A stretch of DNA of 64,000 nucleotides from an uncultured cyanobacterium (lineage in GTDB: Bacteria > Cyanobacteriota > Cyanobacteriia > Cyanobacteriales > CAWUOF01). Of this stretch, positions 1 to 64,000 are shown one piece after another. The first letter of the stretch is position 1, and the number at the start of each line of letters is the position of its first letter. Where the stretch lies: positions 384,001-448,000 of the forward strand of contig CAVUSO010000001.1 in the NCBI GenBank assembly GCA_963744145.1, read 5' to 3'. Below the pieces are notes generated by a model. That model saw only the letters and a list, made by a program, of their open reading frames with translations, did not search any database and was not told where the DNA came from. The translations under genes were made by a program, and so were the position numbers.

Positions 1-42
1 CGTTGGGACACCTGAGCTTGTTCCTAAAAAAGTGATTTGCAT
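1..42 (-). CDS. rnz: Ribonuclease Z, N-terminus only (runs off the window)
   Basis: Reverse complement of 1-42 reads MQITFLGTSSGVPT, the canonical RNase Z N-terminus; not in the ORF track. Confidence 0.85.
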   Translation of the reverse strand, partial: MQITFLGTSSGVPT

Positions 43-78
43 TATTTAAGGGTAATGTAAATTGACTAATTTATCCTT

Positions 79-3000
79 TTACCAAGGACTCCCAATCATC
101 GTAAATCCTGACCAATAATAAGGATGGGATAACTTTTTAATGTTGAAATTAGAGCTGAGATGAGGTAAAGAGATATCTCCAAATGTCCCATATAATTTAC
201 CATTTTCGATCCGGACTTGACCTCGTAACATCGCTAATTGAGCGCGACGTAACGCTTCTGCTTTAATTGGTGCGGTTTTTAATTGCTGATAAAATTCAGC
301 CATTAATCCTAAAGTGCCTTCATCGCTGATTGACCATAAACTAGCTAGAGCAGACTTTACTCCAGCTTGTACAGCTAATCCAGCAAAACCCAACTCAGCT
401 TGTTCGTCCCCCACAGCAGTCCGACAAGCACTTAACACCAGCATTTCTATTTGCTTGTCATTCCATTGTAATTCGTTTAATTTATTAATGGTTAACTGAC
501 TATCCCAAAGTTGTATATAAGATTTACTGCTATCTCCGGGTTGGAACTCTGCGTGAGTAGCGAGGTGAACCAGTTGAAAATGATCGCGTCCAGGTAAGGT
601 TTTGAGATTATCTAGAGTAAATTTTTCATTTAGTAAAGATTTACCTGGCCAAATTTGTGATGTAATCGTTGATAATTCGAGGGGTACTCCAGGTAAAGGG
701 CTCAGGGTTTTAAATTGGTCAGCTCCCATGGCTAAAACTGGAAGGTTTTTTACAGATTCATAGTGTGTATCGGTTAAACTCACGCTGGGAATCATCCCTA
801 GGCTATATTGTTCAATTAAAAATTGTTTACCATCGGACAATGCAGCTAAGGGAATCAGACGTAATCCTGCATCCATTGAAAAAATTAGGGTGTTAATCTT
901 GAGCGCATCTAGATTAGGTTTTAGTGGTAAAATTAGCCAAGAATAAAGTTTTTCAGCCGGAGTTAGATAATTTTTAAAATGTCGTTGTTCAGGAGAAGTA
1001 ATGCTAGTGCGTAATTGATCTACAGTCTTAAGTAAAAGCTGACGATTAGTAGTCCGAATGGTTTTGACGATCGGCGGACCTGATGGTACTACTAATAGTA
1101 ATTGGAGGTTGTCTTGATAAGCGATCGCATAAACAATTACCGCATTGCTGCCAGTTTCGCGAGCAATTTTTTTGAGGCTATTTCTAATACTTTGAGCTGT
1201 GGCTTTTTGGTGGTTTGGTTCTTTCTCTAAAGTGTCTAAATAGGTTTGAGTCCGAATTTCGTCTACTTGAGAAATTGCCTCATCTAAATTGTTAGCAGCG
1301 ATGCTATATGCTAGATTTTGATTAGCGATCGCCTGTTGTAAATTAGAAAACTGAGATAAATTTGGATTGAGAGGTGGTTCTGGATTAGTAGTTGGTTTTG
1401 CTTGGGGATTAGGATTATAGGTTGATTCAGATGTTACCAAAGTTTTTGGTTCAGAGTTATCTTTAGGTGGAGGTATTTGTTGATTATTAGATGAATCAAG
1501 CAATTTATCAGTTATACTGGATTTTATGCTATTTTCTTCTGGATTATAACTAATAATATTCTGATCATTATCTGGACTTGATTCCGATAAATTACTTGCA
1601 GTTTGAGAATTAGAATTAGAGCCAGGTACATCAATATTTAGACTGAGAACTGGTTGATTTACTAGCGACCAGACAAAGTTGTAGCTTCCTGTTTCCAGAT
1701 TCTGATTAATATTAGTTTTAGTTCCGATCAGATCACCAATTAAATATGCTAAAGATTCAAATAAATTATTACCAGCAATATTATTAGAAATTGACGATGT
1801 GGAGGTAGATCCTGGTGTTGGTGTGGAGGTAGATCCGGATGTGGAAGTAGATCCTGGTGTTGGTGTGGAGGTAGATCCGGATGTGGAAGTAGATCCTGGT
1901 ATTGGTGTGGAAGTAGATCCGGATATGGAAGTAGATCCTGGTGTGGAAGTAGAAGTAGATCCGGATGTGGAAGTAGATCCTGGTATTGGTGTGGAAGTAG
2001 ATCCGGATGTGGAAGTAGATCCTGGTGTGGAAGTAGATCCGGATGTGGAAGTAGATCCTGGTGTAGAGGTAGAAGTAGATCCGGATGTGGAAGTAGATCC
2101 TGGTATTGGTGTGGAAGTAGATCCGGATGTGGAAGTAGATCCTGGTGTAGAGGTAGAAGTAGATCCGGATGTGGAGGTAGATCCTGGTGTGGAGGTAGAT
2201 CCTGGTGTGATTGGTGTGGAAGTAGATCCTGGTGTGATTGGTAATGGAGAAGGAACTGGAATAGGATTGGGAATAGATATAATTTGAAGCCTATTTGCAT
2301 CTTGAGTATAAGTGTAGAGATAAGATGCTAGTGGCAAAATAGTTTCTACTGGTAAAGCATTTCCTCTGGTAATAGCTCCTGTAGTACCGTTTGTAGTTGA
2401 ATTACCGACAATAAAAGGTGTAGTTCCATTTCCTCCATGATGGATAATTACCGAACCACCATTTACTTTGCTAGCAGTAGAAATACTAGCATTGACACCA
2501 TTGATATCTGTGAAAGTACCATTAGCTTGGAAGAAATTTTTAGTGGTAACATCCACATTACCTCCTGTACCACTAGCAAGACTTTGAGCATTAATTTCGC
2601 TTAGGGTAATATTGCCATTGCTAGAAAGATTTATATTACCAGCATTTCCCGAGTTAGCAGAATTTAAAGAATTAGTAGAAATATTACCGTTGCTACTAAC
2701 TAGAGAAATTCCTGGTGCTGAGGTAATATTACCTGTGGTTGTGATGTTATTTGTAGTTGTAATATTTACACCAGATAGCGATGTGTTATTAATGTCACCC
2801 TGAACATAAACATTGTTGAGAGGTGTCGTTTTACCTACATTATTTAATTGGACTTTGTTGCTACCAGATATAATAGAAAGGTCATAGTTACCGTCAACAT
2901 TATTATTAAGAGTAATGTTACCTGCATTATAGGTAGTCAGAGATACATTTCCACTCAGAACTAATTTAGGATCGATCGTTAGGTCTTGATTATTGGTAGC

Positions 3001-5178
3001 AATATTACCATTAGCAATAATCTGGTTACCAGCGTTAAGATTAATCTGTCCACCATTACTAGATAAGGAAACAGCATTAATATCTTTGATCTCTAAATTA
3101 CCATTAGTAGCATTAATCGCAATATTCCCACCAGTACCCAGCGCAGAAGTTGTAATTAATGGACCGGCTGTAGTATTAATATTACCATTGTTACTATTAA
3201 GCGTAATTGTCCCACTATTACCACCAAAACCACTAACGATTGTCGTAATATTACCAGTGGTAATATTTTTTTCTGCGTTCATCAAAATATTACCACCATT
3301 AATCCCTCCCGCAGTATTAAGAATTCCTCCACTAGTATCGATCGCACCATTTGAGGAGAGTAGTGTAATATTGCCACCAGTGGTTAGTCCATTAGATAAA
3401 ATTCCCTGAATCGTAATGTTACCAGTAGCATTAAGTTGAACATTACCACCCATATCACTTTTAGCAGCGAAAGAGCTAATTAATCCTGTAGAAATATTGC
3501 CGTTAGCATTAAATGTAATTTCCCCTCCATTACCATTTAGACTGGTAGAATCAATAATGGCTCCTGTCGTATCAATATTGCCATTACTACTATTGAAAGT
3601 AATATTTCCCCCAGTGGAAAGAATTGTTTGAGTCTGAATATTACCAGTAGCTGATAAGTCTACTTTTAACGGTAAGGGCAAAAGTGTTAAAATATTGCCA
3701 ACGTTAATATTTGCTGGAGATGATGGGGAAGTTTTCTGAAAGGTTGTTAGTCCTGTAATGTAGGGAAAACTAACATTATCTATTGTATTATTTACCCCAG
3801 CATGTAAGATCACGACGGGATTGTTCGGATCTAATGTCGGATCAGTTCCTGTAATTACAATTGTATTTGCTGTAATACTTCCTCCCGCGACTACTTTGAG
3901 CGAACTACCTACATAATTTCCAAAGGTAACATCTCCATCAGATGTAATCGTCGGATCGAACAAACTGAAAAAATTTCCTGTTTCACCCGCTAAATTCTGA
4001 ATCGTAAAGTTACCTTTAGTAATATAATGAGCATCACCAGAGATTTTACCGTCACTAATTAACGTTAAGTCTCCTCCAATCTGGAAAGGTGTTTCTGGAT
4101 GATGCAATGCAAGAATATCAATTCCTTGATTACCTCTAATGACTAAATTACCACCTGTTTGAGCAAGAAATGGTTTGGTTTCACTATCTCGAATCCTGAC
4201 TGTATCCTGTGCTAAAAGATTTAAGTCTCCTGTCGTATGGAGTTGACTTTCTACTAAGGTTAAATTGTGGTTAGCTGCTAAGGTTGCTGTTTGAGTGTTT
4301 AGGTTTTGAACTAATACATCTCCGTTTTCGATCCGGATTCCTGAACCAGTTAATTCGACTGTTCCATTGGGATTAATTGTTAATTGATTGGCATTTTCAA
4401 CCCCACCACCTGTGAGTAATTGAGGTAAGGAAGAAGTTGTAATAGTACCAGATGAATTTGTGCTAGTCGGGGGAGATATTTCTAAACTTAAAAGATGATT
4501 AGGTTGGCTAATTTTCAGGACATTTGACCCAGGAACTGCGGCTATATTAATTTGTCCATCTGGAGCATTTAAGACACCCTGACTGATAACTGTACCACCT
4601 AATAAGTTTAAATTTTGTCTAGATTTTACCGTTAAATTTCCCAAGTTAATAATGCTTTCTGGTTGTGTTGTCGTGAAAGCAAAAGCGCTGGGGGTTCCGA
4701 CTAAAGTCTGATAGCTATTGTTACCTTGAGCATTAAACCATAAATTGCTACCAAATCCGATCGCATTAGCTGTTGTAGCAGTAAATGCAGCTGGGACATT
4801 TAAACTAGCATTAGCTCCAAATATGATCCCCGATGGATTAATTAAAAATAAGTTAGAATTACCACCAGTTACTTGAATTCGACCATTGATGACAGAAGCT
4901 TGACCACCCGTTACCCGACCTAATATATTTTGAATGTTTGGTTGTGATTGAAAGTTGGCAATTTGACCGGAATTAAGATTAAATTTGGTAAAACTATGAA
5001 AAAGATTAACTTGATCTGTCGATCGCTGTCCTCCCTGAATATTAAATTGATTCCCCACAGTAGTAACAATTGTATTCGTCCCATCCTTTGCTGGGCTGAT
5101 CGTTTGAGCTGATCCAGGTAGAGCCAAATTTATACTATATATAGCCAGTCCAGTTATTACCAACAGTTTTTTTTTCAT
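79..5178 (-). CDS. Secreted filamentous-haemagglutinin N-terminal domain + beta-helix repeats + Ser/Thr linker + C-terminal CHAT (caspase-like) protease
   Basis: Signal peptide; NLFHSFTKFN and NLFLINPSGIIFG secretion-domain motifs; CHAT motifs HLATHAEF, VLSACRTA, LASLWSISDEGT, HPYYWSGFTMIGSPW. Confidence 0.9.
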   Translation of the reverse strand: MKKKLLVITGLAIYSINLALPGSAQTISPAKDGTNTIVTTVGNQFNIQGGQRSTDQVNLFHSFTKFNLNSGQIANFQSQPNIQNILGRVTGGQASVINGRIQVTGGNSNLFLINPSGIIFGANASLNVPAAFTATTANAIGFGSNLWFNAQGNNSYQTLVGTPSAFAFTTTQPESIINLGNLTVKSRQNLNLLGGTVISQGVLNAPDGQINIAAVPGSNVLKISQPNHLLSLEISPPTSTNSSGTITTSSLPQLLTGGGVENANQLTINPNGTVELTGSGIRIENGDVLVQNLNTQTATLAANHNLTLVESQLHTTGDLNLLAQDTVRIRDSETKPFLAQTGGNLVIRGNQGIDILALHHPETPFQIGGDLTLISDGKISGDAHYITKGNFTIQNLAGETGNFFSLFDPTITSDGDVTFGNYVGSSLKVVAGGSITANTIVITGTDPTLDPNNPVVILHAGVNNTIDNVSFPYITGLTTFQKTSPSSPANINVGNILTLLPLPLKVDLSATGNIQTQTILSTGGNITFNSSNGNIDTTGAIIDSTSLNGNGGEITFNANGNISTGLISSFAAKSDMGGNVQLNATGNITIQGILSNGLTTGGNITLLSSNGAIDTSGGILNTAGGINGGNILMNAEKNITTGNITTIVSGFGGNSGTITLNSNNGNINTTAGPLITTSALGTGGNIAINATNGNLEIKDINAVSLSSNGGQINLNAGNQIIANGNIATNNQDLTIDPKLVLSGNVSLTTYNAGNITLNNNVDGNYDLSIISGSNKVQLNNVGKTTPLNNVYVQGDINNTSLSGVNITTTNNITTTGNITSAPGISLVSSNGNISTNSLNSANSGNAGNINLSSNGNITLSEINAQSLASGTGGNVDVTTKNFFQANGTFTDINGVNASISTASKVNGGSVIIHHGGNGTTPFIVGNSTTNGTTGAITRGNALPVETILPLASYLYTYTQDANRLQIISIPNPIPVPSPLPITPGSTSTPITPGSTSTPGSTSTSGSTSTSTPGSTSTSGSTSTPIPGSTSTSGSTSTSTPGSTSTSGSTSTPGSTSTSGSTSTPIPGSTSTSGSTSTSTPGSTSISGSTSTPIPGSTSTSGSTSTPTPGSTSTSGSTSTPTPGSTSTSSISNNIAGNNLFESLAYLIGDLIGTKTNINQNLETGSYNFVWSLVNQPVLSLNIDVPGSNSNSQTASNLSESSPDNDQNIISYNPEENSIKSSITDKLLDSSNNQQIPPPKDNSEPKTLVTSESTYNPNPQAKPTTNPEPPLNPNLSQFSNLQQAIANQNLAYSIAANNLDEAISQVDEIRTQTYLDTLEKEPNHQKATAQSIRNSLKKIARETGSNAVIVYAIAYQDNLQLLLVVPSGPPIVKTIRTTNRQLLLKTVDQLRTSITSPEQRHFKNYLTPAEKLYSWLILPLKPNLDALKINTLIFSMDAGLRLIPLAALSDGKQFLIEQYSLGMIPSVSLTDTHYESVKNLPVLAMGADQFKTLSPLPGVPLELSTITSQIWPGKSLLNEKFTLDNLKTLPGRDHFQLVHLATHAEFQPGDSSKSYIQLWDSQLTINKLNELQWNDKQIEMLVLSACRTAVGDEQAELGFAGLAVQAGVKSALASLWSISDEGTLGLMAEFYQQLKTAPIKAEALRRAQLAMLRGQVRIENGKLYGTFGDISLPHLSSNFNIKKLSHPYYWSGFTMIGSPW
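1795..2250 (-). repeat. Coding tandem repeat (PGSTSTSGSTST-type, 18-24 bp units)
   Basis: Repeated gtggaagtagatcc(t/g)g units on the + strand. Confidence 0.95.
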
Positions 5179-5331
5179 TTTTGAGATTTTTTAAGAAAAT
5201 AACCAGGTTATTAATATTTTGATGCTAAAAAAGGTTAAAAATAAAAATTATGCAGCGATCGGCTCACTGACTGGGTAGACGGTGACTACTTTGAAATAGT
5301 TCCCTTAATTATGCAAGATTTAAGCGATTCT

Positions 5332-8300
5332 TTACCAAGGACTACCAATCATCGTAAAACCAGACCAATAGTAAGGATGGGCTAAATTAGATTTTTCTAG
5401 ATTACCCAGTTGAGATGGTAAAGACACATCACCACCTTCTCCACGAATGACACCACTATCAATAGTTATTTTTTTCTGAATCATGGAGATTTGTGCTTGA
5501 CGTAGTGCTTCAGATTTAATAGGGACTATTTTTAATTGTCGATAAAACTCACTCATCAATGCTAAAGTCCCTTCATCACTGACATACCAGAGACTCGCTA
5601 ATACCGATTTTACCCCAGCTTGCACGCTTAAACCAGCAAAACCTAATTCCGTTCTATCATCCTCAAGTGCTGTCCGACAAGCACTTAATACTAACAACTG
5701 AGTCGTGGGATGATTTAATTGTAATTGCTGAATCTGGTCTAAAGTTAACCTAGTATCTGAAAATTGAATATAGCTATTTTTAGCAACTCCTGGTTGGAAT
5801 TCTCCATGAGTAGCTAAATGCACAATGTCAAAATTACCAGAAGCACGCTGATTTCTTAGCTTCTCTAAAGTGAAATCTTTATTCAAGAAAGATTTTCCAG
5901 ACCAATTTTTTAGAATTGATGATAACTCAGCTGGTACTGAAGGTAAAGGACTTTGTTCTTTAAATTCGCTTGCTCCCATTGCCAACACTTGAGAATTTCT
6001 AATATCTTTATAGCTGGTATCAGTTAAACTGAGGCTAGGGATTAATCCAATACTATATTTTTCAATTAAAAAGTTTTTACCATCATGTAAAGCGGCGATC
6101 GGTAAGGAACGTAAACCACTATCCATGCTAAATAACAAAAGTTTAATTCCTTGTGCTTGTAATTCTTTTTCGATCGGAGCAATTAGCCACTTATAAAGCT
6201 GCTGAGAAGATGCTAAATAGGTAGTTGTATTGCGACGAGTAGGAGATGTAACTTCATAACGGAATCTTTGGATCATCGGCATCAAAATCTGATCAGAAAT
6301 TGGAACACTTTTAACCATCGATTTACCGTCAGCTGTTACTAATACTAATTGTAATTGATCCGGCAAAACAATCGTATAAAATAAAGCGGGTTTAATTCCA
6401 GTTTGGGAGTAAATATTAGTCAAGGAATCATGGATGTTTTTATTGGTCATGACCTCACTAAAATTTTTACCTAACAAACCTCCTAATTCTTGACTGCGGA
6501 TTGATTCAATTTGCGGAATAGCTTTAACTGGATTGCTGATGTCAATAGTGCTATTAATACTAGTATTAGAAAATGTTGCACTAGAAACTGGATTTGATAC
6601 TATACCTAAAGATGATGTTGGAGTTGGAGTTGGAGTTGGAGTTGGGGTTGAAGATGGAGAGCTAATTGCGATCGCAGATGGTTGTGGTTGTAAACTTTGA
6701 GTTGAGGGTATTTGTAAACTTTGAGTTTGGGGTATTTGTAAACTTTGGGTTGAGGGTATTTGCAAAATTTGGGTTTGGGGTATTTGCAAACTTTGAACCT
6801 GAGATGATTGCCAAGTTTGATTTTCACTTTGGGAGTGAGATAATTGTGTTTGACTTGGAGATAATTGCTGACTTTGAACTGGTTGAGATTGACTTTGGAC
6901 TGGTTGAGATTGACTTTGAACTGGTTGAGATTGACTTTGGACTGGTTGAGATTGACTTTGAACTGGTTGGGATTGACTACTTTGTGATTTAGATAATTCT
7001 CCACTTTGAGATGATTGAGGTTGATCACTATGAGATGATTGAGATTGATCGCTTTGAGATGATTGAGGTTGATCACTATGAGATGATTGAGGTTGATCGC
7101 TTTGAGATGATTGAGGTTGATCACTATGAGATGATTGAGGTTGATCACTATGAGATGATTGAGATTGGCTATTAAGAAGTAGAGATTTACTTTGATTACT
7201 TTGAGGTTGAGATCGATTACCTTGAGATTGATTACCTTGGAATTGAGATTGATTACCTTGAGATTGATTAACTTGGGATTGGGATTGATTAACTTGAGGT
7301 TGATTACCTTGGAATTGATTAACTTGAGGTTGATTAACTTGGGATTGGGATTGATTACCTTGGAATTGATTAACTTGAGGTTGATTAACTTGGGATTGGG
7401 ATTGATTAACTTGAGGTTGATTAACTTGGGATTGGGATTGATTAACTTGAGGTTGATTAACTTGGAATTGGGATTGATTACCTTGAGGTTGATTACCTTG
7501 GGATTGGGATTGATTACCTTGAGGTTGATTACCTTGGAATTGGGATTGATTACCTTGAGGTTGATTACCTTGGAATTGGGATTGATTACCTTGAGGTTGA
7601 TTAACTTGGGATTGGGATTGATTACCTTGGAATTGATTAACTTGAGGTTGATTACCTTGGAATTGGGATTGATTAACTTGAGGTTGATTAACTTGGGATT
7701 GGGATTGATTACCTTGGAATTGATTAACTTGAGGTTGATTAACTTGGGATTGGGATTGATTACCTTGGAATTGATTAACTTGAGGTTGATTAACTTGGGA
7801 TTGGGATTGATTACCTTGAGGTTGATTAACTTGGGATGGGGATTGATTAACTTGAGGTTGATTACCTTGGGATTGGAATTGATTACCTTGGGATTGATTA
7901 CCTTGAGGTTGATTACCTTGGGATTGATTACCTTGGGATTGATTACCTTGAGGTTGATTACCTTGGAATTGGGATTGATTACCCTGAGATTGATTACCTT
8001 GGGATTGATTACCTTGGGATTGATTACCTTGGGATTGATTACCTTGGGATTGATTACCTTGGGATTGATTACCTTGGGATTGATTACCTTGGGATTGATT
8101 ACCCTGAGATTGATTACCTTGGGATTGATTACCCTGAGATTGATTACTTTGAGATTGATTACCCTGAGATTGATTACCTTGGGATTGATTACCCTGAGAT
8201 TGATTACCTTGGGATTGATTACCCTGAGATTGATTACCTTGGGATTGATTACCCTGAGATTGATTACCTTGGGATTGATTACCCTGAGATTGACTACCCT

Positions 8301-10290
8301 GAGATTGACTACCTTGGGATTGACTACCCTGAGATTGACTACCTTGAGATTGACTACCCTGAGATTGACTACCTTGAGATTGATTACCTTGGGATTGACT
8401 ACCCTGAGATTGACTACCTTGGGATTGACTACCTTGAGATTGATTACCTTGGGATTGACTACCCTGAGATTGACTACCTTGGGATTGATTACCTTGAGAT
8501 TGAGATTGACTATTCTGAGAAGATGGAGATGGAGATGGAGATGGAGTTGGAGTTGGAGATGGAGATGGGGTTGGAGATTGAGTTGTATCTGGAGCAATCC
8601 CTGGACCTGGATCTATAATTTTTGGTGGAGCTGGTGGTGGAAGGGAGTCTGGGTTGTTAATACCATTAGTAATAGTAATATGATTACCGGTAATAGCAAT
8701 TAACTGACTAGGATTATTATTAATTGCTAAAATTTCAATATTCCCAGGTGCAGTCATTACTATCGGACCACCCCCATCTGGAATATAAATCTTCCCAACG
8801 CTAATTGTATTACCAGAAAGGGGATTTTCCGTAAAATTTGTGCCGCCTAATTCATCTTTGGAACCAGTAGGAGGATTATCTAAAGTTGTACGACCTGCTC
8901 GTATAACTAGTCCAGGTTGAGTATTTAAAGCATACTTGATTACATCAGGATCGTTAGTAGAAATTGAGCTATCTGGACTGGTAATAGTAATATTCCCACC
9001 GATGATTTGTCCACGAGCTTCTATTTTCAGTGAAGACCCAACATAGTCACCAAATGCAATAAATCCATCAGAACTGATGATTGGATCATACTTACTCTCA
9101 AATTGTCCTGGTTGTCCGTTTAGATTCGTAATCGAAAAATTCCCCCCACTACTAAAATGAGCATCTCCGGAAATAATCCCATTACTTACTAAACTAAAAT
9201 CACCTCCACTTTGTAATGGTGTTTCGGGATGGTTTAATGCTAAAATGTCAATACTGTTGTTACCTTGAATGAGCAAATTTCCCCCAGCTTTAGCTAGAAA
9301 GGGTTCGGTCACGCTATCCCGGATCGTGACTGTATTGTTAGCTAACAGATTTAAGTCTCCGGTTGTGAAAATTTGGCTTTCGGGTAAGGTAAGATTATGT
9401 GCAGCGAAAAGATTAGCTGTCTGGGTACTAAGATTTTTAACAACAACATCTCCATTGATAATTTGTAATCCTGAACCGCTTAACACAACTTCACCCTGTG
9501 CGTTAACTGTTACTCCTGTAGCATGACTACTATTACCCCCTGTTAGTAATTGGGGTAAGCTCACACCCTCTGTCTTAGCACTAGATATTTGTACATCCAG
9601 GCTTAATATATGGTTAGGTTCACTAATTCTGAAAATATTTTCACCCGGAACACTGGTAATGTTAACTTCTCCCTCTGGAGCGCTGAGGTTTCCGGTACTG
9701 ATGATTGTCCCACCAATTAGGTTTAAATTTTGTCCAGATTTAACGGTTAAGTTCCCCGTATTAATAATGCTTCCAGGGTTCAAGCTATTGAAAATAAAAC
9801 CATTGGGATTTCCGTTGAGGATTTGATAATTATTTACTCCATTGGTATTAAACCAGTTGCTCCCAAATCCAATCCCATTCGCAGTGGTCGCAGTGAAACT
9901 AGCAGGAACGTTTAAACTCCCATTCGCTCCAAATACTATCCCTCCAGGGTTTATTAAAAATAAGTTAGAATTTCCTCCCGTAACTTGAATTAACCCGTTA
10001 ATGATGGAGGGATTGCTGCTACTTATTCTACCAAGAATATTTTTAATTGTTGGATTTGATTGAAAATTTGCTATTTGTCCTGCATCTAGATTAAATTTTG
10101 TAAAGCTGTGAAAAAGATTAGTTTTATCCCCGGAAAGTTGCCCTCCACGGATGTTTAATTGATTCCCAACGGAATTAACAACCGTATTTGTGCCATCATG
10201 GGCAGGGATGATTGATTGAGCTAGTACCCAAGGACAAAAAGCTAGACTAAATATAGGTAGTGGAGCCAGAAATAGCAGAATTTGGTTCAT
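5332..10290 (-). CDS. Haemagglutinin-domain/CHAT protein with a very long Q/S/N/G-rich repeat linker
   Basis: Same N-terminal motifs; HLATHGEF and VLSACRTA dyad motifs; SQGNQ repeats. Confidence 0.9.
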   Translation of the reverse strand: MNQILLFLAPLPIFSLAFCPWVLAQSIIPAHDGTNTVVNSVGNQLNIRGGQLSGDKTNLFHSFTKFNLDAGQIANFQSNPTIKNILGRISSSNPSIINGLIQVTGGNSNLFLINPGGIVFGANGSLNVPASFTATTANGIGFGSNWFNTNGVNNYQILNGNPNGFIFNSLNPGSIINTGNLTVKSGQNLNLIGGTIISTGNLSAPEGEVNITSVPGENIFRISEPNHILSLDVQISSAKTEGVSLPQLLTGGNSSHATGVTVNAQGEVVLSGSGLQIINGDVVVKNLSTQTANLFAAHNLTLPESQIFTTGDLNLLANNTVTIRDSVTEPFLAKAGGNLLIQGNNSIDILALNHPETPLQSGGDFSLVSNGIISGDAHFSSGGNFSITNLNGQPGQFESKYDPIISSDGFIAFGDYVGSSLKIEARGQIIGGNITITSPDSSISTNDPDVIKYALNTQPGLVIRAGRTTLDNPPTGSKDELGGTNFTENPLSGNTISVGKIYIPDGGGPIVMTAPGNIEILAINNNPSQLIAITGNHITITNGINNPDSLPPPAPPKIIDPGPGIAPDTTQSPTPSPSPTPTPSPSPSPSSQNSQSQSQGNQSQGSQSQGSQSQGNQSQGSQSQGSQSQGSQSQGNQSQGSQSQGSQSQGSQSQGSQSQGSQSQGSQSQGNQSQGNQSQGNQSQGNQSQGNQSQGNQSQGNQSQGNQSQGNQSQSNQSQGNQSQGNQSQGNQSQGNQSQGNQSQGNQSQGNQSQGNQSQGNQSQGNQSQGNQSQFQGNQPQGNQSQGNQSQGNQPQGNQSQGNQFQSQGNQPQVNQSPSQVNQPQGNQSQSQVNQPQVNQFQGNQSQSQVNQPQVNQFQGNQSQSQVNQPQVNQSQFQGNQPQVNQFQGNQSQSQVNQPQGNQSQFQGNQPQGNQSQFQGNQPQGNQSQSQGNQPQGNQSQFQVNQPQVNQSQSQVNQPQVNQSQSQVNQPQVNQFQGNQSQSQVNQPQVNQFQGNQPQVNQSQSQVNQSQGNQSQFQGNQSQGNRSQPQSNQSKSLLLNSQSQSSHSDQPQSSHSDQPQSSQSDQPQSSHSDQPQSSQSDQSQSSHSDQPQSSQSGELSKSQSSQSQPVQSQSQPVQSQSQPVQSQSQPVQSQSQPVQSQQLSPSQTQLSHSQSENQTWQSSQVQSLQIPQTQILQIPSTQSLQIPQTQSLQIPSTQSLQPQPSAIAISSPSSTPTPTPTPTPTSSLGIVSNPVSSATFSNTSINSTIDISNPVKAIPQIESIRSQELGGLLGKNFSEVMTNKNIHDSLTNIYSQTGIKPALFYTIVLPDQLQLVLVTADGKSMVKSVPISDQILMPMIQRFRYEVTSPTRRNTTTYLASSQQLYKWLIAPIEKELQAQGIKLLLFSMDSGLRSLPIAALHDGKNFLIEKYSIGLIPSLSLTDTSYKDIRNSQVLAMGASEFKEQSPLPSVPAELSSILKNWSGKSFLNKDFTLEKLRNQRASGNFDIVHLATHGEFQPGVAKNSYIQFSDTRLTLDQIQQLQLNHPTTQLLVLSACRTALEDDRTELGFAGLSVQAGVKSVLASLWYVSDEGTLALMSEFYRQLKIVPIKSEALRQAQISMIQKKITIDSGVIRGEGGDVSLPSQLGNLEKSNLAHPYYWSGFTMIGSPW
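6600..8580 (-). repeat. Coding tandem repeat array (15-bp SQGSQ/SQGNQ/PQVNQ units, then SSHSDQPQ, SQSQPVQ and LQIPQTQ blocks)
   Basis: ttgattaccttggga-type 15-mers repeated dozens of times. Confidence 0.95.
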
Positions 10291-10561
10291 ATTTTTTTTT
10301 AAAATAAAGTTTCTTTGCCTATGCTCATTATTAGTATACCGCTCTTTAATTTAATTTTAGTAAAATTTAGTACATCTTTATATTGATTAGCCAGAGATAT
10401 TTTTCTACTACTCATCAGAGTATTCTATCATAAAAAAATAAATTCTTTTTTAAAGATTATGTAAAGTTTTTAAACAGCTAACCGCATCGTCAGGCACTAA
10501 TTTTCGACTAAATTCCCGAGCGATCGCCAAAATCAGGGGTGATACCCCTCGGGTCAATTAG

Positions 10562-13500
10562 CTACCAAGGACTTCCAATCATGGTAAATCCTGACCAATA
10601 ATAGGGATGAGCTAAATTAGATTCTTTCATATTATGTAGTTGGGATGGTAAAGATAAATCACCAGTTTCTCCACGAATTTTCCCACTATTAATAGTTACT
10701 TTTTTCTGAATCATGGAGATTTGTGCTTGACGTAGGACATCAGCTTTAATAGGAACTATTTTCAATTGTCGGTAAAACTCACTCATTAAGGCTAAAGTAC
10801 CTTCATCACTAACATACCAGAGACTGGCTAAAGCAGATTTTACTCCAGCTTGGACACTTAATCCGGCAAAACCTAGCTCAACTTGATCATCTTCAACTGC
10901 TGTGCGACAAGCACTTAGCACTAATAACTCTGTCGGAGGGTTATTTAATTGTAATTGCCGAATCTGGTCGAGAGTTAACTTGGTGTCTGAAAATTGAATA
11001 TAGCTATTTTTAGCGATTCCTGGTTTAAACTCTCCATGAGTAGCTAAATGCACAATTTCAAAAGCACCAGAGGAATGTTGATGTTGCAATTTTTCTAAAG
11101 TAAAGTCTTGATTTAAAAAAGATTTACCAGGCCAATTTTGGAGAATTGATGACAATTCAGTTGGCACCGCAGGTAGAGCATTTTGTTCTTTAAATATGCT
11201 CGCTCCCATGGCCAGCACTTGAGAATTTCTAATATCTTTATAGCTAGTATCAGTTAAACTGAAGCTAGGAATCAAGCCAATACTATATTTTTCCACTAAA
11301 AAATGTTTGCCATCATGCAAAGCGGCGATCGGCAAAGAACGCAAACCACTATCCATACTAAATAGTAAAGTCGTAATACCCTGTGATTGCAATTCTGGTT
11401 CTAAAGGGGCAATCAGCCACTGATAAAGTTGTTGAGCATATTGCAAGTAGCTAGTTAAATTGCGCTGTGAAGGAGCAGTTATTTCATTACGAAATTGTTG
11501 TACTATTGGCAGTAAAGTATCTCTCTTCACGGGAATGCTTTTCACCACAAATTTGCCTTCTGCTGTTACTAATACAAGTTGTAATTGATTGGGCAAAATA
11601 TTTGTATAAATTAAAGCTGGTTTAATCCCAACTTGAGAGTGAATTTTTCTCAAAGATTCACGGATATTTTCAGTAGTGAGCGTTTGACTAAAGTCTTTAC
11701 CTAAGAAACCACCTAATTCTTGACCACGCATTAATTCGATTTGCGGGATCGCACTATTGAGATTATTTGCATCAATCGGATGGTTGACAGGTGCTTGAAC
11801 ATTGATTGAATTAGATACTGAGGTTGATGTGGGCGCAGGTGCTGGTGTGGGCGCAGGTGCTGGTGTGGATGCAGGTGCTGGTGTGGATGCAGGTGCTGTT
11901 AATAGAACTGGAGTCGAGGGCAAAGATAAAGTTGAAACCTGTGTTTGCACTGATGTTGTTGGTACTAGGGTCTGAGGTGGTGCTGGAACACTAGGTGGTA
12001 AAGTCCCATTTTGTGGATTAGGAGTACCCGATGGTGGTGGATTAGAAGTACCCGATGGTGGTGGATTAGAAGTACCTGGTAGTGGTGGATTAGGAGTACC
12101 CGATGGTGGTGGATTAGAAGTACCTGGTAGTGGTGAATTAGGAGTACCCGATGGTGGTGGATTAGAAGTACCTGGTAGTGGTGGATTAGGAGTACCCGAT
12201 GGTGGTGGATTAGAAGTACCTGGTAGTGGTGAATTAGGAGTACCCGATGGTGGTGAATTAGGAGTACCCGATGGTGGTGAATTAGGAGTACCCGATGGTG
12301 GTGAATTAGGAGTACCCGATGGTGGTGGAGTTGGATTTATCCCACCATTGTTATTAGCAATATTAGAATTAGTCGTACCGTTAATAATATTAACAGTAGC
12401 ATTGGTACTCGTAACATTAGGCTGACTACTATTATTTATAATTGATAATGCTTGAATATTACCAGGTGCTGAAATTATCACAGGACCGCCAGGATTAGGA
12501 ATATTAACATTACCGATATTTACAGTATTGCCAGATCCTGGACTATTGCTAAAATTAACTCCTCCCACGCCATTTTGAGGTACATTGGGAGGATTATCTA
12601 AAGTTACAAGTCCAGCTCGCAAAACTAATCCAGGTTGATTATTTAAACTGTAAGCTATGACATCAGGATCATTACTATTAATTAATTGATCTGGACCAGT
12701 AATAGTAATATTTCCACCTGTGATTTTGCCAGTAGCTTCGATTTTTAGCGAAGCTCCATTATAATCACCAAAAGTAACATCTCCATTAGCACTAATAATT
12801 GGATCAAAAATACTAATAGATTTACCTGGTTCTCCCATTAGGTTAGTAATCGAAAAATTTCTCCCACTGCTAAAGTGAGCATCGACCGAGATATTACCAT
12901 TACTAACTAAACTAAAATTACCGTTACTTTGTAATGGAGTTTGAGGATGATTTAATGCTAGGATGTCAATTCCATTATTACCTTGAATGAGAAAATCTCC
13001 CCCTGATTTGGCTAGAAAAGATTGGGTAATAGTATCGCGAATTGTTACTGTATTTTGCGCTAAAAGATTCAAGTCTCCAGTTGTAATCAGTTGACTTTCT
13101 AATAGGCTTAGATTATGATTTGCGGAAATAGTAGCTGTTTGAGAAGTAAGATTTTTAACAACAATGTCTCCATAATTAATCGGAATATCTGAACCCGTTA
13201 ATACTATTTCACCCTGATTATTAATCTTTACATTTATAACATCATTATAATTACCACCGGTTAGTAATTTTGGTAAATTTACAGGAGTTAGAATTTGATT
13301 AGTCAGTGGAATATCCAGACTTAATATATGGTAAGGTTGACTAATATTAATTCTATTCGTACCAGGAATACTAGCGATCGTAATTTGTCCACCAGGAGCA
13401 TTTAAGTTGCCAGTGCTGATAATTGTCCCACCTAATAAGTTTAAATCTTGCCCAGGTTTAACAGTTAAGTTACCCCCATTGATGATCGTCTCAGGTTGTA

Positions 13501-14005
13501 AGCTTGTGAAAATAAAAGCACTAGGATTTCCTGATAATAATTGATAATTATTAGTTCCATTAGTATTAAACCAATTGTTCCCAAAAGCTATTCCATTTGC
13601 CGTAGTAGCAGTAAAAGCAGCAGGTAAGTTTAAACTAGCATTTTTTCCAAATAATATACCCGCTGGATTGATTAAAAATAAGTTAGCATTACCACCAGTT
13701 ACTTGAATTAAACCATTAATAATTGATGGACTTCCCGTAACTCGGCTTAAGATATTTTGGATATTTGGATTTACTTGAAAATTGGCAATTTGACCAGGAT
13801 TAAGGTTAAATTTATTAAAACTATGAAAAAGATTATTTTTATCCCCAGAAAGCTGTCCCCCAGAGATATTAAATTGTTGACCAACGGGACTGACGATCGT
13901 GTTGCTCCCATCATTTGCTGGTATTATAGGTTGTGCTAATACCGGAGCAAATAAGGTAACACTATATACATATATTCCAATTTGGATCAGAATAAATCGT
14001 TTCAT
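10562..14005 (-). CDS. Haemagglutinin-domain/CHAT protein with a Pro-rich linker
   Basis: Same domain motifs; PPSGTPNS repeats; CHAT C-terminus HPYYWSGFTMIGSPW. Confidence 0.9.
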   Translation of the reverse strand: MKRFILIQIGIYVYSVTLFAPVLAQPIIPANDGSNTIVSPVGQQFNISGGQLSGDKNNLFHSFNKFNLNPGQIANFQVNPNIQNILSRVTGSPSIINGLIQVTGGNANLFLINPAGILFGKNASLNLPAAFTATTANGIAFGNNWFNTNGTNNYQLLSGNPSAFIFTSLQPETIINGGNLTVKPGQDLNLLGGTIISTGNLNAPGGQITIASIPGTNRINISQPYHILSLDIPLTNQILTPVNLPKLLTGGNYNDVINVKINNQGEIVLTGSDIPINYGDIVVKNLTSQTATISANHNLSLLESQLITTGDLNLLAQNTVTIRDTITQSFLAKSGGDFLIQGNNGIDILALNHPQTPLQSNGNFSLVSNGNISVDAHFSSGRNFSITNLMGEPGKSISIFDPIISANGDVTFGDYNGASLKIEATGKITGGNITITGPDQLINSNDPDVIAYSLNNQPGLVLRAGLVTLDNPPNVPQNGVGGVNFSNSPGSGNTVNIGNVNIPNPGGPVIISAPGNIQALSIINNSSQPNVTSTNATVNIINGTTNSNIANNNGGINPTPPPSGTPNSPPSGTPNSPPSGTPNSPPSGTPNSPLPGTSNPPPSGTPNPPLPGTSNPPPSGTPNSPLPGTSNPPPSGTPNPPLPGTSNPPPSGTSNPPPSGTPNPQNGTLPPSVPAPPQTLVPTTSVQTQVSTLSLPSTPVLLTAPASTPAPASTPAPAPTPAPAPTSTSVSNSINVQAPVNHPIDANNLNSAIPQIELMRGQELGGFLGKDFSQTLTTENIRESLRKIHSQVGIKPALIYTNILPNQLQLVLVTAEGKFVVKSIPVKRDTLLPIVQQFRNEITAPSQRNLTSYLQYAQQLYQWLIAPLEPELQSQGITTLLFSMDSGLRSLPIAALHDGKHFLVEKYSIGLIPSFSLTDTSYKDIRNSQVLAMGASIFKEQNALPAVPTELSSILQNWPGKSFLNQDFTLEKLQHQHSSGAFEIVHLATHGEFKPGIAKNSYIQFSDTKLTLDQIRQLQLNNPPTELLVLSACRTAVEDDQVELGFAGLSVQAGVKSALASLWYVSDEGTLALMSEFYRQLKIVPIKADVLRQAQISMIQKKVTINSGKIRGETGDLSLPSQLHNMKESNLAHPYYWSGFTMIGSPW
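12010..12330 (-). repeat. Coding 24-bp tandem repeat (PPSGTPNS/PLPGTSNP)
   Basis: ggagtacccgatggtggtgaatta-type units. Confidence 0.9.
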
Positions 14006-14033
14006 AGTTATTTGCTCTTAGAAAAAGGCTTTT

Positions 14034-14081
14034 GTGGGACAGACATCTTGTCTGTCTTAGTTATTTTGGCAAGAATATCTA
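14034..14081. repeat. Partial REP/MITE (gtgggacagacatcttgtctgtc palindrome family)
   Basis: Same palindrome and right end as the copies at 43541 and 53152. Confidence 0.7.
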
Positions 14082-14284
14082 TAGATATACTTGATTTTAA
14101 TTATAGCTAGTTTAAATAATCTCATGTCAAGGCGATCGCCATTGCTGATGAATGAGAGTTGGCTCAAAACAATACTCTCGCTCAAATTAAATATTGAACA
14201 CCGATCGCCATAAAAGTTATTGGGTGAATAGCTCTTGATTCCAATTCAGATGTAAAGAGAACAGAGCATCGTTGACGAGAGAGA

Positions 14285-15985
14285 TTAATCTACTACAAAA
14301 CTATAGATTTTTTGGGTTTCTAACTGGTCAGATAGCGTGGTAAACAACTGGGAAACTGGTAAAACTTTTCGCGCTAACTTCATCTGTAACCCAATCAAAG
14401 GATCGGAACCTGTAGATATCAGGAATTCTAGCTTGTGCAAATAGGACCAAGTGACTAAATCAGCAAAAATGGTTTTAATCGCTTGTAAATAGGGATGACT
14501 AGAATAAGTATACCAATCTGGTGTAGTTAAGTGTGGTTGATCTAAACCAAAATGAACAATCAAAGAGGGACTACCAAACAAAGCGATCGCGACTGGTCTA
14601 GCTTCTTCCCGCAATAATAAATCGTGATTTCTGACTAAATGGCGCAATTTTTCTAATCGCTCATAACGTTCTTGAGCATTCCCTAGGGAAGTGCTAGTTT
14701 GAGGAATATCCTGCCAATATATTGCCACTGTGACTAAATAAGTCTGTAACAACAGATGACCGAGTTTTTCGGCTTTTGTGGCTAGGTATGTACAATTAAA
14801 AGGATTAGTTTCAATTAATAAAGGTACGCGATCGACTATTTCCAAGCCATAGCCTTTCAACCCAGCAATTTTGCGCGGGTTATTCGTAATCAAACGAATC
14901 TGACTTACCCCTAAATCATTGAGAATTTGCGCTCCAATCCCATAGTTTCGCAAATCCGCCGGAAACCCTAGCATTTCATTAGCTTCGACGGTATCCATAC
15001 CCAAATCTTGCAGCGAATAAGCTTTTAATTTATTAATTAAACCGATCCCCCGACCTTCTTGACGGAGATAAACTACAATCCCAGCCCCAGCATTTTCAAT
15101 CATCTTCAACGCTGCTTGGAGTTGCATTCGACAGTCACACCGAAGCGATCCTAAAGCATCACCTGTTAGACATTCTGAATGCACTCTTACCATCACTGGC
15201 TGATTGAGAAAATCCTTGGGTTTTCCTTTAACAATGGCAACGTGTTCTGTATCATCTTGGGTATTGCGATAACCATAAATTTGGAAACTACCAAACTGAG
15301 TCGGTAATTCTGCTACTGTTTCCCGACGCACAAATCGGTCGTATCGTAATCGGTAACTAATCAAGTCGGCAATACTGACAATTTTTAGCTGGTGAGTGCG
15401 GGAATATTCAATCAGTTCTGGTAGCCGGGCCATTGAACCATCCGGATTTTGAATTTCACAAATCACTCCGGCTGGATATAAACTAGCTAATCTAGCTAAA
15501 TCTACCGCAGCTTCGGTATGACCAGCACGTTTCAATACTCCACCTTCTCTCGCTCGCAGGGGGAATATATGTCCCGGTCGTTTTAAGTCCCAAGGATGGG
15601 TATTCGGGTCGATCGCTGCTTGAATAGTTCGGGCTCGGTCTTCTGCTGAAATCCCTGTAGTAATTCCGAAACGACTAGAAGCATCAATACTAACTGTAAA
15701 AGCAGTTTGATTGCTGTCCGTATTGTTACTGACCATTAAGGGGAGTTCTAAAGCATCCAAGCGATCGCCATTCATCGCCAAGCAAATTAGTCCCCTTCCA
15801 TAGACAGCCATGAAGTTAATCAGATCCGGTGTCGCAAATTGTGCGGCACAAATTAGATCTCCTTCATTTTCGCGACTTTCGTCATCTACCACTACTACAG
15901 CTCGACCTGCTTTAAGATCAGCTAGGGCAGCATCGATCGAATCAAATGCAAATTTTTCAGTTGATGGGTTTTTCGACGCACTCAC
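14285..15985 (-). CDS. ribBA: Bifunctional DHBP synthase / GTP cyclohydrolase II
   Basis: [42 protein letters not shown] motifs; start placed at GTG 15985 (ORF track extends to 16090). Confidence 0.95.
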
Positions 15986-16157
15986 AGACAAGGTTTTGGT
16001 CAATCCTTTGTAAAGTTTTATAAAGGCTATATGTTTAATGATTGTAGCTTGTTCCAATCCGATCATGTTTCTTACTTTCAGAACAGACAACCTGGGCTAA
16101 AATGCAGCAAAAGTGATCGGCTCTGCTCAGAAATACTATTTAGAGGAAAACATTATT

Positions 16158-17216
16158 ATGGGTGATTCAGAACGTCTGCGGGTAGGAATCGTAGGTGCAT
16201 CAGGCTATGGTGGTGTCCAGTTGGTGCGTCTGCTCATGGATCATCCTCAAGTGGAAGTTACCTATTTAGGAGGAGAAAGTAGTGCAGGTAAACCTTTTAC
16301 TGAGCTTTATCCACATTTGGGTCATTGTGTGAATTTGACCATTCAACCCCTAGATATAGAAAAAATAACTTCTCAATGTGAAGTGGTATTTCTATCTTTA
16401 CCCAATGGGTTAGCTTATGAAATGGCACCAGCTCTATTAGCCAAGGGTTGTAAGGTATTAGATTTATCCGCTGATTATCGGTTTTCTAACTTAGATACTT
16501 ATACCAATTGGTATGGAGCTAAACGTCAAGACCAAGAAGTAGCAGCTACTGCTGTCTATGGTTTACCAGAAATATATCGCGATCGGCTGCGTCAAGCCAA
16601 TTTAGTGGGATGTGCGGGTTGCTATGTAACCGCGAGTCTTTTAGCACTTGCTCCTTTACTCAAACAAGGATTAATTTTACCCGAAACTGCCATCATTGAT
16701 GCCAAATCCGGCACATCGGGAGGTGGTCGTCAGGCCAAAACTAACCTATTATTGGCAGAAGCTGACAGTTCTCTCGGTGCTTATTCAGTAGGAAGACACC
16801 GACATACTCCGGAAATTGAACAAGTCTGTAGTGATTTAGCTGGTCGGGAAGTAATCGTGCAATTTACTCCTCATCTCATCCCCATGGTCAGAGGAATTTT
16901 AGCTACTGTTTACGCTACTCTCTCCGATCCAGGACTAATTCGTGAGGATTTGATTACAATTTTCACAGCTTTTTATCGTTCTTCCCCTTGGGTCAAGATT
17001 TTACCCAGTGGTATATATCCTCAAACTAAATGGGCTTGTGGTACTAACCTTTGTTATATCGGTGTAGAAGTCGATCCCAGGACCGATCGAGTCATTGTGA
17101 TGTCTGCGATCGATAATTTAATTAAAGGTCAAGCTGGTCAAGCCATTCAATGTCTGAATTTGATGATGAACTGGGATGAAACTTTAGGATTACCACAACT
17201 AACTTTTTATCCCTAG
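16158..17216 (+). CDS. argC: N-acetyl-gamma-glutamyl-phosphate reductase
   Basis: [52 protein letters not shown] before ATG 16158. Confidence 0.95.
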
Positions 17217-17244
17217 TTTTCTGGCGTTGGTGGATATTATTCTT

Positions 17245-17290
17245 TCAGGTGTCAGGTTTTAATCCTGACACCTGAGTTCTTTTTGGTCTA
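17245..17290. repeat. Palindromic repeat / possible terminator, copy 1
   Basis: tcaggtgtcagg-ttttaat-cctgacacctga between convergent argC and AraC genes; second copy at 21376. Confidence 0.7.
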
Positions 17291-17291
17291 A

Positions 17292-18266
17292 CTAGATTAT
17301 TGAACTAGCAGTTTCTCTTAGCCGCTCTACATCGCGCATCGGTGGCGCACCAAAAAGCCGCTTGTACTCGCGGTTAAAGTGGGAGGCATCTTCATAACCT
17401 ACACGATAGGCAGCACTGGTAGCGTCAAGGTTTTCCCCCAGCATTAGACGACGAGCCTCCTGGAGCCGTAGCTGTTTCTGGAACTGCAAGGGACTCATGG
17501 CAGTGACAGACTTGAAGTGATGGTGAAAGCTAGAGACACTCATTCCTAGCTCTTGGGCGATGCTTTCAATGCGAAGCTGCTGGTTGAAGTCTTTACGCAG
17601 TCGATCGATAGCTCTAGCAATGTGGTGGGTGTAACCACCCAGAACTGCAATATGACGGAGCCGACTACCTTGCTCTCCCATCAGGAGTCGGTAAATGATT
17701 TCTCTTGTGACTAGTGGCATCAGAACCTGAGCTTCGGAGGGCGCGTCCAAAAGCCTAACCAGCCTTAATACAGCATCCAGTAGCAGTGTATTCAATGGAC
17801 TCACATCTATCCCTTTTACATTACTACGGCTTTGTGGTGAGGGATAGCCTGCCTCAACCATGACTGAACCGACCAGGGTGGGGTTGAGATCAAGGCGAAG
17901 ACTAAGGTAAGGTTGATGCTTGGATGCTTCCAGAATTTGGCTGACAATTGGCAGCTCGACCGTAGCAAGTAGATAATGGATCGGGTCGTACTGATAGCGA
18001 TCGTTGCCCAGAAGGATTTCTTTACTGCCTTGAGCAATCACACAAAAGGCAGGGATAGAAACACTATGACAGGATTCCGTAGGCCAAGAGGAACGTTTCA
18101 GGTGTAATCCTTTGAGCGGCTCAATCATCCCATCATCACGAATTGCCTGTGCAATCCGTTCAGCCAGTTCATCTCTGTTGGCTTGCACTCTGACAGCCTC
18201 GCGCTTTGCCTGCTGGTCGTTCATTAAATCCACATTGGACTTTTCACTCGTTTTGGCAGCGTTCAT
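17292..18266 (-). CDS. AraC family transcriptional regulator (AraC_N + HTH, YqhC-like)
   Basis: FCVIAQGSKE; MSVSSFHHHFKSVTAMSPLQFQKQLRLQEAR; VGYEDASHFNREYKRLFG. ATG at 18266 (a later Met is possible). Confidence 0.9.
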   Translation of the reverse strand: MNAAKTSEKSNVDLMNDQQAKREAVRVQANRDELAERIAQAIRDDGMIEPLKGLHLKRSSWPTESCHSVSIPAFCVIAQGSKEILLGNDRYQYDPIHYLLATVELPIVSQILEASKHQPYLSLRLDLNPTLVGSVMVEAGYPSPQSRSNVKGIDVSPLNTLLLDAVLRLVRLLDAPSEAQVLMPLVTREIIYRLLMGEQGSRLRHIAVLGGYTHHIARAIDRLRKDFNQQLRIESIAQELGMSVSSFHHHFKSVTAMSPLQFQKQLRLQEARRLMLGENLDATSAAYRVGYEDASHFNREYKRLFGAPPMRDVERLRETASSII

Positions 18267-18592
18267 AAAAATGCTCGGCAAGTGGGAAACTCAGTTCTTT
18301 AGAACTGGGAGGGAAACGGCTCGTGCGGTTTTAACCGCCGTGGATATTGGAAAGGGAGGTAATTTTACCTCCCTTTCCCTCCCTTGCGGGGTGATGTTCG
18401 CTTCGACCTGTTATCTGAGCTTGTTAAGCTTGTAGCACTGTTTCAGTGACCTTAAAACTGTTTAACTACAAGCGACAGAGCGGGGAACTAGCGTCGCATT
18501 CCGAGGTGTCGTGACTCAGATAACGTCTCCCCGTGGGGTCTGGTCAGTACAGCTCTTTCAGAGCTACAGTCCTAAAGGACTGGGTTACTGAC
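18267..18592 (-). mobile_element. Non-autonomous IS200/IS605-type element carrying an IscB-type omega-RNA (HEARO) scaffold but no ORF
   Basis: Minus strand starts GTCAGTAACCCAGTCCTTTAGGACTG...TACTGACCAGACC and ends with a subterminal hairpin CCCAGTTCTAAAGAACTGAG followed by ATGAA. Confidence 0.8.
18379..18592 (-). ncRNA. omega-RNA / HEARO-like scaffold
   Basis: Ordered motifs GTCAGTA...TACTGACCAGACC, ACGTTATCTGAG paired with CTCAGATAAC, GGAATGC-CTAGTTCC, CTCTGTCG, TTAAACAG...CAGTG, GTCGAAGCGAACATCACCCCGCAAGGGAG. Confidence 0.78.
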
Positions 18593-18801
18593 TGCTAAGT
18601 TTGCAGGATTGTACAACGATCTTAGACGATCATTCTATCGCTTGCCCTTTGAGATTCTTAGAATGAAGCTAAAGCAATAAAAAATGATTCCAGCTTCACC
18701 CTAGCATTCTGGATTTTTATTCAAGAGAGAAGGCAGTTTTGATTGGGCAAGGGACTCGCCTACTGATCACCAAAATGGCATCAAGCGAAGGAATTAAGAA
18801 C

Positions 18802-19188
18802 ATGGACATCAAAAGAAGTGGCTCACAACCTTCTACCAAAGGACCGGCTGATTATTTTACCGGCACTGTCCGGGTTGACCCCCTATTCGAGGCACAAGAT
18901 CCAGCACGCACGCTCGGTGTCAGTGTCACGTTTGAACCTGGTGCGCGAACTGCATGGCACACCCACCCCTTGGGACAGACCCTGATCGTGACGGCTGGCT
19001 GCGGTCTTGCCCAACGCTGGGGCGGACCGATCGAGCAAATTCGACCGGGGGACGTGATCTGGTTTCCACCAGGTGAGAAGCATTGGCACGGCGCTACGGC
19101 AACCACAGCCATGACGCATATTGCCATTCAGGAACTGCTTGATGGCAAACCCGTGGACTGGATGGAGCAGGTCAGCGACCAACATTAG
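18802..19188 (+). CDS. Cupin domain protein
   Basis: [20 protein letters not shown]...GEKHWHGA...MTHIAIQE. Confidence 0.9.
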
Positions 19189-19220
19189 GCGCAGACAGTA
19201 AACCAATAGAAGCATTATTT

Positions 19221-20279
19221 ATGTACAAAACGAAAGCTTATTCTGCAATCAGTGCCACATCACCATTGTCCTTTACCCAGATCCCACGGCGTGATCCAAC
19301 CGAACAAGATGTTCAGATTGAAATCCTCTTCTGCGGGATCTGTCACTCCGACCTCCATTCAGTGCGTAATGAGTGGAGCAGCATCATGCCCACTGTCTAT
19401 CCGATTGTCCCAGGTCATGAGATCGTAGGTCGTGTCACCAAGGTCGGTTCGGCAGTTACCAAGTACAAGCCCGGTGACCTTGCCGCAGTCGGCTGTATGG
19501 TAGACTCGGACGGCACTTGCCCCCATTGCCAGGCGCATCTTGAACAGTTTTGTTCAAACCTGACCCTCACCTTCAATTCCCCTGACAAACACCTGGTCGG
19601 TGTCACCTACGGTGGTTACTCCGATAGCATCGTTGTCCATGAACGCTTTGTGCTGCGAATTCCCTCCAACCTCAATCTCGCTGGAGCTGCGCCGCTCCTT
19701 TGTGCTGGAATCACCACCTATTCGCCTATGCGTCACTGGGGTGTCACCAAGGGCAAGAAGGTAGGCGTGGTCGGTCTCGGTGGGCTAGGCCACATGGGTG
19801 TGAAGTTCGCCCGTGCGTTCGGAGCCCATGTCGTCGTCTTCACCACCTCGCCCAACAAGACGGAAGACGCGCTTCGCCTCGGTGCTGACGAAGTTGTCGT
19901 CTCCCGCCACACTGACGAAATGCAGAAACATTCTGGCAGCTTCGATTTCATCCTCGACACTGTCTCTGCCCAGCACGACATCAACGCCTATCTCAACCTG
20001 CTCTGTCGTGACGGCAACATCACCCTGGTTGGCGCACCTGAGAAGCCCCTGGATGTTGTAGCATTCAGCCTGATCATGGGACGGCGCAGTCTCTCCGGCT
20101 CGATCATCGGCGGCATTGCTGAAACCCAGGAGATGCTTGACTTTTGCAGCAAGCACAATATCACCGCAGATGTCGAAGTCATTCCCATCCAGAAGGTGAA
20201 CGAAGCCTATGAGCGACTGCTCAAGTCCGATGTGAAGTACCGCTTCTGTATCGATATGGAATCACTTAAATCTGAATAA
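19221..20279 (+). CDS. Zn-dependent NAD(P) alcohol dehydrogenase (cinnamyl-ADH/AdhC type)
   Basis: CGICHSD, GHEIVG, APLLCAGITTYSP, GLGGLG. Confidence 0.92.
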   Translation: MYKTKAYSAISATSPLSFTQIPRRDPTEQDVQIEILFCGICHSDLHSVRNEWSSIMPTVYPIVPGHEIVGRVTKVGSAVTKYKPGDLAAVGCMVDSDGTCPHCQAHLEQFCSNLTLTFNSPDKHLVGVTYGGYSDSIVVHERFVLRIPSNLNLAGAAPLLCAGITTYSPMRHWGVTKGKKVGVVGLGGLGHMGVKFARAFGAHVVVFTTSPNKTEDALRLGADEVVVSRHTDEMQKHSGSFDFILDTVSAQHDINAYLNLLCRDGNITLVGAPEKPLDVVAFSLIMGRRSLSGSIIGGIAETQEMLDFCSKHNITADVEVIPIQKVNEAYERLLKSDVKYRFCIDMESLKSE

Positions 20280-20288
20280 CTAAGGTAG

Positions 20289-21314
<1,026 letters not shown>

Positions 21315-21375
21315 GTCAGTGCTAGAATCATTGCATAATCAGTAGGTTTTTTCAACTAAAACTTTAAAAGTGGTC

Positions 21376-21422
21376 TCAGGTGTTAGGGTTTTAATCCTGA
21401 TACCTGAGTGCTTGTTGGCCTA
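21376..21422. repeat. Palindromic repeat / possible terminator, copy 2
   Basis: tcaggtgttagggttttaatcctgatacctgagtgcttgttggccta, near-identical to 17245-17290. Confidence 0.7.
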
Positions 21423-21468
21423 TTGAGATTAGATTTTTGTTGAAAAAAGCGATCGTGAGGCTTTTTAG

Positions 21469-22182
21469 ATGAACATGAATGCTAACCATCAGAATCAGTA
21501 TGCGTTAGTGACAGGTGGCAATAAAGGGATTGGGTTTGCCATTTGCCAAGGGCTGCTGCAAGCTGGGTTTGAGGTGATTTTGGCGGCGCGATCGCTCGAC
21601 AAAGCCAAGCAAGCTATTGAACAATTGCAATCGGCTCATGTGCATCCTCTATTACTGGATGTCGCGGATGACAACACCATCCATCAAGCGGTTAGGTCGT
21701 TGCATCAGGACCTGGGGCAGCTTGATGTCTTGATCAACAATGCAGGCATTTATCCCGATCAAGGTGTCAATATCCTCACCATTGAGCGGACTTTGTTGGC
21801 TCAAGCGATGCAGACCAATGCCTTTGGTGCCATTCGGACTGCCCAGGCGTTTTTGCCGCTATTAGAAAAAGCCTCTGCTGCTCGCATCATCAATGTTTCC
21901 AGTGGCTATGGGGCGCTTGATAGCTTGTCTGCTAACGTCCCCAGCTATTGCCTATCAAAGCTGGCGCTGAATGGGGCAACCATCATGCTGGCAGAGGCGC
22001 TGCAACCGAAAGGCATTGCGGTGTATGCCATGTGTCCCGGTTGGGTGCGAACCGATATGGGTGGAGCATCTGCAACCCGATCGCCCGAGCAAGGCGCAGA
22101 TACCGCTATCTGGTTGGCGACAGAAGCTTCACTTGATTTGAGTGGGAAGTTTTTCCGCGATCGTCAAGAGATATCCTATTAA
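21469..22182 (+). CDS. Short-chain dehydrogenase/reductase (carbonyl reductase-like)
   Basis: TGGNKGIG, NNAG, YCLSK, CPGWVRTDMGG. Confidence 0.92.
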   Translation: MNMNANHQNQYALVTGGNKGIGFAICQGLLQAGFEVILAARSLDKAKQAIEQLQSAHVHPLLLDVADDNTIHQAVRSLHQDLGQLDVLINNAGIYPDQGVNILTIERTLLAQAMQTNAFGAIRTAQAFLPLLEKASAARIINVSSGYGALDSLSANVPSYCLSKLALNGATIMLAEALQPKGIAVYAMCPGWVRTDMGGASATRSPEQGADTAIWLATEASLDLSGKFFRDRQEISY

Positions 22183-22304
22183 TCACATATCTATACCACT
22201 CCTTAACAAGAAAATTTGCCTAGCTCAGTAGTCCCCTGTCTGGATATATCAATAGTGCAAATTTACGAATTGATAGGGAAGTCCCCTCACTGTTAACTAA
22301 AGAG

Positions 22305-23270
22305 ATGAACATTTTAATAGTTCGAGCCCATCACGAACCTAAAAGCTTTTCCAACGCTTTAGCCGACCAAGCTGCCAAAACGCTCAGTGAACTCGGAAAT
22401 AGCGTCGTCTTATCGGATCTTTACGCCTCGGATTTTGACCCAGTATCCGATCGCCGCAATTTTAGCAGTATCAAAAACCCCGATTATCTGAAGCAACAAG
22501 TTGAAGAAGCTTATGCCAGTGAAGTTGACGGGTTTGCTAGTAATTTGGAGTCTGAGATAAAAAAGCTCGAAGCAGCTGAACTGCTTATTTTTTCTTTTCC
22601 GCTGTGGTGGTTTGGTATGCCAGGGATTCTTAAGGGTTGGATTGATCGAGTTTTTGCTTCGGGGCGAATTTACGGCGGTGATCAGATTTATGAAAACGGA
22701 CTTGGCCAATCACGGAAACGAGGACTAATCTTGATGACCACAGGAGGTGGGCCAGATGTCTATAGTGGTTACGGAGTCAATCCATCAATGGCCACTATCC
22801 TAGCCCCGATCCAGCACGGCATCTATTGGTTCAATGGTTTTCTGCCGTTGGAGCCCTTTATCGCGTGGAGCCCAGCTCGCATCTCGCCTGAAGAGCGCAA
22901 GGCATATCTGGATCAGCTAGATCATCGACTGCGTAATCTCGACAGTGAAAAGGTTCAAGTCTTGCCGCCAATAAGCGATTTTCCCAACTGGGGTAAAGAC
23001 ACAAAAAAACGCTTCATGGTCACCGCCTCAAGGCTTAAAGTGGCCGATGAAACCTATCAGCAACTCGTACCAGAGGAAGTCAAACAGATCGCAGAACTTA
23101 AACGACAGGGAGTCCTGCTTAGCTCGTATATCGGCAGTCCGTCTGATCTAAGCTGGCATGCTTTTCTTGTCTTTCGCGAAACCTCATCAGAGGCTGTACA
23201 CCATCATTTACAAAGGCTGCCTCTTGCCCCTTACCTTAGTTTTGAAGTCACAGAGTTGCTACAAATGTGA
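22305..23270 (+). CDS. NAD(P)H:quinone oxidoreductase (flavodoxin-2) with a C-terminal muconolactone-isomerase-like domain
   Basis: AHHEPKSFS, SDLY, FPLWWFGMPGILKGWIDRVF; extra ~90 aa ending LQRLPLAPYLSFEVTEL. Confidence 0.8.
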   Translation: MNILIVRAHHEPKSFSNALADQAAKTLSELGNSVVLSDLYASDFDPVSDRRNFSSIKNPDYLKQQVEEAYASEVDGFASNLESEIKKLEAAELLIFSFPLWWFGMPGILKGWIDRVFASGRIYGGDQIYENGLGQSRKRGLILMTTGGGPDVYSGYGVNPSMATILAPIQHGIYWFNGFLPLEPFIAWSPARISPEERKAYLDQLDHRLRNLDSEKVQVLPPISDFPNWGKDTKKRFMVTASRLKVADETYQQLVPEEVKQIAELKRQGVLLSSYIGSPSDLSWHAFLVFRETSSEAVHHHLQRLPLAPYLSFEVTELLQM

Positions 23271-23433
23271 ATCATGCGTAAAAAACTATGCAAGAAAAAC
23301 TGTAGAAGAATAGATAGCATTAAAAGGGACAATTCATAAATTGCTTTGAGGATGTTTGCAATTCACAAATTGCCCCGATGATTCGATCCCACAAGATTTT
23401 TGCCTACACCTTTACATGGTTTCCACAAAAATC

Positions 23434-25309
23434 CTAAGCAGGATAAATTCGCAAACGTCGGTTAGGTTCTTCACCAAAACTGCTAGATTTGAGCCGATAA
23501 TGTTCAACCAGTTCATGCTGCATTTTGCGGACTTTAGCAGAACGCGGTAATAACTCCACTGGTTGACCTTTGGGAATCACAATTTGCTCAACTGCCAGTC
23601 TAGCTTCTTCCAGAGCTTCGATTTCATCTTCACTATCACCTTGAGTAAACAAACGCAAATCAGCGACATCAGGATTACTCGGATCATCCATATCCAAAAG
23701 ACGACGTAAAGCACGAGTGATTTGGGGAATGGTGCTAGCTTTCACTGTATGGATTGGGACATGACGAGCTTTCGCGATCGGTCTCAGTTTAGAGTGAGTT
23801 TTGACGTGCGATCGCAAAGCCAGAACCGCGTCAGCACTATCCATATCTTTAGTCAAAACTACGGGCAAATTTAAGACCCGAATTACCTGCTCTAACTGAT
23901 GACGACTCACTGCGTATGGATAAATATGTAATGGCCAATCTTCTCCATTTGGGCCAATAATCCGTTCCACCTGCTCTTCATGATGATTGAATCGGTTCCC
24001 GAGTGGCACTGGGTCAGACATGGACTCATCTAACAGTTGCTCAAAATATTTCTCTTCCGCTAAGGATTCTGGTTCCTTTGCGGTTGGTATGGGCATCATC
24101 TGTCCCGAAGCCCGCCAACCTGTCACCCGTGGGACAGTATCAAAGGGTTCTGAACGGTTATATCCCCTTGAATTAGAAGTAAAAGGATTCTGTTGAATTG
24201 GTGCGGGTGTTTCTGGGAATACATTAGGTAACTCGTGAGTAATCAGAACTTCCCCAGTCTCACTAACTGTTCTCACCTGTGGATTAGGTTGACGTCCGCG
24301 CAGTAAGATATCAACGGTTTCCGATACCTGTTGATGAATTACCCAGCGCTGTCTTTCCAGCATTTCCACTGCAATATCAAAAGTAGGTGGAGCTTTGCGT
24401 TCCAAGACGGTTTTCTGAGAACCGCGACGACGTGCTTCATCATCTCCGAGGGTGACGGCTTGAATCCCACCGACTAAATCTGATAAGGTTGGATTTTTAA
24501 TCAGATTTTCAATGCGATTACCGTGGGCTGTACCCACTAATTGCACACCTCGTTCCGCAATAGTACGAGCAGCTAAAGCTTCTAGTTCAGTGCCAATTTC
24601 ATCGATTACAATCACCTCGGGCATATGATTTTCCACAGCTTCAATCATGACTTGATGCTGGAGTTCAGGACTAGCAACTTGCATCCGACGAGCGCGACCA
24701 ATGGCTGGATGAGGAATATCACCATCACCAGCAATTTCATTGGATGTATCGATAATGACTACTCTTTTGTTGAGTTCATCTGCCAAAACCCTAGCAATTT
24801 CCCGTAGTGCTGTCGTTTTGCCCACACCAGGACGCCCTAGCATTAAAATTGACCCTCCTGTTTCCACTAGGTCACGAATCATGCCGATCGTCCCGAATAT
24901 AGCTCGTCCCACCCGACAGGTTAAGCCAATAATTTCGCCAGTGCGATTGCGGATGGCACTGATTCGGTGTAAGGTTTGTTCAATTCCAGCACGATTATCA
25001 CCGCTAAAGTGGCCAATTCGCTGGATACAATGATTGAGATGATCTCGTGAAACTACTGTTTCGGACAGGTACTCTGCTTTTGATGGAAATCGACCTTCTG
25101 GACAACGTTCCGAGATCCATAACGACCTCAATCAGACTTTCCCGTTCCTGATGTTGCTCAAGTTGTTCTCGAATTTCTGCCGGCAAAATATCTAGTAATT
25201 TATTGAGATCGTCTGTAATCTGCATGCTTTCTACAGTGACTTGATCGATTAAAACCGGAGCTTGAGAATGGGGTTGTTCAAAAATTGGCACAGTCTTGAA
25301 ATGAACCAT
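23434..25309 (-). CDS. Ycf45-like AAA (SpoIIIAA-type) + R3H protein, split by a one-base insertion near 25108
   Basis: GRPGVGKT, IDTSNEIAGDG, VIVIDEIG, R3H tail VRKMQHELVEHY; EVVMDLG joins RCPEGRF if one A is removed. Confidence 0.85.
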
Positions 25310-25381
25310 TTCTATGATTCGGGTAGATTTTATGGGAGAAAGTTAGTTCTATGGTTAGCTAATCGGATAGCGTTTTGATGC

Positions 25382-26533
25382 TCAATTGGAAATTGCTGTA
25401 ATCACCTCCTTGACTGGTAACGAAGTGCTTGATTTTAGTTGTCTGACCAGGGTATGGGCTATATGGACGGCTGGCCATAGTAGATCAGGCATACTTTCTA
25501 AATTTGTGATCGTAGATGTATGCTTGAGTTGATTTTGATCTATATAAATAGTGTCTAGTTGTTCTAGCATTGGTGAGAGCAGCACCCGAGCATAGCTACC
25601 ATAAGCAATCCCAGCTATAGATGGAGTTGGTTGAATAATTCCCCGATCTTTGATTAAGCTAATTTGCTTGAGCTTATCAACTGTATGGCTGTTGGTGCCA
25701 CCAGCTAATTGAATATATCCAGGTAATTTAGCCGCTAAAACTTTTTCAGCTAATTTGACCGCAGCATGGGTAGTCCCATCACCAATATCTCCACTCATTG
25801 GTCGCCCGTCGGTTTGCCAAATCAGGGGACAGGGGAGTGGAGAAATAGTGGCTAAGATCGACCAAAGGTAATCAATCAGATTTTCATGATCAGGAAAACT
25901 AATAGAGATGAGTTTGAGTTGGTGACTCCAAGGTGCGATCGCTTCCCATAAACGCTGAAAATCGGTTAAATGTCCGACTTGGGTATGAATTTCGATCGCT
26001 TGGATATTATTTCCTAAAATTAAAGGTGCGATCGCTGGTGGGGTAGTGACATAGGAACGGGTGTATATTTGTTGAATGGGGCATAGCGTTAAACAACGTC
26101 CACAGCCATAGCAGCGCTGATCGATTACCCCAGAAAATCCTGTTTGATCATCTGAAAAAGCGATCGCATCAGCGGGACAAATTTTTTGGCAAGGACGGGC
26201 ACAATCAGCGGGACAAAGCGCGGGATTAAATTCGGCTTTCCGAAAATGTGCATCTTCCCCATCGTTAAAGCTGACCATTAGCCAAGGTAAACTCTGAAAG
26301 CCAAACCCTCGCTGTTTTGCTTCTTTGCCTAACAGACTAGCAGCACGGATACCTTCTTGTGCAGCAGCAATGACTACCGGATCAGCAGCAATGTCAATAC
26401 AATCGGCCCCTGCTAAAGTGTACACCAAGGTAAGATTGCGAACAGCAGGCAGATGTTGAAAACTGGCTCCACAAATTAGCTTGAACCAGTGGCCGTTGTT
26501 GAGTGAATGTAATGGATGGAGTAGATCAGTCAC
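25382..26533 (-). CDS. ldpA: Circadian input iron-sulfur protein LdpA
   Basis: WFKLICGASFQHLP, CPADCARPCQKICP, CYGCGRCLTLCP, WQTDGRPMSGDIG. Confidence 0.9.
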   Translation of the reverse strand: MTDLLHPLHSLNNGHWFKLICGASFQHLPAVRNLTLVYTLAGADCIDIAADPVVIAAAQEGIRAASLLGKEAKQRGFGFQSLPWLMVSFNDGEDAHFRKAEFNPALCPADCARPCQKICPADAIAFSDDQTGFSGVIDQRCYGCGRCLTLCPIQQIYTRSYVTTPPAIAPLILGNNIQAIEIHTQVGHLTDFQRLWEAIAPWSHQLKLISISFPDHENLIDYLWSILATISPLPCPLIWQTDGRPMSGDIGDGTTHAAVKLAEKVLAAKLPGYIQLAGGTNSHTVDKLKQISLIKDRGIIQPTPSIAGIAYGSYARVLLSPMLEQLDTIYIDQNQLKHTSTITNLESMPDLLWPAVHIAHTLVRQLKSSTSLPVKEVITAISN

Positions 26534-26626
26534 ATTTCTATGCTAATACGCGACTGACACAATTGCGACATTTAGTTACAAATTTTTAGTAAATTGCTTT
26601 TTTTTCATGTCCCAGTATAGCCGATC

Positions 26627-27325
26627 TTAGCTGTTTTTGAGCTGATTACTTAATTTTTCCACGAAAGCAATATATTCCGGAGATTGCAAACCTGTTTGTA
26701 AAATTGTCAATACCTGCGACATTTTCCCTGCTAATAACTCATTAACTGCTAACCACAATCCCGGAAAAACCTGACTTCGCAAAATTCCATCAGCATCTGG
26801 TATTAAGTCGAGATATTCACCTGTTTCTAGATAAAACCAGCTTAATTTTTGATCAAGAACTTGCCAGACAATATATTCTTTCACTCCATTCCGACGATAA
26901 GCTTGTTTTTTAGCATGGAGATCGATCGCAATACTACTAGCGGCAATTTCCACGATTAATTCTGGTGCTCCTTCGATATAATCATCATCGCTTAATTTAG
27001 TTTGACCACCCGCTTCCTGCTCAATCAGGAGAACTAGATCAGGTTGAGGTTGATTATCTAAATCTAGCCGTACCGTAGGTTCAACTCCTGAAACAACACC
27101 AGGTGTTACAATTGTATAATTGAACAACCAACAGGTCAGCGCAGCATGGGGTTGACTGTGACTGTGAAAACGTAGTGCAGCACCCATATAAACAATTCCT
27201 TCGATTAATTCAGCTTTTGGCAAATTCGACATCACGTTATAGCGACGTTCAAATTCATAACGGGTTAGCTTGTCACCGTTGGTGAGAAAGGGAATTTCTC
27301 TGTGTTTAGTGAATGGGTTCAACAT
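26627..27325 (-). CDS. Uma2 family (DUF820) endonuclease-fold protein
   Basis: KAELIEGIVYM, QPD, GAPELIVEIAASS, GVKEYIVW. Confidence 0.9.
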   Translation of the reverse strand: MLNPFTKHREIPFLTNGDKLTRYEFERRYNVMSNLPKAELIEGIVYMGAALRFHSHSQPHAALTCWLFNYTIVTPGVVSGVEPTVRLDLDNQPQPDLVLLIEQEAGGQTKLSDDDYIEGAPELIVEIAASSIAIDLHAKKQAYRRNGVKEYIVWQVLDQKLSWFYLETGEYLDLIPDADGILRSQVFPGLWLAVNELLAGKMSQVLTILQTGLQSPEYIAFVEKLSNQLKNS

Positions 27326-27407
27326 GACTATATGTTATTGGATATTTTAGATGCGATCGCCCCGGATGATCTCTTCCAATTAGCAATTAATACTGAATAA
27401 TTATCTG

Positions 27408-27854
27408 CTAGTTATTATTAAAGATTGCACATTGAGCATTGCCACAATTGTTTAATTCAGTTGTCCGTTTTTTATTCATTTCTATTTTACAATAGTGAAT
27501 AGCTGTAGCCTTCGTTATTCCAGGAACACTACGAGAATGTTCAGCTTCAAATTCACATTGTTTATTTCTATTTTTAATCCAATTTCGCTGGGATTCAGCT
27601 AGTAATTGTCTTTGGTTACTGTCTAATTGAGTAGCAAGTATATGATAAACTCCATTCATTTGAATTTCCGTTGCTTTTTGATTAGATGCTGTACAGCGTT
27701 CTAGTTGGGAATTATTGGTATAATTGCTACAATCTCTTTCAGATAGAGCAATTTTAATAATTTCTTTTTGACTCGATCTCGATTCAGCATGAGTCCATAA
27801 ATTCGGAAAAAGTGTTAAGATGATGGTGAAACTGAAAAATAATTTTGTGTTCAT
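27408..27854 (-). CDS. LprI/DUF1311 lysozyme-inhibitor family secreted protein
   Basis: Signal peptide; LAESQRNWIKNRNKQCEFE; conserved Cys pattern. Confidence 0.75.
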   Translation of the reverse strand: MNTKLFFSFTIILTLFPNLWTHAESRSSQKEIIKIALSERDCSNYTNNSQLERCTASNQKATEIQMNGVYHILATQLDSNQRQLLAESQRNWIKNRNKQCEFEAEHSRSVPGITKATAIHYCKIEMNKKRTTELNNCGNAQCAIFNNN

Positions 27855-27925
27855 TTATTTATCCTCTAAAAATAGGGTTTTATCAGTCTCATGGCTCGAT
27901 TTATCCAAATATACCACCCAACAGG

Positions 27926-29839
27926 TTAAGATGCAATCTCAGCTAATTCTAACCAACGTTCCGTAGCAACATCGATCGCTTTGGTTAAAGTTTCCACTTG
28001 TTCATGGAGCTGTTGAACTTGAGAAATTGCTCCTGGTGCAGCATTATAAAGAGCTTTTTCCAGCTCCGCTTTTTCAGATTCTAGTTGAGCTATTTTACTT
28101 TCTAGCATCTCAAATTCCCGTTTTTCTTTCGAGGAAAGCTTACGTGGTTTATTTGGATCTGCTGATTTCCAAGATTTTGGTTGGGCTGATTTATTTTTTT
28201 CTTGGGAAACAATATTTTGCTCGGTTTCTTCAGCTTGTTTATAGTCTAGATAAATTGAGTAATTCCCTGGATATTGACGCAGATTACCATCGGATTCGAG
28301 GGCAAAAATTTTATCTACTGTTCGATCTAGAAAATAGCGATCGTGCGATACAGCAATCACACAACCATTAAAATCTTCTAGATAATCTTCTAATACAGCT
28401 AAAGTTTGGACATCTAAATCATTAGTTGGTTCGTCTAAAATTAACACATTAGGGGAACCCATCAAAATTCGCAACAAAAATAAGCGTCGTTTTTCACCTC
28501 CGGAAAGTTTATGAATTGGTGCATATTGCTGATTTCCCGGAAATAAAAATCTCTCTAACATTTGGGAAGCTGTAATTTGAGTACCATCAGCAATTTTGAT
28601 TAACTCTCCTTCTTCTTTAATATAGTCAATCACACGCTGATTTTCATTTAAAGCAGCTAATAATTCTTCTGAATGTTGGTCAAAATAACCAATGTGAATA
28701 GTTGTCCCAAGTTCTACTGTACCCGCATCTGGTTGGATACGTCCGGTAATAATATCCATTAGGGTAGATTTACCCGTACCATTACCACCAATAATTCCGA
28801 TCCGATCTTCCGGACTGAATTCATAAGTGAAGTTTTTGATTAAAAGGCGATCGCCATAACTTTTACAAATATTATTTAAGTCAATTACTTTTTTGCCAAT
28901 CCGACGACCAGGAGTAGCAATATCAACTTTACCTTGAACCTGTTTAAATTCCTTTACCTGCATATCTTGAATGCGCTGAATCCGGGCTTTTTGTTTAGTG
29001 CTGCGAGCTTTTGGTCCCCGTTTCAACCATTCTAATTCACGACGCAATACTCCTTGATGTTTCCGTTGAGAACTCACCGCTGATTCTTCAGCTAAAGCCT
29101 TTTTTTCCAAATAATAAGAATAGTTACCAGTATAAGTATATAAATCTCCCCGATCGATTTCTAAAATCCGATTAGTAACGCGATCGAGAAAATAGCGATC
29201 GTGAGTAATCAACAGAATCGCACCTCGATAACGATTGAGATAACTCTGTAACCATTCAACGGATAAAGCATCTAAATGGTTAGTTGGTTCATCCATTAAC
29301 AACACATCTGGTTCTGCTAACAATGCTGCTGCTAATGCAATTCTTTTCCGATAACCACCAGATAGAGTACCAATCCGAGCTTGAAAATCGGCAATTCCCA
29401 ATTTAGTAAGAATAATTTTAGCATTAGTTTCTAGTTCCCAAGCCCCAGTGCTATCCATTTGTTGCATCACACTAGATAGTCTAGCCATAATTTGACTATC
29501 CCCCTGAGCATGGGCAATTTTATCCGAGAGTAATTCATATTCACGTACCAAAGCTAAATGTTCACCACTATCAGCAAATACTTGCTCTAATACAGTGTGA
29601 TTTTCATCTAGATCTGGCTGTTGGGGCAAATATACTATTTTTGCTCCCGAGTTAATCAAAATTTGACCACTATCAATTGGCTCTAATCCAGCAATCATTT
29701 TTAACAGGGTAGATTTTCCTGAGCCATTAGTCCCAATTAGTCCCACTTTATCAGTAGGATCTAAGCTAAAATTAGCATCTTTGAGAATTTCTTTAATCCC
29801 AAAGTCTTTTTTGACCGATTGTAGTGTAAAAATACTCAT
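27926..29839 (-). CDS. ABC-F family ATPase (Uup-like)
   Basis: Two ABC cassettes (GTNGSGKS, GGNGTGKS, LSGG, DEPTN), no TM segments, C-terminal coiled coil. Confidence 0.92.
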   Translation of the reverse strand: MSIFTLQSVKKDFGIKEILKDANFSLDPTDKVGLIGTNGSGKSTLLKMIAGLEPIDSGQILINSGAKIVYLPQQPDLDENHTVLEQVFADSGEHLALVREYELLSDKIAHAQGDSQIMARLSSVMQQMDSTGAWELETNAKIILTKLGIADFQARIGTLSGGYRKRIALAAALLAEPDVLLMDEPTNHLDALSVEWLQSYLNRYRGAILLITHDRYFLDRVTNRILEIDRGDLYTYTGNYSYYLEKKALAEESAVSSQRKHQGVLRRELEWLKRGPKARSTKQKARIQRIQDMQVKEFKQVQGKVDIATPGRRIGKKVIDLNNICKSYGDRLLIKNFTYEFSPEDRIGIIGGNGTGKSTLMDIITGRIQPDAGTVELGTTIHIGYFDQHSEELLAALNENQRVIDYIKEEGELIKIADGTQITASQMLERFLFPGNQQYAPIHKLSGGEKRRLFLLRILMGSPNVLILDEPTNDLDVQTLAVLEDYLEDFNGCVIAVSHDRYFLDRTVDKIFALESDGNLRQYPGNYSIYLDYKQAEETEQNIVSQEKNKSAQPKSWKSADPNKPRKLSSKEKREFEMLESKIAQLESEKAELEKALYNAAPGAISQVQQLHEQVETLTKAIDVATERWLELAEIAS

Positions 29840-30049
29840 TTAATTTCTAGATCTTACAAAGTATTATTTTTAGCACTTTAGATCGTTTTTATCAATTTTG
29901 ACCAGATATTCATATCGGTTGGAAGTCAAGGGTTTTTGACCCCTACAGTGATTCAACCCTAATGCAAAGGCTACAAAAAGTCGCTTCGACTGACCCTCAG
30001 AAGAAGGCTGCGCTTTTGTGTGAGACATGATAGAATGATGAATGAGTAA

Positions 30050-31198
30050 TACCAATTCTCTAAATACCGACTACAGATAGTGCCTCTAATATATAGGCTC
30101 GTCCCGTAATTGAGGCAATTACTTTTGAATTCATCTTTTCTAGTTCTTTACTAATTAAAAGTCTTAATTCATCTAAGTTTCTTGGTAATTCCCATCTCAA
30201 TCCCTTTTTGAGATACTGCCATACCTGTTCGATTGGATTTGATTCAGGACAATGGGATGGTTGAAACATTAAAATAACGTTTTTAGGAATTACCAACTTT
30301 TTAGCTTTATGAAAACCACCATTGTCTAACTGAATGATCAAAATACTATCCGAAAAATGCGCGGCTACTAAGTCTAAAAATATCTGAAAGCATTGACTAT
30401 TGAGATGAGTAAACTCGTAAAAGAAATGTTCCCCTGTCTTTGGCTCTACTACGCCATAAATATAAGTCGCTTGAAATTTCCACTGCACTTTACCAATTGG
30501 TTTTACCCCACGAATGGTAATTTTTCTCCCACTAATCGTTTTCATGCCGATCCGCGTTTCATCTTGACATAAAAATCTGACTTTATCTCCTAAACTCATT
30601 ACTGTTATGGCAAACCAACTCAGCATAGCTAGGTCCTCTGCCAAGTGATTTCTAAAATTATCTAACTTTTTTTTTGACTGTTCTGTACTTTTCGGCCTGG
30701 CGATTTTTGGTGAGGCTTTTAGTTTATAATGCACTAATTGATGAACGGTTTTATATTTAGCTTCTATCCCAAGGGTGGATGATAGCCATTGACAAATTTC
30801 CCCATAACTATTAAATCCTTCCTCTTCATTTAGTCGTTTTTCTAAACTTTTTACCGCCCAGTCAGGAATTTTTCTCGGTCGGTCCTGTACCCACTTTTTT
30901 CCCCAGATATTTGGCCAATCCTCCTTGACGGTATTTGGCTAACCAATCTTGAACGGTAACTCGATTTCTGCCCAAGATTTCAGCAACTTCTGTGACTGTT
31001 TTAGCTTTGTTTATCTTGAGTAGATATAATGCTTGTAATCGTTCTTTTCCTGGACCAGTTTTTTCCACTGCGAGCAATTTCTTCAGCTCGGCTTCACTTT
31101 CCTTAATGTCTAGGTGATAAACTCCTGCCATATTTTTCCTTCAACTCTACTCAAATTATACTCTACACTATCTGTAGTCAAAGTTGCAAGAATTGGTA
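30050..31198 (-). mobile_element. IS630-family insertion sequence with TAA target duplication
   Basis: Imperfect TIRs TACCAATTCT...GACTACAGATAG at both ends; TAA at 30047-49 and 31199-201. Confidence 0.9.
30060..31131 (-). CDS. IS630 transposase (HTH + DDE), split by a one-base insertion near 30883
   Basis: QDETRIG, LDNGGFH, PESNPIEQVW; GTG joins RPRKIPDW if one C is removed. Confidence 0.88.
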
Positions 31199-31214
31199 TA
31201 AAGAGGTAAGGGTC

Positions 31215-31799
31215 ATGGCTACAGCAACAAAAGAGAAAACCCAATCGAGAAAAGCATTTACAGTAGAGGAGTTTTATCGACTGGGTGAAATTGGAATACT
31301 CAAAGCAGATGAGCGAGTAGAGTTAATCGAAGGGGATATTATCGAAATGGCTGCGATCGGGACTCGTCATGCAGGTTGTGTTAATTCTTTAATAGAGGTT
31401 TTTGCCGAACTAATTTTCAAAAAATCTGCTTTGTTGCTAGTCCAAAATCCGATTCAGTTAAGTAATTATTCACAGCCTCAACCAGATATCGCAGTAGTTA
31501 GACGAGATCCTCTTTTCCGTGGAACCAAACACCCCCAACCCCAAGAGATATTTCTAGTTATTGAAGTTTCCGATACTACCCTAAAAGACGATCAAAAAAA
31601 AGCATTAATTTATGCTAAATCTGGTATCTCCGAATATTGGATCGTGAATTTAGATGCTCAATTAATCGAAGTTTATCGTCATCCTACTGTTGATGGTTAT
31701 CGCGATCGCCTATTATTCAAATCGGCGGAAACTATTTCACCTTTAGCTTTTCCTGATTTAGTTATTGCGGTTGATGATATTTTGCCTAAAATCCTTTAA
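31215..31799 (+). CDS. Uma2 family protein (array copy A)
   Basis: [33 protein letters not shown]. Confidence 0.92.
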   Translation: MATATKEKTQSRKAFTVEEFYRLGEIGILKADERVELIEGDIIEMAAIGTRHAGCVNSLIEVFAELIFKKSALLLVQNPIQLSNYSQPQPDIAVVRRDPLFRGTKHPQPQEIFLVIEVSDTTLKDDQKKALIYAKSGISEYWIVNLDAQLIEVYRHPTVDGYRDRLLFKSAETISPLAFPDLVIAVDDILPKIL

Positions 31800-32147
31800 T
31801 CGCGATCGCCATCAGTTAATTTTAATCCCTAGACTATTGAGCCTGGAAATCTTCTCGTTATACAGTCTATTCCAGGTTTATGAAGTTCATCAAGGTGATC
31901 TGTGGGGCAGGGCGGGTTCATTAAGGTTATTTGTGTGTGGCAAATTCAACGGTGAACCCGCCCCTACAGAGATTCACCAAAAAATCGATCAGGATTAGAG
32001 GATGACAAGATTAACAGGATTTGTAGGGGCAGGTGAATGAATTTATGATCACAATCAACCGGGATTTGTAGGGGCAGGTTCACCAATCAATTATGCTCCA
32101 AACAGATAACTATCATAAACCTGCCCAACCAACACAGATCAATTACA
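31797..32147. repeat. Duplicated Uma2 trailer containing gtaggggc REP-like repeats, copy 1
   Basis: Near-identical to 35270-35716. Confidence 0.9.
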
Positions 32148-32467
32148 AGCGACTTTAACTGATCGCCATTCATGCAAAATCTTACTGTACTTCATCAACC
32201 TAGAATCCGCTGTATTACTGACGGAATTGCTCTCTTTAGGATTAGTGTCTCTAAATCCAGATTTTTGACTGATTTTATGTATATTTTGATACAAATTCCC
32301 GAAATCTTTCCCGAAAAAGCTAATGTCCCATCAAATTTTGGGAGTTTCGACCCAGGGATTCCCTCTCCTTTTCAGGTCGCTGGCAGGTAATGAAATGCTG
32401 CAAACCCCATTCCCACGTCATCCAATTTTTCAGAAAAATATTGTTGATCTTTTAGAAAAGCTATATG

Positions 32468-33778
32468 TTAGAGTCTAGAGAAGAGAAAAGATATTCCTTC
32501 CACCCCAATATCCCTTTTAAATCCCCCACCATCACCACCACCACCACCAACACCCCCAACTCCTACTGGGAGGTGTCCCACCGGAGCTGAGATATTAAAA
32601 GTGAGGTCAGAGTAGCTCAACCAGTTTCCTCCTTTTCTCCAGACAACTTCATCTGCTAGTTTAACATAAGTATCGAAATCATAACTATCTAGCTTACCAC
32701 CCAATTTGAGCCAGATCTTCTTCTGGACTGAAAACCCAAATTTGTCATTAGAATACTTTAACCACAACTGGTCAATGATCCGCAGTTCATTTTTCGGAAA
32801 ATTACGACAGTTATCTTCTGTTAAGTATCCCTGTTTTTCCCTATTCATAATTTTTAACATGACTCGACCAGTTTCTTGATCTGCTTCTTGCCATTTTTTA
32901 TCTGATAATAATTGATCTAGTTTCCTCAAATCACCTCTAGCAGTCACTAATTGCCCAGGTCCAGGAATATTTGGTGCAGATATCAATAAATCTAACCATT
33001 TTTGCATATTCTGAGGACGATTTACCGCATCAATCTCCATTCCTTTTAAAATTGCTGTTCTGAGGCGATCGCTAACACCTTCAGGAGAGAACAAATCGTG
33101 ATTTTCCAGTTTACGTTTTAATGAAGAAGTCGGTAATTGACCAGTCACTATAAAATAAAGAGAAGCAGCTAGAGTATAAACATCAACCCTCACATCACGA
33201 CTACCTTGAATATACTGTTCCCAAGGAGCAAAAGCTGGATTAGCTGGATGTTTAGAACTCATTACCGTGGGAATAATTTCCCCAGCAATCCCAAAGTCAA
33301 TTAAAACCGCCCGATTTTTATCGACAATAATATTCCCAGGGTGAGCATCCCGATGAACAATACCCTCTTGATGTACTATTACTAAAGCCTCGCCAATTTG
33401 ACGAATATAACTCACCGCAACCGATTCTGATAAAGCCCCGTTTTGTTGAACCAATTCCCATAAACTTTTCCCAAGAACCAAATCCATCACCAAACAAGGT
33501 GTATTTTCTTCATAAAACAAATCACTGACTCGGACAATATTTGGATGGGATTTCTGGGAAATTTTTGCGAGAATTTGCCCCTCTTGCTGAAAACGTTTGA
33601 CAAATTTGGGATAATCCGGATCAGCCTGTAAACCAGCATTGGGTGTTTTCAGAACTACAGAATGGTTAAGATGGAGGTGTTTAGCTTTGTAGGTAATCCC
33701 AAAACCCCCTTGTCCAAGAATCTGCTCAATCTGAAAAGGTCTATTTGTGAGTTTTTGTCCCGGTTGCCAAAACACCAT
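32468..33778 (-). CDS. Ser/Thr protein kinase with C-terminal GUN4 domain
   Basis: LGQGGFGITY, VVLK, HRDAHPGN, IDFG; GUN4 motifs WQEADQET, IDQLWLKYSNDKFGFSVQKKIW, GHLP. Confidence 0.92.
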   Translation of the reverse strand: MVFWQPGQKLTNRPFQIEQILGQGGFGITYKAKHLHLNHSVVLKTPNAGLQADPDYPKFVKRFQQEGQILAKISQKSHPNIVRVSDLFYEENTPCLVMDLVLGKSLWELVQQNGALSESVAVSYIRQIGEALVIVHQEGIVHRDAHPGNIIVDKNRAVLIDFGIAGEIIPTVMSSKHPANPAFAPWEQYIQGSRDVRVDVYTLAASLYFIVTGQLPTSSLKRKLENHDLFSPEGVSDRLRTAILKGMEIDAVNRPQNMQKWLDLLISAPNIPGPGQLVTARGDLRKLDQLLSDKKWQEADQETGRVMLKIMNREKQGYLTEDNCRNFPKNELRIIDQLWLKYSNDKFGFSVQKKIWLKLGGKLDSYDFDTYVKLADEVVWRKGGNWLSYSDLTFNISAPVGHLPVGVGGVGGGGGDGGGFKRDIGVEGISFLFSRL

Positions 33779-33990
33779 ACATATTCTCGAATTAACTCTA
33801 ATCCATGCTACTATGCTCGCTCACCATTTGAGTATACATTACCTTTAACGACAGCAACAGTTGTAGCGGAAAACTCTTAGCCGGAACTTTCCCCCCCCAT
33901 CGCAAAAACTCGAAAGTATTACACCCCGCTGACGACAATGAGACAGGATAAGATAAATAAAAAGCGATCGCGATTAATGAGGGGAGAGAA

Positions 33991-34575
33991 ATGGTTACAG
34001 CCATAAAAGAGCAAAGTTTATTAAGAAAAGTGTTTACCGTAGAGGAATTTTATAAACTGAGTGAAGTGGGGATCATCAAAGCAGATGAGCGAGTAGAATT
34101 AATCGAAGGGGATATTATCGAAATGGCAGCAATTGGGACTCGTCATGCAGGTTGTGTAAATTTACTAGTTGATATTTTTACCGAACCACCAATTAAAAAA
34201 TCTGCTTTACTGCTAGTCCAAAATCCAATCTTATTAGATAATTATTCACAGCCTCAACCCGATATTGCCGTAGTCAAGCGAGACTCTATTTTCTGTGGAA
34301 CCAAGCACCCTCAACCTCAAGATATCTTCTTAGTTATTGAAGTTGCTGATACTACTCTAAAAGATGATCGTCGCAAAGCTTTGATTTATGGTTTAGCTGG
34401 TATTTACGAATATTGGATTGTTAATTTAGATGCTCAATTAATCGAAGTTTATCGTCACCCTACTGTTGATGGTTATCGCGATCGCCTATCTTTCAAATCG
34501 GCAGAAACTATTTCACCTTTAGCTTTTCCTGATTTAGTTATTGCGGTTGATGATATTTTGCCTAAAATCCTTTAA
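33991..34575 (+). CDS. Uma2 family protein (array copy B)
   Basis: Paralogue of 31215. Confidence 0.92.
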   Translation: MVTAIKEQSLLRKVFTVEEFYKLSEVGIIKADERVELIEGDIIEMAAIGTRHAGCVNLLVDIFTEPPIKKSALLLVQNPILLDNYSQPQPDIAVVKRDSIFCGTKHPQPQDIFLVIEVADTTLKDDRRKALIYGLAGIYEYWIVNLDAQLIEVYRHPTVDGYRDRLSFKSAETISPLAFPDLVIAVDDILPKIL

Positions 34576-34687
34576 TCGCGATGGCAATTAGAACTATACT
34601 GTATTGTTTTATAGTTTACACCCCGCCGAAGACAATGGGAAATGGTAAGATAAATAAAAAGCGATCGCGATTAATGAGGGGAGAGAA

Positions 34688-35272
34688 ATGGTTACAGCCA
34701 TAAAAGAGCAAAGTTTATTAAGAAAAGCGTTTACCGTAGAGGAATTTTATAAACTGAGTGAAGTGGGGATCATCAAAGCAGATGAGCGAGTAGAATTAAT
34801 TGAAGGGGATATTATCGAAATGGCAGCAATTGGGACTCGTCATGCAGGTTGTGTAAATTTTTTTAACGATATTTTTACGGAACCAAAAATTAAAAAAACT
34901 GCTTTGGTGTTAGTCCAAAACCCAATCTTATTAAATAATTATTCCCAGCCTCAACCCGATATTGCCATAGTTAGAAGAAAACCAGATTTTTATAAAGATG
35001 GACACCCCCAACCCCAAGAGATATTTTTAGTGATTGAAGTTTCAGACACTACATTAAAAGACGATCGAAAAAAAGTATTAATTTATGCTAAATCTGGTAT
35101 CTCCGAATATTGGATCGTGAATTTAGATGCTCAATTAATCGAAGTTTATCGTCACCCTACTGTTGATGGTTATCGCGATCGCCTATCTTTCAAATCGGCG
35201 GAAACTATTTCACCTTTAGCCTTTCCTGATTTAGTTATTGCGGTTGATGATATTTTGCCGAAAATTGTTTAA
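34688..35272 (+). CDS. Uma2 family protein (array copy C)
   Basis: Paralogue; 72-bp leader shared with copy B. Confidence 0.92.
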   Translation: MVTAIKEQSLLRKAFTVEEFYKLSEVGIIKADERVELIEGDIIEMAAIGTRHAGCVNFFNDIFTEPKIKKTALVLVQNPILLNNYSQPQPDIAIVRRKPDFYKDGHPQPQEIFLVIEVSDTTLKDDRKKVLIYAKSGISEYWIVNLDAQLIEVYRHPTVDGYRDRLSFKSAETISPLAFPDLVIAVDDILPKIV

Positions 35273-35716
35273 TCGCGATCGCCATCAGTTAATTTTAATC
35301 CCTAGACTATTGAGCCTGGAAATCTTCTCGTTATACAGCCTATTCCAGGTTTATGAAGTTCATCAAGGTGATCTGTGGGGCAGGGCGGGTTCATTAATAC
35401 CTCGACTGCGCTCGGCACAAGGGTTATTTGTGTGTGGCAAATTCAACGGTGAACCCGCCCCTACAGAGATTCACCAAAAAATCGATCAGGATTAGAGGAT
35501 GACAAGATTAACAGGATTTGTAGGGTTTGTGGAGATATTTGAGGATAAAAAATGACTACGGATTAGAGGATGACAAGATTAACAGGATTTGTAGGGGCAG
35601 GTGAATGAATTTATGATCACAATCAACCGGGATTTGTAGGGGCAGGTTCACCAATCAATTCTGCTCCAAACAGATAACTATCATAAACCTGCCCAACCAA
35701 CACAGATCACTCACAA
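35270..35716. repeat. Duplicated Uma2 trailer, copy 2 (with a 24-nt insertion and an internal duplication)
   Basis: Aligns with 31797-32147. Confidence 0.9.
35398..35421. mobile_element. 24-nt small dispersed repeat (SDR-like) insertion
   Basis: tacctcgactgcgctcggcacaag is present here and absent from the paralogous site near 31924. Confidence 0.75.
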
Positions 35717-35933
35717 TCTCTGACAGGCAAGATGCCTGTCCCACCATTCATGCCAAATCTTACTGTACTTCATCAACAGGTCATCCGCTGTATCCCAAGT
35801 AATCCTGGGATATTTTTTTGTGTAATCAAATAATTAACAATAAGTATAGAATAATACATTTAAAAACGCAGATGGCTGCGCTTTTGAGGGATGGGACATA
35901 GTAAAATATTGAGTGAGTAAAGAGGTCAAGGAT

Positions 35934-36515
35934 ATGGTTACAGCAATAAAAGAAAAAACCAGATCGAGAAAAGCATTTACAGTAGAAGAATTTTATCGCA
36001 TGGGTGAAGTGGGGATACTCAAAGCAGACGATCGAGTAGAATTAATTGAAGGGGACATAATTGAAATGGCAGCAATTGGGACTCGTCATGCAGGTTGTGT
36101 GAATTGGCTAACTAAGTTTTTTTCTAAAAATCTAGATGAACGTGCTTTAGTGACAGTTCAAAATCCAATCCTATTAAGCGAATACTCGCAGCCTCAACCC
36201 GATCTCACTATAGCCAGGATAGATCCTAATTGTTATAGAACCAAGCATCCCCAACCCCAAGATATATTCCTAATTATTGAAGTTTCGGAGACTACTATCA
36301 AAGACGATCGCGAAAAAGCTTTAATTTATGGTTTAGCTGGTATTTCTGAATATTGGATCGTTAATTTAGATACTCAATTAATCGAAGTTTATCGTCATCC
36401 TAATGTTGATGGTTATCGCGATCGCCTATTATTGATGAGATTAGGTGAATCTATTTCTCCTTTGGCCTTTCCTGACCTGATTATCTCTGTTGCTGATATT
36501 TTGCCCCCATGCTGA
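35934..36515 (+). CDS. Uma2 family protein (array copy D)
   Basis: Paralogue; ATG 35934 matches the paralogue starts. Confidence 0.92.
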
Positions 36516-38356
36516 AAAATCCAGACTATCAAGTAAAATCCTATCCAAAATTAGCCAAAAACGCTCCTCCACTTCAGCGTCTAATCAATTATGGACATAA
36601 ATATCGCCGTCAAATGTGGCTAGCGACTATTTGTTCAACTTTAAATAAATTCTTTGATTTAGCACCACCAGTTTTAATTGGAATTGCTGTCGATGTGATT
36701 GTGCATAGTCAAGATTCGATCATCGCGAATTGGGGTGTAAAAGATCCCTTCGGGCAATTTGTCATTTTGGGAATTGCCACAGTCATCATTTGGGTCTTAG
36801 AGTCAGCTTTTGAATATGCTTATGCTGTACTGTGGCGCAATTTAGCCCAGACCATTCAGCATGAGCTACGTCTCGATGCTTATAGTCATTTACAAAACTT
36901 AGAACTTGCTTATTTTGAAGAACGTAGCACCGGTGGGTTAATGTCTATTTTAAGTGATGATATTAACCAACTCGAACGATTTTTAGATACTGGTGCTAAT
37001 GAGGTAATTCAAGTTACAGCCACTGTACTTCTCATCGGTGGTGCTTTCTTTATTTTAGCACCAAGTGTAGCAGGGATGGCTATGTCACCCATGCCATTTA
37101 TTATCTGGGGATCGGTAATTTTTCAAAGGTTACTTGCTCCTCGTTATGCCGATGTACGAGAAAAAGTAGGATTATTAAATGGACAACTGGCAAATAATTT
37201 AACCGGTATAACCACAATTAAAAGTTTTACCGCTGAAGAATATGAAATTAAGCGGATTAAAAGAGAAAGTGAAGCTTATCGTCAAAGTAATCGTCGCGCG
37301 ATCGCCCTATCCTCAGCCTTTGTCCCATTAATTCGGATGTTAATTTTAGTCGGGTTCATCGTTTTATTATCCTACGGAGGCATGGAAGCGATCGCGGGTA
37401 AACTATCAGTTGGTACTTATAGCGTGTTAGTATTTCTAATTCAACGCTTATTATGGCCTTTAACTAGATTAGGAGAAACTTTTGACCAATATCAACGGGC
37501 CATGGCATCAACTAATAGGGTCATGAATTTATTAGATACACCGATTGATATTCATTCAGGGAATATTCCTTTACCACTGAGTTCAGTTCAGGGTGAAGTG
37601 ATCCTCAAAAATGTGACATTTGCTTATCAAAATCGCCATCCAGTCATTAAAAACCTATCTTTACATATTCCCGCTGGGAAAACCATTGCGATCGTTGGTT
37701 CTACTGGTTCGGGTAAAAGTACCTTAGTAAAATTATTATTGCGTCTCTATGAAATTAATGAGGGAAAAATTACCTTAGATGGGATTGATTTGCAACAAAT
37801 TCGACTGCAAGATTTACGTCAAGCAATCGGGTTAGTGAGTCAAGATGTATTCTTATTTCATGGGACAGTAGCCGAAAATATTGCTTATGGGACTTTTAAT
37901 GCGACAGAAACTGATATCATCAGAGCAGCAAAAATTGCCGAAGCTGACGATTTTATTAGGCAATTGCCCCAGCAGTATGAGACAATCGTAGGAGAAAGGG
38001 GACAAAAACTATCAGGAGGACAACGACAACGAATTGCGATCGCCAGGGTAATCTTAAAAAATCCGCCGATTTTAATCCTCGACGAAGCAACTTCAGCCGT
38101 AGATAATGAGACAGAAGCTGCGATTCAAAAATCCCTAGAACGCATCACAGTCAATCGGACAACGATCGCGATCGCCCATCGTCTTTCCACCGTTAGAAAT
38201 GCGGCTCAGATTTATGTGATGGAACAAGGTAAATTAGTAGAACAAGGGCGACATGAAGAGCTGTTAGAACAACAGGGTATTTATGCTAGCTTTTGGCGAG
38301 TACAATCTGGCTTAAGATTAGGACAATTAGGAAACACAGACAATGATGATGTTTAA
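36509..38356 (+). CDS. ABC exporter, fused permease/ATP-binding protein
   Basis: N-terminal TM domain; [33 protein letters not shown]. Confidence 0.93.
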
Positions 38357-38774
38357 TCAACCCCAACCACAGCATGGTGAAAATAAGTGGCGCTCTCAAT
38401 TAGATCAATTTGTCAAAGAAAACCAAAAAGAATTAGCGGCGCTAGCTTGGGGTTTATTTCTAGAAAAGGGAGAAAATAATGATACATTAGGAATAGATTT
38501 GCAACCGACTCCTAGATTTGTTTCTTGTCCCCGGACAGCGATCGAAACTCTCAATACGAATGTAAAACAACATATTCAGGAAATCTTAGGAGTTTTAGAT
38601 GCTTACAATCCGGAGCAGGAAGTTGTCATGATTGGGATTGGTAAAGGACAAATTAAATTAATCCAATTTCAACCAGAGCCACCTCCACCTAAATGTTTCG
38701 CAGAAATTGGTAATAATGTTGATGTTTTATTAGAACAACTTGAACAAAGATTAATCGACATAATGCAGGAATAA
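38343..38774 (+). CDS. ccmS: Conserved cyanobacterial protein, probably beta-carboxysome assembly chaperone CcmS
   Basis: [23 protein letters not shown]...GIDLQPTP...[13 protein letters not shown] matches my recollection of the family; unverified. Confidence 0.55.
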
Positions 38775-38857
38775 ATCAAGTATTTCCGCTCCTGAAAGCA
38801 GCGGAATTATCCTACAACCATGACTACAGAGCGATCGCTAAATCATTTTGCTTGCTT

Positions 38858-38893
38858 GTAGTAAGCGCTTTAGCTCGCTAAAGCGCTTACTAC
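38858..38893. repeat. GTAG-type REP palindrome
   Basis: gtagtaagcgctttagc-tc-gctaaagcgcttactac perfect inverted repeat. Confidence 0.8.
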
Positions 38894-38964
38894 GAACCTG
38901 ATTTTTCATTCCTAATTATATCAAAGAATTAGGAGCTATAAACAGTTTACCATGAAGCAGCAAA

Positions 38965-39333
38965 TTAAGATTGATCAAACTCGAGCAAAGCCGAGAGAAG
39001 TTCTTGTTCTTCCGTCATCGCTTTCCGAATACGTGCAATCATCGAAGAAGCGGTATTTTTATTAACTTCAATTTCTTTCGCAAGTTGACGCACACTAATA
39101 TTTTGAGTTGAAGTCATCACCAGATTAATTGCTCGTACCCATTTGGGAATTTCTACATGAGTTTTGTGAAATAGCGTTCCCACAGTAACGCTATAGGAAG
39201 TAAAACATCCATTACAATGATAACGAGATTCATTTTTTATCGGTGTAGCATTAGTTGAATCACAGTAAGGACATTGTGGTTTGTTACCCCAGCGAATTTG
39301 TTCCAAATATGAACTGTTTTTTTGATTTTGCAT
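38965..39333 (-). CDS. IS1595-type Zn-ribbon + HTH protein lacking the DDE domain
   Basis: RWGNKPQCPYC...YHCNGC...SVTVGTLFHKTH...ISVRQLAKEIEVNKNTA...RIR; ends at 122 aa. Confidence 0.8.
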   Translation of the reverse strand: MQNQKNSSYLEQIRWGNKPQCPYCDSTNATPIKNESRYHCNGCFTSYSVTVGTLFHKTHVEIPKWVRAINLVMTSTQNISVRQLAKEIEVNKNTASSMIARIRKAMTEEQELLSALLEFDQS

Positions 39334-39621
39334 TGAAAAAACTCGACTCTGTTTACTAAATCTCTAACCAGATGTCAAAGAGCCAACAAAATCCCTGATC
39401 AGGGAATCAAAAGCTAAAATGTCAGGTTTTTAGCTCCATCCCTATCTATTGAAAAAAACCCCCAGGAAATTTTTTTTTCAATAATTAGAGATTAATTAGA
39501 GATTTGCGTAGCAGATATATGGTTTGGCTGTGATCAGCTGCAAGTCCCCAAATCGAAATCAAGACAGGTATATCCTTTTTACTAGTCGGTGACCCAATAA
39601 ACTAATTCAGATCTACGAACC

Positions 39622-39736
39622 AGGACTTACACAACACCGCTATAAATTGCGTTTTTTGTTGGGACAATTTCTAGATTGACCCTACAGATAGTGTTTATAC
39701 CGAAGTTCTAGAAAGGAATTAAAGGCTTAAGTTCGG
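39622..39736. mobile_element. Degenerate MITE-like remnant
   Basis: Starts aggacttacaca, ends cttaagttcg, with an internal ccctac REP-like arm. Confidence 0.35.
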
Positions 39737-39769
39737 GATTTTCATTTATGGGTCGTTGATCACGAAATA

Positions 39770-39810
39770 TATAACATACATAACACATATTATGTTGTTT
39801 GTATGTTATA
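39770..39810. promoter_or_regulatory. Candidate operator: 11-bp perfect inverted repeat
   Basis: TATAACATACA-N19-TGTATGTTATA in the divergent intergenic region. Confidence 0.6.
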
Positions 39811-40034
39811 AAGGTAAAATATCAACTTGAGGGATGTCAATATAGAGCAGGAGGTTGATTTGATAAAGAAATATTAAGGATGCTGGCCAATTTTTAGTCC
39901 TAGGGACATTTTGTGCTATGGATACGCTGGGTGATAGTAGTACCCAGAAAAACATCAGGGTGGATCAAGAAAACCGACATTGACCTTAGCCCCAGCTATT
40001 TTTAAACCTTACCCAGCTGAGAAAGAGGGATAAA

Positions 40035-41162
40035 GTGATATCAGAAGAAAAAAAGCAAAGGTTATCCGAGCTACTTAAGTACATTCGTGGTAACGATGGA
40101 GTGAAAAAATTTGCGGCTCGTTTAGAGATTAAACTTCCCACTTATAGTGCTTGGGAAACAGCGAGAGCTTTTCCTAGTGATGAAATTTGGGAGATAATTT
40201 TACCCAAATTGTGCGAATTATCTAGCTTTACTCCAGAGATCATCGATCGCTATCTACGCGGAGATTACGAACTAACTGATTTAATTGAAGGATCAGCTCA
40301 AACTGGTTTACTACCTAGAGCTAGACCACTGATGACTATTGCCAAGTTTAGAGCTTGGTTACAAACCCTTTCTTTAACTCAATTAATCCAGATTTTAAAA
40401 GATGCAGTGGATCGAGCTGGATTTTTAGTATCGCAACAGGAGGATAGTGAAAAAATCCTCAATTTACCAACAGTAGATGAATCGAAAAGATCAACTGATC
40501 ATCCGAAAAAAAATCTATTTGGCAAAAATAGTCAAATAAATTTAATATCTACTCGCAGTAAAGAACCAGCCAAGTTGCAAGTAGACCTACTTGATCAAGA
40601 AGCGGTAGTTAGCATTATTTTCCAGTTGAGCAATAACTTATCTCTGGAAAAGATAGCGCAGGTAGATAACCGACTCCGTAACCTAATGTTTTCAAAGTTA
40701 CAGGATCTTGGTTTACTGGAAATGAGCAAATATCAACATCATCCTTTTTACATTTTAATGGAAACCTATAGGATGAATAACAATCTCAGTTACGAACAAT
40801 TTGCCGAACGTCTGATGAGAGAAGGTCTAGAAGCTGGTTTAGATCCTCAACGAATAGCAAAGATTGTGCGAGGTGATTATTTGCCCAATGATCTAGAACT
40901 AATTTGGATTGGCGTTTTTATTCGGAAATCGGATGGAAGTCTTTACAATCACGATGAATTAGTTGCTTTGCGAGATATGACATTTTCGGCTGATTCAGAA
41001 AAATTACCACTAGAGACATCTGTCGAAAATCATGCTACTCATATTTTATCAGACCATGAGGATACAGACAATGACCAGTTTCGGAATTTTGACCACAATA
41101 GCGTAGATGATGAAACTATTCTCAATGAACACAACCGTAATTTTAAACGAAATGGAAAATAG
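40035..41162 (+). CDS. Protein with two XRE-like HTH domains
   Basis: IRGNDGVKKFAARLEIKLPTYSAWETARAFPS and YRMNNNLSYEQFAERL...IAKIVRGDYLPN; acidic tail. Confidence 0.65.
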   Translation: MISEEKKQRLSELLKYIRGNDGVKKFAARLEIKLPTYSAWETARAFPSDEIWEIILPKLCELSSFTPEIIDRYLRGDYELTDLIEGSAQTGLLPRARPLMTIAKFRAWLQTLSLTQLIQILKDAVDRAGFLVSQQEDSEKILNLPTVDESKRSTDHPKKNLFGKNSQINLISTRSKEPAKLQVDLLDQEAVVSIIFQLSNNLSLEKIAQVDNRLRNLMFSKLQDLGLLEMSKYQHHPFYILMETYRMNNNLSYEQFAERLMREGLEAGLDPQRIAKIVRGDYLPNDLELIWIGVFIRKSDGSLYNHDELVALRDMTFSADSEKLPLETSVENHATHILSDHEDTDNDQFRNFDHNSVDDETILNEHNRNFKRNGK

Positions 41163-41179
41163 TCAAGTAGAGGAATAAA

Positions 41180-41965
41180 ATGTGGAATTATCAGGGTGAT
41201 AATGGTGAAGAATTGCAATTGGAAAAAGAGTTTCAGAGGAGTTCAAATGCTTTAACGACTGCTGTATTTTATCAATTTATTCCGGCTGAAACTAAAAAGA
41301 TTTTAGCTGATGTGAAAATTCAATTAATTACTGATGCGAAAATTCTGCGTTTTGATTGTCCATCGCGAAGAATAGCAGCTCGTTTGTTTAAAATGTCTAA
41401 TCTGATTTCTTTTGCGGTTTATGGTTTAAAGGAAAATTTGCAACTTAACTTTATTCCCAAATTGGAAATTCTCTGTACAGGACAGCAGTTTATCCCTAGA
41501 TTAAACCCGGAGAAATTAGTAATGGATAGTCTGACAGCAGAAAATCAGGAAAAAGTACCTGGAACGAATCTGGTGATCGCTGAGTTAGATTTGGATTTGA
41601 ATGAACTGTATCAAAATCCCAATCCAATTTATATTACCCAAATGTCAGACCAAAAAGTTTTATTTGCTAATCGAGCTGCATTGATATCGAATAATCGAGC
41701 TGCGGGAGAAATGGTTGGGAAAGAAATTGTGGCTCTTTGGGATGATGATATTCTGCAAGAATTGATGAATCGGTTAGAACGCGATCGCGAACTTTGGCAA
41801 TATAATTATCCCGGTTATCGCTGGGCAAAAGGAGAAAATTCTCGGATTTGGCAACGCGATCGCTATATGTTTTCAGCTAATTACAAATTGGTTGATTTTT
41901 TAGGTTCAATGTGCCGCTATTGTATTATTACATCAGCGGAAAAAATGCCACTTCAACCTGTCTAA
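41180..41965 (+). CDS. Protein with a C-terminal PAS-like domain
   Basis: NPIYITQMSDQKVLFANRAA...EMVGKEIVALW resembles the PAS core. Confidence 0.6.
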   Translation: MWNYQGDNGEELQLEKEFQRSSNALTTAVFYQFIPAETKKILADVKIQLITDAKILRFDCPSRRIAARLFKMSNLISFAVYGLKENLQLNFIPKLEILCTGQQFIPRLNPEKLVMDSLTAENQEKVPGTNLVIAELDLDLNELYQNPNPIYITQMSDQKVLFANRAALISNNRAAGEMVGKEIVALWDDDILQELMNRLERDRELWQYNYPGYRWAKGENSRIWQRDRYMFSANYKLVDFLGSMCRYCIITSAEKMPLQPV

Positions 41966-43518
41966 CAATCATCACAAGATGGCTCTAGAAGCAATATTTT
42001 GTGGAGTGCAGGTAATAAATATTGTGTCAGGGTCAAAGCATCTACACCTAATTCGGTTCGTTCCTGTGCTGCTAATCTACCTGCTTGAGCGTGCCACCAC
42101 GCGGCAATTGGGACCATGATTTCTCTAGCAGTTTGGGTAATCAATCCTGCTAATAGTCCAGTCAGTGCATCCCCACTACCACCACGCGCTAAAGCTGGGG
42201 TACTGGTGGGAATAATCCAGACTGAACCAGTGGGATTAGCGATCGCAGTTCTAGCTCCTTTTAACAAAATGATCGCTCCACTTTGTTGAGCAGCACTTTT
42301 GACTGCATCGATGCGATCTTTGGTCAAAATATCTAATTCGGGAAATAAACGTTGGAATTCACCAGCATGGGGAGTCAAAATGGTAGTCCCTTGGCGATCG
42401 CGCAGGGCAGAAATTAGGTGAAAGTTAGCTAAAATATTTAAAGCATCGGCATCTAAAACTAAAGTCCGATCGCTGGCTAAAATAATTTTTACCACTGGTG
42501 CTGCGGCTAAAGTGAGTCCCGGACCACAACCGATCGCGTGATAAGCATTAAGGTCAAGATTTGCTGGTAACTGGGCGATCGCTCCAGTTTCAGTTTCGGT
42601 ACAGCCAATAATCAGTGCTTCTGGTACTTGTGTCACTAATAAAGATTTAAGTGATTCGGGTACAGCAATGGATAACATTCCGACTCCACTAGCTCTTGCT
42701 CCGAGAGCAGTAATAATTGCAGCTCCCAGATAGCGACGGGAACCACAAATCAGCAATAAATGCCCCATTTTATATTTGTGGGTAACAGGGGGACGAGTTA
42801 GAGGAAGATGGGCGATCGCGGTAGCTGTCGTTACACGCTGAATCATCGGTGGATGACCGACTACAGCCCAAATATCTGCAAGGGGTAAATCAAAATCGAT
42901 CAGTTCAGCAGTTCCTATATAAGCTAATGCTTGGTCTTGTAATAATCCCAGTTTCCATAAACCTAAACAAAATGTTCTTGTAGCACAAATAGCTGTACCT
43001 AATACCTCTCCTGTATCAGCGTGCAAACCAGAAGGTAAATCAATACTAAAAATGGGTTTACCAGATTGATTGACTTGATTGATCACAGCCGCAATTGGGT
43101 CAGCGATCGGTCTTTCTAGTCCAAAGCCAAACAATCCATCAATAATTAGATCAGATTTTTCTAAACAATGTTCAATACATTCTGTAAACACAATACCTAA
43201 ACTTTTCGCATAAGCTGCATGAGTTGAGGTTAACTCTTTTAACTTGGGGAAAGGACAATAGATCGAGGCGATCGCACCTCGAAAATATAGCTCACGAGCA
43301 ATCACCAACGCATCGCCCCCATTGTGACCTGGCCCAACTAAAATCCCTACTCGTAACCCAGGAACTGGATAAAGGGTCTGAATTCGACGCACCATTAACC
43401 CTGCAACCTTTTCCATTAAAGCCGCAACGGGCATTCCTGCTGCAAATACTCGCGCTTCAATTGCTTGCATTTGCTTAGTAGTTACTACAATTTGCTGAAT
43501 TTGGGTTTGTCTGTCCAT
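41962..43518 (-). CDS. nnr: Bifunctional NAD(P)HX epimerase/dehydratase
   Basis: LMEKVA, GPGHNGGDA, IIDGLFGFG, DLPSG, HKY, DADAL, LTPHAGEF, ARGGSGD. Confidence 0.93.
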   Translation of the reverse strand: MDRQTQIQQIVVTTKQMQAIEARVFAAGMPVAALMEKVAGLMVRRIQTLYPVPGLRVGILVGPGHNGGDALVIARELYFRGAIASIYCPFPKLKELTSTHAAYAKSLGIVFTECIEHCLEKSDLIIDGLFGFGLERPIADPIAAVINQVNQSGKPIFSIDLPSGLHADTGEVLGTAICATRTFCLGLWKLGLLQDQALAYIGTAELIDFDLPLADIWAVVGHPPMIQRVTTATAIAHLPLTRPPVTHKYKMGHLLLICGSRRYLGAAIITALGARASGVGMLSIAVPESLKSLLVTQVPEALIIGCTETETGAIAQLPANLDLNAYHAIGCGPGLTLAAAPVVKIILASDRTLVLDADALNILANFHLISALRDRQGTTILTPHAGEFQRLFPELDILTKDRIDAVKSAAQQSGAIILLKGARTAIANPTGSVWIIPTSTPALARGGSGDALTGLLAGLITQTAREIMVPIAAWWHAQAGRLAAQERTELGVDALTLTQYLLPALHKILLLEPSCDDC

Positions 43519-43540
43519 AAGTATCTCTGAGTGGTCAAAA

Positions 43541-43666
43541 TTGATATCTGGTAAAAGTCATATTGATTAATTTATTGGACAGACAAGATGTCTGTCCCAC
43601 AAGAATCTTTTTTTTGGTTGTGGGACAGGCATCTTGCCTGTCCTAGTTATTTTTGCCAGAGGTCTA
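43541..43666. mobile_element. MITE with two internal REP palindromes
   Basis: aaaagtcat...ggacagacaagatgtctgtcccac...gtgggacaggcatcttgcctgtcc...gccagaggtcta; second copy at 53152. Confidence 0.75.
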
Positions 43667-43769
43667 ATCTAGAAATAAATGTTAATTTGTAAGAAGCGGA
43701 GTAATATCGTTGTCGTCCAGTAAATCTCTTGGCCATTAGTTAAAATTAGCTGGTCATTTTCCCATTATT

Positions 43770-44834
43770 ATGAACAAAATCGTCGTCGGACTCTCCGGTG
43801 GAGTTGATAGCTCTGTCGCTGCTGCAACTCTACATCATCAAGGATATGAAGTAGTTGGACTTACCCTGTGGCTCATGAAGGGTAAAGGACAGTGCTGTTC
43901 GGAGGGAATGGTTGACGCTGCTTATATTTGCGAACAATTAGGTATTCCTCATCATATCGTTGATATTCGTGATCTGTTCGAGAAAAACATTATTGATTAC
44001 CTAGTAACAGGGTATGGTGCGGGAATTACTCCCTTACCCTGTTCTCAATGTAATCGCACCGTCAAATTTGGTCCAATGCTAGATTGGGCTAAAGAAAAAT
44101 TAGGAATTGAGCAGATTGCTACTGGTCACTATGCCAGAATTACCTATAATGCCCAAAGCGATCGCTATCAATTAAGACGAGCAGTTGATCTGAATAAAGA
44201 TCAATCTTATTTTTTGTATGACCTCACCCAAGATTTATTAGCTGGGTCTGTTTTTCCATTGGGGGATATTCCTAAAACCGAAACCCGGAAAATAGCAGCT
44301 AATTTTAATTTAAAAACTGCTGATAAACCAGAAAGTCAGGATTTATGTTTAGTAGAAGCTAATGGTTCAATGCAAGCTTTTTTAGATAAGTATCTGGCTC
44401 CCAAAACAGGAGATATTGTTGATCAACAAGGTCGCATATTAGGACAACATGAAGGTATTCACCATTACACTATTGGTCAACGGAAAGGATTGGGAATAGC
44501 AGCAGCAAATCCACTCTATGTAATTGGTTTAGATGTCGTCAATAATCGAGTGATAGTGGGCGATCGGGATAGTGGTTCCCAACCGACTTGTACAGTGAAA
44601 CGAGTTAACTGGGTTTCAATTCCAGAACCAGTCAATCCAATTTCAGCTCAAGCACAAATTCGTTATCGTAGTTCTCCCATCCCAGTCACAATTATTCCCC
44701 TTCCTGATCATCGGGTGCAAATAGCTTTCGATGAACCTCAGTTTGCAATTACTCCTGGACAAGCAGCAGTTTGGTACGATGGAGATGTACTACTTGGTGG
44801 TGGAATTATTGAACAGAATCATGATAGTTTATGA
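43770..44834 (+). CDS. mnmA: tRNA 2-thiouridylase
   Basis: [49 protein letters not shown]. Confidence 0.96.
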
Positions 44835-44995
44835 TCCTTTTATAGGAGGTAATTATCGAATGGAGATCCCGCTAGTATTGTGATGTTCGCTAAGTTTAAT
44901 TAGCTTATATTACAACAATTATTTTGATTAGTTTTTTTTCATATCTCGCCCATTAAACTATTAAAATACTTGAATCATTCTCCCAGAGACTTGCT

Positions 44996-45676
44996 ATGCA
45001 AAACCTATTCTTATACCTGATCTTTGTCTCTATTCTCCTGAGTAGTATCCGTTATTTTTTAATCTTTTGGAGTATTCGTAAAAATATACTTTCATCAGTA
45101 AAATGTTTAGCTCAATCAGCCAACCAAATTCCCGATTATTTAAAAGAATTATTTCAATCCCCGATCGCAAAGTTACAGCAATTAGGATTTGAATTTTGTA
45201 CTTATTTGCAAATAGAAAGAGAGGATCATCCTTATCATCCGATACTTTGGGAAGCTTGACTATTTAATAAAATATTAAAAACCTATAGCACATTACCAGG
45301 ATTGTTGTTAGGATTGGGATTAGCGATCGCAATTTATAAAGAGAGCTATATTAGTTATCCAATTTGGGTACAAGATGCTAGTTCAATGTTGATCTTCCTG
45401 AATCTATTTAACCTCCTACCAATTTACCCTTTAGATGGTGGTCAAATTGCTGAACTATTGGTATTTTATCGTTTACCCTATATCGGTGTTTTGTTTAAAA
45501 TAATTGGGATTGCGCTCTTAGTAATGATGGGAATGACCGAACCAATACTATTGACATTCGCGATTTTGATTGCGTTCACTATTCATTCGGGCGACAATTT
45601 ATTGCTTAAACCCGTTAATTTTATATCCGAATGCTTCGCCCTGTTCTTCGCCGAAATATTCAAAAAAAAATCTTAA
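44996..45676 (+). pseudogene. Fragmented site-2 protease (M50) gene
   Basis: NLFNLLPIYPLDGG motif present, HExxH absent; two disjoint ORFs. Confidence 0.65.
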
Positions 45677-45721
45677 CTGAATGGATTTTAATATATAGTT
45701 GATCTGTTGGCTACATAGATG

Positions 45722-45848
45722 GTGAGGGATGAAAGCATTTCGGTAATATTATTCTTCCCTTCGACTATGCCCTTCGACTACGCTCAGGGAACACTCAGGG
45801 TAAACGCTTAAGCAATTATTTATGCGCCGAAATGCTCTCTGCCCCTAC
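45722..45848. repeat. REP-like element containing two nested 24-nt SDR-like repeats
   Basis: Arms agcatttcgg / ccgaaatgct...cccctac; nested cccttcgactacgctcaggg units. Confidence 0.7.
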
Positions 45849-45885
45849 AAGTTAACTAAACCGTATTGGTTTATAGAGCTAATTT

Positions 45886-46011
45886 ATGACTGGTAATATT
45901 GGCAAAACTAAAGTAGAATACGGAGATTTTTAGACACCATTAGAACTAGCTAAAATGGTATGCAAAAAATTGATAGAACTTGGTGTTAATCCTGATGTCA
46001 TATTAGAACCT
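45886..46011 (+). pseudogene. N-terminal remnant of an adenine DNA methyltransferase
   Basis: MTGNIGKTKVEYGDF*TPLELAKMVCKKLIELGVNPDVILEP: motif X and the start of motif I, in-frame TAG, then truncated. Confidence 0.7.
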
Positions 46012-46223
46012 CTGTATTTATTCAATACAGTGTTTAATTCGATCGCTTTTATTTGTCCTTTTTCATAGCCATCGAGCCTCTTTTCTGCTTCAGCTAACCA
46101 AATTTGGTCAAATTCTGGATCTGGTCTATCTAAGCTTCTTAAAATCCATTCAACCAGCATTAACTTGTCAGTTGCAGAAAGCGCTTCAATATCGGCATAA
46201 AGTTTGCTGTTTGCATTGGTCAT
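45930..46223 (-). CDS. Addiction-module antitoxin component; toxin missing, C-terminus reads into the MTase remnant
   Basis: ALSATDKLMLVEWILRSLDRPDPEFDQIWLAEAEKRLDGYEKG. Confidence 0.75.
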   Translation of the reverse strand: MTNANSKLYADIEALSATDKLMLVEWILRSLDRPDPEFDQIWLAEAEKRLDGYEKGQIKAIELNTVLNKYRGSNMTSGLTPSSINFLHTILASSNGV

Positions 46224-46364
46224 AATTTCATCCTGCTTTTTCAGCTTGAATCTTAACGATATTTTAGCAAATAAATGAGTGAAGTACATTTTTTATACAA
46301 TACACACACATTTGGGCATCTATTTAGTGAAAAATTGGGCTGTGATGGTAATTAGATTTACGAT

Positions 46365-46765
46365 TTTTACAGACCCGAAAGGTTTACTAGAATTAGCGAG
46401 AGTTCCCCTATTACTGCATTTAATTCCTATGGCTTATCCAGAAGGATACTTGCAGGTAGATTCAGGGAAACAACACCATAATAAACAATATTTAGAAGAT
46501 AGTCGCAATCAATTATTTACAGCATATATTGATTGCATCGCTTGTTGGTATTAGTCCAGATTGGCAAATCATTGCAGGTATCGGTGCAAATGGGTCGCTC
46601 CGATTACATCACTTTCCTACGGGTAAATTAATTAGTATAATGCACGAACATTCGGATCATATAACCTCTATTGTTTTTAGTCAAGATGGGCAGTTTATCG
46701 TCACTGGTAGTTATGATAAAACAATTAAAATTTGGCAGCAAGTTCCTCTCTCTAAATCAAACTAG
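46365..46765 (+). pseudogene. Fragments of a NACHT-like/WD40 gene
   Basis: LLELARVPLLLHLI fragment, then HSDHITSIVFSQDGQFIVTGSYDKTIKIW in another frame. Confidence 0.6.
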
Positions 46766-46791
46766 AGTAGTTTAAACCCTCTAAATTCATC

Positions 46792-47433
46792 CTAACTATT
46801 GCAAAGCAACCCAGTAATGCGTTTTATCACTCGTAAAACTCTAAACAAATTGTTGTTTTTATCACGAGATATTGCTGTGAACTTGTTGGATAAATCATAC
46901 TGACGCACCTGCTGATTTAGCTTAATAAAAATATAGTCATCACCAGTCGTGATCATCCCAAAAACTGGTATTTCTGAATGAGGGTTTGCCATCATATAGG
47001 CTAAAGTCTGTGGGAGAGCTTGTAAAACATTAACATTGAAACGCTTTTCCTCAATGACTACCACCCAAAATTGATTTTGGACTACTACCGCATCAATGAA
47101 TCCTTCTAATAAAGTGTCTCCGTTGTCAATTTCCACTGTTACAAATTTCTCACCTCGAATTTTAAAAGGGAGGTCAAATAGCCCGATTAAATCTAGCAGT
47201 GGAGAAACCATAATTTTGTCAATTGTGCCTTCTGCGATCGCACCATCTGCTGCATAATCAAGATATCGATTCTTTAACCGATTCAGAAATTCTTTTTCTC
47301 TATCTGTAATTTCGGGTAAATCCTCAAACCATTCTGTAAAGAATTGAAGATCACCCGTCTGAGTTAGGTTAAACTTATTATGCGCTTCGTTCAGGTTAGT
47401 AATAGCTTTAGTAATCCCAACTGTTTGAACCAT
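46792..47433 (-). CDS. Cyanobacterial PD-(D/E)XK / type I restriction R-subunit N-terminal-like protein
   Basis: EGFIDAVVV...VVVIEEKR...ALPQTLAYM...FGMITTGDDYIFIKL. Confidence 0.75.
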   Translation of the reverse strand: MVQTVGITKAITNLNEAHNKFNLTQTGDLQFFTEWFEDLPEITDREKEFLNRLKNRYLDYAADGAIAEGTIDKIMVSPLLDLIGLFDLPFKIRGEKFVTVEIDNGDTLLEGFIDAVVVQNQFWVVVIEEKRFNVNVLQALPQTLAYMMANPHSEIPVFGMITTGDDYIFIKLNQQVRQYDLSNKFTAISRDKNNNLFRVLRVIKRITGLLCNS

Positions 47434-47474
47434 AATTTATTATTCCTCCATCTTTGTGCAATCATTAAGACTAA

Positions 47475-47807
47475 CTATTGCACCGCTAACTCTGTAAACT
47501 TACGCATAAAAGGGGATCTATATCCCAAAACAATATCTGATTTAGGTACTCCAGCTTCAATTAACTCATTGGCTATCCCCACATCAGTTCCATCCCGTTG
47601 AATCCAAATTTTTCCAGATTTAATCTCAATATGAATAACACATCCAAAAACTCGTTTTTCTCCATGCCACCCCACCTGAAACATTAGATAGCGATCGCGA
47701 TCAGGATCGAAAGCAATTTGAGTCTCTACTTCGCAATCATCAGTATCTCCGTCAGAATTTTTTTCGACAATCGACTTAATAATTTTTCTATATCTTTCTA
47801 TCTCCAT
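47475..47807 (-). CDS. xisI: XisI family protein
   Basis: FDPDRDRYLMFQVGWHGEKRVFGCVIHIEIKSGKIWIQRDGTD...IVLGY. Confidence 0.9.
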   Translation of the reverse strand: MEIERYRKIIKSIVEKNSDGDTDDCEVETQIAFDPDRDRYLMFQVGWHGEKRVFGCVIHIEIKSGKIWIQRDGTDVGIANELIEAGVPKSDIVLGYRSPFMRKFTELAVQ

Positions 47808-47920
47808 GTTACAATTTTCTCTCTAATTGGATTAAATACCAGTAAGTTTAATTGCATCCGCGTCACCGACATTTGAGCTAAACGTCGAGTAAAAAACTCT
47901 TCATAAATATCCTCTGGAAC
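47798..47920 (-). pseudogene. xisH: C-terminal remnant of XisH
   Basis: VPEDIYEEFFTRRLAQMSVTRMQLNLLVFNPIREKIVTWR*, overlapping the xisI start as in xisHI pairs. Confidence 0.75.
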
Positions 47921-49520
47921 TCTGGGAGTTCTTACTAGCAATATTTCTAGCAAGTTGTCTTTTTTTAATACCTGCCTTTAAAATCATTTCTTGCTCTAAT
48001 GCTGTTTGATCAAAAAAATCTACGGGCCAATTAGTAACTCCAAAATTTTCATCAATGCCAACTTCTTCGTAAACAGAACCTGAATCAGTTGCACTAATAA
48101 AATAAATGCCAATTAAATCTTTTAACCTACCAGTTTCATCTTCAACAATTCTTCTAACTAATCTGTTGATAATATGATCGCTGTGAGTTTCAACCATCAC
48201 CTTTTTTCCAGATAAAGCTAGTGCAATAAAATAATCAGATAATTGCATCTGAAGATTAGGATGTAAATGGATCTCTGGTTGCTCAAGTAAAAGCGTATTC
48301 CTTTGTGGCATCCTTAATCCTTCTAACAGAATCGGGAAAATTTGGCTGACTCCAAAACCTACATCAGCAATACTAACACGAGTTTTAGATGCGGAACTAG
48401 AATTAAGATTTAGATAAACAATCTCATTAATAACTTCTGATTTGAATCCTTTTATATTCATCAAATTGAACCATTCTTGTATAGCAGCAGATAAAGTTAT
48501 ATTATTTTCTTGCTTGAAAGAATTACTTTTAGTGTCATAAAAATAGTGATTTAAAACAGGGTTATTTTGCTCTATTAAATAAATGTATGCTGCATCCTCA
48601 CCTTTGATACCAATTTCGGTAATTTCCTCCTCATATATATATCTTCTAGAAGGCTCTTCCCTCAATGGACCTATATAGCTATAAGATGAAAAAATTGCTT
48701 GCAATAAATTATTTATCCTGTAAAGTCCAGATGAAACATCTGATAAACCTCTTAATCCTTCAAAGTCACCTTTAATAGGAATAGGTGTAAATCTAAATAA
48801 ACTTTCAAATTTAAGGTTTACAGATGATATTTCTCCTTTACTATTTTCTTCATCTCGTCTGATTTTATTTTTTAGATTATCCCAGCTAATTGTATATAAA
48901 TTATTATCATCAAGTTGGATTTTAATAGAAAAACCTGGAACTTTTTGTTTATCTAATCCTATTGTCTCAATGCTAAATTGAAACTGCTCAATACTAATTG
49001 CTTTTGTAGAATTTTTATTTTTAGTTCTGTTTCTATGTTTAGGTGCTTTCAGAACGTTTTTGATGTAAATAAAAATATCATCAAGTCGCCGTCCCGGAGG
49101 AAATGAGCCGTGCGGAAAAAGATCGTAGATAAACATTCTGAGGGGCACATTATTGTTCAGGGTCGTTGATATTTGGTCTTCCTTCGTTAACTTGAAGCTA
49201 AATTCAAATACTAAGGAATTGTCCAAGTTTTTCTCAAAAATTATGTTTTCAAATGAACCTAAATGTACGAACCTTCCATTTAGTAAAAGAATTTGGTTGG
49301 GATTTTGACTCTCCAGAGTTTGTTTGAGTAAAAGTATGCTTTGGAGGATAGAGCTTTTTCCACAGCTATTAGATCCACATAAAATTGTGATTGGTTTAAC
49401 TTTTAAATTCTCTAAATTTTTAAAGCCTTTGAAATTTTCTAAACAAAGGTTTTCTAACATATTTTTCTGCGCCTCGTTCAGATTAGTAATAGCTTTGGCA
49501 ATTCCAACCATCTGAGCCAT
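47901..49520 (-). CDS. AAA_21/DUF3696-type ABC ATPase (defence-island type)
   Basis: LENFKGF, GSNSCGKSS, IGPLR, DVGFGVSQ, LEQPEIHLHP, ETHSDH, WPVDFFDQ; start 49520 or 49460. Confidence 0.85.
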   Translation of the reverse strand: MAQMVGIAKAITNLNEAQKNMLENLCLENFKGFKNLENLKVKPITILCGSNSCGKSSILQSILLLKQTLESQNPNQILLLNGRFVHLGSFENIIFEKNLDNSLVFEFSFKLTKEDQISTTLNNNVPLRMFIYDLFPHGSFPPGRRLDDIFIYIKNVLKAPKHRNRTKNKNSTKAISIEQFQFSIETIGLDKQKVPGFSIKIQLDDNNLYTISWDNLKNKIRRDEENSKGEISSVNLKFESLFRFTPIPIKGDFEGLRGLSDVSSGLYRINNLLQAIFSSYSYIGPLREEPSRRYIYEEEITEIGIKGEDAAYIYLIEQNNPVLNHYFYDTKSNSFKQENNITLSAAIQEWFNLMNIKGFKSEVINEIVYLNLNSSSASKTRVSIADVGFGVSQIFPILLEGLRMPQRNTLLLEQPEIHLHPNLQMQLSDYFIALALSGKKVMVETHSDHIINRLVRRIVEDETGRLKDLIGIYFISATDSGSVYEEVGIDENFGVTNWPVDFFDQTALEQEMILKAGIKKRQLARNIASKNSQSSRGYL

Positions 49521-49531
49521 AACTGAGCCAA

Positions 49532-49618
49532 CGGAGAGGGTGGGATTTGAACCCACGTTAGAGTTTCCCCTAAAGCAGATTTCGAGTCTGCCGCATTCAA
49601 CCGCTCTGCCACCTCTCC
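49532..49618 (-). tRNA. trnS: tRNA-Ser(CGA)
   Basis: GGAGAGGTGGCAGAGCGGTTGAATGCG-GCAGA CT CGA AA TCTGC, long variable arm, GTGGGTTCAAATCCCAC-CCTCTCCG; no encoded CCA. Confidence 0.96.
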
Positions 49619-49658
49619 AAAATCGATTGCATATCCTATATTACTATATTTTCTCATT

Positions 49659-52076
49659 TTATAGCAAGGAAGTATCATTTTCACTCGTATCCAGGGTAGT
49701 CTCAAATCCACTCCCAGGGGTCCATTGGATCGCACCATCTTGACTACTGGAGTAAAGTTGGATTTGCTTGAGCTGTAATAAGGTCTTGGTTTCCGGATCA
49801 ATGGGACTAGACGCGGCGATCGCGATTTTTGGTTGCAATAATCCTAATAGCTCTTCACGTAAACGTTTTCCCGACCACCAGAGGACATCCGGATGTGGTA
49901 AATCTGCTGTTTTCACCAATCTACTTTGCTGATCTGGTGGAAAATCTCCCAGCCATAACCATGTCTGGCCACTTATTTGCAATTCTACTACGGTTGGTTG
50001 AGCCTTGATTAATTCTAGCTTGGCTGAACCCATTTCGATTGGTTGACCGACTGTTAAGGATTGGTATGACCCCTGATCTGCTTGGACTCCATTGATAATG
50101 ATCTGCTTAGTAGGTTCTGAATTCTTTTTGCTGGTATTATCATGAAAATTTTTGACCCTCATCCGTTCTAATATCTGTAACCAACCACTTTTGATGTCTA
50201 ATTTCGGATCAGTCGCGATCGCCCAATCAATTTGGTTGACTCCTTGTTTTTGGAAAAACGGTAAAATTGTAAACCGAGCTGTATTTTCATTCCCACTATT
50301 AACCAAAACGACTTTTTCTCGTTCTTGAATTACTAAAACTGGATCTCCAGATGCGGACAGCACTGTCACTTTAAATAAGGATACTTTACTCTGCCAAATG
50401 GGAATGATCACGATCGCCACTGCGATCAAAGTCGCAAACCACCAACTTCTAACTATGATATTCAATTTGGCGATTAATTGCTCCCTCAGTTTTTTACTTT
50501 TAACTTTGGCTTTGAGATGATCTTTTTTTCCTATTTCTGGCGATCGCTGACTACCCAATAATAAAAATAGACCGATTACTCCATAAAGTGATACCATCTG
50601 CACTGTGGAAATCGTACCTACAGCTACCGCATTTCCCGGTAACTTGCTAAAAAAATGCGCGATCGTAATGAGTCCCTGAGTCGGATAATATAACAATTGT
50701 GCTAATCCACTTCCTGTTGCTGAGTGAATTAAGGCTGCGATCGCACTAATAAATCCACCTAAACTAATAATCGAAATTAAAGGAGCGACCAGAACATTGA
50801 CTAATAAGGTATAGGGTGATATGAGACCAAATGTATAGATTTGGAGGGGAATAGTCCAGATAAAAGCTGCTAAAGAAACCGCGATCGAAGATGCGATCAC
50901 TGGTGGTAACCAATCTAATTTTTTAGCGATTGATGGTTCGGTTACTAGCAACCCAAGAGTAGCGAGAAAACTTAACTGAAACCCTAAATCCCAAATCCAA
51001 TTAGGATTAAATAATAACATTAATGTTGCTGACAATAACAATAGTGCTAAAGGTTTACTTTTTCTTTTAATTAATAAAGCAATTAAAATTCCAAAAAATC
51101 CCATGATTGCTGCTCTGACGATCGAAGCTTGACAACCAGTCAGACCCAGAAATACTAATAAAGATGTCGAACCACAGATAAATTGAATTTTTTCCGAAAA
51201 ACGCTTGCATAAAGATAGCACCAGTGTTAGTATTAATGATACTTGAAATCCCGATGCAGCTAAAGCATGAGTTAATCCAATTTGTTTAAAGTCATCTTGA
51301 ATATCATAAGGTAAATCTACCGCTCGGTTACCGATTACCATCGCACTTACTAACGGTCCTGCTGGAACTCCTAACCCGAATACTTGAGAGCGGATAATTT
51401 TTTGTCGTACCATCCACCATCCCCATTTCGGTTCTTCTTGAGCTGGAATCCGAACTTGTCTTCCTACTAAACCAGCAAAACAACCTTCTTTAGCTAAATA
51501 AGCTTGAAAATTAAATCCACCTGGATTACTTGGTGGTTTAGGTTGATATAATTTGCCCGTGACTGTAATCGTTTCTCCTGGATATAAACCAGTTGCTTGG
51601 AGTAAGGGTACAGTCACATAAAGTTTACCAGTTACACCGCGATCGCCAGCTAGAGGATCATGATTATTTTGTGCGGTTTCTATATTAGGACTAACAATTG
51701 GATTGAGTTGAGTTGCTTCTAACCAAAATTGGGCTCTTTGCGATCGAGTAACTCGCGGTGTACTGATTACTTCTCCCCAAATTGTGACTACTTCCTCTTT
51801 AATATTTTCTGCATCAGTAGGCACAAATTTACTAATATCATTTAGACCTGCTTGTGGGACTTGGGCATGAAAATAGAAAGTTGCTAAAAAACCAACTATT
51901 CCTGCTATAAACCAGACCCATCTTTGCGGTCCTCCTCTCCAAAAATAAGGAATCGCGATCGCTGTTCCCGCTCCTAAAGTAAGCATGATATAGCCACCCC
52001 AGGGAACTACTGTAGAGAGCAGACCTATAATATAAGCCAAACTAAGAATGATGATAGCTGTTTGGAACACGGGCAA
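49659..52076 (-). CDS. comEC: Competence protein ComEC/Rec2
   Basis: NPGGFNF, GLTHALAASGFQV, DLGFQLSFLAT, degenerate metallo-beta-lactamase-like tail. Confidence 0.9.
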   Translation of the reverse strand: MPVFQTAIIILSLAYIIGLLSTVVPWGGYIMLTLGAGTAIAIPYFWRGGPQRWVWFIAGIVGFLATFYFHAQVPQAGLNDISKFVPTDAENIKEEVVTIWGEVISTPRVTRSQRAQFWLEATQLNPIVSPNIETAQNNHDPLAGDRGVTGKLYVTVPLLQATGLYPGETITVTGKLYQPKPPSNPGGFNFQAYLAKEGCFAGLVGRQVRIPAQEEPKWGWWMVRQKIIRSQVFGLGVPAGPLVSAMVIGNRAVDLPYDIQDDFKQIGLTHALAASGFQVSLILTLVLSLCKRFSEKIQFICGSTSLLVFLGLTGCQASIVRAAIMGFFGILIALLIKRKSKPLALLLLSATLMLLFNPNWIWDLGFQLSFLATLGLLVTEPSIAKKLDWLPPVIASSIAVSLAAFIWTIPLQIYTFGLISPYTLLVNVLVAPLISIISLGGFISAIAALIHSATGSGLAQLLYYPTQGLITIAHFFSKLPGNAVAVGTISTVQMVSLYGVIGLFLLLGSQRSPEIGKKDHLKAKVKSKKLREQLIAKLNIIVRSWWFATLIAVAIVIIPIWQSKVSLFKVTVLSASGDPVLVIQEREKVVLVNSGNENTARFTILPFFQKQGVNQIDWAIATDPKLDIKSGWLQILERMRVKNFHDNTSKKNSEPTKQIIINGVQADQGSYQSLTVGQPIEMGSAKLELIKAQPTVVELQISGQTWLWLGDFPPDQQSRLVKTADLPHPDVLWWSGKRLREELLGLLQPKIAIAASSPIDPETKTLLQLKQIQLYSSSQDGAIQWTPGSGFETTLDTSENDTSLL

Positions 52077-52177
52077 AAAATCCGATGGTTAATCCTGTTG
52101 GTGATGAGAATGATAGCTCTAGATCATGCGCGAGGCAATTAAATAATTGCCCCTGGGAAAAACTCAATTTGCCAGAG

Positions 52178-53063
52178 TCAAGCTACAAGCGATCGCAACT
52201 GAGGAAACCCCAGTGCTTCTCTTTGCTGCAAGTATAATTGAGCTACTTGTCGAGCTAAGTTCCGAATTCTACCAATATATCGAGTTCTTTCGGTCACAGA
52301 AATTACACCTCTAGCATCTAATAAATTAAAAGTGTGAGAACACTTTAAAATGTAATCAAGTGTAGGTGCCACCAGTTCTTTTTTAGTCAACTGTTCTGCT
52401 TCCTGTTCATATAACCCAAATAATTTAAACAGTAAATCTGGATTAGATGCTTGAAAATTATAGGTACATTGTTCAATTTCTCCTTGGAGGTGAACATCTC
52501 CGTAGGTTACCTGATCATTCCAGGAAATCTTCGTAAAAGCATCGGTTTGCTGGAGATACATAGTTAATCTTTCCAGACCATAAGTAATTTCGATCGAAAC
52601 CGGACGACAATCGATACCCCCACATTGTTGAAAATAGGTAAATTGAGTAATTTCCATTCCATCGAGCCAAACTTCCCAACCCACACCCCAAGCACCAAGG
52701 GTGGGAGACTCCCAGTTATCTTCAACAAACCGAATATCATGGTCTTCCGGTTGAATCCCCAGAGCTCTCAAGGAATCTAGATAAATATCTTGAATATTAT
52801 TTGGAGATGGTTTAATCAGCACTTGATACTGATAGTAGTGTTGATAGCGATTCGGATTTTCCCCATAACGTCCATCGGTAGGACGTTCTACAGGGCTCAA
52901 CATAAGCGACCGACCAAGGTTCCGGACCGATCGCTCTCAGAAAAGTATGGGGACTCATTGTCCCAGCACCTTTTTCTATGTCATAGGATTGGGCAATTAG
53001 ACAACCGCGATCGGCCCAAAACTGATTTAATGTAAAAATTACAGACTGAAAATTCACGCCCAT
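52178..53063 (-). CDS. glyQ: Glycine--tRNA ligase alpha subunit, split by a one-base insertion near 52886
   Basis: [21 protein letters not shown] and [13 protein letters not shown]...[15 protein letters not shown]. Confidence 0.95.
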
Positions 53064-53151
53064 TTTTGTCCTTATCGTAAGATACCAGCTCTACTATTGC
53101 TCTATTTTTAGGGAGAAAGAGATTTTAGCTAAATTTCCGTTCCTAATAGAT

Positions 53152-53292
53152 TAGACAAGCAAGCAAAAGTCATGTTGATCAATTTATTGGACAATCAATT
53201 TATTGGACAGGCAAGATGCCTGTCCCACAACAACAAAAAACTTTTGTGGGACAGGCATCTTGCCTGTTCTAGTTATTTTTGCAAGAAGTCTA
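53152..53292. mobile_element. MITE with internal REP palindromes, copy 2
   Basis: Homologous to 43541-43666; ends ttgcaagaagtcta. Confidence 0.75.
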
Positions 53293-53479
53293 GTAAAATA
53301 TTATCATCCCCATGTTTGTCAATCTCAAAACAATTAACGAATTTGCGCCATTTCAGCCAAGGAGCAATCAGGGTTTCATCCCTGGTTGACCAAAGAGGAA
53401 TAATATCAGTTTTAGTAAACCAGTTAGGTCAGGTGTCAGAAAAAAATTTATTGCTTACTTGATTTGTGAGCAGATATCC

Positions 53480-53872
53480 TCAATCTTTCATGTAAGCTTG
53501 ATTCATAGCTTGGACAAAATCTTGATGTTCTTGACTTGCTAATCCCTGTTGCAAAACCTCTAAAACTTTGGCTAAATTTCCCGTCAATAAAGCAGTTTTA
53601 TCTAACCACAATCCCGGAAATATCGCAGAAGAAATCGTGCCATTAGTGTTAGGTTCAATTTTAATATATTCTCCAGCATTTAATCTAAACCAATCAAATT
53701 CACGGTCATAAATTCGCCATACTAAATATTCTTGTACTCCATTGCGACGATAAACGTTGAGTTTTTGATGTAAATCTAAAGAGGCAGTAGAAGCAGCAAT
53801 TTCCACAATTAATTCAGGGGCACCTTCAACATAATCATCTTCACTAATGCAAGATTGTCCCCCCGTAATCAT
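53480..53872 (-). pseudogene. Uma2 protein lacking its N-terminal half
   Basis: Aligns only with the C-terminal ~130 aa of the 26627 paralogue (GGQ...DDYVEGAPELIVEIAA). Confidence 0.7.
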
Positions 53873-53946
53873 GGTTTTTTGGGAAGCGATCGCTTATAAT
53901 TATAGCAAATTACTTACAATATGATCTGAACCTATCGACAACAACT

Positions 53947-54567
53947 ATGAAAATTACCCTTGATCTACCCCAAACTGAACTAGAAAAACTGATTGCTCCG
54001 GCGATCGCCCAATCGCGGATCTCCCTCTATAACATAACCTGGAAGCAATATGAACAATTGATCGAGCTATTCTCTGGACATCATAACCTGCACCTAATTT
54101 ATCTCCAAGGGGCTTTAGAAATCGTGACGCTTTCAGCAGAGCATGAAATGATCAAAACCATGATTGCAAGGCTTTTATATGTCTATGCTGATGCACTGAA
54201 TATTGATTTATTTAGCTGCGGTTCAGCTACCTGCAAATCAGCAGCAACTGAACGGGGTTTAGAACCAGATGAAAGCTTTTGCATCGGTCAGCGACAACAA
54301 TTTCCAGACTTAGCGATCGAGGTAATTGTTACCAGTGGAGGGATCGATAAGCTTGAAGTTTATCAAGGGTTACAAATTACCGAAGTTTGGTTTTATCAAA
54401 ATGAAAAATTTTCCCTCTATGGGATTAAGTCAGATCGCTCTGGTTACGAGGCGATCGCCCAAAGTCAATTCTTCCCAAATCTTAATTTAGAACTCATGGC
54501 AGAGTATATTCGTCCCGATCGCGAACCAGAAATGGTAAGAGCATGGCGCAAGGTGATCAATACTTAA
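53947..54567 (+). CDS. Uma2 family protein
   Basis: ITWKQYE, GLEPDESF, PDLAIEV. Confidence 0.9.
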   Translation: MKITLDLPQTELEKLIAPAIAQSRISLYNITWKQYEQLIELFSGHHNLHLIYLQGALEIVTLSAEHEMIKTMIARLLYVYADALNIDLFSCGSATCKSAATERGLEPDESFCIGQRQQFPDLAIEVIVTSGGIDKLEVYQGLQITEVWFYQNEKFSLYGIKSDRSGYEAIAQSQFFPNLNLELMAEYIRPDREPEMVRAWRKVINT

Positions 54568-54592
54568 ACTAAAGAAAAAGCAGTGTAGATAA

Positions 54593-55216
54593 CTAGGTTT
54601 TTTGGGAGCGAATAGTAAGAATAAATTCCTTGATTGCCTGTGGTTGTGCTTGTGGTCTAATATACTTAGCCAACAATGGTAAGCTTAAATTTGGGAAAAA
54701 TTGGCTATGAGTAATTTCCTGATAGTCACCTTCGTTTAAACGGTAAAGTGTAATTTGATTATTCTGCCAAATCAAAACTTCTGAAATACCAAGTCCTTTA
54801 TAAACAGTTAGTTTATCTACTCCTCCCCTAGTTAAATTAACTTCGATCGCCAAATCTGGTAGTTCTTTGAGAGTGCCTACACAGTAGCACTCATCAGGTT
54901 CTATTCCTCGCGCTGTCGCTTGAAGTCGAAAAGTTGTTGATCCATAACCATGTAAAGGAATATCAACCTCCTCCGCATAACGTTCTAAAAGTCTCGCAAT
55001 CACTTTTTTGATCATTTCATGTTCAACAGAGGGCATAAAGATTTCTAGAGTTCCTTCCAGGTATATAAGCTGTAATCCAGGATAATCTCCTAGAGCTGTT
55101 AATATGCTTTCATACTGCTGCCAAGTTATGCTGGGTAAAACTACCCGTTGCTCTTCGAGGTTCGATGGTAGTTGAATTAAGGTGGTCATAGAAAATATTG
55201 ACAAAATTATAGGCAT
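54593..55216 (-). CDS. Uma2 family protein
   Basis: ITWQQYE, GIEPDECY, PDLAIEV. Confidence 0.9.
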   Translation of the reverse strand: MPIILSIFSMTTLIQLPSNLEEQRVVLPSITWQQYESILTALGDYPGLQLIYLEGTLEIFMPSVEHEMIKKVIARLLERYAEEVDIPLHGYGSTTFRLQATARGIEPDECYCVGTLKELPDLAIEVNLTRGGVDKLTVYKGLGISEVLIWQNNQITLYRLNEGDYQEITHSQFFPNLSLPLLAKYIRPQAQPQAIKEFILTIRSQKT

Positions 55217-55239
55217 TCTCCGATATTCTATCTAAAAAC

Positions 55240-55439
55240 ATATAAATAACTGTAGTAGATGTTTTAATCTGGTATCATCGCTCATGGGAAAAGTTGCGTG
55301 TGTAATCCAGCACCATCCCGCAGCAGGACGCAGGTATTGACCACGAGTCCAAGCTTTTTTCCTGTGCTTCTTGTTCCTGGTCACACTGGTAAATGATTCT
55401 CAAATATGCTTGCTGTCTAGGATTGAGAGTTTCCCACAT
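55240..55439 (-). pseudogene. Possible frameshifted gene fragment
   Basis: MWETLNPRQQAYLRIIYQCDQEQEAQEK continues plausibly as AWTRGQYLRPAAGWCWI after an A-run frameshift. Confidence 0.35.
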
Positions 55440-55548
55440 TTCTCAATTCTTGAAATTATCAGTATATTTGGCTATTTTAGTGTGAACTAAGGTAAAATGG
55501 TTAACTAACTTAGTTTTTCTGAATATTTCTTGATCGGGAATTTTAGCC

Positions 55549-56109
55549 ATGCTTAAATCTAAAGACCAAATTAAAATAGCACAGCCAACAGAACGCTCTA
55601 TTGAGACTCTAATTAAATCTCTACCAGTTGGATGGATAGTAACAATTACTACGATCTACATTGTGATCGGTAGATCATTTTATTTCAATTTTCAATCATT
55701 GGCAACTTTCAATCTTCTGTTATCCAGTTTAGCTTTAGCAGGATTTTTTGCAGGAGTTGGAACTTGGGCTAGAACTTTGATTTTAAATCTAGTAAAAACT
55801 TTGATAGCTGCAACAGCACTAACAAGGGCGATCATGTTGGTATCTATTTATTATTTAATTGTTTCTCTATTTCTAGATCAATTACTGCCTTATACTTTTA
55901 TCACTAGATTTTTGTTTATTCCCTGGTATTTATATTTTGTGTTAGGATTGCTCTGGATAATTGCAGTAATTGCTACGAAACTCTTAGTAAAATTTAATCA
56001 AATATCTACTTTTTTGATATTATTAGGTTTTTCCCTGTTAGGTTTAGGATTAGCAAGATTAACGCTTTTCTTATTTCCTCATCCTGGTGTTCATCATTAT
56101 TACTATTAA
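55549..56109 (+). CDS. Hypothetical multi-pass membrane protein
   Basis: About five hydrophobic segments. Confidence 0.6.
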   Translation: MLKSKDQIKIAQPTERSIETLIKSLPVGWIVTITTIYIVIGRSFYFNFQSLATFNLLLSSLALAGFFAGVGTWARTLILNLVKTLIAATALTRAIMLVSIYYLIVSLFLDQLLPYTFITRFLFIPWYLYFVLGLLWIIAVIATKLLVKFNQISTFLILLGFSLLGLGLARLTLFLFPHPGVHHYYY

Positions 56110-56362
56110 TAAATGCGGATAAGAGAGTGTAGCGATCACCTGTTCTGCAATATTTCAATTTCTATTACCAAGCCCACGATAGGATCTAAAATAGCGACTA
56201 ATATTTTTACACATAATTTTCGCAGTTGGTCAATGAGAGCGATCGCCATATTCCTGCATAGTTTCCAGTTCTCAATTGTAGGCTCAGAAATTTATTAATT
56301 TGGTGGCGATCGCGTACATTTTCCAAGCCCAAGTATTTTAAAAGTTATGAAATATTTCAAAA

Positions 56363-56392
56363 GTAGGGGCGCAAGAGTTCTTGCGTCCCTAC
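56363..56392. repeat. GTAG-type REP palindrome
   Basis: gtaggggcgcaagagttcttgcgtccctac. Confidence 0.7.
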
Positions 56393-56565
56393 AAAGATAC
56401 AGCAGTGATTTTGCAGTGTCCTGAGAATCGCTCTACTTTGTCTCAATCTTTATTGTTTAGGTGGCGATCGCGAATATCGACTACACCATGAGAACTCTTT
56501 GACAATCACTTCCCTTTTATCTATTATTAGTCTAAACTCCAGTAGATATCGAACTCAGGATAGCT

Positions 56566-57654
56566 ATGGATGCAATAGAAAAGGCTGGATCGCTCTTACT
56601 TCTGATTGGATTAGGAGTATTTCTACAGAAAAAAGTAACACATCCAGACTCTCTGATTGGAGTAAAATCAATTATTTTGAGTGTTGCATTGCCAGCAAGT
56701 ATATTTGTTGCTTTATTGAAAACCAAAATAGAGCCTTCTTTATTTTTTTTACCTCTATTAACCTTGGTATTTAATATCCTTTTGATGAAAGTAAGTGAAT
56801 TAACATTGCCTTTCATTGGTGTAGAGCGCAATGGACCGACAATGCGGACTTTGCTGATGCTGTTGCCTTCTTTAGCTCCAGGATTATCTAGTTTTCCATT
56901 TATTTTAGAATACTTAGGCGAGGATATGCTAGCCAGAGCTGCGTTGGCGGATGTTGGCAATAAGGTTTTTGGTTTGATCGTACTTTATTTGTTGGCGATG
57001 AACTGGTACTACCAACTTCATGGACAACAGCAAAAAACAACTTCTATCCCCCAAAACTTGAAACGCTTACTGAAATCACTTGTTCAAGAGCCAGTCAATA
57101 TATTGATGCTCCTGGCTTTGGGGATGTTGTTCATGGGATGGAACAAAACCAATTTGCCATTATTTTTGACAGATACTTTGGATAAGCTCAATGCACTAAT
57201 GACGCCCTTGGTGTTACTGTTTATTGGGATGACGGCTAAATTCAAACAGCAAGAAATATTTATAGTGGTGAAGTTGTTGACTTTTCGTTCTGGGTTGGCA
57301 TTCTGTTGGAGTGCCTTGATAATGAGTATTTTTCCAATGACAACTATAGGTTCGGTTTTGCTAATTGTAGCACTACCTCAAAGCTCTTGTAGTTTTTGGC
57401 CTTTTGCACATATGTCTATGATCCAAGAAATGGAAGATGAACAACCTTTAGAAAACCGAAAAACCACCTTTTATTTGCCTTTTGCGATTAATCTTTTGGC
57501 CATTTCCTTACCTTTCTCTACTATAATTACTCTAGCGGTGTGTTCAAGTGGCAATTTTTTTGCCCATACCGTCTATGTCTGGATGCTCGGTATATTGATG
57601 CTTTTGGCTACTGCTTTGTTGGAATGGTGTTGCTCTATGACACCTAAATCTTGA
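56566..57654 (+). CDS. AEC-like membrane permease
   Basis: About 10 TM segments; VALPASIF, LAPGLSSFPF, TPLVLLFIG. Confidence 0.7.
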   Translation: MDAIEKAGSLLLLIGLGVFLQKKVTHPDSLIGVKSIILSVALPASIFVALLKTKIEPSLFFLPLLTLVFNILLMKVSELTLPFIGVERNGPTMRTLLMLLPSLAPGLSSFPFILEYLGEDMLARAALADVGNKVFGLIVLYLLAMNWYYQLHGQQQKTTSIPQNLKRLLKSLVQEPVNILMLLALGMLFMGWNKTNLPLFLTDTLDKLNALMTPLVLLFIGMTAKFKQQEIFIVVKLLTFRSGLAFCWSALIMSIFPMTTIGSVLLIVALPQSSCSFWPFAHMSMIQEMEDEQPLENRKTTFYLPFAINLLAISLPFSTIITLAVCSSGNFFAHTVYVWMLGILMLLATALLEWCCSMTPKS

Positions 57655-58008
57655 GACTTTTATTCTGGTAGCGATCGCACCCATTAACCCAAGTCCAAGC
57701 ATTGAAACCGTTCTGCAAAAGCTAGTGTGGCGGTTAAGGTGTAGCGGTGATTTTGCCAGATTTGAGCGATCGCTGTTTTGGATAATAAAACTTTTCCGAT
57801 AAATATACGGCGGGCAATTAATTGAATCCGTTTTGATAAATTCTTCTTATGTTGGTGGCGATCGCACTTGGGACCGCATCAAAATTTCCTTGGTATTTTA
57901 CTAACGATCGACAAGAAATCAGAACTCAAAAGAAAACTACCCCAAAACCTATTTGGGGTAATTAAAAGGGTACATTTGGGCTTCAACTAATGCTATGGAT
58001 TGCTAACT

Positions 58009-58176
58009 CTAGCTAATGCCAATTGAGAACAAAATCAATCCGGTGATCGCCAAGATAAAGATTCCACCTTGCAGTAAATAACGTTGTTGTTGTTCTGGTG
58101 AAGGGTATTGGGCGTAATAAACAGGTGGTTCGCTAGCGTAGTTGTTTAATTGGCCTTCGTTGTTAATAGTTTTCAT
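58009..58176 (-). CDS. psb34: Psb34/Ssl1498-family small PSII assembly protein (55 aa; below the ORF-track cutoff)
   Basis: MKTINNEGQLNNYASEPPVYYAQYPSPEQQQRYLLQG followed by a TM helix. Confidence 0.85.
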   Translation of the reverse strand: MKTINNEGQLNNYASEPPVYYAQYPSPEQQQRYLLQGGIFILAITGLILFSIGIS

Positions 58177-58201
58177 GGGGTTTGTCCTTACCTTGTTAAC
58201 T

Positions 58202-58240
58202 TATGTAAATAAATGTAACGTTTTCTTTATAGTCTGTCAA
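58202..58240 (-). promoter_or_regulatory. Sigma70-type promoter overlapped by an HLR1 (RpaB) site
   Basis: TTGACA-N17-TACATT; GTTACATT-TA-TTTACATA matches the HLR1 consensus. Confidence 0.75.
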
Positions 58241-58468
58241 TAGTTATGGGGCATTTATCTCATCAGTATTCTTTGTAGGACTGATAGGTTTAATTGATTG
58301 GGGAATAATTAGGGATTTATGGGATTGCGATCGCATCCATCCCAGATATCAAAATCCGCCGCGACTGAATTGGTGGCGATCGCCAATTATCCCCAAGTCC
58401 CGGTGATGCAGATTGAACCGCAAAATCCTTGTCCGGGCTCGGTGGTATGGTGCGATCGCTTGCAAAGA

Positions 58469-59041
58469 TTAAGGGTTTAATAATTGGAAAGAGTCTAGAA
58501 AACCTTGGGTACTAACGGAAAGACTGCTTATCATATCATCAGAAATACGAGTTGTTATAACATAAATTTTGTTTTTTACAAAATAAGCTCTGTCTTTAAT
58601 AGAATATGGGGTATTATCTATATTTACTTTTATTTGAAACTCCTCACCGGAGTAATTATTGAAAATAATATCTTTTTCAGAGATTAATTGTGCATGAGAC
58701 TCTGATACCTTTTCAGTAAAAAATTGTTTTAAAATATCAATCTGCTCTTCTTTATTAGGTACACTGTTGAAATCGACAACAGATATTACATAATAAGCCT
58801 TATTATATTGATTGGTAAAAAAAGATATAGAATTAAGTTTTTTACCATTAATCATCACAACAGATTCGTTACTGATTAGAGGTTTTCCAGGCATTAATAT
58901 GCTAAACCCATATTCTTCAGAAGTAAATTTACTCCATACTGATTGAGCTATCAGATATGGTTTTTCTGCCATGACGGGTTTAATTCCATAGCCAGTTAAT
59001 AGTAAACTTATGGTTAAGATTGATGGGATTATTTTCTGCAT
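58469..59041 (-). CDS. Hypothetical secreted protein
   Basis: Signal peptide; WSKFTSEEYGFSILMPGKP...FLDSFQLL. Confidence 0.7.
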   Translation of the reverse strand: MQKIIPSILTISLLLTGYGIKPVMAEKPYLIAQSVWSKFTSEEYGFSILMPGKPLISNESVVMINGKKLNSISFFTNQYNKAYYVISVVDFNSVPNKEEQIDILKQFFTEKVSESHAQLISEKDIIFNNYSGEEFQIKVNIDNTPYSIKDRAYFVKNKIYVITTRISDDMISSLSVSTQGFLDSFQLLNP

Positions 59042-59249
59042 ATTTTTATCCTCTTTTTTGGCCAATATGTTATCATTTAGACTTTCTAGCTGTCTGTGTT
59101 TTAGATCACTTGCTATTTTTCTAAATATTGTCCCCTATTTATTTGATTAGTGCGATCGCCAACCCCCAACCTCCCAATAAAAAAGCCCCACCATTACAGT
59201 GAGGCAAATTAGCGAGGATGATAATAGGAGACCCTAAATATTTACTGGT

Positions 59250-59702
59250 TTAGTTCGATTGACCCGAATGAGCATTAGGGTGATTTTGAAGCCATTGAGC
59301 GCGATCGGCTTGAAGTTGTTGTAGTTGAGTAGGTGTTAAGATTGCCTCAAATTGGGATTTAGCACTTGCGCGAATTTGTTTAAGTTGTGCTTTTTGGTCA
59401 GCACTAAGAGTTACATTAGGCTTGGTATGGTTGGCTCTTGCTGCTTTAAATTGAGCTTTTTGATCAGCAGTGAAGACAGCAGACATTTGTTGACGAGTAG
59501 ATTCACGAATTTGTTTAGCTTGGGCTTTTTGAGCATCAGTCAAGTTGAGATTTTTAAATCCTTCACCCCGTTTTCCATGTCCACCATGTTCTGTTGTTTG
59601 AGTTGAAGCTGCAAGAGCAGGACTAAAGGAAGCGATTACGGTCGAAGCAGCAAGAGTTAGAGCGATTAGACCAGGTAATAAGAAAGATGCTTTGAGTTTC
59701 AT
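59250..59702 (-). CDS. Spy/CpxP family (LTXXQ) periplasmic chaperone
   Basis: Signal peptide; LNLTDAQK, FTADQK, LSADQK, ILTPTQ. Confidence 0.85.
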   Translation of the reverse strand: MKLKASFLLPGLIALTLAASTVIASFSPALAASTQTTEHGGHGKRGEGFKNLNLTDAQKAQAKQIRESTRQQMSAVFTADQKAQFKAARANHTKPNVTLSADQKAQLKQIRASAKSQFEAILTPTQLQQLQADRAQWLQNHPNAHSGQSN

Positions 59703-60045
59703 AGTTGAGAAATTTCTGAGAAAGTTTTGATAGTGTTTTAGAGTAAGAGTAGTTTCGAGTTAGCTCTTTTTCTTCATGTTTACAGAATAGCTATTTAAAA
59801 CTTGTTCTCATAGTCTCTAAAGTAATGAGCTAAGGGATGATAAAAGTTACAGGTGCTTTTTCTGGGGCTAAATATAGATTATCTTTAAATTCCAATAAAA
59901 AACCCCACCATTATGGTGAGGTATTTAATCAGGGTGCATTGAATATGAATTAAGAAAATCTGAGAGAAAATAGTTACTGCAATTGTTATTCGTCTAGTTG
60001 GGGTGTGTTTGTTTGCTGAATATTTAGGTTGATTACTTGAATAAT

Positions 60046-60516
60046 TTAGTGATTATTGTTATACCCATTATTGTTATAACCATTGGTGGTGGTTGTGGTA
60101 TTAGAATGTTGTTGCCAATTGTTGGTAGAAGTAGTAGTGGTTGGATTAGTGGTGTTAGAAGTAGTGGTATTAGGATTAGTGGTTTGTGCGTGGTATTGGT
60201 TATATCCGTTGGTATTAGAATTAGTTGATGCTTGCGCGTGGTATTGGTTTTGTGTATGTTGTGCTGTTGCTTGGCGTTGTGCTTCTATTCTGCGTTGTTC
60301 AGCTTGACGTTGTGCTTGTAATCTTTGTTGTTCAGCTTGACGTTGAGCTTCTATTCTGCGTTGTTCAGCTTGATGTTGAGCTTGGATTTTTTGTGCTTGT
60401 TGTTGACTATAACTATTATTATTTTGATAGTAGCTATCGGCACGAGCGGGAATTGCAATTCCTCCTAACATTAAGCTGACGATACCGACTAGAGCTAAAG
60501 ATTTATTGAGACGCAT
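60046..60516 (-). CDS. Secreted Q/N/T-rich coiled-coil protein
   Basis: Signal peptide ending PARA; QAEQRRIEAQR 11-aa repeats. Confidence 0.75.
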   Translation of the reverse strand: MRLNKSLALVGIVSLMLGGIAIPARADSYYQNNNSYSQQQAQKIQAQHQAEQRRIEAQRQAEQQRLQAQRQAEQRRIEAQRQATAQHTQNQYHAQASTNSNTNGYNQYHAQTTNPNTTTSNTTNPTTTTSTNNWQQHSNTTTTTNGYNNNGYNNNH

Positions 60517-60754
60517 ATTTTTGACTTCCTTTTTTGCTTGTGTTTTTGTTTGCTGTTTTCTATCTGTTAACAGCTTATGTCTTTTATTCTCTCAGCAATA
60601 GTCTAGAAAGTAATGAGTTGTAGGATGCTGATAGTTACTGTCTTTCCCATGACTAATTGCACAGACCCGATCCCTGAAGCTGTAATGCTTTAGTCTGTCG
60701 CGAGCGCCTGTGGATATGTTCATCGCTAGTTAGTACAGAGCCCAGTATCCAGTA

Positions 60755-60915
60755 GGGATTGCTGGTGATGGCGAGCGATTGTAATGAGTCGCTGGTGATG
60801 ATTGCTGGTAATGGCGATCGCCTGTGCTAATGTCCCATCTTTGGATTGCTGGTGGTGGTGATCGCTTGTAATGTCCAGTCGTTGGTGATGATTACTGGTA
60901 ATGGCGATCGCTGTC
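60755..60915. repeat. Degenerate short tandem repeats containing HIP1
   Basis: gattgctggt(g/a)atggcgatcgc-type units. Confidence 0.6.
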
Positions 60916-61003
60916 TATGTCCCACCAGAATCTTGAGAAATTAACTGGGGTGATGCGATCGCGTTAATCCTTGAAAAGTAGATTTGCGATCGCCCAATGC
61001 AGT

Positions 61004-61966
61004 TTAGAAGTGGCAGATAGATGCTGGTTTGACTGGGCAAGTTTTATTTGTCAACTTTGGATTGTCTCTAAGGTCGAGTGAAGTAAGATTAATAAGGCCA
61101 GACAAAGGTTGCAAATTACTGATTTGATTGTGGTTGAAGCCCAGTCTAGTTAGCTTAGTAAGCACTGATAGGGGTTGTAGGTTACTGATTTGATTTCCAT
61201 TGAGGTAGAGTTCAGTCAGATTCATGAGGATAGACAAGGGTTGTAGGTTGCTAATTTGATTTCTACTGAGGTAGAGTGTTTCTAGATTAGTAAGACCAGA
61301 CAAAGATTGCAGGTTACTGATTTGATTATTGTTGAGGTAGAGTCCAGTCAGATTAGTAAGGCTAGACAAGGGTTGCACATCGCTGATTTGATCGCTGCTG
61401 AGGTAGAGTAAAGTTAACTTAGTAAGACCAGACAAGGGTTGCAGGTTGCTGATTTTATTGCTGTCGAGGTTGAGACTGCTTAGATTAGTAAGGCCAGATA
61501 AGGGTTGCAGATTGCTGATTTTATTGTGAAAGATGATGATCTCTTTCAGATTAGTAAGGCCAGACAAGGGTTGCAAGTTGCTGATTTGATTGTCGCTGAG
61601 ATCGAGATTCCTTAGATTAGTAAGGCCAGCTAAGGGTTGCAAGTTGCTGATTTGATTACCTTCGAGAATGAGTGAAATCAGGTTAGTGAGACTGGACAAA
61701 GGTTGTAGGTTGCTGATTTGATTCTCGTAGAGAGCGAGTACAGTGAGAGTATAGAGCTTCTGGTTCGCTTGTTGACAGTTTTGAGTCCCAACCTTTGTTA
61801 ACAATACTTCAACTGTATGCTTTGCATCAGCAGGAAGAGTTGCTTTATTGACACACCAATCAACAAATTTACTATAAATTTGTGCTGGTTGTGCATGACT
61901 GGGAAGAGACAGCACAGACAGTAAAATAGCTCCAACTAACCCTGTACTTACAAAACTAATTTTCAT
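61004..61966 (-). CDS. Secreted internalin-like leucine-rich repeat protein
   Basis: 22-aa NQISNLQPLSGLTNL repeats; FVDWC...HTVEVLL cap; CPVKPASIC tail. Confidence 0.92.
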   Translation of the reverse strand: MKISFVSTGLVGAILLSVLSLPSHAQPAQIYSKFVDWCVNKATLPADAKHTVEVLLTKVGTQNCQQANQKLYTLTVLALYENQISNLQPLSSLTNLISLILEGNQISNLQPLAGLTNLRNLDLSDNQISNLQPLSGLTNLKEIIIFHNKISNLQPLSGLTNLSSLNLDSNKISNLQPLSGLTKLTLLYLSSDQISDVQPLSSLTNLTGLYLNNNQISNLQSLSGLTNLETLYLSRNQISNLQPLSILMNLTELYLNGNQISNLQPLSVLTKLTRLGFNHNQISNLQPLSGLINLTSLDLRDNPKLTNKTCPVKPASICHF

Positions 61967-62309
61967 AAAATCCCATCTGTAAAATTCAGTTTCAGTATAA
62001 TCAGCTTGAACTAAAAAAGATTGAGACGCTTAGATCAAAGAATTTGGTCTCAGCCATGACTGGCGATCACTCCCAAGCTCAACTTATTTAACATCCCAGG
62101 TTTTCAGATTAGCTGCGATCGCTCTAATTTTAATCGGTGAGGATTCTAAACAGACATCCTGTAAAAGCATTAGTCTATAAGTATTTCAAGGATTTTGAGT
62201 ATAAAATGATAACCCGTGAAACTGGCTTTTTTCGTAATTGGACTATGCAGATCCAGAAAAAATTAGGGAAAATAGGTTAGTTTGTTTAGTCTGTTTGGGA
62301 GATGGATTT

Positions 62310-63422
62310 ATGCGGTTATTGAATTTTATAGGGGTTGGGAGTGCGATCGCTCTAATATTGGGGTCTAGTTTATTGCCAGTAGCAGCCCAAGAAGCAACCA
62401 ATAACCATAAAACCTTTGCAGATTGGTGTAAAAATAAAGAAAGTTTGGAAGCTCCAGCTAAACATACCGTTGAAGTATTGTTGAATTATGCCAAAACAAA
62501 TGATTGTGATCAAGCTAATCAAACTCTTTCAAATCAAACAAACCTAGACCTATCCCGAAAACAAATCAGCAATATCAAACCATTACAATCTTTGACTAAT
62601 CTTAAAAATCTGTCGCTGATGCTCAATCAAATTAATGATATCACACCATTACAATTTTTAACTAATCTTCAAAAACTTTACATTGCGGATAATCAAATTA
62701 GTGATTTAAAGCCATTAGAATCTTTAACTAATCTCCAAGTTCTTAATTTTAGTTTTAATCGGTCAAATAAAATTACTGATCTAACCCCATTAAAAGCTTT
62801 GACTAATCTTCAATATCTTGACCTCATGTCGAATAAAATTAGTGATCTAACCCCATTACAATTTTTGATTAATCTTCAATATCTTGATCTTATTTCTAAT
62901 CAGATTAGTGATCTAACCCCATTAAAAGCTTTGACTAATCTTCAATATCTCTTTCTTGGCTCGAATCAAATCAGAGACCTAACACCGCTACAATCTTTGA
63001 TTAATCTTCAATATCTTGATTTTCATACTAATCAAATTACAGATCTAACCCCATTACAATCCTTGACTAATCTGAAAACGCTTGACCTTAATTCTAATCA
63101 AATTACAGATATAATGCCATTACAATCCTTGATTAAACTTGATAGTCTAACTATTAAAAATAATCAAATTATTGATCTAACCCCATTACAATTTTTAACT
63201 AATCTTAAATTTCTTGCTCTTAAATCAAATAAAATTAGCAATATTACTTCATTACAATCATTAACTAATTTAGATATACTTGACATCAGTTCTAATCAAG
63301 TTATTGATATCAAAGTTCTACAATCATTAATTAATCTTTCTGAACTAAAGCTCTACAATAATCCAATTCCTAATAAAATTTGTCCGGTTAAACCAGAGTA
63401 TATTTGTGCATGGGACAAATAA
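62310..63422 (+). CDS. Secreted internalin-like leucine-rich repeat protein
   Basis: NQISDLTPLQSLTNL repeats; same caps; start at MRLLNF. Confidence 0.92.
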   Translation: MRLLNFIGVGSAIALILGSSLLPVAAQEATNNHKTFADWCKNKESLEAPAKHTVEVLLNYAKTNDCDQANQTLSNQTNLDLSRKQISNIKPLQSLTNLKNLSLMLNQINDITPLQFLTNLQKLYIADNQISDLKPLESLTNLQVLNFSFNRSNKITDLTPLKALTNLQYLDLMSNKISDLTPLQFLINLQYLDLISNQISDLTPLKALTNLQYLFLGSNQIRDLTPLQSLINLQYLDFHTNQITDLTPLQSLTNLKTLDLNSNQITDIMPLQSLIKLDSLTIKNNQIIDLTPLQFLTNLKFLALKSNKISNITSLQSLTNLDILDISSNQVIDIKVLQSLINLSELKLYNNPIPNKICPVKPEYICAWDK

Positions 63423-63439
63423 TGTTGATAGCGATCGCC

Positions 63440-63779
63440 CTATACGGTATCTTGGTCATAGGTTATATTAAACAGCGTCTCACTCAGCCACGCTTTAAAA
63501 TCTGAGTCTTCTGTAAACTTGCAATAAGCTTCTTTATGGTAATCATAATTACGCACAAATGATTTAGCTTTTTTCTTAAAGTCATCTTTCCTTACGTCCT
63601 GTTTCAGACTGCTTAACTATTCCCTGATCACTCAATATTGATAAAAGTTCTAAATCACCATATCTAGTCTCGACTATTTCCCTGAAGATCAACGAATTTC
63701 GTACAACACTCCAATGTTCTGGGACTTCTTCAATACCAGGTAATCTATGCTCTTGCTTATAAACTGGATAACGCTTCAT
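63440..63779 (-). pseudogene. Type I R-M remnant: hsdS N-terminus joined to hsdR C-terminal fragments
   Basis: MKRYPVYK...EVPEHWSVVR (HsdS-like), then in another frame DDFKKKAKSFVRNY...KFTEDSDFKAWLSETLFNITY (HsdR-like). Confidence 0.65.
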
Positions 63780-64000
63780 TCTAAGATTTCATCCTCAACT
63801 AATTTATATTCCCCATTTATTGTATCCTTCATAATCAATTCTGCAAAAAGAGAAGCAGAAATAATCAAAGTATTCCCTCAACTCTAAACTTCGGTAAAAT
63901 TGCGATCGCCTGTAATTAAAAAATCAGCATGAGCTGCAATCGCTCATTCCAGAAACTTAACATCTTTCCGATCTCTAGAAAAATCTATTTTTGGAGAAAC
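63776..64000 (-). pseudogene. PIN-domain toxin pseudogene, 3' part
   Basis: RDRKDVKFLE*AIAAHADFLITGDRNFTEV*S*; three in-frame stops. Confidence 0.7.

Follow-up and report, generated by a model that had tools for sequence, protein, structure and literature searches.

A 326-bp protein-less omega-RNA element at the annotated start codon of a cyanobacterial cmrA-type regulator gene

The locus and the ends of the element

The window, which is the whole 64-kb stretch of DNA that we analysed, has a G+C content of 39%. On its minus strand it carries an intact gene for a cmrA-type AraC-family regulator, with orthologues that are 79–88% identical in Nostoc and other filamentous cyanobacteria, several of them named CmrA by NCBI. 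The name is taken from Pseudomonas aeruginosa, in which the regulator reacts to toxic electrophiles (PMC6018408). Divergent from cmrA runs a cluster of oxidoreductase genes led by a cupin gene; going by the names of the gene products, detoxification cluster would be a reasonable label for these neighbours. The features of the locus are as follows, each with its basis in brackets.

17292..18266, minus strand: intact cmrA-type AraC-family regulator gene, 324 aa (Pfam AraC_N and HTH_18)
18263..18266, minus strand: ATGA target site, host DNA that is not duplicated, its ATG being the annotated cmrA start (empty sites)
18267..18342, minus strand: left-end transposon tail, ~76–80 nt (aligned with other element ends)
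within 18267..18342, minus strand: conserved tail terminus GAGTTTCCCAC...TTTTT (alignment of ends)
18307-18292, minus strand: tail subterminal hairpin CAGTTCTAAAGAACTG (folds)
18340-18325, minus strand: tail hairpin CGGCGGTTAAAACCGC (within the left-end tail)
18349-18362 / 18365-18378, minus strand: perfect 14-bp inverted repeat with a 2-nt loop, 30 nt in all (repeat search, fold)
18381..18390, minus strand: small hairpin CCCGCAAGGG, 3' of the Rfam model (comparison with 10 relatives)
18391..18592, minus strand: omega-RNA/HEARO scaffold, which is the right-end side of the transposon and opens with 5'-GTCA (Rfam RF02033; homology to the related copy L001)
18567..18582, minus strand: right-end subterminal hairpin CAGTCCTTTAGGACTG, also an omega-RNA stem-loop (folds)
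18593..18608, minus strand: TCCTGCAAACTTAGCA, 16 nt of host DNA directly 5' of the scaffold, in the position of an IscB guide (sequence; Meers 2023, as far as the preprint is drawn on here)
18597..18616, minus strand: conserved 20-nt box TTGTACAATCCTGCAAACTT in the cupin-cmrA intergenic control region, containing TACAAT (18613-18608) (exact matches elsewhere)
18739..23270, plus strand: divergent oxidoreductase cluster of cupin, Zn-ADH, aldo-keto reductase, SDR and flavodoxin-like NAD(P)H oxidoreductase genes (Pfam, NCBIfam)

The sequence-only reading of this DNA had proposed a 326-bp omega-RNA element on the minus strand that lacks a nuclease gene, with a covariance-model search as a check. 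We searched the window with Rfam cmscan and found a match to HEARO (RF02033) at 18391-18592 on the minus strand, with 134.5 bits against a gathering score of 83 (E = 9.5e-28), that spans model positions 1–211 of 211 and is thus full length. The proposed element therefore stands, running from G18592 to T18267 and containing no ORF, and what that reading described in the letters is correct throughout. A second HEARO copy was not found anywhere in the 64-kb window, even in a permissive scan. IscB-linked relatives score between 140.5 and 154.6 bits and contain a similar number of non-standard pairs to the window copy, in which all positions of the 11-bp long-range stem are paired.

IscB is a nuclease of the type ancestral to Cas9, and the HEARO RNA is the IscB omega-RNA of OMEGA systems. 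As the HEARO family was first described, its defining neighbour is a nuclease (HNH/RuvC) ORF. The window element resembles HEARO RF02033 in its full-length match, scoring above the gathering score over the whole model as an omega-RNA scaffold does, and in its position and orientation relative to the would-be iscB start. It differs from the family in that the HNH/RuvC ORF is absent and a palindrome replaces the native start-codon hairpin: the scaffold does not lie directly upstream of a co-oriented IscB (RRXRR-RuvC-HNH) ORF, and there is no ORF between 18391 and the tail.

The ends of the element are those of the ISC and IS200/IS605 transposons, with subterminal hairpins on both sides, no terminal inverted repeats and a 5'-GTCA terminus (18592-18589). 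Homology between the window element and L001, a protein-less copy on a Dolichospermum plasmid, begins exactly at GTCAGTAACCC. The right-end hairpin (18582-18567) resembles the left-end hairpin (18307-18292), and the same likeness is seen within L001 and within a further relative, L007. The IS200/IS605-like subterminal hairpin that had been noticed in the letters is the one at the left end, and the tail that contains it is an end of IS200/IS605 type. The boundaries first read from the sequence are right: they agree with the start of L001 homology, the end of tail homology and the empty sites described below. Since both ends of the parent insertion sequence are kept (the right end with its omega-RNA, and the left-end tail) while coding capacity and iscB are absent, the element has the make-up of PATE- or MITE-like derivatives.

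Orthologous loci and the insertion

A search with the 43 nt upstream of the scaffold led to the cupin-AraC intergenic regions of two cyanobacterial plasmids. The most conserved 20 nt were then scanned for, and the box recurs without mismatch in at least 119 genome loci, from genera that include Nostoc, Microcoleus and Leptolyngbya; the ~200-nt cupin-cmrA intergenic region that contains it is conserved across 91 loci among the matches listed. In 93 of the 119 loci listed (class A), the box is followed after 4–5 nt by ATGAACGCTGCC without interruption, the spacer being AGAA in 80. A second, paralogous class, with a spacer of ~105 nt between box and ATG, makes up 16 of the 119, and of the other 10, 5 fall in class A and carry small indels, and 5 are unrelated. 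No part of the element was detected by blastn in any of the 119 box-containing loci listed.

In the closest loci among those listed, with flanks 88% and 83% identical to those in the window, both flanks are contiguous and only two bases of AGCA/AGAA are unaligned. Removal of the element gives a reconstructed junction of ...AAACTTAGCA|ATGAACGC, which restores the arrangement of the relatives save for one base (AGCA here, AGAA in most). The sequence-only reading had claimed that taking the element out would join the upstream region to the AraC start, and the 93 empty sites among the 119 loci listed confirm this apart from that base. They also confirm that the insertion lies immediately 5' of an ATGA at which the AraC/CmrA-type regulator gene is annotated to start; the bases directly 3' of the element are ATGAAC (18266-18261). 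The element is thus a site-specific insertion at a 4-nt target (N|ATGA) that has no target-site duplication and for which the empty site is at hand. Because none of the 119 loci listed carries the element and the flanks abut in the closest loci, we conclude that the insertion is precise, is without target duplication and is confined to one Nostoc-like lineage.

That there was no insertion at all, the sequence being ancestral to the cmrA locus or the resemblance to HEARO being due to chance, has next to no probability. No evidence in its favour was found, although in the first comparison the two plasmid loci showed a spacer of ~105 nt rather than a clean empty site. However, those loci belong to the separate paralogous class, and the 93 class-A loci listed are exact empty sites. 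Orthologous AraC loci that retain the sequence as ancestral, which the earlier reading had named as grounds for abandoning it, number 0 of the 119 listed. The ancestral and chance readings are refuted by the HEARO match, with an E-value of the order of 1e-27, by the uninterrupted orthologous loci and by the contiguous flanks in the closest loci listed. The same two plasmid loci (L003 from Scytonema and L004 from Leptolyngbya) had suggested that a deletion accompanied the insertion; we rejected this, because they represent a minority class, whereas most of the loci listed have the box 4–5 nt from the ATG.

The first five bases after the junction in the 93 loci are ATGAA in 78, ATAAA in 5, ACGAA in 4, ATTAA in 4, and ATGAC and ATGAG in one each. 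Because 13 of these 93 orthologous loci listed have ATA, ACG or ATT in place of the cmrA ATG, the designation of the insertion site as the cmrA start codon rests on annotation. In the species concerned, translation may begin at the second ATGAAC, which corresponds to 18224-18219 in the window.

Related elements and the loss of iscB

The ~80-nt tail aligns with seven other ends:

L001, Dolichospermum plasmid: protein-less mini copy of 448 bp, with a different internal deletion and filler
L002, Dolichospermum DET69: tail match after the iscB stop codon
L007, Trichormus variabilis ATCC 29413 plasmid C: tail match after the iscB stop codon
L136, Calothrix: tail match after the iscB stop codon
L005: solo tail or end
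L006 and L128, Oscillatoria: TnpB elements with the gene encoded on the opposite strand, an ATAA flank and a position not at a gene start

Searches of plasmids with the tail only added a single further end, L128. The similarity of the aligned tails ceases at RTGA (ATGA/GTGA) or ATAA, and the inner stem of the tail hairpin varies in sequence yet remains complementary (TTCT/AGAA, CCCT/AGGG, CACT/AGTG and GGCT/AGCC). Because the tail matches the ends of IscB- and TnpB-encoding IS200/IS605 elements on cyanobacterial plasmids, all of which are then followed by RTGA or ATAA, we interpret the window element as derived from an ISC transposon, a member of the branch of IS200/IS605 that encodes IscB: it has an omega-RNA but no protein gene, iscB being lost, and was inserted at N|ATGA. 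We assign this reading a probability of roughly 0.78.

The closest described group is that of the ISC families with an N|ATGA target, such as ISC1-1_MA from Microcystis aeruginosa; 5'-GTCA termini and subterminal hairpins are given for ISC transposons, and N|ATGA targets for their cyanobacterial families (Kapitonov 2016, PMC4810608). The window element shares these termini and hairpins and likewise has a cyanobacterial host; it is also inserted just upstream of ATGA without duplication, and its 3' terminus, like that of the published group, is common to TnpB-only (IS605B) elements with the gene on the other strand. It differs from that group in lacking iscB and in measuring only 326 bp. A similar comparison can be made with L007, which has an omega-RNA core 82% identical to that of the window element, a homologous tail, the same GTCA...|ATGA junctions and a position at a start codon (that of parB), but which encodes a 427-aa IscB.

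A third comparison is with the PATE-like IS200/IS605 derivatives of Geobacillus stearothermophilus (Meers 2023, preprint). In the sections of that preprint used here, these consist, like the window element, of transposon ends plus a guide-RNA scaffold with no protein gene, and in both cases TnpA and a nuclease would presumably have to be provided in trans. The PATE-like derivatives are present in multiple copies within one genome and are mostly of TnpB type, whereas the window element is a single copy of IscB type that has its guide on the 5' side and therefore depends on host transcription.

The earlier reading had also located a perfect 14-bp inverted repeat at 18349-18378, and this is indeed present. 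Folded as DNA, it has a free energy of -15.8 kcal/mol (z = -6.2), with 0 of 200 shuffled sequences equally stable. No other occurrence was found in the rest of the window, in the 136 loci searched or in the plasmid collection. The palindrome stands where relatives carry the hairpin with the iscB Shine-Dalgarno sequence and start codon. Full-length relatives have two small hairpins after the Rfam model, the first being the CCCGCAAGGG hairpin, just before the iscB ribosome-binding site, and the second containing that site and the start codon; the stem of the second covaries (GGAC/GUCC versus GCAC/GUGC). In the window element, the first of these hairpins (18390-18381) is retained and the second is replaced by the palindrome. 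The entire iscB ORF, which is about 1.28–1.3 kb in relatives and is present in L007, L008 and L129-L136, is absent, with the palindrome at the point of deletion.

Whether it arrived as a complete parent or was a mini-element by then, the element inserted without target duplication immediately 5' of an ATGA that lay 4 nt beyond the deeply conserved control box. Judging from the established mechanism of the family, this would have been the work of a Y1 (HUH) TnpA, supplied in trans and acting on single-stranded DNA. A possibility to which we give somewhat less than even odds is that a full-length omega-RNA-iscB element inserted here and later lost iscB on the spot, the palindrome being a repair scar, such that the sequence never moved as a mini-transposon. 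Consistent with this, only one copy of the mini-element was found across the window, 650 kb of related loci and the plasmids, and the palindrome is unique in everything searched. L001 moreover has another internal deletion and filler, and because its deletion differs from that in the window element, such internal deletions arise independently. Decay on the spot fits less well with the clean retention of both ends and of the complete omega-RNA, including the hairpin that follows the model; PATE-like derivatives that can be mobilised are usually built in this way, according to the Meers 2023 preprint. A scan with a family-specific omega-RNA core pattern returned 0 loci in the genome-contig collection.

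Since the N|ATGA target (Kapitonov 2016) and protein-less omega-RNA derivatives of PATE-like make-up (Meers 2023) are already in print, in the portions of those sources drawn on here, the sequence-only reading had overstated the novelty of the element. HEARO/omega-RNA and ISC ends have likewise been published, and the window element belongs to a described class. Its value is as an illustration, none of its individual components being new, together with one testable side hypothesis on start codons that we take up below. It is a natural case, resolved to the base, of an IscB-type guide RNA that has outlasted its nuclease, with the empty site available in ~90 of the related genomes listed.

Guide, host transcription and start codons

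The 5' flank had been claimed as the position of the guide, and the 16 nt of TCCTGCAAACTTAGCA do lie directly before the scaffold, where the Meers 2023 preprint places the guide in the passages on guide position. These passages describe an omega-RNA that is bounded by the right end, a guide that lies outside the element and transcription that must start outside it. The sequence TCCTGCAAACTTAGCA is the same as in orthologous empty sites except at C18594, a TAM-proximal base, which is A in 80 of the 93 loci listed. It has only one other match in the window, with 3 mismatches, which is the level expected by chance.

Transcription from the cmrA control region would yield an RNA composed of the flank-derived guide, the omega-RNA scaffold, the tail and the cmrA ORF. 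If transcription does enter from this region, the omega-RNA would therefore be the 5' leader of cmrA, which would measure ~335 nt rather than a few nt. The element-derived leader folds strongly (z = -5.8). A simple scan for sigma-70 consensus promoters and terminators gave 0 sites of either kind in 18100-18900, so that a promoter role for the box and its TACAAT can only be inferred. Two hexamers resemble a -10 element, TACAAT at 18613-18608 and TAGAAT at 18637-18632. If the first were used, merely 8–10 nt of transcribed guide would be left; if the second, the guide would exceed 16 nt.

Given a compatible IscB elsewhere in the cell, the guide TCCTGCAAACTTAGCA with ATGA as the TAM would direct cleavage of a precisely excised site, and retention of the element would be favoured. 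Standalone omega-RNAs that act in trans were reportedly described by Altae-Tran in 2021. We found no IscB, Y1 transposase (TnpA) or TnpB domain in 59 of 59 window ORFs of at least 100 aa (Pfam), and tblastn of a related IscB against the 64-kb window gave no match at E <= 10. Related IscB proteins are very common in Nostocales, with at least 120 clusters at identities of at least 78%.

It is conceivable, though we put it below even odds, that the element is instead an inert relic in a host with no compatible IscB or TnpA, that its RNA has no guide function and that its sole effect is the long structured leader of cmrA. The lack of a partner gene in the 64-kb window would fit this, as would the single mismatch of the guide to related empty sites and the short guide that TACAAT would leave. 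Against it, the score of the omega-RNA is on a par with those of IscB-linked copies and pairing in its long-range stem is complete, related IscB is abundant in Nostocales, and the perfect palindrome and intact hairpins speak against long neutral decay.

We also considered whether the omega-RNA leader has been co-opted as a regulator of cmrA, acting either on translation through its structure or, by excision, as a switch for the oxidoreductase cluster; the switch had been suggested in the sequence-only reading. The element does lie between a conserved control box and the ATG of an intact ORF, and its leader is strongly folded, but the omega-RNA itself accounts for that folding. In addition, the element is found in one lineage only (0 of the 119 related loci listed), and the window copy bears no sign of selection for regulation. 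We therefore regard recruitment as highly improbable.

Returning to the reading of the element as an ISC derivative, we compiled 12 independent copies, namely the window copy, four from the first plasmid search and seven of eight IscB loci with proteins at least 71% identical to that of plasmid C (L134 duplicates L133 and was counted once). Identical copies in sister strains, L008 (for which the sequence used stops short of the 3' end) and the ATAA-flanked TnpB elements L006 and L128 were excluded. ATGA and GTGA are said to have been noted by Weinberg in 2009 as adjoining HEARO elements. Of our 12 copies, 10 are followed by ATGA and 2 by GTGA, and the fifth base is A in 5, C in 2, G in 2 and T in 3. 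The sequence-only reading had expected a common ATGAA flank in other copies; the shared flank is there in 12 of 12, but as RTGA and not ATGAA, because the fifth base varies.

In 5 of the 12 copies, and in 4 of 11 without the window copy, the ATG of the flank is annotated as a start codon. The genes concerned encode the cmrA product (window), an HTH regulator (L002), ParB (L007), an 88-aa HNH-motif protein (L130) and an 82-aa hypothetical protein (L131). The expected share, from RTGA sites in the window, is 18 of 950 (1.9%), or 18 of 202 (8.9%) when sites inside ORFs are excluded and only non-coding-or-start sites are counted; this null uses our own ORF calls in one window, and the annotated starts of short ORFs are uncertain. 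The observed 5 of 12 corresponds to P = 1.7e-6 against all RTGA sites and 2.6e-3 against non-coding-or-start sites, and 4 of 11 to P = 3.8e-5 and 1.3e-2, respectively, in a small sample (12) in which the 3' ends of 10 copies were assigned by alignment rather than from an empty site. Thus, the claim that ATG-containing target sites fall on start codons more often than by chance holds in this sample. Start codons are not discussed in Kapitonov 2016 (PMC4810608), the main text of which does not contain the word "codon", and a start-codon preference of ATGA-targeting ISC elements was not found stated in the literature searched. We regard the coincidence in 5 of 12 copies as new but modest.

The insertion at a start codon is best accounted for by the ATG in the target motif, the survival of insertions that spare the ORF and the need of IscB-type omega-RNAs for transcription from outside. 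A practical effect of an ATG-containing target motif is that 5 of the 12 family members are placed precisely at a start codon, in reach of a host promoter from which the guide can be transcribed. Should the bias extend to whole genomes, it would account for the expression of guides that lie beyond the borders of their element, and the rewriting of host-gene 5' leaders by such elements would be routine. The stronger proposition, that N|ATGA ISC/omega-RNA elements land on start codons systematically and capture the host promoter for their guide, with the omega-RNA becoming a 5' leader and the ORF staying intact, strikes us as unlikely. Were it true, expression of the electrophile-stress regulator at the present locus would depend on folding, processing or excision of the omega-RNA. 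The proposition also takes in ATGA stop/start overlaps such as that of parA and parB: L007 is inserted where the parA stop and the parB start overlap in ATGA, and the corresponding empty site is found in a 96%-identical Scytonema plasmid (...TCAACT|ATGAGCC...).

Conservation between the cupin gene and cmrA, and the cmrA start

The cupin-cmrA intergenic region (window 18593-18800, ~200 nt) is conserved along its whole length, at most positions, across 91 of the loci listed, which come from several cyanobacterial orders. This conservation is far above the usual level for intergenic DNA. Among the matches listed, cupin-cmrA loci of a second class, paralogous to the first, were also observed on Scytonema and Leptolyngbya plasmids (L003 and L004, respectively) and in several genomes (16 of the 119 genome loci with the 20-nt box). 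The box in this class is identical to that of the main class, and is followed by a conserved spacer of ~105 nt and then by ATGAACGCTGCAAGAACG.

The first ATG of cmrA, which encodes the AraC-family regulator, is replaced by ATA, ACG or ATT in 13 of 93 orthologous loci among the matches listed, mostly in Microcoleus. A second ATGAAC lies 42 nt downstream of the first ATG (window 18224-18219), and some CmrA database proteins are ~313 aa long, versus 327 aa. The position of the true cmrA start may therefore vary among species.

IscB-encoding relatives

The IscB element of Trichormus variabilis plasmid C (L007, positions 2152-2946 and 2919-3137) is located in the ATGA overlap of the parA stop and the parB start, with the annotated parA now extending 28 nt into the omega-RNA until it reaches a stop.

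In two plasmid copies, iscB is split by a group II intron (positions 295-1924 of the Dolichospermum DET69 locus, L002; positions 3146-5675 of L008); both introns match Rfam Intron_gpII and contain a reverse transcriptase ORF. The full-length relatives (L007, L008 and L129-L136) have in common two small hairpins past the end of the Rfam HEARO model (0-40 nt). The second of these encloses the Shine-Dalgarno sequence and AUG of iscB, and its stem covaries among the same loci (GGAC/GUCC versus GCAC/GUGC).

Other genes, repeats and mobile-element traces in the window

Three giant ORFs lie in succession and share one layout, with a TPS secretion domain at the N terminus and a CHAT protease-like domain at the C terminus. 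The Uma2 putative endonuclease family (PF05685) is represented by eight ORFs inside 30 kb.

79-14005, minus: giant ORFs of 1699, 1652 and 1147 aa
26627-27325: Uma2 ORF
31215-31799: Uma2 ORF
33991-34575: Uma2 ORF
34688-35272: Uma2 ORF
35913-36515: Uma2 ORF
53480-53872: Uma2 ORF
53947-54567: Uma2 ORF
54593-55216: Uma2 ORF

A weak NsiR1-like match (59895-59945, minus) scores 27.5 bits, short of the cut-off of 39 bits, and would fit a heterocyst-forming cyanobacterium. A long palindromic unit with arms of 24-26 nt, containing ...GGACAGRCAAGATGYCTGTCCCACAA..., occurs in two copies (43572-43643 and 53200-53267). Both copies give weak microRNA-like matches in Rfam, and the unit is probably a small repeated hairpin element. 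Transposase fragments of other kinds are also present.

30060-30734: transposase fragment, DDE_3 domain
38965-39333: transposase fragment, IS1595-type zinc ribbon

Follow-up and report, generated by a model that had tools for sequence, protein, structure and literature searches.

The window, that is, the whole stretch of 64,000 nucleotides analysed here, contains three genes, A, B and C. Judged from sequence, they are real genes, each present as a single copy, and the three are conserved together as a unit. The spacer between A and B holds a palindrome (O1) and a promoter (Table 1). The coordinates and lengths of the open reading frames are exactly those of a preliminary description of this DNA, and each gene is found once in the 7.7-Mb genome (tblastn, blastn and, for A, an HMM). 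O1 and a further candidate site, M2, were both missed in that description.

Table 1 Genes and predicted regulatory sites of the module
Feature	Position	Strand	Description
Gene A	38965..39333	-	122 aa, IS1595-type Zn-ribbon and HTH, without DDE domain
Gene B	40035..41162	+	375 aa, GTG start, tandem XRE-type HTH
Gene C	41180..41965	+	261 aa, N-terminal alpha/beta domain and PAS domain
O1	39774..39806		33-bp palindrome, candidate operator of B
Leftward sigma-70-type promoter for A	39811..39840	-	TTGACA 39840-39835, 18-bp spacer, TACCTT 39816-39811
M2			23-bp candidate A site, consensus TGTCCTAGTTAGCGGTAGTGAC, centred at about -41 of a TAnnnT box

The module lies among housekeeping genes, as had been stated before: one neighbour is ccmS, and the others, judged from their translations, we take to be the gene of an NAD(P)HX repair enzyme and mnmA. 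No prophage genes were seen around the module, and no Rfam family was found in the module or its spacers. The HIP1 sites that had been read as a sign of long residence are present in C, but with two sites in C and none in A, B or the spacer their number is within chance (P ~0.19 at 1.01 per kb) and leaves that claim unsupported. Better evidence for residence comes from dS, which is near saturation between the window and the other loci, and from synteny, since the right-hand neighbours in the window are also present in the genome G198.

Domains and relatives of the three proteins

Protein A matches the Pfam family Zn_ribbon_IS1595 (PF12760, E 6.3e-11, above cut-off), shows weak HTH matches at 64-106 and retains both cysteine pairs (CPYC and CNGC), in agreement with the initial reading as an intact Zn-ribbon and HTH protein. 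NF033547 was matched over positions 1-67, far below its cut-off, and a comparison with PHROGs returned one match of unknown function and one weak HNH match. Apart from the Zn-ribbon and HTH, A shows none of the other features of an IS1595 element, namely the DDE domain, the element ends with a target duplication, and the copy number. DDE_Tnp_IS1595 (PF12762) has no match in the genome (96.3% complete), and no DDE part was found behind A in the window or at 40 other loci, while the positive control was detected. A terminal inverted repeat pair flanking A was likewise absent among the 25 longest inverted repeats listed, so that the reported lack of a DDE remnant and of terminal repeats holds on this wider search. 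Near-identical multiple copies would be expected of an IS, whereas A is single-copy. Near-identity to an active IS1595 copy, which had been raised as a possibility, does not apply either; the best full-length transposase found is 42% identical to A.

In a search limited to proteins of 67-214 aa, A has 442 relatives, the best 120 of which measure 121-141 aa. Short forms of A occur in 22 of 300 other genomes of the order, 15 of them without close B and C, as well as in 41/251 and 20/90 genomes of two other families, where all are open frames of less than 200 aa. Nearly all of these genomes carry one or two copies. In a quick, midpoint-rooted tree (124 columns, long branches), the A genes of the module form one group (SH-aLRT 88) and the short forms separate from the full-length forms (SH-aLRT 98). 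Purifying selection on A is indicated by a dN/dS of 0.07-0.12 (four unsaturated pairs; 0.26-0.40 for B and 0.12-0.25 for C, likewise over four unsaturated pairs). On these sequence grounds, A is a member of a wide stand-alone cyanobacterial family, and it appears to be the DNA-binding remnant of a transposase turned regulator. Databases call this family 'transposase', a label under which several hundred cyanobacterial genes may be mis-annotated regulators.

Both XRE-like HTH domains previously described for B were recovered. HTH_3 (PF01381) matches residues 244-287 above cut-off (E 7.6e-6) and HTH_31 residues 24-55 below threshold. The structure model of B is of low confidence (mean pLDDT 59), with a disordered linker and tail; in this model, residues 1-82 (Z 8.4, rmsd 2.7, 77 aligned; 2ofy) and residues 235-322 (Z 6.7, rmsd 5.1, 71 aligned) match XRE repressors, and the fold matches include C.BclI, ImmR and P22 c2. 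Accordingly, PF01381 and the fold match place B among the XRE HTH proteins, and PHROGs gave a weak repressor match. An internal duplication between the two HTHs was not detectable (hhalign probability 1%). B has 24 other homologues at 50-67%, and shorter relatives are located directly 5' of genes of the C family.

For C, the AlphaFold model (pLDDT 90.7) contains an unassigned N-terminal alpha/beta domain (~8-121) and a PAS domain (~140-255), with the PAS fold at 140-253 (Z 13.0, rmsd 2.1, 103 aligned; Foldseek E 2.7e-6). No kinase or output domain was found in the protein, which begins 17 bp behind B in the window, just as had been noted. The LOV motif GxNCRFLQ, the known cofactor motif looked for, is absent from the PAS domain of C. 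Conserved residues are N164, L186, R214, W215, W224 and C245. The C family comprises 113 representatives, nearly all shorter than 315 aa. Its distant members follow shorter regulators, either B-like or of other small kinds; often they precede a GNAT gene and point away from Cro-like and large C5-methylase genes. This neighbourhood resembles the control region of an integrative element. C had no match among PHROGs, no relatives in viral contigs were confirmed, and a viral fold search returned generic PAS proteins only.

Conservation of the module and the O1 palindrome

A close C gene (E <1e-50) is present in 7 of 300 other genomes of the order, and all seven have A and B as well, arranged divergently as in the window, which answers the earlier question of whether the genes co-occur elsewhere. 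Counting duplicates once and adding loci from beyond the 300-genome sample, we found A, B and C together at 11 distinct loci. The window is counted among these, and at one of the 11 a contig end divides the module. At a twelfth locus (L104), the contig breaks off after the start of B. The exception is L099, where B is kept, A and O1 are missing and C is interrupted. The relatives come from Kamptonema, Microcoleus, Oxynema, Laspinema and Phormidium, and at the six of eight loci with a readable gap C starts 17-57 bp behind B.

The module stands alone with its three genes in the window, as had been proposed, but not in its relatives: at 10/11 loci, the window being the exception, A is followed by a gene with C39-peptidase, peptidoglycan-binding (PG-binding) and GH19 domains (split at one locus, cut by a contig end at another), which leads an endolysin-like operon. 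A second C39 gene is usual and a TIR-WD40 gene frequent in this operon. As judged from this comparison, the endolysin-like operon next to the module is lost in this genome. The short A gene often occurs without close B and C, and relatives of B and C occur without A on mobile-looking loci, from which we infer that the module joins two older units.

In the aligned A-B spacers, one block is conserved, which consists of O1 and the leftward promoter. O1 is centred on a single base pair, and each half contains two CA(T/A)A subsites 11 bp apart. It is present at 12/12 loci with A and B and absent from nine stand-alone or distant A loci (L086-L094). With a leave-one-out matrix, for which the window was omitted, the top score on the 7.6-Mb contig is that of the window site (36.6 vs 13.6 bits). 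Three genomes without the module contain matches to the outer arms but not to the inner subsites; O1 as such is found only with B and C. At 8/8 aligned loci, a TTGACA-N17/18-TAnnnT promoter lies 5-10 nt from O1, which would span about +1 to +33 of the predicted A transcript; the start of this transcript is predicted at 39804-39805 on the minus strand. A consensus promoter scan did not list the A promoter, the -10 element of which matches at just 3/6 positions in the window.

The paired CA(T/A)A subsites fit a dimer of a two-HTH protein, and it is likely that B binds O1. The 1-nt centre and the unpaired inner spacers make a DNA operator the better fit for O1 than an RNA hairpin. A dif site was also considered and rejected, because the likeness seen in the window is not retained at other loci. 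Equally, the single O1 site per genome argues against a wider regulon of B.

The M2 site and its targets

M2 appears between A and the C39 gene of the relatives as a nearly invariant 22-mer. A strict search found M2 in 17/301 genomes, 11 with a short A and six among the 278 without. A degenerate pattern, partly derived from loci that it later matched, added seven short-A genomes to give 18/23; it matched 0/16 genomes without A, and it missed five short-A genomes of the order and four outside the sample. As an out-of-sample test, a matrix fixed beforehand was applied to 40 newly fetched A loci, none of which contains B or C, and to 40 reversed controls. M2 exceeded 16 bits at 28/40 fresh loci versus 0/40 controls, and stayed at or below 10 bits at 5/40. 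Module and lone-A genomes include kin, so these counts are not independent. M2 travels with A even without B and C, as far as these sequences go.

All 28 strong sites lie on the strand opposite A, 21 before convergent and seven before divergent genes. For the 34 sites above 10 bits near A, a TAnnnT box, which is outside the matrix and has a background of 2%, follows 17 bp after M2 in 31/34 and 17 or 18 bp after it in 34/34. The centre of M2 is 29 bp upstream of the start of the -10 box, transcription is predicted to begin ~52 nt after the start of M2, and the -35 slot matches TTGACA at only 2-4/6 positions in 31/34 sites. Class II activators such as CRP, FNR and NtcA bind near -41, overlapping the -35 element at a fixed distance from the -10 box, and this is the position that M2 occupies. 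Moreover, five loci with the A helix (N/T)RATA instead of NKNTA have a site with both M2 arms changed. This covariation is confined to one clade and counts as one event; G190 has an NRNTA helix yet a perfect M2. Altogether, these patterns make it very likely that A binds M2.

In module genomes, M2 precedes the C39/PG-binding/GH19 operon (endolysin phrog_181, E 2.5e-50). In five genomes, three of them module genomes, it also precedes SLATT/DUF4231 genes behind a SLOG gene. SLATT proteins are predicted pore-forming effectors according to a preprint (bioRxiv 10.64898/2026.04.29.721553). In G198, further M2 sites are found before a lone GH19 gene and an endolysin-like gene, both unlinked, and before a DUF2252 gene; the G185 orthologue of the endolysin-like gene has a weaker M2. 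One more target in G198 is presumably LamG-like. Another M2 precedes an ECF-like sigma gene, and small helical hypervariable proteins are also among the targets. At lone loci the target is a hypervariable soluble protein of 58-209 aa, and A itself is usually followed by a protein with one or two transmembrane (TM) segments and a weak phycobiliprotein-like domain. On their face, the DUF2252, ECF-like sigma, pentapeptide and small helical proteins are not lytic. In PADLOC (2023 library), A, B, C, the C39 proteins and six cargo proteins match no model; only the TIR-WD40 neighbour matches, via shared domains.

In this genome, the sole M2 above the control range (reversed-genome maximum 20.3 bits) scores 37.9 bits at G000:C1:5679146 and lies 151 bp before a pentapeptide-repeat gene. 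No M2 was found at its SLOG-SLATT pair or its C39/GH19 paralogues; consequently, a lysis output is inapplicable here as it stands. The module in this genome may be a reduced version.

A proposed two-tier switch, its alternatives and known systems

We slightly favour a two-tier switch in which B would repress A, C would tune B and A would activate M2 promoters. In the first tier, a B dimer would occupy O1 with one HTH per subsite and block the strong leftward promoter, so that A is normally off. C would be co-transcribed with B, sense a small ligand or the cell state through its PAS domain and change the grip of B on O1. C owes its place in the switch solely to two observations, its fold and the fact that it consistently follows B-like genes, and we give its action through B an even chance. 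A predicted complex of B and C scored 0.28, below the mark of 0.32. In the second tier, A, having lost catalysis, would bind M2 and activate the promoters there. In the relatives, genes for endolysin-like wall hydrolases and SLATT membrane effectors would be under the control of these promoters, pointing to inducible lysis of the wall or cell suicide as the output there; for lysis or defence as the output in general, the chance is a little short of even. The switch with a domesticated transposase domain that had been proposed earlier is thereby supported in outline, but A is not tied to B and C and looks like an output activator rather than a repressor component.

It is fairly likely that A activates rather than represses. 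The weak -35 slot resembles that of activator-dependent promoters. In addition, the start codon of lone A genes is enclosed in a hairpin at 20/40 loci versus 0/110 control ORFs, and this hairpin is absent from the A genes of the module. Hairpin and O1 might therefore be two off-switches on one gene, suggesting that A must be kept off, which favours activation. With the opposite sign and the same wiring, A would repress M2 promoters, whose targets would be expressed unless A is produced. Synthesis of A could then, for example, deplete a small antitoxin-like protein by which the 2-TM cargo protein is held in check. The layout of most lone loci, with A, a 2-TM cargo gene and a convergent small gene, does resemble a toxin-antitoxin arrangement; the -35 slot is partly covered by the right arm of M2, the module sites retain a near-consensus GTGAC(A/T/G), and InsA is a repressor (PMC12428005). 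However, in most lone sites a fixed -10 box accompanies a weak -35 element, it is less plausible that endolysin-like and SLATT genes are on by default, and 7/28 strong lone sites drive a divergent gene, most without cargo behind A. We consider repression by A unlikely.

Quite improbable is a reading in which A and M2 are remnants of a non-autonomous IS1595 derivative that carried passenger genes. A would then be a shortened transposase and M2 a terminal repeat preserved from the element, while B and C would have come from another mobile element and be neighbours by chance. This reading would account for the patchy occurrence of A in varied contexts, sometimes on plasmids, for a P63C-like passenger of the same kind beside a full-length IS1595 and two short distant forms, and for an M2 unusually invariant for a transcription-factor site. 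An IS end is nevertheless not supported for M2: a partner M2 facing A within 1.2 kb upstream occurs in 0/40 loci, and a scan of full-length elements at 22 loci showed no resemblance of their ends to M2, the best score being 10.3 bits. The sole facing pair (G219) shows no target duplication in its printed flanks. The spacer is variable but the -10 box fixed, M2 precedes unlinked orthologous genes in two genomes, and both the selection on A and its one or two copies per genome speak against a relic. There is also a slim chance that M2 is recognised by some other factor of patchy occurrence, either a sigma factor or a regulator encoded elsewhere, and that A only accompanies the site. The M2 target with an ECF-like sigma gene would suit this, as would intergenic M2 sites in four genomes in which no A was found (G042, G166, G182 and G263), two of which look like decayed loci. 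Yet A is the only gene found common to module and lone loci, M2 occurs as single sites within ~3 kb of A, and the A helix covaries with the site. Slimmer still is the chance that A did not come from a transposase but is an ancient independent regulator akin to the IS1595 N-terminus, with borrowing in either direction and unchanged wiring. Short Zn-ribbon clusters in other phyla and the split between short and full-length forms could be read in this way, the latter within the limits of a quick midpoint-rooted tree with long branches; against it, A can be aligned over its whole length with the N-terminal third of transposases found in many phyla, and the close short family is cyanobacterial.

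Returning to the two-tier switch, a broader picture would be that an IS1595 DNA-binding domain gave rise to widespread cyanobacterial activators and was wired, in some filamentous lineages, under the repressor-PAS switch of an integrative element to control a suicide or wall-lysis programme. Taken as a whole this is somewhat unlikely. If true, endolysin-like enzymes, SLATT pores and TIR-WD40 proteins would serve defence or filament breakage, and the module would give genetic access to regulated cell death in filamentous cyanobacteria; necridia are described in these organisms (PMC9415839). With two precisely located sites, a naturally occurring variant of specificity and identified targets, the proposal can be tested directly.

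The regulatory module is real and conserved, has apparently not been described before and contains two predicted binding sites; the comparative evidence for it is strong. Among openly accessible papers, we found no description of the A family, M2 or the module in the literature, nor a bacterial host regulator derived from a transposase. XRE immunity switches of phages, integrative elements and restriction controllers share with the module a repressor gene that faces away from a strong promoter, with a palindrome at the start of the latter; they differ in that B has two HTHs in one chain, a separate PAS partner and one operator per genome. In MmyB/MltR regulators, the XRE HTH and the PAS-like fold are fused in one chain, whereas B and C are two separate genes, and the MmyB-type Pfam family has no match in the module proteins. 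The pairing of an XRE HTH with a PAS-like ligand-binding fold is common to both (PMC3406030).

IS1595 is reportedly related to IS1. With IS1595 elements (PF12760 plus PF12762), as represented by ISApl4 (PMC12561309), A shares a Zn-ribbon/HTH region that aligns over the whole of A at up to 42%, and it differs from them in lacking the DDE domain, terminal repeats, target duplication and multicopy spread. In IS1, InsA is a frameshift product of the intact element and represses the promoter of that element (PMC12428005). Like InsA, A would be the DNA-binding N-terminal part of a transposase acting alone as a transcription regulator; unlike InsA, it lacks a catalytic partner in this genome, and the site predicted for it precedes unlinked host genes and is not the end of an element. 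Reuse of transposase material as a host transcription factor is also known from plant FHY3/FAR1 (PMC13306707). These proteins are eukaryotic and derived from Mutator, while A is a bacterial minimal DNA-binding domain with a predicted upstream repressor and sensor. If the broader picture is true, the A family would parallel FHY3/FAR1 in bacteria, with a binding code that can be read.

Predicted sites for A in the source genome and other features of the window

The source genome (G000) carries only one strong copy of M2, the 23-bp predicted target of the IS1595-type Zn-ribbon/HTH protein A. This copy lies outside the window (L166:9147 in the fetched locus). It points away from a DUF218 gene and towards a pentapeptide-repeat gene, and is likely the remaining target of A in this genome. 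Weaker M2-like direct repeats on the same contig have no -10 box and are probably coding repeats. The palindrome beside A is terminator-like, and about nine similar copies occur in the rest of the genome. Elsewhere in the window, a 329-aa ORF follows immediately downstream of the HEARO RNA on the same strand. We read the very large ORFs as filamentous-haemagglutinin-like and the 194–200-aa ORFs as Uma2-like.

Location of features in the window and on chromosome contig C1 of G000
Feature	Location	Detail
Strong M2 site	G000:C1:5679146	-10 box TAAGAT, 17 bp away
Pentapeptide-repeat gene	downstream, 151 bp from this site	234 aa
Direct repeats (n = 3)	G000:C1:5514172–5514688	16.9 bits on M2 matrix, inside control range (reversed genome)
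Perfect palindrome	window 38858–38893	17-bp arms; between ccmS and A
HEARO RNA (RF02033)	window 18391–18592	134.5 bits
Very large tandem ORFs (n = 3)	window 79–14005	1699, 1652, 1147 aa; N-termini alike
Near-paralogous ORFs (n = 4)	window 31215–36515	194–200 aa; surround Ser/Thr kinase gene

Lone A genes and altered modules in relatives

At loci where A stands without the tandem-HTH gene B and the PAS gene C (L086, L087, L089–L092, L148, L201–L240), A is followed by a 1-2-TM protein, whose C-terminal domain is weakly phycobiliprotein-like, and by a convergent, hypervariable small helical gene, predicted to be driven from an M2 site. Six cargo proteins gave zero matches in PADLOC, and Pfam supplied no informative name. 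The cassette may represent a type of defence or toxin-antitoxin system that has not been described before.

In G262, an A with changed C-terminus adjoins SLOG-M2-SLATT (L170:8588–9064), an M2-C39-TIR operon lies on a separate contig (L171), and no close B-C was found, possibly representing a module in decay. Locus L099 retains a whole B and, 3 kb off, M2; A and the predicted B operator O1 are absent. There, we also read an upstream ORF as IS1-like and one within C as reverse-transcriptase-like.

Distant HTH and PAS operons

More distant HTH + PAS (+ GNAT) operons were found at L044, L046, L048–L052 and L054. Neighbouring genes at L044 and L048 read, in our view, as CRISPR-Cas. Facing away from these operons are Cro-like and C5-methylase genes (the latter 1000–1200 aa) or other large, unassigned ORFs. 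The operons resemble the control regions of integrative elements in cyanobacteria.
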